Assembly: GCA_030704615.1 (NCBI GenBank)
Contig: CM060731.1
Location: 79,112,001 to 79,176,000, forward strand
Length of the DNA stretch: 64,000 bases
Direction: 5' to 3'
From: Takakia lepidozioides
Lineage: Eukaryota; Plantae; Bryophyta
Under the pieces are notes generated by a model that ran no database searches, was not told the DNA's origin, and worked only from the letters and a program-made list of their open reading frames with translations. Shown here one piece after another: positions 1 through 64,000 of this stretch. Each line of letters begins with the position of its first letter. The first letter of the stretch is position 1. A program made the position numbers and the translations under genes.

Positions 1-741
1 TGCAGAGAAAGACATCCAACAGCTACAACATTTTCCTGGGATTATCCCAGACACAATCTTGCGTAGCACTATGGCAAATTGGGAATCTCCCTTTTTAAAT
101 AGATTGCCTTCGCGATCTCATTCTAATGGTACAACAATTCTACATTGCACATAAAAAATGAATGCAGAAGGAGGATAGTTCAGTTTAACAGCCCCATCCC
201 ATTCTTGACCAACCTACAAAATACTTCAAAGATTAACTTAGGTTGCACATTATTTCCTCTTGCAAACTTGAAACTCACCACCGCACCAAAACACCTGCCA
301 CCAATCTTCATCGGCATGTTGCCTTCTGTCAAATTGCTAAATCCAACCTAGCAAACCATCGCAGTTCATCTCTACCAGACCTCAATTACCTCTCCTCATA
401 CAATGCAAGGAACTAATCTTCAGAGGAACAGAATCTAACTCCTACCAACTCGTCTAGCTCTACCAAGTTCTGCGCTTTTGCCTCGCCCAATCTGCATCAG
501 CCCCCAGGTTGCAAAACCTAAGATTTTGGTAACACAGGGCACACACTTCTCGCAGACTTATTCAAAATGTTGTGCCTCGTAACAATGCACTGATGCATTC
601 AAGATGATGTGAAATGAATGGATCTGCTGGCAGAAAACTGATTGTACAGCTGTGCGGCAAAAGTGAAGTAGAACAATGGCTGGGATGTGCCAAGTGTTAA
701 TGATAAAGAGACAGGAAAGGAAAAATTCACCTCAGATCATG

Positions 742-3700
742 TCATATGACCGAAACACCTCCCAAAGATTGCTGTGTTGCATTCCCTGAAACACCTGCAG
801 ACAACACAGTTGAATTAAACCCATGCCTAACCATCCCTTGCCAGTTTTGCTCAAAAATGTCACAGGCCTGAAGCCACAGACATGGAAAAAATTCGAAGAG
901 ACTCTACATAGGAAGAGTCTGGATGACATTTGTTGTGACAGCAAGCGATTAGAAAAAACATCAAATATGTGCATTAGTCCGGACAACTAGCAATGCTCAA
1001 GTCCAAATCATACCATGACACCCTTCTCTACATTAGTATTGGCACACTTTCTTATTCCGATCGCAAAATGTTGGAGGAATTACCAGGCACACTAGTGCCC
1101 AGCGCAGGAGAGCCTTGGGAAAGTCGGCCTTTCCCTGCAACTGACTGCCCGTTCTCCAAAGAGATTCCTCCGGTCCCAAATTTGCTGTCTAAATGCTGGA
1201 GACCTGGAGCACCGCCCTGGCCAGTTGTTGTCCCTGGCCGAGCATGGTCTAGAGGTTGCAGAGGTCCTGGTTCTGACTTCACGTGTGTTAGCTGCGAGGC
1301 TTGCACAGGCAGGAGCTTCTTGTCTCTTTGCTTTCCAAGCTGTAGGAGGTTCCATACAGGGAGTGCCCCAGTTAAAAAAAGTCAGTCACAATAATCACTG
1401 CTTTAGAGTTGCCAAAGGTGCGAGTTCAAATTTTAGTAGAATGTCGACACATCTGACCATAGCCCTTTCTAGGTATAGATTCAATGTACCATGCAGTCAG
1501 CAGTTGAATCCACCCTAATTCCATGCCCATAACCACTAGGCTTGCAATTTGACTTAAGTTACTTTATTAACCAAGTTAGGCACTACTTTCCTTTGACAAC
1601 TTTCAATTCCAAAAGGTTGATGCTTGATGAGAAACTGAAAGCATACTGAAAGAGACACCAGAATGAGGGCTAGAGGAACAGAGAAATGACCTTCTTCTGA
1701 CTGGAACCTAAGGGCTGAACCTTGGTCTGCAGGTCCGAAGATTGGTCTGAAGAGAGAGCAAGTGCAGATGGCAGCTGCCCACCAGGTTCTGACAGAGTAT
1801 CATCAGGGCTTGTCCCTGCATTAGGGATGGCTCGAGTGCTTGCATCACGGAAAAGAGAGCCTAAAACTGCACGCATACGTTGATGGTGTCTCAAACAGTA
1901 CACCTTGGTGGCCATTGGTAAGGGATTAACCTCAGCTGCATAATCAACACACAGAAAACATGAAGTTACATACTAAACACACTTCCTTTACCAGCATCCT
2001 TGTTGATGTCAGCAACGATTCGGTTCCACCAATATATACACCATCCTGTTATTTATGTTGTTCTTCTGGAAGCATGTACATCAAGAAGTCTGTGCCCATC
2101 TTTGATTTTGAGGTTCTCATGGTTGCAAACTGACTCTGCAAAAATTGTCTCCTTGAGTATTCCATCTGTCTGGAGTGTTGTCAAGGGCATGCCAAAGAAA
2201 ATGAGTGTTTCAAAAGTGGGGTCACTCACCAAAGGCTACCTACCCGTATCATGCAGCTTCCCGCCATACTGGGTGCGATTATTGTTGGCTTTGAACTCCT
2301 GCAGCAACACTTCGAATGGTTTCCGCCTTCCTGTTACTGCCCGTTTGTTTGCTTCAGTGTGCAATTTACCTGAACAGACAAAGTTGTCAGCCAAATAGAG
2401 ATACGCAGAGAGAAAGACAAAAGAGTTGAAGTGCAGTTCACACCACCTCATATACAAGCATGCATATGAGAGAGTGACAAATCCCATTACTCCACATTAT
2501 CACGGGAAATAACATCCTTTATCGCAGGAAATAACATCCTTTTGTGTCAGTTAAACCTGTAGCTTATTATTTTCCCATGACTCTTGGCCGTAACAAGGAT
2601 GAACTGACATAAAAACAAGAAAAAGTTGAGCAGAAAGTGGTTCTAGCTAGACAGCCAACTGCAATACTTGCTCCCTACATGAGTGCGTCCAGCTGGGTAA
2701 GATGAGGGGAGCTTACAGGTCAAGGATCGGCGACAACAGGCACCAGATTGCCCCGTCACCACCCCACAAAGCACATCTAGCTCCTCCGTTGTCAACCTAT
2801 CAGAATGTGTGACCGTATCAGTATCTACCCTCCTCTCTAGCTCTTTCTCTATTGGTGTTAACTCTACACAAAAACACTGGTTCATGCATATTGCAACTCA
2901 GTTGGTAAAGCTTGTAAGGACTGATGAAGCTTCCTGAAGAGATCTCACACAAACTGATACATGTAATACAGGAAAAGCACATGTTGCTCCTCCGTTGTCA
3001 ACCTATCAGATACATGTCTGACCATATCAGTATTTATCCTCCTGTCTAGCTCATTGTCTATCGGTGTTAACTCTACACATACACACAGATTCCCGCATAT
3101 TGCAACTCAATTGTCAAAGCTTGTAAGGACTGATCAGAGCTCCCTGAAGATCCAACACAAACTGATACATGTACGTAGAGACTGGAGACCTTCCATGGCT
3201 ATCTGAGAGTAACAACCCCACATAACCTTCTGATGTGTCAGTTGGAAGGTAGTTCTCATGGTGTGTCCATGTCCGAGTAATAACCAAAGACCAGTAATTG
3301 CTCCTCTTTACCACTGTCAGATTAACTGGATGAGTTTATGAGTCAAAATCATACAACTTTGGTCTTTTCCGAGGTGGTGATTTGGTGTCCGCCAGACTTG
3401 TGCTTCCTGGCCCCAGCCCTGCTCCATCCTCTGACACAGTCATGGTTGTCAACACACGATGTAAGAGAAAAAATGTCTCACGCTCATCCACATCTTGACT
3501 TTATGCTTACTAGGAAAACGTAAGAGGGAGCTCCAAAATAGCACTGGATGCTAGTTGCAGTGAACAATTCTCAGATCCATGGGCCATGGGCTACCCACTG
3601 CCAGGACTGCAGATTGAAGACCAAGTAAACCTTCAGGCTCAGAGAAATCTGCAGCATTGAACTGATTCCAGAAAAGGAGGTATGATGGGGGGGAGCAGAC

Positions 3701-6700
3701 CTCCTGGTACCGACAAGGGCACCTTGCGAGGCCGTCCTACTTTTGGAGCCGTCACAACTGTGCCTTCTGATATGTTCATCACTTCTGCTGGGACACACCA
3801 CCGATTATGGACAACTTATATGGTTGCTTGGGATTGCCCAGGTGTAATAGCAATGCATTCAGCAGAAAGCTAGTGGCTTGCTGTGTGAGTGAAAGACTAA
3901 ACTTTCATAAAGCAGCTCTTGTTCACAAAAAGAAGAGTCAACTTGAAAATTGCATTTGTTTGAGCTTCCAACAGGGTGGGTGCCTAGAGAACTTGTTCAC
4001 TCGCATCCACTGTGTTTCATATACAGGGTTCCAATGAGTCTCTGCACTTGCTCAAAGAGCAAGCCAATGTTTCATATGCCAAAAAACTTCTGTTTTTCCA
4101 TCATACCTCCTCACAGATCCAGTATTATAGGTGGAAGGACTCTAAATAGAAAGAAACTACAGAGGTGGAGTATCTGCAGCATATCATGTGAATGCTTACT
4201 TTTAGTTCCTCGTGGAGTGCCGTAAATAGGGGCTTGATCCTCGCATATCCCCCCAGATGTACATGCTGACTCTGGAAGACAGAGATCATCATCTTCCAAA
4301 GATTGCAGTCTCTCTGTCTCTCCTGCTGCAGTGTGATCTATGCATAGCTAAGGAAAAAAAGTGAGGAGGGGTTTGTCAGTCATAGATGCCAATTGAAGTA
4401 CTATGTCCAAGGACACCCACACAAAGTCAAGAACAGCTCTATATTGAGACATTTATGATCACAATACACTTCCATAGTCCTGCGTACAATACAGCCGATG
4501 AGAGTGGAGACCTCAGTAACACCCTGGTAGCTCCCCCTGTTCTCTCCCCTGCTGTTTTTCTTTTCTTCAAAATCGATAGATGTGGTGACAAAGGCAAACA
4601 GTACAGCATACGAACAAAAGTGCAAACAAACGACTGGGATCCCCTTCAGCTTAACCTTGGGATACCATATGGTAAGATCTCATGCAAATATTGAGGAGTA
4701 CAGCACACCATCCTGAACTGTGTTAGTGAAGGGCAGGGCAGGGGGGTGGGGGTGGGGGAAGGCTTATTCAAAAGGAGTACCTGTTACTAAGGACTACTAG
4801 ATCTATTAGGAAAACCTCCTCACACAAGAGAGAGAGAACATGACAGTAGCAGTCCTCCAATGCAGTAACAAAAGAACTGCGTGCATGCATAACAGTAATT
4901 ACATGCAATGAAGTTATGTTTCATAGAAGTAGTGCTTCACAATTTAAAATAATCAGGCAGGTCATCAAACAAAAATAAGAGGATACTGTCTTGCACTGGA
5001 AGCAATTTCTTCCTTGCTTTACGGGGTGGCTTTTTGTGGCCAGCTCCTCCATCAAGTTCCACAGCAGTGTCATCTGAGGCAGTCAAGGACCTGCACCGTT
5101 CTGCCAATACCAATGGTTCAGATAAATCAATTTCTTTCCCACAGTGCTGCTTGCTTTTATAGATAGAAACAGATTCCTTCCATTGCTACTAACAAAGTTC
5201 AGGTGACATCACCGTTGAGAACAGTTCAAAAAATGTGAAAACATTCCAGATAATGCCAAACATTTCTAATAAGCAAATTTGCCACAGGTGGACCCACCAG
5301 CATGTGCAGCAAATTGGCTTGCTTTGATGGGCTTTTTGCACATGTTGCAAGAGACCTGTCAACAGTCAAGGATGTCGTCAAATGAGAATTATTAAGCTGT
5401 CTGACAAAGCAAAAGGAAGACATTTGAAGAGATGAAGTCCTTCAAATCCAGAAACAAGGTAGAAAGTTACCAGGTCTAGGCGGTCTGTGAGCGGTTCCCG
5501 GTCAAAAACATGCATATCTGCCATGAAACAGTCAAGATATAACAGTTAGGACACACCAAAACACAAAAGATGTCTATGCTTAACGATATCTCAGTTAGCA
5601 TATGTCCTCAACACAACATAGAGCATGGTAAGCTTGAGCCTCTGCAATCTGGCCCTTTGTCCCTAACACTCTTTTGTGTTTACTTCAATACTTCAATCAC
5701 CTGTCTCACTCCACTATCCTACCACCATACCTTCTTCCTCAAGAAGGTTAGCTTCATCAGCCTCCTCCATTTCTCGTTGCACTGTCTTCACTGCAGCCTT
5801 TTCCTGAGCAGCCTCCTCTATAGGAAACATGAGCCTGTTGTTACAAAAGTCTCTCTCTCAAAATGCACTGTCAGTAGGTCCCAGATTATCGGGATATCTG
5901 TGCTCTTTTCCCTTCTCCAAATGACGCACAACAAAGACACGACCGTCCAGTGATCCTTTAGGCTGTGCATAGAGCAGTAGGTTCTGTGCATTTTCTGGCC
6001 ATTAAGCAGACTTTGACTTGACCTTTATCTCTCACTTTCTCATCCCAAGGAAATGTCAGGACCTCCGTGTCTCTTCTCTACAACACAATGATGTCCACCT
6101 CAAACCTCATAGTAACTGCTACGAAGGAAGCGGGGGCAGAGGGGAGTGTAAGGCCTTTACACCACACTCTACCGTGACATCTAAATGAAGTTAGGCAGAA
6201 AAACTTCCCTGAACCTTGCTACTTAGTGAATTGACACACCTCGTCAGAGTGAAAGATACACTACCTGTGGTGAGTTCTATGGGGAGGCCAGTAGCAAGAA
6301 ACTTTTCCAAAGCTGCCATGCGCCCTTTCCCGACTTCACATGGGGCGTTGGGAAACCTGCAACAACCAATCACCCTCACCCTGAGCTTGCTCTTTCCATA
6401 TGTTCATGAACATACTGAACTTGCAAGCTTATTCTTTCCTATATGCATTGGTCCTCCAGATTAATCCTATCTTGACCTGTCCCCATATGAATGTGATGAC
6501 AAGTCACAAAAGCAACTTTGAGGCAAAATTCATAGACCTCAAGAGCAGTGACATGATAGCATTAAAAAGCTGCCTCTGTCCATTATCCAAATGGTAACCT
6601 CAAGCTTATGCAATATGACCATGTCTGACTGAGAGAGGTTGAGGTTAACATTGGTGTGCAAAAGTGCTGCCAATTTGGTACCTGTTCCCTCAATGGCCAA

Positions 6701-7063
6701 ATGATCTGGTCAGCCTCATAGAGATGACACCATGGTCAGCAGTTCCCTTTACACCCTAAAAAGCCCCTATGTCTGTTTTTGACAAAAAGCTCTAGCCCTA
6801 ATCACTGATTGGTCCAGCAGACAAGCAGTGGCATGCTAGACATGGTCTTCTTGTCAGAGACTTCCTTTCCTACTTCAGGATGCTATGCTTGTCAATGATC
6901 CCCTTCCAATGCGAGAGGTTGAACATGCCAATTGACTTTCACACAACTCTTTACTTAATAGTTTTCCTAAGTTTTCATCCATTACAGTAGGTCATAACCG
7001 AAAGCCGAACATCTCCGCGTCATAGATGCTCTGCACGGAATGCTCGACCTGCTCACAGCTCAT
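742..7063 (-). CDS. SGF73/ataxin-7-like SAGA deubiquitination-module subunit with SCA7 zinc finger; multi-exon, span includes introns
   Basis: Manually spliced GT-AG exons: 6999-7063 (MSCEQ..FGFR), ~6270-6356 ([20 protein letters not shown]), ~5732-5817 ([18 protein letters not shown]), ~5471-5517 ([16 protein letters not shown]), 5298-5355 ([23 protein letters not shown]7 N-terminal Zn finger), 4987-5100 ([17 protein letters not shown]), ~2720-2863 plus ~2240-2368 ([47 protein letters not shown]7 motif), ~1710-1940 ([20 protein letters not shown]), ~1084-1340 and last exon 742-794. Some middle exon boundaries (3.1-3.4 kb) are unresolved, and an in-frame upstream exon at ~7362-7409 may extend the N-terminus. 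Confidence 0.8.
2781..3173. repeat. Diverged ~185-bp tandem duplication inside the SGF73-like gene (copies 2781-2964 and 2987-3173)
   Basis: Both copies run ctcctccgttgtcaacctatcaga...ggtgttaactctacaca...catattgcaactca...aagcttgtaaggactgat...cacaaactgatacatgta. Confidence 0.9.
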
Positions 7064-8722
7064 AGACGCAAACTTCGCACAAACTCCAGAACCTCTCTCT
7101 GGTACCTACAGTGTGGCTGATAATGTGAAACGTCACCTCCCATCTGTGCAAATCAGGAATAACATTCTGTCCAGAACAGCCATTGCGGATATATCGCGTC
7201 CATCTTCATGTCAAGGCTGTAGTAACAAAGGTAGAATCGACATCGAAGCTCTATGGTATAATGCCAGTACATCCAGCATTTGAATCAACATCAATATGCT
7301 GTAACAGATTTGGACTGCGAGAGACTGAGACTGTGTTCGACACGAGTCTAGAGAATACCACCTCCACCGGCTGGAGCAGCGTCGGTATGCCGTGGGAACA
7401 TGCCCTCATGTCACGCTCATGACACGCACTTACGACAACAACCCTGATAAGCGAAACGGGAAGTACTCAGCAGACCTAGCACTCAAAGCCTGGAAAAGGA
7501 AAGCTTTATTTTTTGAAATGGTCTTACATGGAGAGATGATAAATGGGATCATCAGCTCAGTTCCAGCAGGCCCCAATCTCAAACCTTTCTTCCTTCACTC
7601 AAACGCATATGGATGCCTGTCCAAAGCCGCTGAAACCACATTTACACCGCACTACATATCAAGGCATTTCCCACCTAAAATAGACTAATCCTCTGAGACT
7701 TCAGAAGGATCCCATCTACTCCTCTCACAGACAACCCACCTCTTACCTTTCCTGGAGAAGAGGGGATTTCCAAAATGTCCGGAGAGGCTGAACATAAGAT
7801 AGCTCAAATGCCAGCAGAAGAGACGGATCGTGGATCGTGAGTATTAATGCACAAAACAGTAAGGCAACACCACAAAACGAGCTTGCCCAAGGAAAAGAAC
7901 AAAAACCAGAGAGCAAAGCTTGCAACCACTAGGATCCGGCAGATGATCCGAAAGCAGGTCCCCACATATGCTTTGGAATACGAAGGGAAGACAGAATCAA
8001 ACAACAAGGAGGGTAAATCTGCGAAAGGCCGTCATACTTAGGAAATGAGGCGAACAGCACTTACTAGACTTGCGAAGGAAATCAGACCAGCGACAGAAGA
8101 GAGCTGACCTAAAATGGAAGAGAGACCTAAATGCAAACCGAAATAGGGTGAAAGGATCACAATAGATTGTGAAACTGGTTATACATTCCCGAACCACATC
8201 ACGATCGCCAGAAAAACGAGCATCTCTACGCAGGCCTAAAGAGAGCTGATCACTTACGAATGCTCGGAAGGAAATCGGAACTCTAAGACCAAACTAAACA
8301 ACACTGTCATGCCATAGAACAACGATGCACCAACAGAAGAGAACTCCAGAGCGTCAAAAGTAAGGAGGCCAGCCTACCTGGAAGACCAGGGGCCCTCCTA
8401 TAGTAGACCGTAATTAGGGTTTCTGGAGTGCCTACACCTAGCTAGGTAGGTAGGTGGGTAGGTATTGCATTTCCCTGCCCAATATGTAGCAGGTACCTTC
8501 CGACGCTTGGAAGGTAGCTATTTGGGAATCTAACCGTTGAGCATCCATACCAGCAATGGCGGCTGGTCATGGGGTCACAACGGTCGTAGGGGTCGTCACC
8601 TTTTCGCATTCGTCCCCACCACTCTGGCTCGCAGATCGAGACGGCACAGACAGCTTGCATCGTACTCAACCAGGAGCAGCAGATGCATAGAACAGTAATC
8701 TGATTTGGAAGTTGACATAGAT

Positions 8723-8727
<5 letters not shown>

Positions 8728-8771
<44 letters not shown>
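8728..8771. repeat. (GA)n microsatellite
   Basis: Perfect GA run of about 21 units. Confidence 0.97.
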
Positions 8772-8773
<2 letters not shown>

Positions 8774-10458
8774 GTGATGGTATAAGTGGTATGGCGTGTT
8801 AGAGGGGAAGGGGTCCGATTCACAGCGGATGTAATGTAGGATCCTTGACTGAGGTAGTGAGGGGTTCAGGGTTTATAGCATCTCTGTGCTATGTGCAGGT
8901 AGATACTTTCAGTTGCCTTGCATGGTTACAGAGAGAAGTCGGAGTCGACGAAGCAGGAGTCGAAGCGAGCGCCGAAGGAGGCGGTTACAGCGTCAACTTC
9001 TACTTACGCATTGCGCTACTCCAATGGAAAACAGGGAATTGGAGGGTGGGCTACCATCTTCATGATTCTACTCTTCGAATCTCGTGTGTTAACTATGTGT
9101 TTTTGGAGGGCTAAGAAAAGTGAGAATTGAGCTTGCAATCGCAGCGTACATGTATGCCCTAAAATTCGTAGATCATATAGCCGAACGAGATTGGAAATTC
9201 TTGAACGTTGTGAACGTTGTGTCTCTGCAAGGTCTGGTTATGGTGGGCATGGAGGAGGATGAAGCAATGGGGGCAAGTCAGAATGTAGTCACTCTTTCAG
9301 GATATGAACGCTATATAGTTTTGTTGTCGAAAGCAATTTTGAAGAAGTCTGTAATCTGCTGTCAACTGTACGTTGCTGAATTGTGTTCGCCAACGATCGA
9401 GGAAAGCAAGTTTAATGTCCAGTGATTTAAGAGCAGTACAGCTCTACGCACAGTTTGACCTATTCTGGATACTGCGTCCTTTCAGGTCGAATGTATGAAT
9501 AATGTATCATGCGTGCTTGCCAGCACAGAATTGAGGAAATAACAATTTACAGAACGATAGTTTCAAAACTTTCCTGGTAACAAATCGTTCGGGGTTTCTT
9601 TTGATACAGATGTCCTCCCTCTCTAACTCTCTCTACGTCCTTAATGCAGGTGGAATGATCCACGAATATATTAAAACATGCGGAACATGGGAGGTTGTGC
9701 TCATTGGTTACCTCCTCCTCATTTACTTCCTCAAAAACCTAAATCCTTGAACGGTCCCTGAAACATATGAGATCATCTAACCTTCACAGCGGTGATGGTG
9801 GTATGCCGACAACAGCGATCTGTGGTTGCCGGCACCAAGCACCACCACATCTACATTAAGAACCCACAATATACGACTACGCAGAAGCTCACACTTGCAC
9901 ATGGTACTAGAACAATGTGTTCCTCCAACAACTGGTTGTGTGTTTGTCTGTAAGATGACTGGAATGTTGATTGCCAGGTTCCGGCCTGCCTAGTGATCCC
10001 CCACAAAAATTATATCCTCAGTACGACATGGGTGATTAGTCCATAGTGCAGATGACTTGATTGTTCAGATCTTGCAAATTGTTCAGACAGAATACAGGCA
10101 GGTCAGGAAAAGTGATGAGAGGAAGAATCAACAGTAACTTGGATATCAAATGCTTTTTCGTTGACCATGCATGCTTCAAACCAAAATTATGATAAGGATA
10201 GAGTCTTAGGCTATGCCAGGAGATTGAACAAAGAAATAAAGTTCACTTCATCTCAGGGAGGGGGAGAAATGACCAAACCGGTCATTGGATGTTGGGAAAA
10301 GAGACCCACTCATTGACCATTCCTGGTTTATGACCGCCGCCAAAGACTGGTGCATCCTGGAGCCCTAAAATTGCCATAGTTCATGACAATCCTGTGCGGC
10401 GACCAACAATTGATTTGATGGAATTCAATAATTCCAGGTACCAGCTGGTTGAGACATG

Positions 10459-11950
10459 CTACAGAGAAAGAATGAACCTGTTGGGGAAACACCTTTTGAT
10501 CTCAGTCCAAACCAGGAAGTGGTCAGAGGGACCAATATCAGTTCTGTCGATCAACACATTGGCACACAGGGAAAACAAATTTTTGTCCATTATGATATTA
10601 ATCCACAATGGAACGTTCCCCAGTTTGGGTTTTCTCACGAGTCCACTGCACTTGGTCACCTCTTGTCCTGTTATTCAAGGTCAAAAGCTGAAGCTCTTCC
10701 AGACAGTTAATTAACCGTCTGCCATTAGAATTCAGCTCGTCCTCACCAAAAGGCCCAATGATATCATCCCGATGGAGACCTTTGCCCACCCGGGCATTGA
10801 AGTCACCCAATAGAACCACCTGACCTTTGGCAAGGAACGAAGCACAGTCCAGCTTTACATCTTCGAAGGCTTTGTCTGCGTCAGCACTAAGGGTCCCCTC
10901 TGTGGGCATGTACACACAGCCCACAAAGAGGTCCTTCGTATTCACGCCGCCCTTCAGTTTCAGTTTTAGCCAGATACTATGCTCATACCTCAAACCCTTG
11001 TTGATAATTTCACAATTGTCAAACAAGAAATCACGGACAAAGAATCCAACCCCTTTCTGACCGCGTTTAGCAGAGGCTGCCTTGAGAGTACACATCTTAC
11101 CTGTCCATATATACCCATTGACATCTCCAACCAATTTATCCGGTGTTTCCCATGTCTCTTGACCAGCACAAATATGAATGTCATTGGCCCGAAGAACTTG
11201 TCCCACTTCGAGTTGTTTCCTTTGGTTAGTCAGCCCTGAGAAGTTGAAAGTGCCCAGCCTCAAGCCAGCCCTTTGCATGTGAATTGTTTGTCGTCTAGGT
11301 AGCTTATGATTGCTCCTGCACGGCTAAACGTTCTGCAAAGGGGGGACAGTTACCCCGTGTGTAGATTTTGCTCGTCTTGTGTAAACTTTGAGGATTGGTA
11401 AGCCATTCAGAGTACCAAATCCTTCAGTTACACGACGTTCAGGCTCCGCACACTTAGAATCAGATTGTCCGTCTGACTGCTTGGGGACAATTACGTGTAG
11501 ATTTTGCTCGTCTTGTGTAAACTTTGAGGATAGGTAAACCATTCAGAGTACCAAATCCTTCAGTTACACGACGTTCAGGCTCTGCACACTTAGGGACAAA
11601 TTGTCCGTCTGACTGCTTGGGGACAATTACCCCGTGTATAGATTTTGCTCGTCTTGTGGAAACTTTGAGGATTGGTAAACCATTCAGAGTACCAAATCCT
11701 TCAGATGTTCAGGTTCCGTACACTTAGGGGCAGATTGTCCGTCTGGCTGTTTGGATTCAACCTCATCCAGAGCATCAAACCAATTAGAAACTCTCAAGTT
11801 GAAGTCCATGCCCTTGGTTGTCTTCCTAGAGCGCCCCATTGAATCACCAATGTCTAAGACCGCTCTCCAGCCAGTCAAGGGACGAACTTCTGTGAGATTG
11901 AATTGATGTGAGACACTATTAGAAGCATTTTTGGGCATTGCAACCTTCAA
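10459..11950 (-). mobile_element. Non-LTR (LINE) retrotransposon fragment: ORF1 remnant plus APE endonuclease domain of ORF2; no RT seen
   Basis: ORF 10598-11278 has APE motifs (GTFN, AGQETW, GCVYMP, LLGDFNARVG, NSNG). After a frameshift the final SDH motif (IGPSDHFLVW) lies in ORF 10459-10659. Upstream 11684-11950 has an SNWFDAL motif resembling LINE ORF1 linkers. Confidence 0.8.
11341..11750. repeat. ~140-bp tandem repeat, about 3 copies, upstream of the LINE endonuclease ORF
   Basis: Unit gtagattttgctcgtcttgtg..aaactttgaggat..ccattcagagtaccaaatccttcag..gttcaggct..cacttag..ttgtccgtctg recurs at ~11360, ~11497 and ~11638. Confidence 0.92.
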
Positions 11951-12525
11951 CGTACCCCTGTTATCAAGTCTCAGATGGAACCATTAGCCATGAAATCCAA
12001 GCCTAAGCTAGAGCATGTAGTTTTAAAGGACACATCGTCCATCCTGGGATTCACCCCAAAAACTACACATGAAGCCCTAGATTTGGCATAAGTAACCAAT
12101 TCCCAGGAATCACCCTGGGGAGTGCTGATGTTGGTAAGAGGTAAAGTAATGATGTGGATTCGCAGGCTATAAGTTTAAGCACAAGGACCAACCCTAGCCC
12201 AATTGCCGAGTATGCTAGACAGAGCATACGACTGCCCAATTTGGGCGAAGGGGCTGCCCCCAAGCGGTAGGGGTCCGCTTGTTACCATTCAGAGATCACA
12301 CTCCAGGGAGCTGCAGGGAATGGCCAGCGTAGGCATATTTCTAAAGAGGGAAAGGCCCCAAACTTTCCAACTAAATCCAATGCACTACCTTACCTGGAGC
12401 AAAGCGCTTCAGGTCGAAACAAACAAAGACACGAGGTCACAAGGCCGGCATTTAGTCACAGAGACATTAATGTACTCCCGTATCAAGTCCACCCAATGGC
12501 AATAGGCTTCCTGGAGGACAGGGAG

Positions 12526-12529
<4 letters not shown>

Positions 12530-12567
<38 letters not shown>
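12530..12567. repeat. (GA)n microsatellite
   Basis: Perfect GA run. Confidence 0.97.
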
Positions 12568-12570
<3 letters not shown>

Positions 12571-13419
12571 TGACACGCATTGGTTAATGGGCTGACTTAC
12601 CCATCTGCAGTGGGACAGTAAAGGCGTCCACCACCAACTGCTGTGGCGAGCACATCCCCTGCCAGACAGACATATTCCAATTCTATCTTGTAATTGGTGC
12701 AAGTCTAGTGATAATATTTCTCAAATCCTATTGCATGTAGTTCTTTTTGCCATTGTTAACTCTCAATGACTCTCTTTTCGTCTTTAGCTTCTCTTCAAGA
12801 TGGAGAAATATGCCCACATGAAAGGTCTTGTTGTGGAACACAAGCAGGACTTACCCTTGAAAAGCTGGATGTCTCCCATATGCCTAAACTCTATTTTTCC
12901 TGCACTTTCATGAGCATCTCTGTCCTCTTGTTCATTGCAAATCATAATCTGCCACACCTTGATGAAGTTGCAGGCTGCACTGGTCCCACAATTGCAGCAC
13001 CAACCAACAGCATACTGCATAGGTCAAACTCAATCTCAGTCAACAAAACTTCACCTGTAGCTTCCTTTTACTCTACACCACCTCCTGTCGGAGCACCCTC
13101 CCTACCAAAACAACCTCCTACCACTGCTTCCTTCCTACTTTGATCTTTTAATGTATCTCTCCTCATTCTAATTTGACTTTAGTTTCTAACCAAGACTCTG
13201 CTCTCAAACCTTGCCCTTTACAGAGGATAAATGGCGAATGTGCAAGAGTCATATATTACCTAAGCATCATGTTATTGTCAATGGAAATTGTCCGGACCCA
13301 CCCAGTGTGCCCCCCAAACACAGCTTCGGACACTGGAACCCAGTCACATGTCCTCCATGTCCATATCTGTCTCTTTGCTGTACCTAGAGTGACAAAATTA
13401 AGCATCGTCCAATGGACCT

Positions 13420-15150
13420 AGTGAGTATTTATTGTCCTGCAACTAATATACATGCACACTTCTCACTGATATGCATACACAGCCAAAACTCCATTTTTTA
13501 TTACATCTAAGTTGAATTGAAACAATCAACTTTTTCTTTTTCGCTCTGTCTCCAAAGGCAAGAAGTGATCACCTGTAGTAGAAACTGGGTATCAGTCTGA
13601 CTTATATAGGACACTGAGAGTTCGTTAACACTCACCAGCAAAGAGTAGGGTATGCTTAGAGGAGGCTGCAAAAGAGAAAATTGGGACGCTGAGCTGTTTG
13701 TCACAAAGATGTCGCTGCCCAACGACATTAACACTGCAGCGACAGCCAACTCTTGCCACTACTCCAAATTCCATCAACAAACATGACGGGTCACTTGAAG
13801 AAGAGAGCAGAGAGTAATTACCTGTAACACAAATTAGAGAACAATTATGGTCAGATTGATGAGGTAAGACACCAGCCTGATCCTTGAAATTTGTAAATAT
13901 TTCTGGATACAGCTCATCTACCAATCATGTTGCCTTTACCAAAATACAATTACTCAGAAGGTAACAAACATATTGGGCATACCTCCACCTACATCAGTGG
14001 GATGGAGGAGGAGAGCAAGAAGAGCACTTTTGTGAAGATCTCTCTCCAGATACACTCCTGCACCAGCCAGACAAAGCTGAGACATTGTAATCTCTGCAGG
14101 AAGATTAAGAATTTCTTAAGTAACTGTGCTTGTGGGTCCTTAGGGACCCACGTCAAAAGGAACAGACAGAAGTGAAGAGGCTCATTTCCCCTGAGTGGAA
14201 GGCAGGACATGTGCAGAGAAGCACAAGCAGGAAGGAGAGAAAGAGTACCATGCCTGGCACGTTAGTTGTCTTGAAAGCAGTTTGGGGACATGTGAATGTC
14301 AATTGGCGTGTGCAACTTCTCTGCTGGAGCTCCTGTTACAAAGAGAGATCACGGCTCAGAAATAGGAACGTTTCTGATCCCAGAAAATGTGGTGTGTAGA
14401 TCGCATCCCAAATATCATGAGAAATATTTCAACTCTTTGATTACAACTTTTGAAATGCCTTGTAAACAAGCATGCAAATGAGCAATACTATGATGTTCCT
14501 GCCTTAGTGACTTGGCACCCTTCGCCATACAGTGCTGGCACCTCATGATCACTCATATTTCATCGATTTCATGAACATTGTGACACAGAAATGATACATT
14601 GTGGTATAAGTCAGGTACGAACAAGCAGATAAACAGATCTATCTTTCTGTCTGCACAGAGAGAGTGAGGACCTGTGATATTTGTTTAGACAGGCGTGCTG
14701 GCCCAATACAGTCACTCATGAGCAACCGCTGCAATCCTAGCGCCCCCACCATATTCACCTTGAGAGAGGTTGGGCAGATCCTCGAACAATTGGACGAGGT
14801 ATGGCTTCCCTCGAGCAATCCCGTTTTAAGAGAATTCCTACCATACCAAAGATGGTTGAGTTGAATCACACCATCATAATCGATGCTTGTTGTGTCACTT
14901 CAACTGAAGCTTTGGAAAAAAGGAAATCTTGAAGCTTTGGACAACTCACACATTTTATGCACGGCATCCAATGCACCTTGCATATATACCAGCTCAATGC
15001 ACTAGTGGGCATTTAGACTGGACTTCAACATGTAACCCCGTCTCAAAGTCGAACAAGGGTAGGTCTTCGATGGGCGATGGGTGACGGGCGTTGGTTTTAC
15101 ACAGGGAGGACATCGGCAATTTCGCTCCGCAGCCCGCGTGGCCACCATCG
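13420..15150. repeat. ~1.7-kb dispersed repeat module, copy A (other copies ~21360-23160 and partial ~53490-54516)
   Basis: Shared blocks in the same order, e.g. gtcctgcaactaatatacatgcac, aaagagtaggg..agaggaggctgcaaaagagaaa and gggacccacgtcaaaaggaacagacagaagtg in all three copies; gttgaatcacaccatcataatcgatgcttg in copies A and B. Confidence 0.9.
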
Positions 15151-15588
15151 CGTTTAGGTGCGTAATGTCTCCTGAGGAAAGAGCACTAAGTTAGATCAGC
15201 AGTTGATCAGGGTAAGAGATTGACAAAAGTGTGATGACAACCACTGATGAAACCCTGCAAAGCTTTTATTTACAAACTGACATGAGGTACAAAGTATGGA
15301 GAGTTCCCATAGCAAGGGAAGAGTTAACATAAAGAAATGAAAAAGAAAGCATATCAAGCTAATCAAACCAAATGGTCATCCCATCCAACTGCCTGAATGA
15401 CATCAGACAAAGATGGGTGTGACTGTGAACCTAAAGTAGGTAATGGCTAGGTAAAAATTTCCTTCTCTCAAACAACTACGAAGGCTAAATCCCACAAATG
15501 GTTCTTCACTTCTGTTGTTATTTTCCATTTTCTCTGCATGAGAAGAATGCCGTCTAGCAATCTACATAAACTCTGGGAAGTTGCAGAT

Positions 15589-15748
15589 TCAGGCTGCTGC
15601 TGCAGCAATTCCATCATGGGGTTTGGACCCTTCTTCCCTCTTTGCTTTCTTGGCCTGATAATCTTTCACAGCTGCTTTAATTGCATCTTCGGCAAGCATG
15701 CTGCAGTGTAGGTTCAGAGGCGGAAGTTAAAGGTGCTTTGCAATGTCA
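15589..15748 (-). pseudogene. Orphan last exon of an ISU/IscU Fe-S scaffold gene with premature stop
   Basis: After the tctcag acceptor it reads DIAKHL*LPPLNLHCSMLAEDAIKAAVKDYQAKK..AAAAA* (IscU LPPVKLHCSMLAEDAIKAA motif). Inverted paralogue of 28568-28727. Confidence 0.88.
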
Positions 15749-16325
15749 CTGAGACACACCACAACCAAGGTAAAACGATACACTGTCAAACTCCACATCC
15801 ATTCGTGGTGGATTTTCATTCCATTTTTGAAACAGCAGGTCTGTTGGTGACTTCAAACCGACAGGCATAGGGAGTGGAATAATCAGAAAATCTTCTTCCC
15901 GGGCTTGTCTATTTCTCTGCAGAAATCATTCGTCAAACTCCGTAGTACCTCTGTAGTGTATGGTGTTGAAGCCATTTGGTTGCCAAGGATTTTATCTGGG
16001 TAGTAGGATCTTGACTTGGTGTTGTCTGTTTTGGAGCTCGCTTGGAGCTTCATGTTAGAAGGTGTTCAGTTTTCTCAAGAGGTTACAGCTGAGTTGTTCA
16101 CGAGCATATCAAATCAACTACATGATCTCCAGTAAAGCTTTAGTTGGATGTTTGTCTTTGCCAAAAGTTGATGTCTTCCAGATTTCATGTCAGAGGTGAT
16201 AGAAGTTTTGTCACACAAACTGACGATTTTGTTTGAATGAGTTATGATTACTCTGACGATTGTACCTACGGAAGCTTCGAGGGCCATCATAGATGCTCAA
16301 CTAGGCAAGTAGTTTCATCAATCAT

Positions 16326-16525
16326 TCACGAGAAGGTAGTCGTTAACAGCCTTCACGATGTTGGATCCTTTGATAAATATGAGCCGAATATAGGAACGGG
16401 ATTGGTGGGAGTTTCAGCTTGCGGGGATGGAGCTGCAGATAAGGGTGGATGAAGCTACTGGCACAATGGTTGCTTCCTGCTTCAGACCTTTCCATGCGGG
16501 CTGCCATTGCCTCACCCTCTGTTGG
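16326..16525 (+). pseudogene. Degenerate N-terminal coding exon of an ISU/IscU gene
   Basis: HEKVV..DVGSFDKYEPNIGTGLVGVSACGD, then after frameshifts LQIRVDEATGTMVASCF..AIASPSV and a gtaatt donor. Matches the IscU pattern YHEKVIDHY..NVGSFDK..VGTGLVGAPACGDVMKLQIKVD..FGCGSAIASSS. Confidence 0.82.
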
Positions 16526-17331
16526 TAATTGGACAGATAGTTTACCAGGAAGTTGCAAATATCTTTCCAGTTGACAGTATCCCTCATGGGTGTTGACCAG
16601 TGCCTGGGTGTTGACCAGTGCCGCTCTCCTGCACTCAACCAGATTGATGCTGTGTGATTCTGATGTTCAAAAGATCACATCTTCCTTTCTAGATGAATTG
16701 CTCATTTTTATGCATATGCATTCTCTTACTGTAATTGAACTGTGTGGGGCCCGGGGACACAGGCGAAGGCTTCCTTGAGCAACCTGTAGCATTGGACCTC
16801 CAAATCATTGTCAAAAATGCAAAGGATTTGGGCACCTTGCCCTCAGACCAGTAAAGGATCTTTGACAAGACCCACAAACTCCTCAGATTAGCAGGGCTTT
16901 TGTGAAGATCCTCTCTCACATCCAACGCTTGAATCTCCATCAACATGGGTTACAGGAAGATCCTGGCATTTGGCAACCAACACCTGAAGCTCCTCCAAGC
17001 CGTTTGTCTGGAACAATGGAAAGAGACGGCAATGAGATGAATATTTGGGAATTTGAGGCAGGTTGGAGTTAAGTCATGTTCAGAAAACGTTCTTGAGCAT
17101 GGGAGGCTTCACAAGTCCCTCCGCCCCCTATAGCTACTAGTTCTTTAATACCACCTCCTCGCCGCCCCAAACGCACTGCATGTCTGGAGACCTGCCAAAT
17201 GGATTATGGTCAGCCTTAGGAATCCCTAACTGCCCTGCAATTTCTAGGTGAAGACAAGGACCGTTTTTCATGTACATAGGCAAGCATCTATGACAGACAG
17301 CTGCCTGAAGGAATAGGAACAAAGAGGGAGG

Positions 17332-18079
17332 GGGCAGTTGCAGGGTACGGTGGACCAAAAACGGACCTTTTTTCCATGAAAGTTCATATAGGTACCTCAA
17401 ATTGAGGGAATTTATTCAAATATTTAGATATGATATATTTACACACTTTTAATAAAAAGTCCCAACCCCAAATAGGTTAAAATTGTTTTATTAGAAATTT
17501 TAGTATTTAATTTTGAAAAATAAAAATAAAAATTATTTCTAATAATTAGAGATTTTTGAACTTTTTTCATATATCACTTGGTACCTTTAGAGTATGGGTT
17601 TTTACACCTTTTTAGTAATGATGATATCCCAAGCCTCTAAATGATGATGATGTATATTAGGGAAAATACACTGCAGTTTGGGTACAGTGTTTAGTATAAA
17701 TTAGTCAATACTTCTCATTATTGATATTTTTAGTCCATATAAAAGTTCATTTGGGTAGCTTTCAAAAATGGCACCCCTAATGCGTTTTCCTTTTTGCTAT
17801 TACTTAGGTGTATATAATGTTTTTTAGTCCATAAGGTTTTTCGTGTGTAACACTGCAGTCCATAAGATTCAACTTAAAGAGTCCATAGCTCTTTCATAGA
17901 TGATCCTTTTTACAATAAATTTTTTTGAGTATGTCTCTACTGTAGTTACAACTCTTAGACCGTATAAACTTGTATGAAATATTGAGTTGTGATTTTATTG
18001 TAAAAGGTGTCATGAATGGAGGTCACTGCAAAACTGCCATGTTACGCAGTTTTTGGTCCACCGTAGCCTGCAACTACCC
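17332..18079. mobile_element. Non-autonomous TIR DNA transposon (MITE-like, ~750 bp, AT-rich)
   Basis: ~31-bp imperfect TIRs: GGGCAGTTGCAGGGTACGGTGGACCAAAAAC at the left end, and GGGTAGTTGCAGGCTACGGTGGACCAAAAAC as the reverse complement of the right end. The element is absent at the paralogous site (~50200, aaagaggggcagtggacat). TSD not clearly resolved. Confidence 0.88.
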
Positions 18080-19084
18080 GACAGTGGACATGATCAGCAA
18101 TCTACTGCTAGCCTAACTCTAAATGAGTGGAGTAGAAAGAGCTTTCCTTAGAAGTTGCTGAGATTGACCAATGGGTTTCTGCCTCTAGTTTGATTCAAAT
18201 GGTGATAGTTTGGTAGTTTGATCGAAAAGACATGGAGATGTTTAATAGAGTACATCCAGCATCCCTACCCAAGTTCAACTAGACTATGTACAGCAATCTT
18301 TTGGTACTTGATCCGATGTGGTTAGGAGATCGGGAGGTATTCATTGGTAATTCAAACTTTGCAAAAAACTACAGTTATCTCCTTCGTTTGAATGGCATAA
18401 TTGTTCATGCCAATTGTGGTCAGGAAGTCTTTTGTGCCTTCATTAACTTATCATAACCTCCACCACTGATACTGTCATGGTTCCCCTGGTTCTTGCGATC
18501 CTGCCCCAGGCCCATTTTGGATAGACAAAAGGAAGAGGGCGAATTTGTAGTGCTGAAATAACATCCAAACACTTCCGTAAGCCTTTTCATGGAAAGCATG
18601 CACCTCCATCACGGGCGTGTCTACTCCAATGGCTCGAGTGCATGACTAGTTGTTGAACCCTGTGGCAGGGGCAAGAGAAGGTATCTGTCATTCACTTTGC
18701 TGAGATTCTTGGCTTTGGGGTTTGTTCTCGGAATTGTAGGGAGGCATATCTAACAGGGAACCGATTGTGCTGAAAATTATGTTCAAGCCTACATCAACTG
18801 TCATTGTACATTCTCATACTTCCAAGCTCCATGGTGATCATAGAAAACCAACCTCATCTAACCTTTCATTGTGTTCAATAAGCTGACCTAATGCACGGTG
18901 CCTTGACGTAGTTTCCTTTTAGGTACAAGCACACACATGGGCTAAGAGGAAAACCAGCTCATCGCTACGGCTCCACTCAATGTATGCTGCATTCAAGCAT
19001 TTTCGTTGTTGTTCCACATGTCTTTTGTCCTTCCTTCAGTAGAGATGGCAAGGGTACTACACATAGTATCTCAATGGTTCAAAG

Positions 19085-19260
19085 CTCCTTGGTGAATTGC
19101 TAATGAGACATTGTGGAAGTGTGAAAGAAGTGTTGGACAGAATGACTAAACGAGATGTAGTTGGATAGAGTGCAATGATGCCAGCATACTAATGTTGGGT
19201 ACTGGTTAGGAGGGCTTCAAGAGTTATGAGCACATAAAGGGACAACCAACTTCATCACAT
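19085..19260 (+). pseudogene. Highly degenerate PPR (S-P-L motif) remnant; paralogue at ~51155-51345
   Basis: Reads CGSVKEVLDRMTKRDVVG*SAMMPAY, matching the PLS consensus CGS..A..VFD.M..RDVVSW.AMI..Y, with stops and indels. Confidence 0.6.
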
Positions 19261-19442
19261 CAATATGCATGCTGCATATTCTAATCTTGCCCCACCACAA
19301 CTTTTGAAAAATTAATCTCTTTCAAAGTAAACACGGGCACCACATGGCAACAAGGGAAGGGAAAGAAGAAGCCATACAAGTCTCCCCGTCTCTTGCACTA
19401 TGATGGAATTGGAACATGTTCCAAAACAAAAGAACAGCTTGT

Positions 19443-20546
19443 CTAGACTTTTGCACCAAAACTAAGACCGCCAACCAAACCCACAATGTACAGGTGTGGC
19501 ATGGTCCCTCTTTGTAATTCAGGTGGAAATCCAGTGGACGTCCATGTGTGTTGCTTCATGTCATACATCACAATTACTTCATTAGGTCTCGTCCACATGA
19601 ATAAGAGATTGTCATGGCTCACCACTTGAAAATAGTACGTGGTTCCTGGAATCTCAGTTCTTGCAATCTCCAGCCACTCTGCACTCGTTGCAGAACCTTT
19701 CAACTCCCACACACAAATTGTTGGTGAGACGTGCATTTGATCGCGAGGCGGCCCAACCATCCACAGGCGCCCCTCACTCTCTACAAGTCGACAATTCCAA
19801 CCACGTCCACCAAAGTCGTCAGGCATCCGTGCAGCAACTTTAGTCCACGCACCCGTGCCAATGTCACAAGCCATCACAATGTTGTCTTTCTCTTTCTCAA
19901 GTATGTAAAATAGAGCAAAGAGAGTAGGGCCGCATATCACACTTCCTCTACAATGCGCATCAACTTCTGTGGGCATGTTTCCAGTCTCGGTCCAACACTC
20001 GCATGTTGAGTCATAGATGTGCGTTCTCCAACGTCGTCGTCCTTCGGGGTAGTTGTATGACATCATAAGGACCTTGTAGGTGTTGCTGCATCTATCCACA
20101 ATCATATTCACCATCTCCACATATTCTGAATTGTCGTGAGGCAGGGCAGGCAATTGTGTGGAAGTGTTCAACAGAGGATTGCACACAATCAATAAGTCCT
20201 TGTCCATCAACATGCAAAATAAGCCTCCATCTGCAGCATGAACTCCGTATATGGAATTATCCTTGGGGAGTTTGAGGTCGATCTTTTGCCACCGTCGAGT
20301 TGTGGGCGCATACCACATACAACAATCGTGGTAGTATACATCCTTGCAGTATTTGCCTAAAAACAAGACATAGGAGTGTTGGTGAAGAGGGAAGTGCTGA
20401 CAGAGTTGTTGGAACCAAGCAGTGGATGGGAGGGAGTTCCACAGCTTGCACACCGACTTAAAGCGGGCAAGACTTGGATATGGCAAACAGGCCAACACTA
20501 CCGTCACTAACTCGAAAGGGAGCCTGCTCCATATCTCCACCTCCAT
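19443..20546 (-). CDS. F-box protein with kelch/FBA-like C-terminal beta domain, intronless (paralogue 1)
   Basis: Open ORF. N-terminal F-box WSRLPFELVTVVLACLPYPSLARFKSVCKLWN, then AADGGLFC, IVCNPL, YKVL, IYDS..W and RLVESEGRLWMV motifs typical of plant F-box/kelch-like proteins. Likely ATG at 20546 (MEVEIW). Confidence 0.9.
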   Translation of the reverse strand: MEVEIWSRLPFELVTVVLACLPYPSLARFKSVCKLWNSLPSTAWFQQLCQHFPLHQHSYVLFLGKYCKDVYYHDCCMWYAPTTRRWQKIDLKLPKDNSIYGVHAADGGLFCMLMDKDLLIVCNPLLNTSTQLPALPHDNSEYVEMVNMIVDRCSNTYKVLMMSYNYPEGRRRWRTHIYDSTCECWTETGNMPTEVDAHCRGSVICGPTLFALFYILEKEKDNIVMACDIGTGAWTKVAARMPDDFGGRGWNCRLVESEGRLWMVGPPRDQMHVSPTICVWELKGSATSAEWLEIARTEIPGTTYYFQVVSHDNLLFMWTRPNEVIVMYDMKQHTWTSTGFPPELQRGTMPHLYIVGLVGGLSFGAKV

Positions 20547-21359
20547 ATTGCCCGGCCACAAAACCTCTCTAATCCGTTCTTGTGATCGTAACACGGAGCT
20601 TGGGACAAGAGACGTGTAGGGAAGGTATGAACCAGTGAAGCACCGCAAGTGTTCCTTGCCCCGAGTGAAGAATTTTCAAAAGAACTTCTCTACGAACGTA
20701 AAGAAAGAGTCAGCCTATGAGAATTCATACCCATGAGCCCGACTATTGTTGGTATCATTTCTGTGCTATCAAAAGAAAGCCTCGCTCTTGCTTTTGCTAT
20801 TCTGGTACTTGAACCTTCTTTGCTCGCCATCCACTTCCCTTTTACTATTTCCAGCCCTGCTTTTTGTTTGGTGGTCTGCACATAGAAACCCTAAAAATTC
20901 TTGAAAAATCCTTCCATGTGCGAGAAATCGGGAGGAGATGGCAGAGTGCAAGCTGGATTCGCCGCTCTTGTGACTCCTCCTTTCTTGGTCGGTCTTCAAC
21001 AGTATCAAGGGATGGAAAAGGGGCTGCTCATGTTGCAGACACATTTCATTTCCAGTGCTGGTTGCAGTCCACAAGGCGCTACCAGCGCAGGCACGGGAAA
21101 GCCTAGTATCTTCCATCCAGAGCTGTCTACAACTTACTCGGGTTCAAAGCATGTGGTGGTATTATCCACTATAACTGAATTCAAGCCTAGAAAATTTGAG
21201 TTCAAAGAGGGATTGTGCACACGAGGACCTTCAGAAAAGATGCCAGCGCAGAAGCGGAATCAAATAGTGCAGCTCCTATGTTGCTCTATTTGATGCCACC
21301 GCTGAGGAGGTACCCTGTGCTTTACTTGCTTGATTCATGTGCAATGTAATGGATAACCT

Positions 21360-23160
21360 GTAAGTGTTTAGTGTCCTGCAACTAATATACATGCACATTC
21401 TGCATACATAGCCAAAACTCCATTCCTGATTACATATATGTTGCATTGAAGGAATCAAAACTTCTTTTTTGTCACTGTCTCCTGTTTTTCTCCTGTAGTA
21501 TAATCTTAGTTTCACTCTGACTCATTTCGAATGTTCGTTAACACTCACCATCAAAGAGTAGGGTATGCTTAGAGGAGGCTGCAAAAGAGAAATTTGGGAC
21601 GCTGAGCTGTTTGTCACAAAGATGTCACTGCCCAATGACATGAACTCTGCTGTGACTGCCAACTGACGGGTCACTTGAAGAAGAGAGCAAAGAGAAATTA
21701 CCTGTAACAAATTAGAGAACAACTCTGGTCAGACTGATGAGTTAAGACACCAGCCTGATCCTTGAACATGTTTGGATACAGCTCATCTATCACTCCTGTT
21801 GCCTTTACCAAAACACATTACTCATAAGGTAACAAACATATTGGGCATACCTACACCTACATCAGTGAGATGGAGGAGGAGAGCAAGAGCACTTTTGTGA
21901 TCCAGATACACTCCTGCACCAGCCACACAAAGCTGAGCCTTTATAAGATCTCAGGAAGATTAAGAATCTCTTAAATTGTTGCGCTTGTGGGTCCATAGGG
22001 ACCCACGTCAAAAGGAACAGACAGAAGTGAAGAGTTGTGCTCATTTGCCCTGAGTGGAAGGTTGCAGAGAAGCATGAGCAGGAAGGAGAGAAAGAGTTCC
22101 ATGCCTTGCACGTTATTTGTCTTGAAAGCACATTGGGACATGTGAATGTCGATTGGCGTGTGCACCTTCCCTGCCTGAGCTCCTGTTACCATGGCTCAGC
22201 AATAGGAAGGTTTCTGAACACAAAAGTGCACAATGTGGTGTGTATATGTGTGAAGCATCCCAAATATCATGAGAAATTTTTCAACTGTTTGATAAAATCT
22301 TTGAAATGCCTTGTAAAACAAACACACAAATGAACAATACTATGTTCCAGCCTTAGTGAATTGGCACATTTTCAGTATTGGAGAACTTTTACATACTTCA
22401 AATGTCTCATCTGTAGCATCTCAATCTCGTGTTAATATGCAACCACCCTTTCCCTTTCCAACCGGTCTGAGGAAACATATGCAAACGAACGAGTTCAAGT
22501 TCTGAGTTGAGAATTGTAACAATAAGCGGTTGTTACAATCTCAATCTCATATTAAGATTGGACCCTTCACCATAAAGATCTGTCATCGAACATTGTGGTA
22601 CAGAAATGATACATTGAGGTCTAAGTCAGGTACGAACAAGCAGATAGACAGACCTATTTTTCTGTCTGCACAGAGAGAGAGAGAGGACCTCTGATATTTG
22701 TTTAGACAGGAGTGCTGGCCCAATACAGTCACTCATGAGCAACCGCTGCAATCCAAGCGCCTCCACCATATTCATCCTGAGAGAGGTTGGCCAGATCCTC
22801 GAACAATTGGACGAGGAATGGCTTATCTCGAGCAATCCCGAGCAATCGAGCAGGAATTGTGCACGGACAAAATGGTTGAGTTGAATCACACCATCATAAT
22901 CGATGCTTGTTGTGTCACTTCAACTGAAGCTTTGGAGAAAAGAAAAGCTTGAAGCTTTGGACAACTCACACATTTTATGCACGGCATCCAATGCACTGCA
23001 TATGTACAGCTCAATGCACTAGTGGGCATCTAGACTGGGCTTGAACAAAATTCGAACAGGGGCAGGTCTTGTGGACGCTGTAATGACCCATCTTCATTGG
23101 GCTGGGTTGACACTGATCAGCAATTTCGGTCCGCAGTCCGCGTGGCCACCATCGCCACCG
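21360..23160. repeat. ~1.7-kb dispersed repeat module, copy B
   Basis: Colinear with 13420-15150, with indels. Confidence 0.88.
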
Positions 23161-24132
23161 ACCCTGGAAAGGATGACACAGGCGTGGCAGGAGCAGGGCC
23201 ATGCACCAGTTGGGCTGTAGTGAGTGAGTTCTATATCTACGTTCGTTTTACGACGTCTCGTCACAAAGCTCGCTTTCGTCATTGCACCGATTCAGATATC
23301 AAAATCTCCCAGGCAAGAGAAGCGCTAAGTTGCTACTCCTCACTCACTGCCTGTGTATCAGGAAGATTGTATAGGTACAGTCAGGAGAATACAGATGTCA
23401 GATAAAATCGTGCAGATTGTGTAGAAACATTCGTGGCTCAAATTGATTGTTGGTATCCGCCAGTGTTGGACTCCTGCTTTTAAAATTACGCTTCTCTCCA
23501 TCTGTGTTTCTTACTACCAGACACACGCAACTCCAAGTACCGTAGATGGAACAAGTGTTGGTGAGGAATTCTGTGCCGTCATTCTGTTGTCAAGCCGTTT
23601 GTCTGCCTGCTTTCAAGTATCTGTCATCAGCGGCTCCCATTGAAACATTTGGAGGAAGACTAGGAAGAGAAAGGCCGCCAGTTTCGCTCCTCAATAACAT
23701 TAGAAAGACTTGGAAACCGTCTGGTAATTGTCTGTCTTTGTCGTCTCCGATAGATTGGATTGTAGTCTTCTCCACAGAGAGAAGAAGTCGTGAGAGTTTT
23801 GCAATTTTTGCATGTGCTCTCAGTTCAGCTATACATCAGACTCATCTCGACAGATTGTATCGATCTAAGACCTTTGTCTCGTGAATTTACCAAAGTTTTT
23901 GGTAAGGGACAGTTTGAATTTAACGAAAGAGCTTGAGTTGGTCTGAACCCGTAAAGTAATAAAAAAAAATTTCCAGCTAGGCTGCTGGCCTTTTGTAAAC
24001 GACGGATTTAGAGCAGGTGTGCCATCGCTTTAGAATGACCCCCGCTCATTGGTGATGGTTGGCTTGAGAAGACTATGCAGTATGCAGTATGCAGCTAAAC
24101 TTGACGACAACTTGAAATCTGCTTGAGCATTT

Positions 24133-27100
24133 ATGGCAACTTCAAATGTGTCTATATCTGGCAATTGGCCCTCTGGGTTTCGGGGGATACATAATAATTT
24201 TCCTCCTCTTCTTCTGTTCAGCTATCACTGTTTTTGGTTTCCCTTCCTCAGAAGCCCTCTAGAACTCTTGCGAACTTTCGTCTTCTCTATGTTAGCGAGT
24301 CTTTATTCATTAATTCTCACGCCGAGTTGTTGTTACCCATGATTTTACAGGAGAGTTAAAGATACAAAGAAGGACATTTGTTAGGGAGACTATGGCTGCA
24401 GGCCTGCTTGTTTGCACTGCTGCACTTGCTGAGACAGCTGTGGAAGAGCCTACCAGTAAAGGTTCTCTCTCTCCCCTAAACAATTGAAGGTTTGTGACAA
24501 GTTGATTGAAGAGGTGCAGTCAGTGTTGAAGGGGTTGTCTTGTTCATCCTGCGAGTGATTTTTTCATTGGGGTGTGTTGAAGGGGTTGTTTTGGTTGATT
24601 TTTTCATGGGTGTGATGTGTAATCAGGACTTAATCTTGCCAGGTGATCCGTTTATATTTTCTACTCACTATGCCCAGCACAGAGATATAATCAGACTAAG
24701 CCTTCTCTAGCCTTTTTCTCCGAAGGTGTTTGGGACAAGGCAGAAACAAGGTGGATGGAGACATAACTTATGGGAAGAGAGGAAACTTTACGGAGGAAAC
24801 AGCAATTATGAGAAAGAATTTGGTTTTCTTGGACAGTGATTATGTGGTAAAGTTGTTGCCCTGACCACTCTCTACCTCACAACAGGGCTTGAAAAGCTAC
24901 CCTTCAAGCCAGAAGGCTACAACTACTGGACATGGCAAGGACATAAAGTGCACTATGTTGTGCATGGCCAGGGGTCCCCAATAGTGCTCATCCATGGGTT
25001 TGGTGCATCAGCTTATCATTGGAGGTATGTGAACGATATACACTGTCCTATTCTTTTGTCGAGTGCGAACCGCAATAACATACATATTCATTTTCTCCAG
25101 GCTGGGAGGGGAGGAAAAAAGAGAGACAGGCAGAAACTTATGTTGTGACCTTAGATTCTCTTAGGCCCCTCACACAGCTGGATGGATGTACGGCTAAATT
25201 AGAGGAAACAATGCTCGTACTGTCCACACAAATGTCCATCTACCAACAGCCAATTGGCTGACTTCCTCAACATGGTTGTCTTAAGGGCCTTCTTATTACT
25301 CCAGATGTGGCAGTCGACCTTAGGAGAAACCTAAAACCGATTAGGCATTTTGTGCTGCACAGGTACAACATCCCAGAGCTGGCAAAGACTCATGCAGTAT
25401 ATGCGATAGATCTTCTCGGATTTGGGTGGTCGGAGAAAGCACTAAGGGACTACAGTGCATTTGTGTGGCGAGATCAAGTGGCTGACTTTGTTAAGGAGGT
25501 AGTGGGTCAATCTGCTGTCCTAGCTGGGAACAGGTATCTTGTACATTCTTCAATCAGTCAAAGCTTTTTACAATCTAAATGAACAACCATCACCTCAGGA
25601 GGGACAGAGATCGAAAGAATGAAAGAAACAAATAAACTTCACGATGTCCACAGGGGGCCCCATGGGGCAGTATAGATGCAATGGAAATCAGTGTCCTTGA
25701 AAGAAGTTCTAGACCCAAGCATGTCAACAGGTCCTTAAAGCAGCTGCTTTGAGTCTCACAGATGTTATGAGGGCATGAACTGGCCACCACTTGGGAGCAA
25801 GAGATCTCAGGGACTTGCATTTCAAGTGGTATGCAAGCAAATTCAGCGAATAAAATATAGGGTGGTGTTGTGCGTCTAGCCCCAATCATTCGTTGAAGGC
25901 AAGATGTCTCCTACCAGGAATTGGGACCCCAGGGGCCCAGATTGACAGCCATAAATATAGGAGTTACAACCGATTAAAAAAGCCACTGCTTGTGGGAGGG
26001 TGTCGCGGATGAATTTGTTTGCATTTTCCTTGGAGATGAAGAGTGGCTTTTCATGCATGAAGACTTCAATTGCAGAAACAGGCAGATTGACAAAAGGACA
26101 GGCTCCCTCCCCAGATATGTGTACATATCATTTAACAACCATGATTTTTTTCTGGTTGAATAGGAATCTCCGATCCACCATGCCATTAAATGCCATAATC
26201 TTGGTTCGTTATGTCCACAGGAGGCTCAAAGGGCCTAAGAGACAGCTTGTGGGAAGCAGGCAAGAAATGAAATGAAATAATATAATATAATCAAAGAGCT
26301 TCTGGGACAAATGAAAGCAGGATACATTAAAGAAAATGGTGCCCCTATGAAGCAGCTTGAAAAACACGATTCAACTTTGAGAGAGATTCTCTGAGGGGGA
26401 GAGACTCATGTCGACATTGGACAAAAAGCAGCATACAAGAAAGAACCAAAGAACTACTGAAGTACTTCGCCACAAGGGGAGAGAAGAGAGAGATCGTTGT
26501 GTGTATGTGTTTCCATTCAGTGATGCAATAATGCAACTAAATGACTTCTGTATGCAGTGTGGGAGGATTTACAGCGCTGATGACAGCAGCTGGTTACCCA
26601 GACCTTGTCTCGGGGTTGGTGCTGTTGAATGCTTCAGGCCAATTTGATAGTTCAGCATCTCCAGAGCAACAGCAAAAGATGTTGGAGGAGACAGCACAAG
26701 AACAGGTGATAGAAGAGTCGGCATTGCAGAGGCTTATAGTCACCCCAGCAAAGACGTTGGTACGCAAGTATGCCATTTTCTTTGCTTTCTGGCAAGCGAA
26801 GCAGCCTGCGCGAATCAAATCCGTCCTACAAAATGTGCGTCACTTTCTGTTTTCTGAAGGAGGCTCCCCTATGTTTAGTGCATCAAGAGTTTCAATGTGG
26901 TTAGTCAGGTCCTACATGCAGCCAAGACATAAAACTCCATTGCGACCATGTTCTTGCCCCCCTCGCCTGTCTCTTTCTGTCCACCTTCCCACATCTACTT
27001 TCTTCTCGGAAGACCTGTATACTTGCATGTTAACCAAACTTAAATGTCTAAGACTGCTCCACAGCTCATTTCTGACACTTTGAGGACTTGATGGACAGGT

Positions 27101-27792
27101 ATACAAGGATCAAACAAATGTGGATGAGTATCTGGTGCAATCAATTGTCCAGCCCACCAAAGACCCTAATGCTGCCGAGGTTTACTACAGGTCTGGTTTG
27201 AACCATGGACTAAAGCAGAATTGTTTGTTCCACTAAGACTGGGCGAGGGGTCTATGGCCTATGGTCTATGGCCACAAGGCTACGGCAAATGTCTCATGAG
27301 TACATTCTCTTATCTCCTTTCCCTATCACAAAAAATTCTGAAAGCTGTCAGTCAAACTCAAAAATCAGCTTATGAGTTCTTTGTGCCCATTCTTTCTAGA
27401 AGAGACAGGAAAGAAATCAGTAGCTTCAAATGTCAGACCTCAGTGGTTCTCTCCTATGTTGCAGAATCTGGCTGGGTTATACCTCCTGAAGTCTACTGTC
27501 CCTCACTGTGTATATGGCTATGGTGGTTGGGTGCAGGCTGATGACACAAATACTATTCCAGCCTTCAAATCTTACATTGAATAAACTGCTAAGCCAGCTC
27601 TCATGTCCTCTGTTGTTGTTATGGGGTGACCTTGACCCTTGGATGGGGCCCACCAAGGCTGACCAGATCAAGAAGCTCTACCCACAGGCCACGATGGTGC
27701 GTTTACAAGCTGGGCATTGCCCACATGACGAAGCCCCTGCACAAGTCAACAATGCCTTGCTCAACTGGGTTTCTTCTCTCAACTCCAACTAA
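24133..27792 (+). CDS. Alpha/beta-fold hydrolase (pheophytinase-like family), probably plastid-targeted; multi-exon
   Basis: Exons ~24351-24456, ~24886-25024 (LPFKPEGYNYWTW..LIHGFGASAYHWR), ~25363-25533 (YNIPEL..DLLGFGWSEK..LAGN), ~26558-26833 (S-VGG nucleophile elbow GNSVG; LVLLNASG), ~27099-27191 (VYKD..DPNAAEVYYR) and ~27538-27792 (LLWGDLDPW..AGHCPHDE). The start and first exon are less certain. Confidence 0.9.
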
Positions 27793-28567
27793 TGCTTGAT
27801 TTTGTGGACATCAGGCCCATTTTATTCTGATGACCTCTAGCTTTCTTTTCGATCTCTCTCTCCTGCTTCTCATTGCAGCTGATGTTTCAAACTGCTTAGG
27901 CCAAATATATTACACTGTAGGGTTCAACAGTGAGTGCAGATTACTAATGCATCACGCAGTTCAGCAAGAACTTCAGGTGCACGATAGGACTATTAGTATT
28001 AAAATGGTTGATCTGCAAGTGGATGTATTTCCTATGCTGCCCCTAGGATGTAAAGGGAGTCAGCTTATCCAAAGGGAATTTATATCAGATAAGGGGAGGA
28101 AATCCCAGGTTAATGCACAGGAGATATCGGAGAAGCATGAAGGGCAAACAAGTCACGTAATTTCAGACTTTATGTTGAATGCTGCAATCTTGACTTCCAG
28201 TACACTGATGCACTATTGTGTATGACTGCATCACAGGCAAAACATCCATTCACTGGAACTCACACTTGAATGCATAATATTTTACTCCAATACTCCAAGA
28301 AGAATGTCTGCATACTGGACTTGCAGGCTTCATTGGAAATTTTGTGCAAGATCTTGAGGTCGAAATTGCTTTTGTCAAGTCGCTTTGTGTTCGTAGTTGT
28401 CCCATGGGCCTCCTATGGTCCTTTTTCTCCCTGAACCCTGGAGGATGTATTGAATTTGTGCATTTTTTTTTCTTCTGTATCCGAGGAAACACCAGCCCTA
28501 GCAACTAGTCGCAAAAAGTAGGTTTTAATTGACACATCCATTTCACCTTGGTTGTGGTGTATCTCAG

Positions 28568-28727
28568 TGACATTGTGAAGCACCTTTCACTTCCGCCTGC
28601 GAAGCTACACTGCAGCATGCTTGCCGAAGATGCAATTAAAGCAGCTGTGAAAGATTATCAGGCCAAGAAGGCAAAGAGGGAAGAAGGGTCCAAACCCCAT
28701 GATGGAATTGCTGCAGCAGCAGCCTGA
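28568..28727 (+). pseudogene. Orphan last exon (followed by 3' UTR) of an ISU/IscU gene
   Basis: DIVKHLSLPPAKLHCSMLAEDAIKAAVKDYQAKKAKREEG..AAAAA* after a tctcag acceptor. No upstream ISU exons are seen between the hydrolase stop and this exon. Homology to ~15170-15775 (inverted) covers ~28540-28985. Confidence 0.85.
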
Positions 28728-29263
28728 ATCTGCAACTTCCCAGAGTTTATGTAGATTGCTAGACGGCATTCTTCTCATGCAGAGAAAATGGAAAATAACA
28801 ACAGAAGTGAAGAACCATTTGTGGGATTTAGCCTTCGTAGTTGTTTGAGAGAAGGAAATTTTTTATCTAGCCATTACCTACTTTAGAGTACAGTCCATCA
28901 GTGGTTGTCATCACACTTTTGTCAAAAGGGTTTCAATCTACCCTGATCAACTGCTGATCTAGTGCTCATTCCTCAAGAGACATAAGTTAGAGGGCAGCAA
29001 TTTTTGTTTTTCACATAAACATTAATCCTTAACTATTATAATGGTTGATATGAAACATTTGACATTTCAAAGAGAGATGGCACACAGAGAAGAGAGAGAG
29101 AGAGAGAGATGTGGTGTTGGTGAATCAAGGGAGTCTGAGTTGGTGCCAGTCAAGGTACACTCCATAGCAACCGTCATACTGAGATCTGACGAAGTAAGGC
29201 TTGGGAGGACAGCTTCAAACCTACTTACTATAATGCAGCACCGCAGGCTGAAAAGGAGCGGGC

Positions 29264-32200
29264 ATGGCAAGGATCGCAAAAGTTCGGGAAGAAGCAGCCA
29301 GGGCAGCTAGTAAAGTACGCGTGGTATGCGTGGCATCCTCCTCCACATGTTCCCTTAGGACCTCGGGATGCCTTCACAAGCTTTCCAAGACTGGCACTGT
29401 TCTTAGAACTTCAAAAAGGTATGGAATGTGCACTTTTCACGGGACCCTTGTGCACTTTCCGAGATTTCCTTCAATTAGCTCCAAGCCCATTGAGGGAAAG
29501 TGGAGACCAGTAGAGGAGGAGCAAGGATGCCGCTCACGCAGATATGCTGAAAGCGGAAATGCAGACGTGGAGAAGATTTCGAAGGAATATTTTGCAGACC
29601 CCAGTTTATTGTGGGCCAATCGAGACAGAAAGAACCATTCTAAAGGACCAGATTTCAAGCACGAGAGTTCCAACGAGGCACTATGGATTGACATCTACAA
29701 GAACATTGAGTGAGTGGATGGTGAATTGCAGGAGCTGCATGCAGCAAGGGCCAAATATTCAAAAAATTGGAAATACATATGAGGAGAGGCTTTGGAGAGG
29801 ATGTCTCCCATACCAAAGTCAATTGTGGGACAATCCAGGCAGGAGAGTCCATCCTAGAGGAACAGAATTCAAGCAAAAGTGTACCAGCGAAAGACTTCTA
29901 CGTGTAGATGGTGACTTGGAGAAGCTTTGGAGAGGATATCTCCCAAGCCAAAAGAACTGGTGGGACAATAGAGGCCGACACGTCCACCCTAGAGGAACAG
30001 ATTTCCAGGGAAAGGATACCAGCCAGGGGCTATGGATTGAAAGCTACAAAAAACTTGTTTGCCAACATAGTGAAATTGCAAGGCTGGATGCAGCGAGTGG
30101 AAAACATCAAAAAGTTGAAATTACAGAGAAGGAGAAGCTGTGGAACAAATATTTTTCAAACCTCACTCAATGGTGGCACAGTCGAGGCAGAGATATCCAT
30201 CCTAGACTACCAGATTTTAAGCACAAGAGTACCAACAAAGTGCCATGGGTTGAAAGCTACAAGAAGCCTCCATGGGTAGATGGTCGATTGAAAGCAGAGC
30301 CAATAAAGTTATGTGGGTCCATCATGACAACCGTTTCTGAAAGGTGTGGGGATGTGAGGACACTATGTAAGGCAGGACAACTGAAAGAGGCATTGCAGAT
30401 TATGAAGCAAGGAGGCATTCCGGCAGACTCCAAAACTTATGTCAGTCTCTTGCAGGAGTGCATTAAGATGAGAGGCCTATCAGAGGGAAAGCAGGTGCAT
30501 GCCCACATTATCCGAACTGGATTTAAGCCAGATATCTTTCTAAACAACACCCTTGTCAACATGCATGCCAAGTGTGGGAGCATTGTGGATGCACGCCTTG
30601 TATTTGACAAAATTCCTGACCGAGATTTGATTACGTGGAATACAATGATAGCAGGATATGCAAAGCAGGGATATTGTCAGGAAGCCTTTGAAACCTATGA
30701 GCAAATGATGCGGGAAGGGGTGAAGCCCGACCGGGTCACTTTTGTTTGCGTGCTCAAGGCCTGTGCTAGCTTGGCAGCCCTGGAAAAGGGCAAAGAAGTC
30801 CATGCTGACATCCTCAAAGCTGGAATTGTAACAGATGTCATTCTGGACACTGCCCTTGTTGATATGTTTGCCAAATGCCGGAGTATCAAGGATGCAAAGG
30901 GATTGTTTGACAACATGGCTGAGCGAAATGTGGTGTCATGGAATGCAATGATCGGAGGATATGCTCTGCATGGGTGTGGGATGGAGGCTTGGGATACTTA
31001 TGAGCAGATGATGCGCAATGGGTTGACTCCCAACCAGGTCACATTTGTTTGCATTCTCAAGGCGTGTGCCAGCCTGGCAGACCAGGAGAAAGGCAAAGAC
31101 ATCCATGCTGCAATCATGAAAGCTGGAATTGTACCAGACATCATTCTGGACACTGCCCTCGTGGACATGTATGCCAAATGCGGGAGCATAGATGATGCAA
31201 AAGTAGTATTCAACAATATGGCTGAACGAAATGTGGTATCATGGAATGCGATGATTGCAGGATATGCCCAACATGGGTGTGGTATGGAGGCTTTGAAGAC
31301 CTATGAGCAAATGATGCAGGAAGGAGTGACAGCTAACCAGGTCACATTCACTTGCGTTCTCAAGGCATGTGCCAGTCAGGCAGACCTAGAAAAGGGCAAA
31401 GCTGTCTATGCTGACATTGTGAAAGCTGGAATTGTGACAAATATCATCTTGGACAATACCCTCTTGGATATGTATGCCAAATGCGGGAGCATCGAAGATG
31501 CGAAGGGAGTGTTCGACAATATGGCTGAACGAGATGTGGTCTCATGGAATGCAATGATTGCAGGACATACCCAGCGTGGGTGTGGGAAGGAGGCTTTGGA
31601 GACCTTTGAGCAGATGATGCGGGAAGGGGTGAAGCCCGACCGAGTCACGTTCATTTGCATTTGCAATGCTTGTGCCAGCCTGAGAGCCCTAGAAAAGGGC
31701 AAAGAGGTCCATGCTGAAATTTTGAAAGCTGGAATTGTGCCAGATATCAATCTGGAAAATACCCTCGTGGACATGTATGCAAAATGTGGGAGTATCAAGA
31801 ATGCAAAGGGAGTGTTCGACAATATGGCTGAACGAAATGTGGTATCATGGAATGCAATGATTGCAGGATATGCCCAAGCTGGATGTGGGATGGAGGCTTT
31901 GGAGACCTATGAGCAAATGATGTGGGAAAGGGTGAAACCTGACCAGGTCACGTTTGTTTCCGTTTGCAATGCATGTGCCAGCCTTGCAGCCCTGGAAAAA
32001 GGTAAAAAGGTGCATGCTGACATCATGAGAGCTGGAATTGTAACAGATGTCATTCTCGATAATACCCTTGTTGACATGTATGCCAAATGTGGGAGCATCG
32101 AGGATGCAAGGGGAGTTTTCAACAATATGGCTGAACAAGATGTGGTGTCATGGAGTGCGATGATAGCAGGATATGCACAGCATGGTTGTCACAGGGAGGC

Positions 32201-33155
32201 CCTGCATCTATTTGAAGGAATGAAAAAGGAAGGCCTGAAGCCAAACAGTATCATCTTCATATGTGTTCTCTCTGCATGTAGCAATGGGGGCCTAATGGAT
32301 GAAGGCAGGCACTACTTTCAGTCCCTGAGAGATCATGGTCTGACTCCTACCATGGAGCACTTTGGCTGCATGGTCAACCTTCTTGGCCGTGCCGGGCTAT
32401 TGGATGAGGCAGAGGACTTCATTAACAAAATGCCAATCGAACCGGATGTTGTGGTGTGGAAAGCCTTGCTTGGTGCCTGCAGAGTTCATGGCAATGTGGA
32501 GGTGGCAGAACGTGCGGCAAAATCTATTCTCGAGTGGGATCGACAGGACACTGCAACATATGTGTTGCTATCAAACATCTATGCTGCAGCTGGCAGGTGG
32601 GATGAGACTGAAAAGGTGAGAACAATGATGAAGGTCAGAGGTGTCAGTAAGAAGCCAGGTCACTGCTGCATTGAGGTATAGGACACAAACCAAAGCACAT
32701 CCAGGAGTTGAGGAAATCTATGCTGAGCTAAGCAGATTATCTGGGCAGATGAAGGAGGCAGGGTACCTGTCTGTCATGCGCTTTGTATTGCATGATATGT
32801 GGAGGAGCTTAAGGAAATGTCTCTTTGCCACAACAGTGAAAAGCTCGCTGACAATTGCTTTTGGGCTCATCAACATGGCCCCCAGGATGCCTCTCCATAT
32901 CATCAATAGAAGGTCAGGTGGTTAGAAATCTGGAATTCGGACCCCATCGTCAAAGACACCAACATGTTTCCAAAGGGGAAGAGGATAGGAACGCTAGTCT
33001 CACGAGACCATTCAGCGACCAAGTTTTTGATTCATGGCTAGACAAGGCGACGTTTTAGAGCCAGGTAACTGTCTCTTGCAAGTCTTTTCTTTTCTGCAAG
33101 TCAGCTCTTTCACCACGTTGAAGATGGGCTCTGTTCTTGTGGGGAGTACTCGTGA
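29264..33155 (+). pseudogene. PLS-class PPR-E-DYW gene with N-terminal OSB-type PDF repeats, disrupted (PPR core open ~29770-32681)
   Basis: Transit-peptide-like N-terminus, 4 PDF-like repeats, 5 P1 motifs in PLS triplets, then P2L2S2, E1/E2 and KKPGHCCIEV. Lesions: TGA at 29711 where the paralogue has W, an extra A near 29765, a stop at 32679 and a frameshifted DYW (HPGVEEIYAEL..HNSEK..IAFGLI). The DYW tail FHHVEDGLCSCGEYS* lies at ~33108-33155 beyond a ~200-bp unrelated stretch. Confidence 0.85.
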
Positions 33156-33672
33156 AATGATGGATTTCCTGTAAGACGTGAGTGTATTGCTTCTTTTGTT
33201 ACAACTACACATCTGTGTGCTCTGTTCCTTGGGAGTGCTGGCAAGGTTATTATTTGGAGTTTCTCAGTGGAAAACTTTCCAAGAACTGATTGTGGAGTCT
33301 ACCCACCTAGAGGTGGAAACTCAACCTGTGCATGTAGTCTGGCATAACATGTGCTACATGCATTAACTGTTGATATACAGTACAGTCTAGATGCTGGGAA
33401 CCAAAACATGGATGCCTGTGCTGCTGCTTTAGCTCCTATTTGACCAAGGATGTGACAAGTGGCTGTCGCTGGGGTGCCCAGTCACGTCTCAAAGAAGGAC
33501 AGACAGAGTTCTTACATTTCCTATACCAACAGGTTGCCAGGCAAGTGTTGCAGTGCAGGGTGGATCTTTGTATGCTCTACGAACTGGGAAGGCAGGTATG
33601 TGTGGACCGTTTACTATCCCTGATTTCCTTAGCAATCTCCCATCCAATTTCGTGCAACCATAGACATGTCTA

Positions 33673-36600
33673 GGGTAGAAGCACCGTTCATGGCGATTGT
33701 GCCCCTCTACGACACGATAAGCTATGACGGGGTGGTGTGAAGACGCTCCTTCCACGGTGCATAACTGCTACAGCTGCACCTATTATGAAGCAATGTATAC
33801 AGTAGTCAACGTTGCGCCATAAAAGGACTACCTCCTGACATCCAAAACGATCTTCGTGGGACCACCATGTGATGGAAGATAAGCCACCATAGGAACCCCC
33901 AAATATCCCTTCGTTGTGATACAAGACCCTGTGCTGGCCTATTCCTATTTGAGCTGTAGTAAATGCCATTTGAGCAATCACGAGACCATTTGAGCCTATG
34001 ATCACAGAAATTTGCAGGGCCAGCCGTCTGTCTTTGAATCACCATACAGTGCCAGATGTGCCACCATAAAAAAAAAATAACACTAATAAATGGGCATGAT
34101 AAGTTGAGTTAATTAGACTGCCCAAAACTGTGCCATGATTGGTGTTATTTACCACCATGCAACGTGCACAGCTGCACCACATTGGATAAAGAATGAGCCA
34201 ACACCAGATCATAAGACAGATGTCCTTATAATTAGAGATTTATTGATCGAACTGACCTGAACTCTGTACTATGGAATTATGTGGAGTTGTTACTTAAAAG
34301 AATTGGAGGCTGAATTAATTCCGTTGTCAGGCAACTTGCCGTGTCTTCAACCTGTGCGTTCAAATTACAAAATTGCAGTCATATAATCTCCCGCCACACA
34401 CTAGCAAACATTTGAGATCCATGTCTTGTTTCACTCTTTATACAAAAATTAGCTCCATGGCTGGGATGGGGAAGTCTAGATACTCATGTGTGGATTGCTA
34501 CAGGAAGATAGTGGTTGCCTCTGATAGATATCTCCCAACAGCACATTGCAAATGTCCGCTTATACTTAGGTTCCATCTTTCATTGATTGCGCCACCGAGC
34601 TATTTGTTGTCGATGCCCACGATACAGATTACTATCTGCTTACATGTGTTCTGTGAATACTAACATTTGCATAGAGGTGAACATTAGTGATTCAGATGGT
34701 GAAGTCTGTAGTGATGAAGACATCTGCAGTTGAATCAATTGTCTCAATATAGATACTAGATACTACCACTGTAAGCTTGAATTCCGAGCAACTTGTGCAC
34801 ATATTTGCTTCAGGCATGATTTGGTGTATTAGTTTTTTTAGTCTTTATTTATTTCTAAGCATTACGAGAGTGCATCGAGAACATGCAATAGTTGTATCAC
34901 GATTGAAAAGTAGTCTACCTAATCACGATGACAAATTGATGACGGTATACTAGATCAGGTCCCAGAGTTGTTCAGAGGGCTACTGCGATTCAATCTGAAT
35001 TATGTGAGCCCAGTGACAATGTTTCGGTCTCTCCTCCAAAGGTGCCTACTTCGTGCAAAAGATCTCGATCATCCGTAGTAAGTACTATTACACGCGAGCC
35101 TATGATTTCGAGAAAAAACAGGTACAAGCTCCAAACGTGGAAAATGGAAAGAAGAGACAATGATGGCAGCCATAGAAGCGATTGAAAATGGTGAAGTTCC
35201 AAACATCTGTGCCGCAGGAAGACAATTTGGGATTCCAGATTCCAGTATTAGAAGATGGATGTATGGAGTTACTACTACCAAAAAATCTGGAATGAACACC
35301 GTGTTGATAACTGAGGAAGAAAAAGAATTGGTGGAATGGATGTTGCAGTGTCAACAGGCTGGGACATGTATCAATTTAGCTATGCTATGAGTTAGGGTGA
35401 AGGAGATAACCAGCGATCGTCCTACACCATTTGTGAATGGAATGCTGGGAAGGAGTTGTGGAAATGGTTTCAAAAAAGACATCTTGAAATTGTTCAAATA
35501 GCCGCTGAAGGGTTGGAGAAGTCAAGTGCGCAAAATGTATGCGCAGAAGTGATAGGTCCATTCTACAAAAATTTGGCATCGATCTATTCACAATCCCACT
35601 ATCAGTCGACGAACATATGGAACTGTGATGAAACTGGTATACAAGCTGGAAGGACACTGGGTATGAGAGTGTTTACGGTGTGCTTCCCAAAAGCAGAGAA
35701 TGGCTCACCATAGTGGTATGTGTAAACGCAGTAGGTCATTCCACTCCAAATTTTTATGTTTTAAAAGGGAAACAAAGAGTACCCAGACTGAATTTCATAG
35801 CCTGTTGTGAAGCGGGTGCAGCAATGGCGACTCAACCAAAAGCTTGGATGACAGCAACTTTGTTTGCCGATTGGCTTCGGCATTTTCAACGCAATGTTCC
35901 TGGCAGCATGTATGTCGATAATAGACATTTGCTCATTTTGGACAATTGCAGTTCTCACATATCTGCGGATGCCATCAGCTTTGCCTCAAGTGTAGGACTG
36001 GATATTCTAACAATTCCTGCACACACCTCTCACAAATTGCAGCCTTTGGATGTTTCTTGCTTCCATCCTTTCAAACATTATTTCAAGCTTGAACGCAGTT
36101 TGTTCATGATGAAGCACCAAGGAGAGGTTGGAAAAGAACACCTAGCTTCTTTGGCGAGCAAAGCACTGCAGCGTGCACCGACGGTGAATACCATTGCAAA
36201 TGGATTTAGGAGAACAGGCATGTGGCCATTAAATCCAAATGCCTTGGATGGAGATTTTGGACCTAGCGAAGATGTGAATTCTAACGACAGAGGGCCTTTG
36301 GATCGAGATGGTGTTGTGCATATGGATCCTACAAATCATGTCGATGCAGAGGTGAATGTGTTCGATGACAATGATGTATATCGACCTGACCTTTCATTTT
36401 TTGTCGATACTCACTTGTAGGAACCACCTTAGATGGGGGTTGATAAGTCATCTTTGACGATACGCCTGTGTCTATCATACCCGAGACTCAAACCATGATT
36501 GAAGCTCCTTGTACTTTGGGTGTGGGACATGACATGCATATACGGGCAACTGTGGATCAGCCTCCTCATTACAAATTGCTGGAAGTGCGATACTAACTAG

Positions 36601-37392
36601 CTTTGAGTACCAACAACATTTGCGAAATAAGATTGAACGCAAAGCGGCTGCTATAGCATAGAAAGAAAAAAAAAATCGAACAGCAGACTGCTGTTGCACA
36701 AAGAAAGATGGATGCTGAAGCAAGACGTGTTGTGAAAGAGACCAAGGCATTGGCCAAATTAGAAGAAAAGAAGTTGAACCTGTGGTATGCTCAGCAAGAT
36801 CTCATCTTTATCAAATTTTTCAGGGCACAAGTGTTGCCGATAGATGCATACAGACCAAAATTGCTACCGAGTTTTGTAGAAGCCACGAATGCTAGAGCCC
36901 TTCGTATCCAGAAGATGAAATTGCAGCGATCAAGGATCAGAGAGGTAGGATAGAGAAATTGTTTCAAATTGACTCTTTCTTGTGACATTAATCTGGATTG
37001 AATTTCATGATCGGCACAATCTGCTCCAGCAAGGTTCAAGTCAAAAAACCTTGAATGCTGCGTGAAGCAATACTATCGCGCGCCACGATGGGGCCTTAGA
37101 CACACCGTTTCATGGCATTTGGTTGCACCGCGTTGCAAACTACCTACACAGACTTCACATCCATCGACATCACACCTCGAACCTTAGCAGCCATTTTTAA
37201 GAGGACCACGCCACAACCTGACTTGGACCCCCACGATTGGTTTGCAAAATTAAGGGTTTTTAATGATAGAAATTGGAAAAATTTTTAACTAAGCAAATTT
37301 ACTTCAAGTAGAGAGCAATCCAATGAGATTAATTTCATCCATTTTAAGGAAAATTTGATATGCTTGCTGCGCCATGAACGGTGCTTCTACCC
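33673..37392 (+). mobile_element. Full-length decayed pogo-type (Tc1/mariner superfamily) DNA transposon, 3720 bp
   Basis: Perfect 23-bp TIRs GGGTAGAAGCACCGTTCATGGCG (33673-33695 and 37370-37392) flanked by TA TSDs (33671-33672 and 37393-37394), with an internal broken transposase. Confidence 0.95.
35102..36953 (+). pseudogene. Pogo transposase pseudogene (HTH_psq, CENP-B HTH, DDE_1)
   Basis: Fragments MMAAIEAI..RQFGIPDSSIRRW, LITEEEKELVEW, WKWFQKRH, IWNCDETG, LLILDNCSSH and HTSHKLQPLD. There are 35 residues between the 2nd and 3rd D (DD35D). Multiple stops and frameshifts. Confidence 0.9.
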
Positions 37393-37628
37393 TACTGCTG
37401 AGGCTCCCATTCTTTTTCTAATGTTGGTCCCGCACACTGCCGCTGTTTCTGTTCTTCATCTCTTTTGGCACAAGAAAGCTGCCTTTGCACAGGGGTAGCA
37501 TGCCGACTAACCAATTGAGCACCTTGGTATGTGCTTCGGCCGTTCACCATGGTTTTCCCTCTTACTGGTCCTCTTAAAAATGGCTGCTAAGGTTCGAGGT
37601 GTGATGTCGATGGATGTGAAGTCTGTGT
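37146..37628. repeat. Perfect 63-bp inverted repeat (37146-37208 / 37566-37628) straddling the right TIR of the pogo element
   Basis: acacagacttcacatccatcgacatcacacctcgaaccttagcagccatttttaagaggacca is the exact reverse complement of 37566-37628. Confidence 0.95.
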
Positions 37629-39584
37629 GGTGTGTCACATGGATGTTAATGGATCCCTTCAAATCTGAGGGAACAGGGATGAAAAAATTTCGTGACTGTT
37701 TATAATCCACAGAATGTTTAGTGTGATACCTTTCTGCAGTCAGTGAGAATCTTTCCAGGAATAGCACATCTCTCAATCTCACTATTATTTTGCAGTAAAT
37801 CACAAGTAATGCACTTCCTCTGCTCTTAGTGACCATGGTTCTTTCTGTCCAACCATACCAAAGGATGCCCAGAATATTTACTGATGATACCACATACTAC
37901 TAAAGGATACAAGTGTGACTAGAAGACTGTGCTTCGAAGTGAAGCGGGGAAGCAGAGTCATCTTGCCATTCCCTCTGACATGTCATCTAGATCTGCAATT
38001 TGTCCTTTTGTGTGAAATGTTCACAGTTTCAGTTTCATATATGAAAGCAGCTCACCACTAAGTTTCCACATAAAACTGTGCTTCAATGAATGCACATGTA
38101 CACACAAATGTACTTTTTGGGAACAAGAATTGTAAGGGCTGTGGTGTAGATGAGAAGTGCCTTTTGAAGATGAAGGTAAAGGTAAGGTTTGTCGATGGTG
38201 AAGCGGGGCACTGACAAACAGTGTGAATTGGGAGGATATCAAAGGGACTATGGCTACACCTTGCTTCATTTCGAAATAAGTGTATTTGCAAACCATCAAA
38301 ATTATCTTCTTCTCTGATGTAGTAATCTTGTGCTTTGTTAGTAAACATATGGCATAGAATTGTCAGAAGCGCAATGCCACGATGTGTGGATTGTGAGAGA
38401 TGAGGAGAGCAGCTTACTTTTATGACCAGCAAATGCTTTTTCTTCCTGCAGCTTTCCCTAGTATCACCCAATGCTAGAGGCACAAGAACATGAGAAAATG
38501 AATCCAATCATCCAACAGACAATAATCAAGCAGTGGATCTGGGGCAGTACTAAACATGACAAGAAGGCCACAAAATGGTATACTGATAAATATGATGATG
38601 TACATATGACTGTGGGAGCAAACTCTGAACTCACAATTCAGAGATGAGAGGAGACACCCACATCCAAGTTAAAGAAGGGCTTTCAAAATTGAAAACAAGA
38701 GTGTCAATCAGGACACAACTTCAACACCTGTGGAAGAGGAAAACATTGAAAAAAGAATGGACACCAAAAACAAAGTTCTCTCCTAACTGAGAGAGTCATA
38801 ATAGACTAGAGAAATCAACGATATCCTGTTCATCAGTTCCCAACAAAGGGTGCAGACATGCAGGGTTTCTGTGGAAAAGTAAGAAGACTTAAGCCAAGAC
38901 ATAGTTTAAGCATTCAAACCATAGAAATCTCCAGACTCAACACAGGAGAGGGAGAGCAATCACCTAAACACCATATTGAGAATGTAGCACAAATGTATGA
39001 TAGGGATAACATAGACAAAGCAGAAGTCACAAAGGCACAGAACTGGGCAAGAAATCTGGGGATAGTAAATGATCCACACGCACCTGCCTCTTCCCTGGTT
39101 GTAGAACATGCAAAGACCACCCCCTGCACAGAACACCCGCCCGGCGCCTGGCAGAGCAGGAAATGTAAGAATTTTACAATCTCTATCGACAGGAGTGTAC
39201 AATAACAGACACTTGTCACATCTGTGCGGCAAGATTAGGCGTTAAAGCAGCAGTGCAGGCATCCATATTTTGTTTTCTAGCATGGTGTAGATTACCCTGT
39301 ACGTACAGCAGTTACTGCCTATGACCAGATTGCTGCTGGTAATCTGGGAGCAATTGTTAAGTTTTCACCTTCCACTGGGTAGACCCTACCATTGTGCTCT
39401 TGAAGGAATGACATTCCGTGAGAGGACACCCCCAACAGTTTGTTGGCCCTCGCAAGGTTGTTTCCTTGCTTAATATCATCTCAAGGCTCCGTCCTCCCAA
39501 CATTCTGAGGGGACGTGAATGAGTCAAGCTGCACAAATTTAATGAATGAAGTAAGACACCCACACCTTACACGGAAATATCGTT

Positions 39585-39863
39585 TCACCAGTACTCCCAC
39601 AAGAACAACCCCATCTTCAAAGTGGTGAAAGCGGTTAGCATCCCGTACAACAACTTCTTGCCCAACAATCTTCGAGATGAACTTGACAGCTGTGTGGCAG
39701 TTGCCACACACCCAAAGGTTCTTGATGACAAGGATAGGCATCCCAGGGGGCAAGCTGATGAGCCCAAAGCAATGGGAAGCTTCTCACTGTGGGGGCAAAG
39801 AGAAATTTCCCTTTGCTCTTCCTCCGCATCATACAATACAAAGCGCATGTCAGGCACATAGCC
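39585..39863 (-). pseudogene. Frameshifted DYW deaminase domain downstream of the second PPR ORF
   Basis: Read across frames: [22 protein letters not shown] / ..[39 protein letters not shown] / ..EYW*. HxE and CxxC Zn ligands are recognisable but out of frame with the PPR ORF. Confidence 0.88.
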
Positions 39864-42800
39864 TCAGCTCAGCTCAGCATGAATGTCCGCAATTTGTGGA
39901 TGCAATCTATCATCTACCATGAATATGTGCATCCCATTGCCAACTGCAATGCAGCTCCAACCTGGCTCCTTCCTGACACCTCTGATCTTCATCATTTTTC
40001 TCACCTTTGCAGTATCGTCCCACCTGCCAGCTGCAGCATAGATGTTTGATAGCAACACATAAGTTGCAGCATCCTGTTGATCCCACTTTAGAATAGATTT
40101 TGCTGCACGTTCTGCCATCTCCACATTGCCATGAGTTCTGCAGGCACCAAGCAAGGCTTTCCACACCCCAGAATCCAACTTCATTGGCATTCGGTTTATG
40201 AAGTTCTCTGCCTCATCCAATTGCCCAGCACGACCAAGAAGGTCCACCATGCATCCAATGTGCTCCACAGTAGGAGTGAGGCCATGATCTTGCCTGAGAG
40301 AATCGAAGTAGTGTCTGCCTTCCTCCACTAGGCCCCCATGGCTACATGCAGAGAGAACACATATAAAGGTGATAGCATTCGGCTGGAAGCCTTCCATTTG
40401 CATTTTTTCAAATAGTTGCAGGGCATCCCTATGACCACCATGTTGGGAACACCCTGCTATCATTGCATTCCATGACACCACATTTCGTTCCGTCATGTTG
40501 TCAAAAACTACCGTCGCATCCTTGATGCTCCCACATTTGGCATACATGTCGATAAGGGTATTGTTTAGAATGATATTGGGTACCACTCCAGCTTTCATGA
40601 TGTCCATGTGGACAGCTTTGCCCTTCACTAGGGCTGCTAGGATGGCACATGCATTGCAAACAGAAACGAAAGTGACCTGGTCGGGCTCCACCCCTCCCTG
40701 CTTCATTTGCTCATAGGTATCCAAGGCCTTAACCCCGCACCCATGCTGGGCATATCCTGCTATCATGGCATTCCATGACACCACATTGCGTTCAGCCATA
40801 TCATTGAACACTCCTTTTGCATCCTCAATACTACCACATTTAGCATACATGTCCAAAAGGGCATTGTCCAAAATGGTATCTGGTATAATTCCAGCTTTCA
40901 TGATGTCTATATGGATCTCTTTGCCCTTTTCCAGGGCTGCCAGGTTGGCACATGCATTGCAGACACAAACAAATGTGACCTGGTCTGGCTTCACTCCTGC
41001 TTCAGTCATTTGCTCAAAGGTCTCCAACGCCTCCATCCCATACTCATGCCGGGCATATCCTGCAATCATTGCATTCCATGAGACCACATTTCGTTCAGCC
41101 ATACTGTCAAACACTTCCTTTGCATCCTTGATGCTCCCACATTTGGCATACATATCAATGAGTGTAGTGTTCAAGATGATATTCGGCACAATTCCCACTT
41201 TCAAGATGTCAGCATGGACCTCTTTGCCCTTTTCCAGGGCGGCCAGGCCCGCACATGCAACGCAAACACAAACGAATGTGACCCGGTCGGGCTTCACCCC
41301 TTCCTGCATCATTTGCTCATAGGTCTCCACTGCCTCCATTCCATACCCAGCTTGGGCATATCCTGCTATCATCCCATTCCATGACACCACATTTCGTTCA
41401 GTCATAGTGTCAAACACTCCCTGTGCATCCTCGATGCTCCCGCATTTGGCATACATGTCCACAAGGGTATTGTCCAGAATGATATCTGGTATAATTCCAG
41501 CTTTCACGATGTCAGCATGCACCTTTTTTCCCTTTTTCAAATCTGCCAGGCTGCCACATGCATTGCAGACACAAACAAATGTGATCTGGTCGGGCTTGAC
41601 CCCTTCCCACCTCATTTCCTGATAGGTTTCCAGAGCCTTCATCCCCCACCCATGCTGAGCATATCCTGAAATCATTGTATTCCATGAAACTACATTTCGT
41701 TCGGCCATATTGTCAAACACTCCCTTTGCATCCTTAATGCTCCCACATTTGGCATACATGTCAACGAGGGCGGTGTCCAAGATGATATTTGGCACAATTC
41801 CACTTTTCATGAGGTCAGCATGGATGCCTTTGCCCTTTTCTAGGGCTGCCAGGCTGGCACACGCCTTGAGAACGCAGATGAACGTGACCTGGTCAGGTGT
41901 CACCCCTTCCCACATCATTTGCCCATAGGTCTTCAAAGCCTCTGCCCCATACCCATGCTGGGTATATCCTGTGATCATTGCATTCCATGAGACCACATTT
42001 CGTTCAGACATATTGTCGAACACCCGCTTCGCATCAACTATGCTCCCACATTTGGCATACATGTCCACAAGGGTAGTATTCAAGATGATAGTTGGCATAA
42101 TTCCAGCTTTCATGATGGCAGCATGGACCTCTTTGCCCTTTTTCAGCGCTGCCAGACTGGCACATGCCTTGAGCACACAAATGAATGTAACCTGGTCCGG
42201 TGTTACCCCTTCCTGCATCATTTGCTCATAGGTCTTGAAGGCTTCCCCACGATATCCCTGCTTTGCATATCCTGCTATCATTGTATTCCACGTAATCAAA
42301 CTTCGTTCAGGCATTTTGTCAAACACTAGGCGTGCATCCACAATGCTCCCGCACTTGCCATGCATGTTGACCAAGGCGTTTTGTACAAAGATGTCTGGCT
42401 TGAATCCAGTTCGGATAATGTGGGCATGCACCTGCTTTCCCTCTGCTAGGCTTTTCGTCTTGATGCACTCCTGCAGGAGACAGACATAAGTTTTGGAGTC
42501 TGCCGAAATGCCTCCTTGGTCCAAAATCTGCAACGCCTCTTCCAATTGTCCTGCCTTACATAGTGTCCTCAGATTCCCACATCTTTCATAAGTGATCCTC
42601 ATGGTGGGGGTGCTGGATTCACAGAACTGTGCTGCCACTGCTTTCAATTGACCATCAACCCGCAGCAGCTTCTTGTAGCCATTAATCCAGAGCCCCTTGT
42701 TGGTACTCTTGAGCTTGAGACATGGGTGTCTAGGATTGATCTTTCTGCTTCGATTGTCCCACCATTGGTTAGAAAAATATTCATTCCAAAGCTTCTCCCC

Positions 42801-43505
42801 ATCCCTATTTTCAAAGTTTGGATATCTGGCAGTAGCTGCATCCAGCTTCTCCAATTCAGCATCTACCTCAAGAGGTTTCACATAGCTATCAATCCGTAGC
42901 CCCTCGTTCTTACTCTTGTGCTTCAAATCTGGTCCTCTACAATGGATGTCTCTGCCTCGATTGTCCCACCAGTGACTTTGGTTTAAAAAATATCCTTTCC
43001 AAAGCTTCTCCTCATCAGTATTGTCAATTTTGAGATATTTGGCACTAGCTGCATCCAGTTTCTCCAATTCGCCATCCACCCACGCACGTTTCTTGCGGCT
43101 ATCAAACCATAATCCCTCATTGGTATTCTTGTGCTTGAAATCTGGTCCTCTAGAATGGATCTTTCTCCCTTGATTGTCCCACCATAGACTGGGATCTGAA
43201 AAAAAATCGTTCGAAAGCTTCTTCACGTCTGTATTTTGGGTTTCTTGATATTTGTGTATGTGGCATCCTTGCTCATCCCCCTGCCCATGAACTTGGTCCT
43301 CTTCTATTGGTTTCCACTGCCTCGGAATCGGCTTGAAACTGTTTGCAGCAGATCTAAATACAAGGCGGTTAGGAAAATGCACAAGGGTTCCATACAGAGA
43401 GCATAGACCACACCTTTTTGAAGCTCTGAGAACAGTGCACCTCGATGTGTCACGGGAACATGCGGCGGCCTCCACGCGTGCCATGCTTAATGTACTCGTT
43501 GCCAT
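39864..43505 (-). CDS. PLS-class PPR protein (1213 aa): 3 N-terminal OSB-type PDF motifs, PLS array, E1/E2 and truncated DYW (E+-like)
   Basis: Single open ORF. Transit-peptide-like start, three WWDN..K..PDF/LKHK-type repeats, 6 P1 motifs in ~101-aa PLS triplets, P2L2S2, E motifs and a KEPGWSCI PG-box, then a stop after HPQIADIHAELS. Confidence 0.9.
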   Translation of the reverse strand: MATSTLSMARVEAAACSRDTSRCTVLRASKRCGLCSLYGTLVHFPNRLVFRSAANSFKPIPRQWKPIEEDQVHGQGDEQGCHIHKYQETQNTDVKKLSNDFFSDPSLWWDNQGRKIHSRGPDFKHKNTNEGLWFDSRKKRAWVDGELEKLDAASAKYLKIDNTDEEKLWKGYFLNQSHWWDNRGRDIHCRGPDLKHKSKNEGLRIDSYVKPLEVDAELEKLDAATARYPNFENRDGEKLWNEYFSNQWWDNRSRKINPRHPCLKLKSTNKGLWINGYKKLLRVDGQLKAVAAQFCESSTPTMRITYERCGNLRTLCKAGQLEEALQILDQGGISADSKTYVCLLQECIKTKSLAEGKQVHAHIIRTGFKPDIFVQNALVNMHGKCGSIVDARLVFDKMPERSLITWNTMIAGYAKQGYRGEAFKTYEQMMQEGVTPDQVTFICVLKACASLAALKKGKEVHAAIMKAGIMPTIILNTTLVDMYAKCGSIVDAKRVFDNMSERNVVSWNAMITGYTQHGYGAEALKTYGQMMWEGVTPDQVTFICVLKACASLAALEKGKGIHADLMKSGIVPNIILDTALVDMYAKCGSIKDAKGVFDNMAERNVVSWNTMISGYAQHGWGMKALETYQEMRWEGVKPDQITFVCVCNACGSLADLKKGKKVHADIVKAGIIPDIILDNTLVDMYAKCGSIEDAQGVFDTMTERNVVSWNGMIAGYAQAGYGMEAVETYEQMMQEGVKPDRVTFVCVCVACAGLAALEKGKEVHADILKVGIVPNIILNTTLIDMYAKCGSIKDAKEVFDSMAERNVVSWNAMIAGYARHEYGMEALETFEQMTEAGVKPDQVTFVCVCNACANLAALEKGKEIHIDIMKAGIIPDTILDNALLDMYAKCGSIEDAKGVFNDMAERNVVSWNAMIAGYAQHGCGVKALDTYEQMKQGGVEPDQVTFVSVCNACAILAALVKGKAVHMDIMKAGVVPNIILNNTLIDMYAKCGSIKDATVVFDNMTERNVVSWNAMIAGCSQHGGHRDALQLFEKMQMEGFQPNAITFICVLSACSHGGLVEEGRHYFDSLRQDHGLTPTVEHIGCMVDLLGRAGQLDEAENFINRMPMKLDSGVWKALLGACRTHGNVEMAERAAKSILKWDQQDAATYVLLSNIYAAAGRWDDTAKVRKMMKIRGVRKEPGWSCIAVGNGMHIFMVDDRLHPQIADIHAELS

Positions 43506-45703
43506 GTCTGCTCTTTCTCGAAATCTTGCAAGCCCATCTGCTCCATCTCGAACTGTTGCAACCTGCGGTGCTGCCTTCCACTGTGTAGGTTTGAAGCCGA
43601 GCCTGGTTAAGTCAGATCAAAAACTGGTTGCTCTCCACTGTTGCTCATACACTGAACGGGGCCCCCCACTCCGTTCCCTTCAATTCACCAACACTCCATC
43701 TCTCACCGATAACAACATTTATTACCCCGGAGTCCTTCGAGTGAGTCCTTCGAGTCTTCAAAGTGAACCTGTGAGGATTTTGTCCAGCTTACAGAAAGTA
43801 CGACAGCATTATACGCTAAACCCGAAACCCTAGTCTCGTAGACGAGAATTGGAGGACTTTTGATCGGGAGAAAGTAGCGGCCATTGAGAAGTGGGTGCAT
43901 CACAATTATCTGCTCATCGCCGTCATTGTCACGGGCTCTCAGTTGTTAATTCTTGGAGTTGTCATGAATAACTCCAATCAGAATTCACATGCGTTTCGAC
44001 TTTGGTGGATAATTTTACTTTGGGATGTTTTTAGATTTTGGCGGAGTTAAGGTCACTCTCTCAAACAGGACGAGGTGGGGTTTAAAAGAGCCATGAGAAT
44101 TCTATAGAATGGCTCAGTTGTATCTGCGTGAGGGCATAGCATCGCACCAATATCTGTATGACCAACATTTTGCTGACAATCTATGTATCATCTGCTCACA
44201 ACACCAGTGAAGGAGCTAACTAGGCCTGCAAAGGACAAAAAAATCTGGCTAAGAGAGATCTTGATACTGGATTCGAAGGATAGCTCAGATGGTCAAGCTG
44301 GTTGAATGTGGCATAAGGCCTTATGAGATGGGTTATGACAGGCTCGCTCAGATTTTTTTATGAGCCAGTTCAGATTGCCGATTCAAGCTCGACCTTCACA
44401 CACCCCAGATTCGGTGGATTTTGTGCTGTCAATGCCGGAGATATCAAACCTTTTCTTGCACAGGTAATGTGTTTTCTTTTGTCCTAAGTTGCTCGATCTA
44501 CCACAGGTTGAAGAGTGAAAATGTGGTCGAGAGTGGATCTGCCCTGTGGCGCGAAGCTGAGATGTTTCAGCCCAATCATCGAGTTCCATGGCCACGACTG
44601 CCCTTACGCCATTCTTGAAGATGGAGTGGATGATGCTTTTTGTCCACTCCGTTAGAAAAAATTGCGAACTGGGAGAGATATGGACATAGCTCTTCCATCG
44701 CTCCAGTCGAGGCCTCATAGTGAATTTATCAAGCACGCGACAGCAGCCGCATTTAGAGCACATCTCTCCAACTGCGTGGCTTTGACCGCTTTGCCGACAT
44801 TGAACGCTCTTATGAAGAAGAGGTATGGACGTTAGGGGAAGAGGAGATTGGTTTGGAGTGCGAGGCGGTGACTGAGCACAATCATGCCAATGGAAATGTC
44901 TGTGATGCGGATCAGGTATTTGTGAGGCATAAGAAGGGACAAAAAGGAAAAGGAAGGGAGGGAAAAGAAACTAACTCAGTGATAAGATCTGACCCAAGAA
45001 TGAGTTGAGTGAACTGTGTTCTGGCAGCCCATGATTTACTTGGGAGCAAATGATTTTGTTCCCGCTGGTTTGAATCAGTAAGCATTTAAACAATGTTGCA
45101 CTGTCTCGATCAATGATTTCAAGTGAACAGACAAAATCTAGCACACTGTCAAATATCAAGCTTGTCGAAAGAGTGCACTTGCAGGTTGAGCAGCCCCATG
45201 ATTTTATATCCTGATAACTTTACAATGACACATAGCTGAAATCTCCCCTTCAGGCCTTGCACGAGAGCTTCTGCAATATCCTTTTGAAAGGGGTCCAAGT
45301 TATAACGTAACATTATGCAGCCATAATCCTCATACCATACACCTCCCCAAGGTGGAGAGAAAGGGTGGCAACCTAAAACCCGAGATGTTTGTCTCCCAGG
45401 TTCACCTCTTCAAATCACCACATGGACTAACTGATTGCAATGGATCTGTCTTTTCACAAAATAGGCGCTCTCCTTTCACCGACAACATGTGCAAACCAGA
45501 AGATGACACTGCAGCTCGCAACCCCGGAGGCCCAAGGGTCCTCTTCAGATTCCTCAGATTCCTGACACCTTCCCACCTTAAAGCATGTTTCAATAGGTTA
45601 TCAGAACTCTTTTGCCAATAAGAAGCCTCTGGAAGCCTGTATCTTCACGGCAATCCAGCAGACACATATTAGGTTGGTCAATGTACCACAACTCCATTCA
45701 CTG

Positions 45704-46477
45704 TTATTTCTTTGCTTTGGAAAACCGAAGGCACCGATACTTCTCACCGCTGACAGTGATCTCCAAGGCCCCATCCTGGTTGTCCAAAGTCGAAGCAGTC
45801 CCCATGAGCACACTCTTCTCCTTTTCCAAGTTCTCTCTCTCTAATTTTAGCCTCGCCTCTTGCTTCGCAATCTCAGCCTGTATAAAAAAGACTCGTTATG
45901 CTCCAAGTAAATAACAGAGTCTGTCAAATATTCAAACTCTACTTGACCACAGGAAGTATGCTTCAATCTTTCCAAACTTACCGAGAGATTGACATTGTGG
46001 GCAGAAAACGGAGGAGAGACCCACCTCCTGGCAATCTTGGGCTTTCCATAGGTTTACGCATACACAAAGGTGACACAGACAGAGAATGATGTACCCATGA
46101 ACCCAAAGCATTTGTGAACTATCACCTATCAACGGTCAAAGACTATTTGGAAAATGTCAATGAAATCAGAGCTGTTGGGTATATATATGTATATATCGAA
46201 ATACAAGCTGGAAGGAAAAAATTTCAAGCAAACTCTGTTTCTCAATACAATCTTTCCATGCACTCAGTTCAGGTTGAATTTGTTTGTAAGGATTCACCTC
46301 TCTCCGTCCAAGCTCTGCCTTCCAAGCAGACTCTCTCTCAGCCACTTCCCGTTCCCTCTCCTCCAAGTAGCTGTTCATCTCCCTTTCCTTCATAAGGCGA
46401 TCCTGGATGTCGGCGTCCAATGCTGCCTTCAAATCCCTCACAAAATTCTCCACTACTGCCTTTATTCGCAGCGACAT
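45704..46477 (-). CDS. Conserved small land-plant coiled-coil protein (117 aa, 2 coding exons), function unknown
   Basis: Exons 46298-46477 and 45704-45877 (GT-AG, phase 0) give MSLRIKAVVENFVRDLKAALDADIQDRLMKEREM..RRE/AEIAKQEARLKLERENLEKEKSVLMGTAS..DGALEITVSGEKYRCLRFSKAKK, which I recognise as a highly conserved plant protein. 5' UTR exons probably lie near 47.2-47.6 kb. Confidence 0.85.
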
Positions 46478-47847
46478 CTTGCAAAGAAACCCTGACCAAG
46501 TCGATGTGCCCACCTCCTACGCAAGCGATGCGAGAAGGATGCCTCCCACTTCAAAGCAATTTGGAGGTTCCATGAAACTGATTTGTTGCTCTACCATGCC
46601 ATCAGGAACACTGTCATTCACAAACAACAGAGAACGCTTCATTAAGATACAATCAAGGAACACTTGAAGGCGATAAAAACTCAGGTTGGATCAGGTGTTG
46701 GAAACAAGATAGTGCATAACTGTGTTATGCATGAAGGTAAGAGGTCTCCTGGTGATCACTCAGATACCCAGAAACTTCACTCTAGAATGGGACTCACTGT
46801 GGCAACCACAACCACATGTGCCACCTCTGTTTCAAACCTAGAGGGGTAGAGAAGCAGCGCTGCAAGCCAGCTCACATTTGTTAATATGAACCATGTGAAC
46901 TATTGCCTAAAGGGTATGCCATTCAATGAATATAGACAGACATGGGCGTGGCCTCTAGCAAAAAGCCCTCCAAAAACCTGATTCAGATATTCAATTGTAC
47001 AACCGTTGTGAAAGCAAATATAGCATTCTGCGCTGCCACAACCACTACATATGGCAGACAAGATTTCTCGAAGCATCCACGTCTCGTTGACGTCAGGTTT
47101 GGTGCGTTTCGAATACAACCCATGAGTACAATTCTGAACAGAACCCACACGCAGTAAATTTTGCCGGCAGGGAAAAGGTAACGATTACTGAGTTACTTAC
47201 GTGCCTTAGCGGCTGATTCTTGCGTCTTTGTTTGCAAGAGGACACCGTTACCTTTGCCCCTCATGTAGCTGCTATCAGGGGGAGAGAGAAAGAAACATAG
47301 TGTCCAGTTGTAAAAAAGGCGCCTTTTCTCTGCTGATAACCTCCTGCTTGGCACATGAAAGAAGAAAGAGTCATAAGAGGGAATCATTCGACCGCTATTG
47401 CTGTGACTTTGCAACATTCTTCCGTATCAGAAAAGAAAAAAACAGGGACGGGACAGATAACCGTGGACGGAGAGAGAATGTACTCATACGACGTTGTTTG
47501 CCGTTGTGCAGAGTTGTGGAGAGAGAGACCGCTCTTACCCAAATCACGGCCTTCAAATTTCACAGGCATGTCCATCCTCGACTCCTGAAACAAAAATCCA
47601 TGCTGCTCGATCCAGCAGTCAAATTCAAAATTGTCCTGTTCAAACGGTTCTGCAGAGTCCAGGAAGGAGATACATGTGAGGAGACAAGACGGGAAAAGCA
47701 AAGGACCCTCAATACGCTAGACACCACACGTTTGTTTCGTCCGTCACCTTGGCCATCCCCGTCGACGGAAAGCTTCCGTCGCCGTCGCCTCTCTCGTGGG
47801 TCTTGTAGGGAGCGGAAGGAAGGAGAGGTCCTTTGGCAAGCGGAGCG

Positions 47848-49184
<1,337 letters not shown>

Positions 49185-49939
49185 ATTTTGTGAGTCCCCG
49201 ACCGGACAGGTGTCACAGGTCCTTCAGCTTATTGTCCTCTTGATAGACTGTGCACTGTCCCATCTGGAAGTTATCAATACAATCAATTTTGCAATCTCGC
49301 TGCATCTGGGGCATTGCTTGCCCAAGTCTGGGATTTTGGTTCCGGCCACGTAATGCAATTAATGCATTGAGTGTGTTTGACATTTAGTCGTGAAGAAGTT
49401 GGGTGGGTGGCGCACAACCTGCAGTAGATTGGCAATATATAGAAATTGAGTCCCAAAATGCAGCCAATGTTGGCTTAACTCATGCTCTGCTTCACTTCAG
49501 GCATCATCTGCAGACAAACTGGCCTGCACAGACATGGGAAGTTTTCCTAGAGAACTTTGTGGCAGAGTACTCTGGCATCTTGGCCTGAAGTAATCAAATT
49601 AACAGCTGTGGGATTCCCAGAAACTCTGTTCCTCTCCCTATGTATGCTGCTACAACTTCTCCCTACCTTAGACCAGTTAAACATCAATCACAATGCAAGT
49701 TTGTTTGCTGGGTTGTCCCTTCTGTGGCTCGAGTCCCACGAGTCAAATTAAACTGTTGATTCCCTTCTGTTCAACCGTACATATCTCACCTACACAAATG
49801 CAGACCATAAAAAATTGCACAAGACCTCAGCTCCTCCCACTCTCAATTCTTCCCACTACGCACACTTGCAGAGAGAGAAAAAAGAAAAAAAAAACTGGTG
49901 CAGATCCGGGAGCTCCAAGGCCTGCTAGGCTTTGTGGGT

Positions 49940-52900
49940 TCTTGACAATGGGAGGCTTCACCCTCTGCCCCCTATTGCTACTAGTTCTATAATACCACCT
50001 CCTCGCCGCTCCAAACACAATGCATGTCTGGAGACCTGCCAAATGGATTATGGTCAGCCTTAGCAATCCCTAACTGCCCTGTTCAGGCAAACAGAAACTG
50101 AGACAATGAGCAATTTTTAAGTGAAGACAAGGACCATTCTTCATGTACATAGACAAGCATCCATGACATACAGCTGCCTGAAGGAATAGGAACAAAGAGG
50201 GGCAGTGGACATCGGCAATCTACTGCTAGCCTAACTCTAAATGAGTGGAGAAGAGAGAGCTTTTCTTAGTAGTTGCTGAGATTGACCAATGGGTTTCTGC
50301 CTCTAGTCTGTGATAGTTTGGTAGTTTGATCGAAGAAACATCGAGATGTTTAATATAGTACATCCAGTATCCCTAGCCAGTTCAACTAGACTATGTACAG
50401 CAATCTTCTGGTACTCATCTCCTTCGCTTGAATGGCATAATTGTTCATGCCAGTTGTGTTCAGGAAGTCTTCTGTGCCTTCATTAACTGATCATAACCTC
50501 CACCACTGTTACTGTCCTGGTTCCCCTGGTTCTTGCGATCCTGCTTTTCTCAGTGTGGTGGCAGACCCCAGGCCCATTTTGGACAGACAAAAGGAAGAGG
50601 GCGAATTTGTAGTGCTGAAGTAACATCCAAACACTTCTGTAAGCCTTTTCATGGAAAGAATGCACCTCCATCACGGGCGTGTCTACTCCAATGGCTTGAG
50701 TGCATGACTAGTTGTTGAACCCTGTGGCAGAGGCAAGAGAAGGTATCTGTCATTCACTTTGCTGAAAATTCTTGGCTTTGTGGTTTGTTCTCGGAATTGT
50801 AGGGAGGCATATCTAACAGGGAACCGATTGTGCTGAAAATTATGTTCAAGCCTACATCAACTGTCATTGTACATTCTCATACTTGTGTACCCAAGCTCCA
50901 TGGTGATCATAGAAACCAACCTCATCTAACCTTTCATTGTGTTCAATAAGCTGACCTAATGCACGGTGCCTTGATGTAGTTTCCTTTCAGGTACAAGCAC
51001 ACACATGGGCTAAGAGGAAAACCAGCTCATCGCTACGGCTCCACTCAATGTATGCTGCATTCAAGCATTTTCGTTGTTGTTCCACATGTCTTTTGTCCTT
51101 CCTTCAGTAGAGATGGCAAGGGTACTACACATAGTATCTCAATGGTTCAAAGCTCCTTGGTGAATTGCTAATGAGACATTGTGGAAGTGTGAAAGAAGTG
51201 TTGGACAGAATGACTAAACGAGATGTAGTTGGATAGAGTGCAATGATGCCAGTATACAAATGTTGGGTACTGGTTAGGAGGGTTTCAAGAGTTATGAGCA
51301 CACAAAGGGACAACCAACTTCATCACATCAATATGCATGCTGCATATTCTAATCTTGCCCCGTCACAACTTTTGAAAAATTAATCTCTTTCAAAGTAAAC
51401 ACGGGCACACATGGCTCATGGGAGCCCAACAAGGGAAGGGAAAGAAGAAGCCATACAAGTCTCCCGGTCTCTTGCACTATGATGGAATTGGAACATGTTC
51501 CAAAACAAAAGAACAGCTTGTCTAGACTTTTGCACCAAAACTAAGACCGCCAACCAAACCCACAGTGTACAGGTGTCGCATGGTCCCTCTTCGTAATTCA
51601 GGTGGAAATCCAGTGGACGTCCATGTGTGTTGCTTCATGTCATACATCACAATTACTTCATTGGGTGTGGTCCACAATAAGAGATTGTCATGGCTCACCA
51701 CTTGAACAGAGTCCATGTTGTCGAATCTAGTTCCTGGAATCTCAGTTCTTGCTATCTCCAGCCACTCTGCACTCGTTGCAGAACCTTTCAACTCCCACAC
51801 ACAAATTGTTGGTGAGACGTGCATTTGATCGCGAGGCGGCCCAACCATCCACAGGCGCCCCTCACTCTCTACAAGTCGACAATTCCAACCACGTCCACCA
51901 AAGTCGTCAGGCATCCGTGCAGCAACTTTAGTCCACACACCCGTGCCAATGTCACAAGCCATCACAATGTTGTCTTTCTCATTCTCAAGTATGTAAAATA
52001 GAGCAAAGAGAGTAGGGCCGCATATCACACTTCCTGTACAATCCTGCAAGGTTATTGAGGGCATGTTTCCAGTCTCGGTCCAACACTCGCATGTTGAGTC
52101 ATAGATGTGCGTTCTCCAACGTAGTCGTGGTTCGGCGTAATTGTATGACATCACAAGGACCTTGTAGGTGTTCCTGCATCTATCCACAATCATATTTACT
52201 CTGTTGACGTAGAGAGGTTCTGAATTGTCGTGAGGCCGGGCAGGCAATTGTGTGGAAGTGTTCAACAGAGGATTGTACACAATCAATAAGTCCTTGTCCA
52301 TCAACATGCAAAATAAGCCTCCGTCTGCAGCACAAACTCCGTATATGGAATTATCCTTGGGGGGTTTGAGGTCGATCTTGTGCCACCGTCGAGTTGTGGG
52401 CGCATACCACATACAACAATCGTGGTAGTATCCATCCGGGAAATACAAGCATCTGCCTAAAGACAAGAGATAGGAGTGTTGGTGAAGAGGGAGGTGCTGA
52501 CAGAGTTGTTGGAACCAAGCAGTGGATGGGAGGGAGTTCCACAACTTGCACACCGACTTAAAGCGGGCAAGACTTGGATATGGCAAACAGGCCAACACTA
52601 CCATCACTAACTCGAAAGGAAGCCTGCTCCAAATCTCCTCCTCCATATTGACCACCCACAAAACCTCTCTAATGTGTTCTTGTGATCGTAACACGGAGCT
52701 TGGGACAAGAGACGTGTAGGGTAAGGTATGAACCAGTGAAGCACCGCAAGTGTTCCTTGGCCCGAGTGAAGAATTTTCAAAAGAAAAGGAGTGAGCTTAC
52801 ATCTCATAAGCATTTACGAAGGGAAAGAAAGAGTCAGCCTATCAGAATTCATACCCATGAGCCCGACTATTGTTGGTATCATTTCTGTGCTATCAAAAGA

Positions 52901-54516
52901 AAGCCTCGCTCTTGCTTTTGCTATTCTGGTACTTGAACCTTCTTTGCTCGCCATCCACTTCCCTTTAACTATTTCCAGCCCTGCTTTTTGTTTGGTGGTC
53001 TGCACATAGAAACCCTAAAAATCCTTTAAAAATCCTTCCATGTGCGAGAAATCGGGGAGGGAGATGGCAGAGTGCAAGCTGGATGCGCCGCTCTTGTGAC
53101 TACTCCTTTCTTGGTCGGTCTTCAACAGTATCAAGGGATGGAAAAGGGGCTGCTCATGTTGCAGACACATTTCGTTTTCAGTGCTGGTTGTCCACAAGGC
53201 GCTGCCAGCGCAGGCACGGGAAAGCCTAGTATCACGAACTCTCCATCCAGAGCTGTCTACAACTACTCGGGTTCAAAGCATGTGGCGGTATTATCCACTA
53301 TAACTGAATTCAAGCCTAGAAAAGTTGAGTTCAAAGAGGGATTGTGCACACCGAGGACCTTGAGAAAAGATGCCAGTGCAAAAGCGGAATCAAATAGTGC
53401 AGCTCCTCTGTTGCTCTGTTTTATGCCACAGCTGAGGAGGTACCCTGTGCTTTACTTGCTTGATTCATGTGCAATGTAATGGATAACCTGTAAGTATTTA
53501 GTGTCCTGCAACTAATATACATGCACATTCTGCACACATAGCCAAAACTCCATTCTTGATTACATATATGTTGCATTGAAGGAATCAAAACTTTTTTTTT
53601 TTTAACTGTCTCCTGTTTTTCTCCTGTAGTATAAACTTCGTTTCACTCTGACTCATAGCGTATGTTCGTTAACACTCACCACCAAAGAGTAGGGGATACT
53701 CAGAGGAGGCTGCAAAAGAGAAATTTGGGGCGCTGAGCTGTTTGTCACAAAGATGTCACTGCCCAATGACATGAACTCTGCTGTGACTGCCAACTGACGG
53801 GTCACTTGAGGAAGAGAGCAAAGAGTAACTACCTGTAACAAATTAGAGAACAATTCTGGTCAGACTGATGAGTTAAGACACCAGCCTGATCCTTGAACAT
53901 GTTTGGATACAGCTCATCTATCACTCCTGTTGCCTTTACCAAAACACATTACTCATAAGGTAACAAACATATTGGGCATACCTCCACCTACATCAGTGGG
54001 ATGGAGGAGGAGAGCAAGAAGCACTTTTGTGAAGATCTCCTCTCCAGATACACTCCTGCACCAGCCAGACAAAGCTGAGACATTATAATCTCTGCAGGAA
54101 GATTAAGAATTTCTTAAGTAACTGTGCTTGTGGGTCCTTAGGGACCCACGTCAAAAGGAACAGACAGAAGTGAAGAGGGTGTGCTCATTTCCCCTGAGTG
54201 GAAGGCAGGACATGTGCAGAGAAGCACAAGCAGGAAGGAGAGAAAGAGTACCATGCCTGGCACGTTAGTTGTCTTGAAAGCACATTGGGGACATGTGAAT
54301 GTCAATTGGCGTGTGCAACTTCTCTGCTGGAGCTCCTGTTACAAAGAGAGATCACGGCTCAGAAATAGGAACGTTTCTGATCCCAGAAAATGTGGTGTGT
54401 AGATCGCATCCCAAATATCATGAGAAATATTTCAACTCTGAAATGCCTTGTAAACAAGCATGCAAATGAGCAATACTATGATGTTCCAGCCTTAGTGACT
54501 TGGCACCCTTTGCCAT
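49940..54516. repeat. Segmental duplication copy 2 (F-box cassette), ending at a gypsy LTR insertion
   Basis: Colinear with 17091-22367 minus the MITE. The last ~0.5 kb is closer to 13980-14528. Confidence 0.93.
51522..52646 (-). CDS. F-box protein with kelch/FBA-like C-terminal domain, intronless (paralogue 2)
   Basis: Open ORF closely paralogous to 19443-20546. Likely ATG at 52646 (MEEEIWSRLP). Confidence 0.9.
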   Translation of the reverse strand: MEEEIWSRLPFELVMVVLACLPYPSLARFKSVCKLWNSLPSTAWFQQLCQHLPLHQHSYLLSLGRCLYFPDGYYHDCCMWYAPTTRRWHKIDLKPPKDNSIYGVCAADGGLFCMLMDKDLLIVYNPLLNTSTQLPARPHDNSEPLYVNRVNMIVDRCRNTYKVLVMSYNYAEPRLRWRTHIYDSTCECWTETGNMPSITLQDCTGSVICGPTLFALFYILENEKDNIVMACDIGTGVWTKVAARMPDDFGGRGWNCRLVESEGRLWMVGPPRDQMHVSPTICVWELKGSATSAEWLEIARTEIPGTRFDNMDSVQVVSHDNLLLWTTPNEVIVMYDMKQHTWTSTGFPPELRRGTMRHLYTVGLVGGLSFGAKV

Positions 54517-55550
54517 TGGATTTAAGAAAATTAATAATTTTATTTTAAAATGCAGATAAGATTTCATAATTTAATATTCATTCTTACATGTAATATGTAT
54601 ATAGAGAGAGAGAGGACTCCGGCCAAAGCCGGCGTAACTAAGAGCCACTTTGCCTTACGGCTACTGCCCCCTTTCGGGAGTGGGCCCTATAGAAAGAAAA
54701 TGTGTCTAGGGACCCCGGGTAACCAGGAGGAGGTAGTAAATAGGGTATCGGTGCCTAAGGGTAGGGTACCCAGGAGTACCTTGGGATGCCGCATAGGGGT
54801 TGGACTCGAGTTGTCGCTTATTGGTAATGATGGCAGTGAGGGAGCGGATCGCAATGAGGTGGATGGCTTTAAAGCATTTGTGGATCGGGGGATAGGGATT
54901 TTAAGATTGTCATGTAGCGCGTTTATACTGGCGGTATGAATCCCACCTCTAGTACCGGCTGCGATAACTGATAGGGGGCCGGTGCGCCACCCACGCTAGC
55001 GGATGGCAAGGATGAGGGGGGCATATTTTTGTCGTTTCTCTAGGGTGGGGGGGGCGATACAATATGTGAATTCAACGAAATGAATGGTTAATTCTGGGGA
55101 AGGGGAAGTGGATAGGGGTCCATTGATGGGTAAGCCTTGGACAAGAAGGATATCCGGGTAGAGCTGAGAATGATAAGTACAGTGTCGCGCACCTTACTTC
55201 GGCAAGCTCCCCTTCAAGTCATAGTTACTCTCGGTAGCGCAGTTATAGTATGCGCACGCGCCAGGTACGCACTAGCACGTGAACTCCCAAAGAATGCGCA
55301 AGTTTCCTTGCTCCTTGGATGGGAGTCACTCAATTTCGGCACTACACAAACACACAATTAATCCAATTTACCTCTCCCACTTTTATAAGCTAGCATGCAT
55401 TCTACACACTAGCCAAACAAACCATGCATCACCATTCCAAACAAAATAGGACGCACAACCTTTGGAAACCATTTCATTTATAACAAAATTTGTACAATAC
55501 AAGTTTTTGCAATCGGATTCCTGAGCTAGTTAAGCCGGGCTAAGCATGCA
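54517..55550 (-). repeat. Putative 3' LTR (~1034 bp) of the chromovirus
   Basis: Minus-strand PPT GGGGGAGGAAA (55551-55561) is immediately followed by TGCATG. The other end ..AATCCA falls exactly where homology to the duplicated host module stops (54516/54517). The partner LTR is not in the window. Confidence 0.7.
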
Positions 55551-57153
55551 TTTCCTCCCCCATGCTCCAAGGTTGATGTCCCCATCAACGCTTCTTTCGC
55601 TTGTAAGGTCGCCCTTCGAAAGCTGCAACCGCCTCGGATGCGTTTCCCATTTCTGAGGCACGCACCCAAGATGCCTCTACATGATGATAGCCCTTCCATT
55701 TCACGAGATACTCCGTTTCTCGATTCTTGAACCTCCTCGACTTAAGCACTGCCTCCACCTCGTACTCAGGTTCATTTTCATGGTCCAACAGCATAGGTGG
55801 CGGACGCAACACTTGCTACTGATTCGGACGCGCTTCATCTTTGAAGTAAGGCTTCAAAAGGGAGACGTGGAATACCGGATGCACCTTGTTGTTTGCCGGC
55901 AGCTCCAATTCATACACGTCCTCATTCATAACCTACCGGATGCGAAAGGACCCCGCATACGGAGGTACGAACTTCGGACTCACTTCCGGAGGTAGTCGAA
56001 AATTCTTGATGTTCAACCAGACCTCCGTGCCTGCCTCAAACTTAACTTCCATCCGCTTCCGATCCGCCTGCCGTTCATACCATTTTCTGGCTTTGGCAAT
56101 GTTGTACTTTGCGAGCTTCAATAAATGCTCGCGTTCTTCCAGCACCGCTGCTGCTGCCGGTTCCTCAACGTCTTGGGCGGCCCAACTTGTCAGCACCAGA
56201 GGTACTTCTCCATAGACCAATACGAAAGGAGAAACTCCCGTTGCGGAGTGTTTTGTGTTATTATAACAGAACTCTGCCGCATCCAAGTGCTCCACCCAGT
56301 CCGATTGGTTTGCCGACACGTAATTCCGCAAGATCTGCTTCACTACGGAATTCACCCTTTCCATTTGGTCATCCGTCGTAGGTCGGAAAGCGGTGCTCAT
56401 CTTGAGCCTCGTCCCCATTTTCTTCCAAAGTGCCCTCCAAAATTTACTCGTAAACTTTGGATCGCGGTCCGAGACAATATCCTTCGAAAATCCATGATGC
56501 TTGAAGACGTGGGCGAAGTAAAGTCGCCCCGTCTCCTGCGCCGTTACTGTCTCCTTGGTGGGGATGAAATGGCCCATTTTACTGAACCTATCCACCACCA
56601 CCATGATCGCATCGAATCTTTTTGACAGTGGCATAGCAGTCATGAAATCCATCGAGACACTTTCCCAAGACCCCTCTGGAATCGGCAAGGGTTGTAACAG
56701 CCCGCTTGCTTTTTGCACTCGCTCCGGTTTTGTTGGCATGTGGTGCATGTCTTGACATACTCCTCGGCCTCCTCCCTCAGTTTAGGCCAGAAATACTTTT
56801 TCTTCAAAAGTGTCGCGGTGCGTTTGGCTCCGCCGTGGCCCGCAACTGGGCCATCATGGCATTCTCTCAAGAGACTATCTCTTGTCCCTCCCTTTGGTAC
56901 GTAGAGACGCTTTTGCTTATACCGAAGCAGTCCATTTTGCAAGTGAAACTGCGATTTAACCCCCATCCTCAAGTCCCGCATCACGGACTTCACCATCGCA
57001 TCCTTCTCGTAAGCCTTCCGGATCTTCTTTTGGAGCGCCGTCTTGCCCTTGTACACCAACATGAGCTGCTGCTTTCTACTTAAAGCATCGGCCACCACAT
57101 TGTCTCGTCCCGGTTTGTACTGGATATCCACGTTGGACAGTGGCAAAGTGTCT
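54517..57153 (-). mobile_element. Ty3/gypsy chromovirus 3' part: integrase, chromodomain and 3' LTR; interrupted at 57153/57154 by a nested element
   Basis: IQYKPGRDNVVADALSRK (RNaseH end), Zn-binding H..GH..YFWP..CTTC, a frameshift, the rve core (VSMDF, DRDPKF, QMERVN), HPVFHVSLLKPY and chromodomain EYEVEAVL..YLVKWKGY..SW (55585-55812). Two in-frame stops lie near the end. Confidence 0.92.
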
Positions 57154-57696
57154 TGTCACCTAATTTGTTTTGGGGATGTCGTGCACCTAAGCATCGTGCC
57201 ACAACATACATCGTTGTCCAACCACACTTCCTGCATATAGTCCTAGAAAGCCACGCCACAATGATACAGAAATGGTGAAAAGAGGAGAAACCACTCTATC
57301 ACGTTATATAAGTCAAGCCAATGGCACCTTTGCTAAAGGACTCCACCATACAGACCTCACCCACTCTTCATCTCAAGTACTAGAGCTATGGCGGCGAGAG
57401 GGGCCTCGGGAGGCTCGACTAGAAGAAGACGAGCGTGCCTACGTCTCACGTGGAGATAACCTCCCCACGTCCCAAGTGAGGTTCGCCACCTCACTTGGTA
57501 CATGGAACCAAATGAAGTCCCAATGCCAACAAAATACAAATATAAATGTATAATGTCCTAATTAGTTAGAAATAACTATTTCTAACTAATCACAAATAAA
57601 ACCATGACAGCTGTCGTGCACCTAAGCATCGTGCCACAACATACATCGTTGTCCAACCACACTTCCTAGCATATAGTCCTAGAAAGCCACGCCACA
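57154..57696 (-). repeat. 3' LTR region of the MTase-gypsy element, containing an ~85-bp direct repeat (57177-57260 and 57612-57696)
   Basis: Minus-strand AGGGGGG-CAAT precedes TGTGGCG at 57696. The left end reads TGTCAC at 57154, abutting host integrase sequence. The ~85-bp unit itself has TG..CA termini. Confidence 0.7.
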
Positions 57697-57953
57697 ATTG
57701 CCCCCCTAGCTGGTGATTAGGTCCCTCTAACACCGGATAGCTTACAAGTATCCACCCCAATAAGATCATCGTTTGGTCTTCAATCACACAAGTCCCAATA
57801 CCTGAAGTCGATAGATCAAGAGGCCCGGTGCAAACGTAGCCCCATCGTTAGTCGCCTTCATACAATCCATGATGTTCAGTTGAGTATCCATGGCATTGAA
57901 GCCCCACTAGCTAGACCTTGGATCACTTGTCCGCCTCACCATTGTCATGCCCA

Positions 57954-58271
57954 TTACCTCTGTCCAAGGCATCGTGGACACAACCATTCTCCGATAGGAA
58001 CCTCCTCAAGTGGCGGTGTTAAGCATCCCATGTGCCACCCCCTTAAGCATTTGTCACACACCAACATGGTTGCGGCGCCACCAGCATGCCCACATAGCAT
58101 GCAACGCAACCCTGCAGGTACCACTGCAAGGTTGGAATCTATCCTCCCATCCACATGTGGAAGGTGACATGGCGCACAATTGCGCACATGGTCCTTCCAT
58201 ACCATGCCATCTCGACCCTCCAGAATCAACACTCCTGAAGGCAATACCTCCCTGACCCTTAGAATCAGACG
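57954..58271 (-). pseudogene. Integrase C-terminus with PHD finger (C4HC3)
   Basis: CMLC..MLVCDKCLRGWHMGCLTPPLEEVPIGEWLCPRC. It is in frame with integrase ORF 58272-59801 across a single TGA. Confidence 0.92.
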
Positions 58272-61069
58272 TCATGCTGTGACATCCAAGGTCGTAGGCG
58301 ATGTCTGCTGCAGATACACATAGTCCCCAGGGTGGAAACGCTGAACACTAGGCCGATATCCCCCTCCACGTATAGTGGCGTACCTCAATGTGTCTCGGTG
58401 TTGGGCAATAGCAAGGTTCTCAAAAGCCATAGGCATGACTCTCTTGAACAACTCTGCCCGCTGGGCACATGCTTGTATCCACACATCCGGATCATCAAGG
58501 TTGAGAACTATTGTCGCCTCCCTGCGAATAGATGCAGGCAAATCCGGCTCTCGGCCGAAGAGAAGAAAGTAAGGTGAGAAGGAGGCAAGTGAAGCTTGTT
58601 TGTTGAACCTATAGCCCATAGCTAGCCAAGGCAGTTGAAGGTCCCAATCTCCTAGGTGTCCCTTCTGCAAACCGTACTTGCGCAAACCTCTCTTGACTGT
58701 CCGAACAACTCTCTCCGCCAAGCCATCAGCCTCAGGATGATCCCGAGAAGTAGTGCGGTGATCTATCAAGGCTTGCTCATACAAAGCCTGAAACTCCCCC
58801 AAGAACTCTTTCCCCTGGTCCATGAGTACCTCGGCTGGAGCACCAAAATGGCTAAGCACTCGATCTAAGAATGTATACGCAGCCCCCTCACTTGCCTTGT
58901 CAGGCAATACCACCAGTTCAATCCATTTGGAGAAGTGTTCCACCATCACCAGCACATACTTGTTGTGGCGAATCGTCAATGGCAATGGGCCTGCGAAGTC
59001 AAGACTCCAACGATAGCCCAAACCCATAATGGATAAAGGATGCAATTGTGGAGTAGGAGCGTTGAAAGAAGCCCGCACTCTATCACACAACATGCACCTT
59101 GCCACTAAATGTTGCACATCCGTGTGCATGCCCCGCCACCAATACTGCCTTTGCAGCAAACTATGAGTGCGCCGCACCCCAAAATGTCCCAACTCATCAT
59201 GGGCATGGCGTACCAATCGCACTCGTTGTGTTGGATGAGGCACAATCCTCACTCGTCCATCCTCCCATACCCGGAGTAGATGAGTCCCATCCCACTTGAA
59301 CCTCTTGGCTCGTTGTAGGACCCGATCTCTCTCCTTAGCAGTCACACTGGCTGCTGTCTCTCCGGTACGAAGGTATGCCAACACTGCTGCATCTTCATGC
59401 ACATCCTTAGCACCACCAAACTCTTCACTAGTCTCTGGATCGTCATGCACGCTATCTACATGACCAATTGCATGGGATGGACCAGCTTGAGCTCCCATTG
59501 TTAGAATGCACAAAAAGACCGATGCATGCCATCCTGGCACCATCTCCTGATTTGTCTCACCATGCCACCGAGCTCCAGTATCATCATGCTCGCTCGTGCA
59601 TGGATTATGACTCAATCCATCTGCATCCCGATTGACAATACCGGCTCGATGCACCACCTGGAAGTCGTACTCTTGAAGCATAAGTGCCCACCGTGCAAGC
59701 TTCTCTGTAAGCTTGTCTGACTCCATCAACCACTTCAATGGTTGGTGATTCGTGACAAGGGTGAAGAGATTGCCATAGAGGTAGCATCTGAAATGTGCCA
59801 CTTCCCATACTGCAGCTAGACACTCCCCTTCATAGGAACTATACTTCGCCTGGCATCATTGTTCGAGCGGCTAGCATATGCCACTACGAACTCCCTTCCA
59901 TCATCATCCACCTGTGTGAGCACTGCTCCAATCCCCAGCATACTCCAATCCGTATGTAGCTGGAAAGACCGCCCCCGAATAGGCTGCCTCAGAATAGGTG
60001 CAGAAGTCAATCGAGCCTTGAGTTTATCAAATGCTTCCTCCTGCTCCTCCTCCCATTGCCACTCCTGACCCACCTTGGTCAACTTGGTAAGAGCCTTTGC
60101 AATGCTGCTAAATCCCTTGACAAACCGTCGATAGTAGTTTGTCAATCCCATGAAAGCACGAACTCTGCTCACATCCATGGGGCGTGGAATGCATGCAATG
60201 GCCTCCACCTTTGTCTGTTGAACACCCAATCCTCCAGGGTATATCATGTGGCCCAGATACTCAATCTGATTGTGGAAGAACTTGCACTTTCCGGGGTGCA
60301 CTTTCAACCCGTGCGCTCTCAAGCGCTCAAACACCACCTGAAGGTGTCTCTCATGCTCCTCAACCGTAGCACTAAAGACAATGATGTCATCAATATAGCA
60401 CCGGGCAAAGTCTAGCCCCACGAGAATCTTATCTATGACCCTCTTAAACTCTGTAGGAGCATTCTTCAACCCAAACGGTAAGAACCGCCATTGGTACAAA
60501 CAATCCTTCTCGTGTTGGTCAATCCCCCAAAATGTTGTCTTTTGTTTGTCAGCCTCTTTGATTGGCAACTGGTGGTAACCGGATCGCAAGTCCAATGTGC
60601 TAAACACCTTTGCATGCCCAATGGCATCAAAGATCTCCTCTGGAGTTGGCATGGCATATCTATCGGACTTAGTCTGACGGTTCACTGGACGATAGTCCCC
60701 ACACATCCTTCTTTTTGTCCAATTGCCATAGATATCCTTCTTAGCCGAGGCATACTCCCCGCATGACAACTCCACCAATCCAGCTTCAAACAACTCCATA
60801 GTCCGTGACTGGATCAATGACCTCTCCATGTCACTATACCGGTAGGGCCTTCGAAAGATTGGCGTGTCACTTGCCAAAGCAATACGAATCTCCTGACCCT
60901 TCAAACTCCCCAAATCCTTCAATCCGAAGGCAAAGCAATTCCTATAAGCCCTTAGAAATCGTTGGATCCTCCGTCTCTCTCCTCCGGTGACTGTAGGTCC
61001 AAAATCTGGTTCCCAATTGTTCTCAGTGACTGCAACCTTGGGTACACTAGGCTTGGAGGTAGAAGACAA
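58272..61069 (-). pseudogene. Gypsy RT-RNaseH-integrase
   Basis: ORFs 59816-61069 (RT and RNaseH start) and 58272-59801 (RNaseH end, Zn finger, rve), joined by one frameshift near 59850. Confidence 0.95.
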
Positions 61070-61479
61070 ATCCTTTGGTTGCTAGATAGCAACCTCTTGG
61101 GCCTTGTCCGCCCAATCTGACTGTGGCGTAGCCTCCACTTGCTCCGCCATAGCCACCTTGAGAACATCCTCTGAGCAAGAAACATCCTCAACCTCTTCAA
61201 AAACCTTGGTCACCTTGGCCTCCAACTGATCCTCAGTCCATGGCTCTCCCCACTCCTCATACTGCTGCTTGAGAGATCCAATGACTCTCTCTTTGCGCAT
61301 CTCATCCCACATCTCCCATGGGTGTTTGCAACCCACGATCTTGTGCTCGCCCCACTCACTGCCTCAACCGTCCCGGTTGGCAGGGAGGATGCACTATCCA
61401 ATGGGAGTGCAGAAGTAGCCATCAATGCTTGCAATCTCCGTTGCTCAGCCATGCACAAGCCAATGACCCATGTCAAGCA

Positions 61480-62400
61480 ATTTATATCCATTGTTTGACC
61501 CAACACTTGGCGGCGTGATGTCTCTGACAGAGCTAACACATCTGTAGTGCCGGTGGCAAATCCCATTGCCCGCTCTCGCTCATCCGCATTGGGCTCCACC
61601 AATTGTTGTAGCACACTGTCCCAAATCAATCCAGGACCATTGTCTCAAAAAACATGAGACGAGGGAAAGCTCATGAGCATAGGCAAAGCCGAACGTGGCT
61701 GCCCCACTCGATTGACCACTGCTAGAGGTGGACGGTCATCATGTCGCACCCTCTGTGGTTGTCTCCCTTGGTCCAAAATGCCCTCAACCGTGAGATTGGG
61801 TGGCCAATGAATGGAATCGTATGCTCTCTTGAGCAGCTCCGGTGGTGCAAGATTGGTCCACCACAATCGAGGTCGATGCGCGCGTGATCCCACCGCTGCT
61901 GCATCCAATAGCACCGCCGATCCAATCCAAGACCGCACCTGATGCACACTGGCCATAACCTTGGCCCGAGAATCCCCCATAAGAGAAACATTCTCCAAGA
62001 TATAGCCTAGAGGTTGCACTTGCCTCGTCTGCAAGTCCCGCAACACTCGCAACATCTCCCAAAACAAATGCGATCGTGCATCATGCAAGCCATTCCCATG
62101 ACCTGCGAGAGAGTGTCCTTGGCAAGGCCATCTGGTTATCACCAAGTCAATGGAACCATGCCGCTGCAAATCATCCGCCCCCAGCAAGGTAATGTCTGCT
62201 GGCAAGGCCTTTTGATACCCTTGAACTGCTGAAAGAGGCAACAACTCAGGACCGGTGTGTGAGCAAGGTAATGTGGCGCATGGAAATACGCCGAGCAATC
62301 TCATCCTTCTCCACATACAAGTACTTGCGTACTTTAATCCCTGCTTGCAACACTTCTGCAAGCCCAGTCTCATGCCTCCAAACAGGTCTAGCAAACAAAT
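61480..62400 (-). pseudogene. C5 cytosine DNA methyltransferase domain (DNMT3/DRM-like motifs) within the retrotransposon polyprotein
   Basis: Motif I LLDLFGG(MSTGL), motif II YLYVEKD (recovered by correcting two compensating frameshifts at ~62368 and ~62250), IV DLVITRWPCQGHSLAG, V RSHLFWE, VI YILENV, VIII AHRPRLWWTNL, IX ERERAMGF and X RQVLGQTM, in canonical order. Confidence 0.92.
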
Positions 62401-62859
62401 CCCTGAGTCAGGTGGTTGCCAGGTAATGGGCACTGTGTCCAAATGAGCTAACTCAGGAGGTCCAGGTGATGTCACTGAACTCCTCTCACTCACCAATGGA
62501 ACGGCCTCCCGCCATGCTTGGTGCACACAAACGCCTGCTACTCGATGCAAATTCCCAACCGTACCCCACAGTGGAATATGCACAGGCACATGAGGAAGCA
62601 AATCAGCCTTGTATGCCAATTGTTTGTCCTCATCAGGTGATGGCCTATCATCTGCATGGCTATTGCCCTCCAAGAGCTCACCACCCCAAGCCACCACCCC
62701 TGAGAATGCAGCCAATGTGGGCATCATGTTCCTATGATCCACCGCTACATTCCCAATAAACCGCACTGGGAGCAGTGCACGTCGGCCATCTCCTGACTGC
62801 CATTCCGGCCTGTAGGATGTCGTTTCCTCCCAAAAGTCCAGAGTGAATCCCATGGGGTA

Positions 62860-63180
62860 TAACACCGCCCCACCAACAAGCACATCATAAGACATCGCGT
62901 TCGTAACAATGGCTTTAGCTCTCATGACTGAGCCATCCGTAGGATGGTCCGGCTGCAATCGAATGAAAAGCTCATGGCATGTAATTTCTCATGTCTTCTC
63001 TGAACCGCCCAAAGATGTTTGAATTTGGAAAGGACAAGGCTCCAAATCCGCCTCTGTAAGGCCCAAGCCTACAATTGCTATTCTTCCCAACATCAATGGT
63101 TGTGCTCTCGAGTCCAACAAGACCCGCAATGGCCTATACCTCTTCCCGGCTGGGCCACCCAACTGAAACACACCATCCTG
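62860..63180 (-). pseudogene. Retropepsin-like aspartic protease domain
   Basis: RVLLDSRAQPLMLG (DSG mutated to DSR) ... IQTSLGG ... YDVLVGG, upstream of and in frame with the MTase across one TGA at 62989. Confidence 0.75.
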
Positions 63181-64000
63181 ATTGTCCACCAGGACTACCC
63201 CAGGAGTCACCATACTACGCTCAATGCCTGGTCTAGCTGACAACTCCTGCAACCTTGCAGTTGCCGCTTGCCATGGTGCAGCTGTGGCTGTCTTCACCCT
63301 TGAGTCCATGACATCCATGCACTGCACATTATCCGCTATCCCCGCAGATAGTGCCGATGCATCACCACTCTCACAGAGTCTAGCTGCTAGTCTGAACACA
63401 GCAGCTGGCCGAATCCCCGACATTGCAATGGTCATCGTAGAAAACAATGGAGCTTGGCAAACCGTCGTAGCCGCCCCCAACAATGTACTGGCTGCACCCT
63501 ACTTTGCAACACCACCCACTGGCATTTCCCGAGCCACACCAACTCTCCCCACTGGTACTCGTGGCTCTACCTTTGACACACTTGGGTGAGCGGGTACCAT
63601 CGATGGCATAGTTGGCACTGTCTCAGCCAATGTAAAAGACTGTGGAAGCCTTGTCTGTCGACTTGCTTCCCCTCTTTGTGGATCAAAATCCACATCTGCT
63701 CATTTTGGCTCAGGAGCACGCGTTGCTGCTCAAGTGACAGCAACTGCAGAGTCCACATGCAATGGTCCAGCAAGTGCGGCTCCACACATGAAGCCCATAC
63801 CAATCTGGTCTTCCCTAGGCAAAGGAGGTTGTGCAGGTGGGGCTTGAACCTCAGGCCTTGGAGCTGACGCCACATTAGTAGTGGCCATGGCAGCAAGACG
63901 TTGCTCTAGTTAGGCAAGCCTATACACCATGCCTTGGTCATGACCTTGACCTTGACCTTGTGCTCCTTGGTTTTGGTTACGACCTCCACCGCAACCTTTG

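Follow-up and report, generated by a model that had tools for sequence, protein, structure and literature searches.

Since 2018 it has been a puzzle that a transposon should retain the very enzyme with which its hosts silence it, and the sole plant-side example before was an alga with few copies, whose enzyme was inactive in yeast. A locus in the bryophyte Takakia lepidozioides raises this question in a land plant. We analyzed a stretch of 64,000 nucleotides (the window; contig CM060731.1, positions 79,112,001 to 79,176,000), whose minus strand carries, in order, a Gag tail, protease, C5-methyltransferase, reverse transcriptase (RT), RNase H, integrase, and PHD finger. The reading that we favor, with moderate confidence, is that this is a decayed Ty3/gypsy-type copy from a many-copy family of non-flowering land plants, in which ORF1 (Gag, protease, and a DNMT3) and ORF2 (RT, RNase H, integrase, and PHD) are separated by a conserved, likely leaky TAG, so that the methyltransferase would be made and packaged at the Gag level and would likely methylate new cDNA.

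A decayed gypsy-type element with a methyltransferase and a PHD finger

The domain set and gypsy order that an earlier note had read from the letters were borne out by Pfam, with matches to DNA_methylase (PF00145, 1.3e-10), RVT_1 (PF00078, 3e-32), RT_RNaseH (1.4e-17), Integrase_H2C2 (PF17921, 1.5e-16), rve (PF00665, 8.4e-13), and PHD (PF00628, 7.7e-11), the last agreeing with the PHD finger that it had placed on the integrase. The protease-RT-RNase H-integrase order, DDE integrase, polypurine tract, and CA end are those of Ty3/gypsy elements. The protease region of the window had no Pfam match; PF13975 was matched on four distant protease homologues (P0027, P0092, P0175, and P0184). The features are as follows.

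63200..64000, minus strand: C-terminal Gag portion plus spacer, truncated at the window edge; 38-42% identity to Marchantia and metagenome Gag-protease-DNMT proteins
63912-63910, 63732-63730, 63702-63700, and 63501-63499, minus strand: Gag-region stops; the homologues have no stop in this region
62770..63165, minus strand: aspartic protease; catalytic Asp codon 63114-63112; 57% identity to P0002/P0004/P0174
61420..62430, minus strand: C5 cytosine methyltransferase, DNMT3-like, from PF00145 and motifs
62400-62374 (I), 62127-62122 (PC), 61995-61987 (ENV), 61875-61867 (RxR), and about 61503-61486 (X), minus strand: methyltransferase motifs
Near 62368 and 62250 (shifts) and 61647-61645 (stop), minus strand: methyltransferase lesions
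61085..61419, minus strand: linker closing ORF1, with an HPW box and terminal V-A as in homologous ORF1 ends
Near 61349, minus strand: linker shift, a lesion; indel in 16 contigs each of runs X1 and X2
61076..61084, minus strand: in-frame TAG (61084-61082) followed by CAA CCA (UAG-CAR-YYA type), candidate readthrough site
59990..60922, minus strand: RT; YIDD 60397-60386; 15-nt deletion near 60743
59667..60055, minus strand: RNase H (PF17919/PF17917); shift near 59851
58500..59234, minus strand: integrase, H2C2 zinc finger and DDE core; 79-84% identity to relatives
58274-58272, minus strand: stop upstream of the PHD finger, lacking in the intact homologue P0350
57954..58103, minus strand: PHD finger ending ORF2; stop 57956-57954
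57697..57711, minus strand: polypurine-tract-like stretch, immediately preceding the TG of repeat B1
57612..57696, minus strand: terminal repeat B1 (TG...CA); 87-bp direct repeat with B2, 98.9% identity, E 8e-37
57261..57611, minus strand: B1-B2 spacer and candidate repeat A2, whose A1 partner would fall beyond the window; TATA-like box, about 57310-57304
57177..57260, minus strand: terminal repeat B2, closing the element in CA at 57177
55585..57176, minus strand: insertion target outside the element, a decayed chromovirus from the end of its RNase H through integrase to chromodomain (PF17921 5e-20, PF00665, PF00385 2.4e-13)

The earlier note had ended the element at 57154; its 3' end is 57177, and from 57176 downward the sequence belongs to a different (chromovirus) element, whose RNase H frame picks up again at 57176. 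The 5' end lies beyond the window. The window copy is dead, with eight internal in-frame stops and four frameshifts (near 62368, 62250, 61349, and 59851) that spread its coding sequence over three frames. Since other copies differ from it by indels at all four shifts, we regard these as lesions of the window copy. The protease stop at 62991-62989 is also a lesion, because 97% of the depth of run X1 carries another letter there. The stop at 63501-63499 was considered as a Gag/Pol boundary; the single difference listed there among other copies speaks neither for nor against this, but homologues continue across it, and it was treated as a lesion.

The methyltransferase is DNMT3-like

Methyltransferase motifs I, II, IV, V, VI, VIII, IX, and X had been listed earlier in canonical order; of these, I, II, IV, VI, VIII, IX, and X were found, unpermuted and with the catalytic Cys, ENV, and RxR included. 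In a PDB sequence search with homologue P0006 (66% identity), the best match was DNMT3A (1.3e-9), with DRM-type enzymes at 2e-3 or worse. A plant DRM identity was rejected on the unpermuted motif order and these weak DRM matches. The predicted model of P0006 had a pLDDT of 96.7 and matched DNMT3A in Foldseek at 1e-20 (TM 0.71/0.84). By sequence and predicted fold, the enzyme is thus DNMT3-like, with DNMT3A/B as its closest solved relatives. The catalytic Cys was kept in 128/128 homologues, the Glu in 132/133, and the motif VIII Arg residues in 129/132 and 129/130. Identity to P0002/P0174 was 66-70% in the methyltransferase and 34-42% in the spacers, and RT identity was 63-74%.

What such an enzyme would act on bears on the favored reading. 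In plants, methylation of an element generally means silencing. This suits a rival account, to which we give perhaps a one-in-four standing, in which an active enzyme would restrain the element itself or work on another target (element RNA or the insertion site), or would bind nucleic acid, its catalysis being of no consequence for the cDNA. These options were raised in the 2018 paper, which also proposed self-methylation of cDNA (PMC5890265, section 11), and the K. nitens enzyme described there gave no methylation in yeast (section 10). However, DNA C5 catalysis is favored by a fold of DNMT3 rather than DNMT2 type and by Cys, ENV, and RxR residues that do not vary, though these leave unspecified which DNA. 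CpG depletion was tried as a trace of self-methylation and rejected: observed/expected CpG was 0.35-0.66 in the element and 0.35-0.59 in host genes (rpl8 exon, 0.81), so the element, being no lower than host genes, bears no compositional trace of self-methylation.

A conserved stop separates the methyltransferase from RT

The earlier note had described one ancestral polyprotein frame; the coding sequence instead lies in three frames with shifts, and a conserved stop (TAG 61084-61082) falls between methyltransferase and RT. Six homologous ORF1s (P0002, P0005, P0006, P0009, P0021, and P0046) terminate at the same V-A/S, although five of the six are Marchantia models (the other end is from a metagenome contig), so they are not independent. 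The intact 1,056-amino-acid RT-to-PHD ORFs P0350 and P0353 begin 9 residues past the stop. In run X5, all three contigs spanning it were consistent with TAG; for run X1, the variant table was blank even at places of contig disagreement and was set aside as uninformative. Among 68 RT-bearing proteins, 21 start no more than 20 residues past this place and 4 extend upstream of it, with 20 starting further down and 23 lacking an anchor. In the window, ORF1 and ORF2 share one frame with this single family-trait stop between them. On these comparisons, we take the TAG to be a family trait and a conserved ORF break.

The stop is likely read through. The CAR-YYA context (UAG-CAR-YYA, as defined in PMC3159437) occurs at one of the eight internal stops, TAG 61084-61082 alone, against a background of 0.4% per position; the match was spotted after the fact, and post-stop nucleotides are known for the window's family only. 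No stable RNA structure was found 3' of the stop (z +0.62). Run X8, guessed to be RNA, gave 31 contigs, and no contig of runs X8 and X9 lay at the junction.

RT and integrase could be reached in other ways. In Ogre elements, splicing or a separate transcript has been described as the route to RT-integrase. The same family with the same ORF split but with such a route in place of readthrough is an unlikely, though live, account of our element: nine land-plant proteins continue past the methyltransferase, most of them skipping the ORF1 end, and in REXdb 35% of Ogre elements have a spacer between GAG-PROT and RT. The skips, however, vary from model to model (P0004, P0008, P0011, P0012, P0016, P0334, and P0307) and so look like gene-finder introns, and the window ORFs share a frame and are parted by one stop, which has a readthrough-type context.

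Less probable still is one uninterrupted polyprotein, as read by the earlier note and the 2018 paper, with the TAG a lesion or the mark of a non-autonomous subfamily. The authors of PMC5890265 put DNMT and RT in one ORF in K. nitens; P0022, P0168, and P0180 are continuous ORFs, and the algal relatives P0022, P0032, P0072, and P0120 have no ORF break. At the place of the stop, six dead distant loci (L001-L006) have a Tyr codon followed by CAA, and P0311 reads Ser-Ser-Lys across it, at odds with CAR-YYA. Against this stand the homologous ORF1 ends, the starts of the RT-bearing proteins, and the run X5 contigs, and as far as these sequences go they make a single polyprotein improbable for the window's family and favor two ORFs in the same frame. 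Since the conserved stop cuts DNMT from RT, the methyltransferase would belong to the Gag-protease ORF and be made at the capsid level. The earlier statement that it is in frame with the protease stands, while its plain assignment to pol is wrong or incomplete.

The methyltransferase was inherited with RT

The 16 longer homologues came from Marchantia (14), Sphagnum (1), and a metagenome (1), and the Marchantia and Sphagnum gene models share the Gag-protease-DNMT arrangement at 66-71% identity, which agrees with the earlier view that this is no passive host capture. The methyltransferase is present in homologues, and the 34,345 contigs of run X1 are spread across all 30 bins. Summed contig depth does not equal copy number and was left unconverted. 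RT and integrase bins were 2-5x deeper in X1 than methyltransferase bins, and given this, relatives lacking DNMT may exist.

The trees were built with FastTree from the 141 of 184 proteins in which DNMT cover reached 270 or more of 325 positions; they were rooted at the midpoint or on a single outgroup, and host DNMT3 and REXdb references lay outside them. The window falls in a land-plant clade (support 0.999), as the proposed land-plant host would have it, nested in a protease-DNMT clade with K. nitens P0117 (1.0), which we assume to be one of the copies of PMC5890265. Distances in RT track those in DNMT (rho 0.67; 0/999 permutations as high, 43 rows). In a sister clade with one named source, Scenedesmus, the same DNMT is placed between RNase H and integrase. 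By these trees and distances, DNMT has been inherited together with RT, as an old inheritance and no one-off capture. The element thus represents, on the land-plant side, the Gypsy-DNMT3 lineage first known from Klebsormidium. The novelty claimed for it holds insofar as we found no paper on a land-plant form, and gives way insofar as the charophyte lineage was already described.

A recent one-off capture of a host DNMT3 can be set aside as very improbable: non-flowering land plants do have DNMT3 genes (PMC6453930), but those of host plants carry DUF3444 (PMC6453930), which is absent downstream of DNMT in the window and in the 28 homologues scanned, the element DNMT is intronless, unlike multi-exon host plant DNMT3, and its distribution over liverwort, moss, Closterium, Klebsormidium, and Scenedesmus elements, in a tree with host DNMT3 sequences outside it, contradicts capture. 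A metagenome scan gave 6 loci from 118 candidate stretches, all strongly decayed; viral scans gave 0/2 in one and in the other 1/97, a phage methylase 31% identical; and 0/16 prokaryote genomes scanned had a match.

The PHD finger and a proposed mechanism

In PHD fingers that read H3K4me3, a cage Trp precedes the zinc His by two residues. In the family, this position is Gly in 67/70 PHDs, which thus lack the reader signature, and the nearest PDB structures are CHD4, PHF12, KDM5B and KDM5A (KDM5A/B PHD1), and PHF21A. DNMT3 enzymes act where H3 is unmethylated at K4. The PHD finger probably docks on the H3 tail, and probably on one unmethylated at K4. The K. nitens integrases P0210 and P0252 also bear a PHD.

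We propose that a minority of ribosomes would read through the TAG to add the RT-to-PHD extension, that the protease would release DNMT, and that DNMT, made at the Gag level and packaged in the particle, would likely methylate new cDNA before or at integration, with the PHD finger docking on an H3 tail. The ORF split predicts that a particle would contain numerous copies of the enzyme, rather than a single one for each RT. A wider scenario is more tentative: a green-plant-wide lineage predating the chlorophyte-streptophyte split would have kept one DNMT3 and one PHD throughout while the enzyme moved between two polyprotein positions; the land-plant readthrough stop would have brought DNMT to the Gag level, so that cDNA would be methylated in advance in each particle and then brought by the PHD to chromatin unmethylated at H3K4; and bryophyte methylomes could have been enlarged by thousands of such copies.

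Comparison with known systems

KnitGypsy-Dnmt3/Gypsy-DNMT3 (PMC5890265; preprint 10.64898/2026.05.21.726589) has the same gypsy domains, an intronless, unpermuted DNMT3-like domain in the clade shared with P0117, and B-A-B 3' repeats as in the window element. These repeats are part of a DIRS-like A1...B A2 B layout, of which A1 would fall beyond the window. A Ka/Ks below 0.2 across copies also marks KnitGypsy-Dnmt3; for our family, conservation was seen at the protein level. KnitGypsy-Dnmt3 differs in its charophyte host, as opposed to a land-plant host with high copy number, and in the reported single ORF where ours has the conserved stop; the main text of PMC5890265 has 0 matches to PHD. In the Tat clade (REXdb, PMC6317226), 49% of Retand and 14% of Ogre elements show a single stop separating GAG-PROT from RT, but Tat elements have an additional aRH and lack both DNMT and PHD, whereas P0350 shows one RNase H region by Pfam. 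Tobamovirus and MuLV gag-pol readthrough (PMC3159437) share the UAG with CAR-YYA and an in-frame downstream polymerase, and the tobamovirus type also has no stable 3' structure; our element has a protease and methyltransferase upstream of the stop, and its readthrough is a candidate only.

SymbioDIRS-Dnmt3 is also a retrotransposon-borne C5-methyltransferase, with enzymes that methylate CG de novo in yeast, and EpiLTRs combine a writer and a reader, the latter a chromodomain, but these are tyrosine-recombinase elements or DNMT4-sister enzymes, which their papers regard as acquired independently. Chromoviruses resemble our element in a histone reader at the integrase C terminus, which is a chromodomain in place of a PHD, and no methyltransferase occurs in the REXdb lineages. 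Phygy and Selgy, compared by description only, have no extra domain listed in REXdb; Phygy targets NCGN, and the one visible flank of the window element is not NCGN.

The lineage lies in the genetic model Marchantia polymorpha, with near-complete gene models (e.g., Mp4g09160 and Mp8g17980), so substrate, sequence context, and expression are testable there. Many family copies sit unnamed in the Marchantia annotation, and family copies can inflate DNMT3 counts in bryophyte annotations.

Domain order and decay of the element

In six-frame translation and Pfam searches, the minus strand of the window reads Gag tail, protease, C5 methyltransferase, RT, RNase H, integrase, and PHD, with these Pfam matches:

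minus strand, C5 methyltransferase (PF00145, 1.3e-10)
minus strand, RT (3e-32)
minus strand, RNase H
minus strand, integrase (PF17921 and PF00665)
minus strand, PHD (7.7e-11)

The domain order claimed in an earlier note, with a methyltransferase between protease and RT and a PHD on the integrase, is thus borne out. The single ancestral polyprotein frame that it described is not confirmed; this copy is dead, with frame shifts at ~62368, ~62250, ~61349, and ~59851 and eight internal stops. We also found a 15-nt deletion at ~60743, and contigs of other copies had indels at 4/4 of the frame-shift sites. Compared with contigs of sequencing run X1, the window has A/T where G/C is found elsewhere at 235 places and the reverse at 111, a bias of about 2:1 that decay of methylated cytosines would produce and may explain.

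The 3' end and its insertion target are arranged as follows:

57711-57697, minus, purine tract 3' of the PHD stop, then TG
minus, repeat B1, 85 to 87 nt, after the purine tract and TG
minus, spacer between B1 and B2, ~350 nt, with a TATA-like box inside
57177, minus, CA that ends repeat B2 (read from the sequence)
55585-57176, minus, decayed chromovirus with RNase H end, integrase, and chromodomain, the insertion target of the DNMT element

The chromovirus RNase H frame picks up again beyond the CA at 57177. According to PMC5890265, the ORFs of DIRS elements lie between repeats A1 and A2, and A2 itself sits between two B repeats; the Fig. 4c legend gives KnitGypsy-Dnmt3 this DIRS-type A1/A2 plus B/B layout, of which only the 3' half is visible in the window. 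Alternatively, the 3' repeats may be an ordinary LTR and a partial duplicate. A 30-nt near-palindrome lies within repeat A (57561-57590, minus). The chromovirus has a CpG o/e of 0.97, well above the remainder of the window, and its bin was the deepest of all in the contig-depth comparison.

The family and its two layouts

A search with the DNMT part found 16 longer proteins among 1575 candidates (14 from Marchantia, 1 from Sphagnum, and 1 from a metagenome), so the methyltransferase segment is present beyond the window copy. A phmmer search of 1.84 billion representatives with the metagenome homologue P0006 gave 3942 matches at 1e-3, and the best 150 of these sort into two layouts, PR-DNMT-RT versus RT-RH-DNMT-INT-PHD. 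The first is found in the window, Marchantia, Sphagnum, and Closterium; Calypogeia and Klebsormidium proteins, which are DNMT-bearing pieces, were placed in it by identity or tree. Scenedesmus (P0047 and P0173) is the sole named source of the second, of which we found no description in the literature searched. By our own count, a PHD is present in 39 of the best 150 of 3942 matches (P0030-P0159 set, second layout).

When 141 homologues are placed in a tree by their DNMT, the PR-DNMT-RT layout forms one clade (support 1.0; 33/33 assigned rows, together with P0117 from Klebsormidium nitens), and the window falls inside a land-plant subclade (support 0.999). The RT tree splits into the same two layouts (support 0.952). 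RT and DNMT distances are correlated (rho 0.67; 0/999 permutations; 43 rows, 36 of them with the RT-RH-DNMT-INT-PHD layout), which argues for long co-inheritance and not co-evolution, since shared ancestry alone yields such a correlation.

The methyltransferase

The closest solved sequences to the family DNMT are DNMT3A (1.3e-9) and DNMT3B, followed by HaeIII and DRM-type chains. The predicted model of P0006, a natural homologue (pLDDT 96.7), matches DNMT3A-DNA complexes (E 1e-20; TM 0.71/0.84), showing a DNMT3 fold at the level of the model. Among 133 distinct homologues, picked by similarity and therefore biased toward conserved rows, the catalytic Cys is kept in 128/128 (5 gaps), the ENV Glu in 132/133, and the motif VIII Arg pair in 129/132 and 129/130. 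Between the window and the Marchantia and metagenome ORF1s, identity is 63 to 70% in the DNMT, 57% in the protease, and 34 to 42% in the spacers; the window RT is 63 to 74% identical to its homologues. The element is real and under constraint at the family level.

In non-flowering plants, the host's own DNMT3s have a DUF3444 domain (PMC6453930), and Pfam found no DUF3444 in the window or in 28 homologues. Together with the clade shared with K. nitens P0117, this upholds the view that the enzyme is not a passively captured host fragment. A methylase on a phage contig (L007:10001-10531) is 31% identical to the family DNMT.

A conserved stop between DNMT and RT

An in-frame TAG (61084-61082) separates DNMT from RT in the window. 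With end positions read by eye, ORF1 ends at the homologous V-A/S in six land-plant-clade proteins (Marchantia P0002, P0005, P0009, P0021, and P0046 and metagenome P0006/P0174); two partial models stop two residues before it and six end earlier. Nine continue past it, seven via skips of varying size and one into unrelated sequence, while P0311 crosses the stop site with Ser. On the RT side, 21 of 68 RT-search and cluster proteins begin ≤20 residues after the stop site, 20 begin further down, 4 reach upstream, and 23 lack an anchor. Two of these proteins are open from RT to PHD over 1056 aa, and their contigs reach 17.5 kb; they are known from the RT-to-PHD part alone.

Sequencing run X5 belongs to a different study; across 61070-61114, one of its contigs agrees with the window at every base. 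Two further contigs, with 3 other letters each, share an overlap of exactly 30 nt with that contig, the pattern of graph neighbours, and the three depths add up to the total at the TAG; from these overlaps and depths we infer that all three read TAG. By contrast, a stop at 62991 is replaced by another letter in 97% of X1 depth. The earlier note's single polyprotein therefore stands for the methyltransferase and protease, joined in ORF1, but the conserved stop cuts RT off.

The stop context, TAG CAA CCA, fits the tobamovirus consensus UAG-CAR-YYA (PMC3159437, in excerpt); CAR-YYA follows 1/8 internal stops of the window copy, against a background of 0.4% of positions. Counting against a conserved readthrough motif, six decayed metagenome loci (L001-L006) have a Tyr codon at the stop site, then CAA; P0311 does not fit CAR-YYA there; and several algal relatives have a single continuous ORF through the site. 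P0117 (labelled partial) and two relatives, P0092 and P0184, share an end point just past the DNMT, and an ORF break may thus exist in this algal clade too.

Relation to described elements

Among the papers searched, the name "KnitGypsy" is used in one, and a preprint (10.64898/2026.05.21.726589) uses "streptophytes (Gypsy-DNMT3)"; its supplements may include land-plant copies. Retand (49%) and Ogre (14%) elements are already known to have one stop that separates protease from RT (PMC6317226); a search of that paper, including the supplement and one table, found no PHD and no DNMT. PHD-retrotransposon fusions are known, e.g., in cnidarians (10.1101/2021.11.30.470311, in part). The comparison also covered parts of PMC9033089, PMC11982613, PMC12344493, and 10.1101/2021.02.12.428880. 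Our searches of the openly accessible literature brought up no paper on a DNMT-bearing gypsy family of land plants. The claimed novelty as a land-plant family holds to that extent, but the family is an extension of a described lineage. What is new is the land-plant range, including a model species; a sister layout in green algae; and the conserved stop that places the enzyme in the Gag-protease ORF. The figures and supplementary figures of PMC5890265 may show the ORF layout or PHD.

Proposed mechanism

Beyond the anatomy, DNMT3 fold, conservation, and ORF break documented here, we propose that most ribosomes would stop after Gag-PR-DNMT and a minority would read through to RT-RH-INT-PHD. The protease would free the methyltransferase within the particle, where it would methylate cDNA; its purpose might be camouflage, protection, or self-restraint. 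A compositional trace of self-methylation was not found in the window. When expressed in yeast, the K. nitens enzyme showed no activity, a result that the authors call inconclusive (PMC5890265). The PHD would bind the H3 tail, probably K4-unmethylated; its cage position has Gly instead of Trp in 67/70, and the closest PHD structures are CHD4, PHF12, and KDM5A/B.

Neighboring genes

The window also contains the following:

10598-11323, minus, LINE-type endonuclease fragment
19443-20675, minus, F-box/beta-propeller gene, paralogue of 51522-52796
29514-32681, plus, long PLS-type PPR gene with E motif (Pfam)
35632-36420, plus, pogo-type DDE_1 fragment
39864-43616, minus, long PLS-type PPR gene with E motif (Pfam)
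47809-48315, plus, ribosomal protein L2/L8 exon
51522-52796, minus, F-box/beta-propeller gene, paralogue of 19443-20675

That the host is a land plant follows from these PPR genes, which are of a lineage-restricted type, and from the integrase of the DNMT element, which nests among Calypogeia and Riccia sequences. Repeated WWDN-type units, with no Pfam match at 1e-4, lie ahead of each PPR gene. The pairing of F-box and PPR genes looks like a local duplication.
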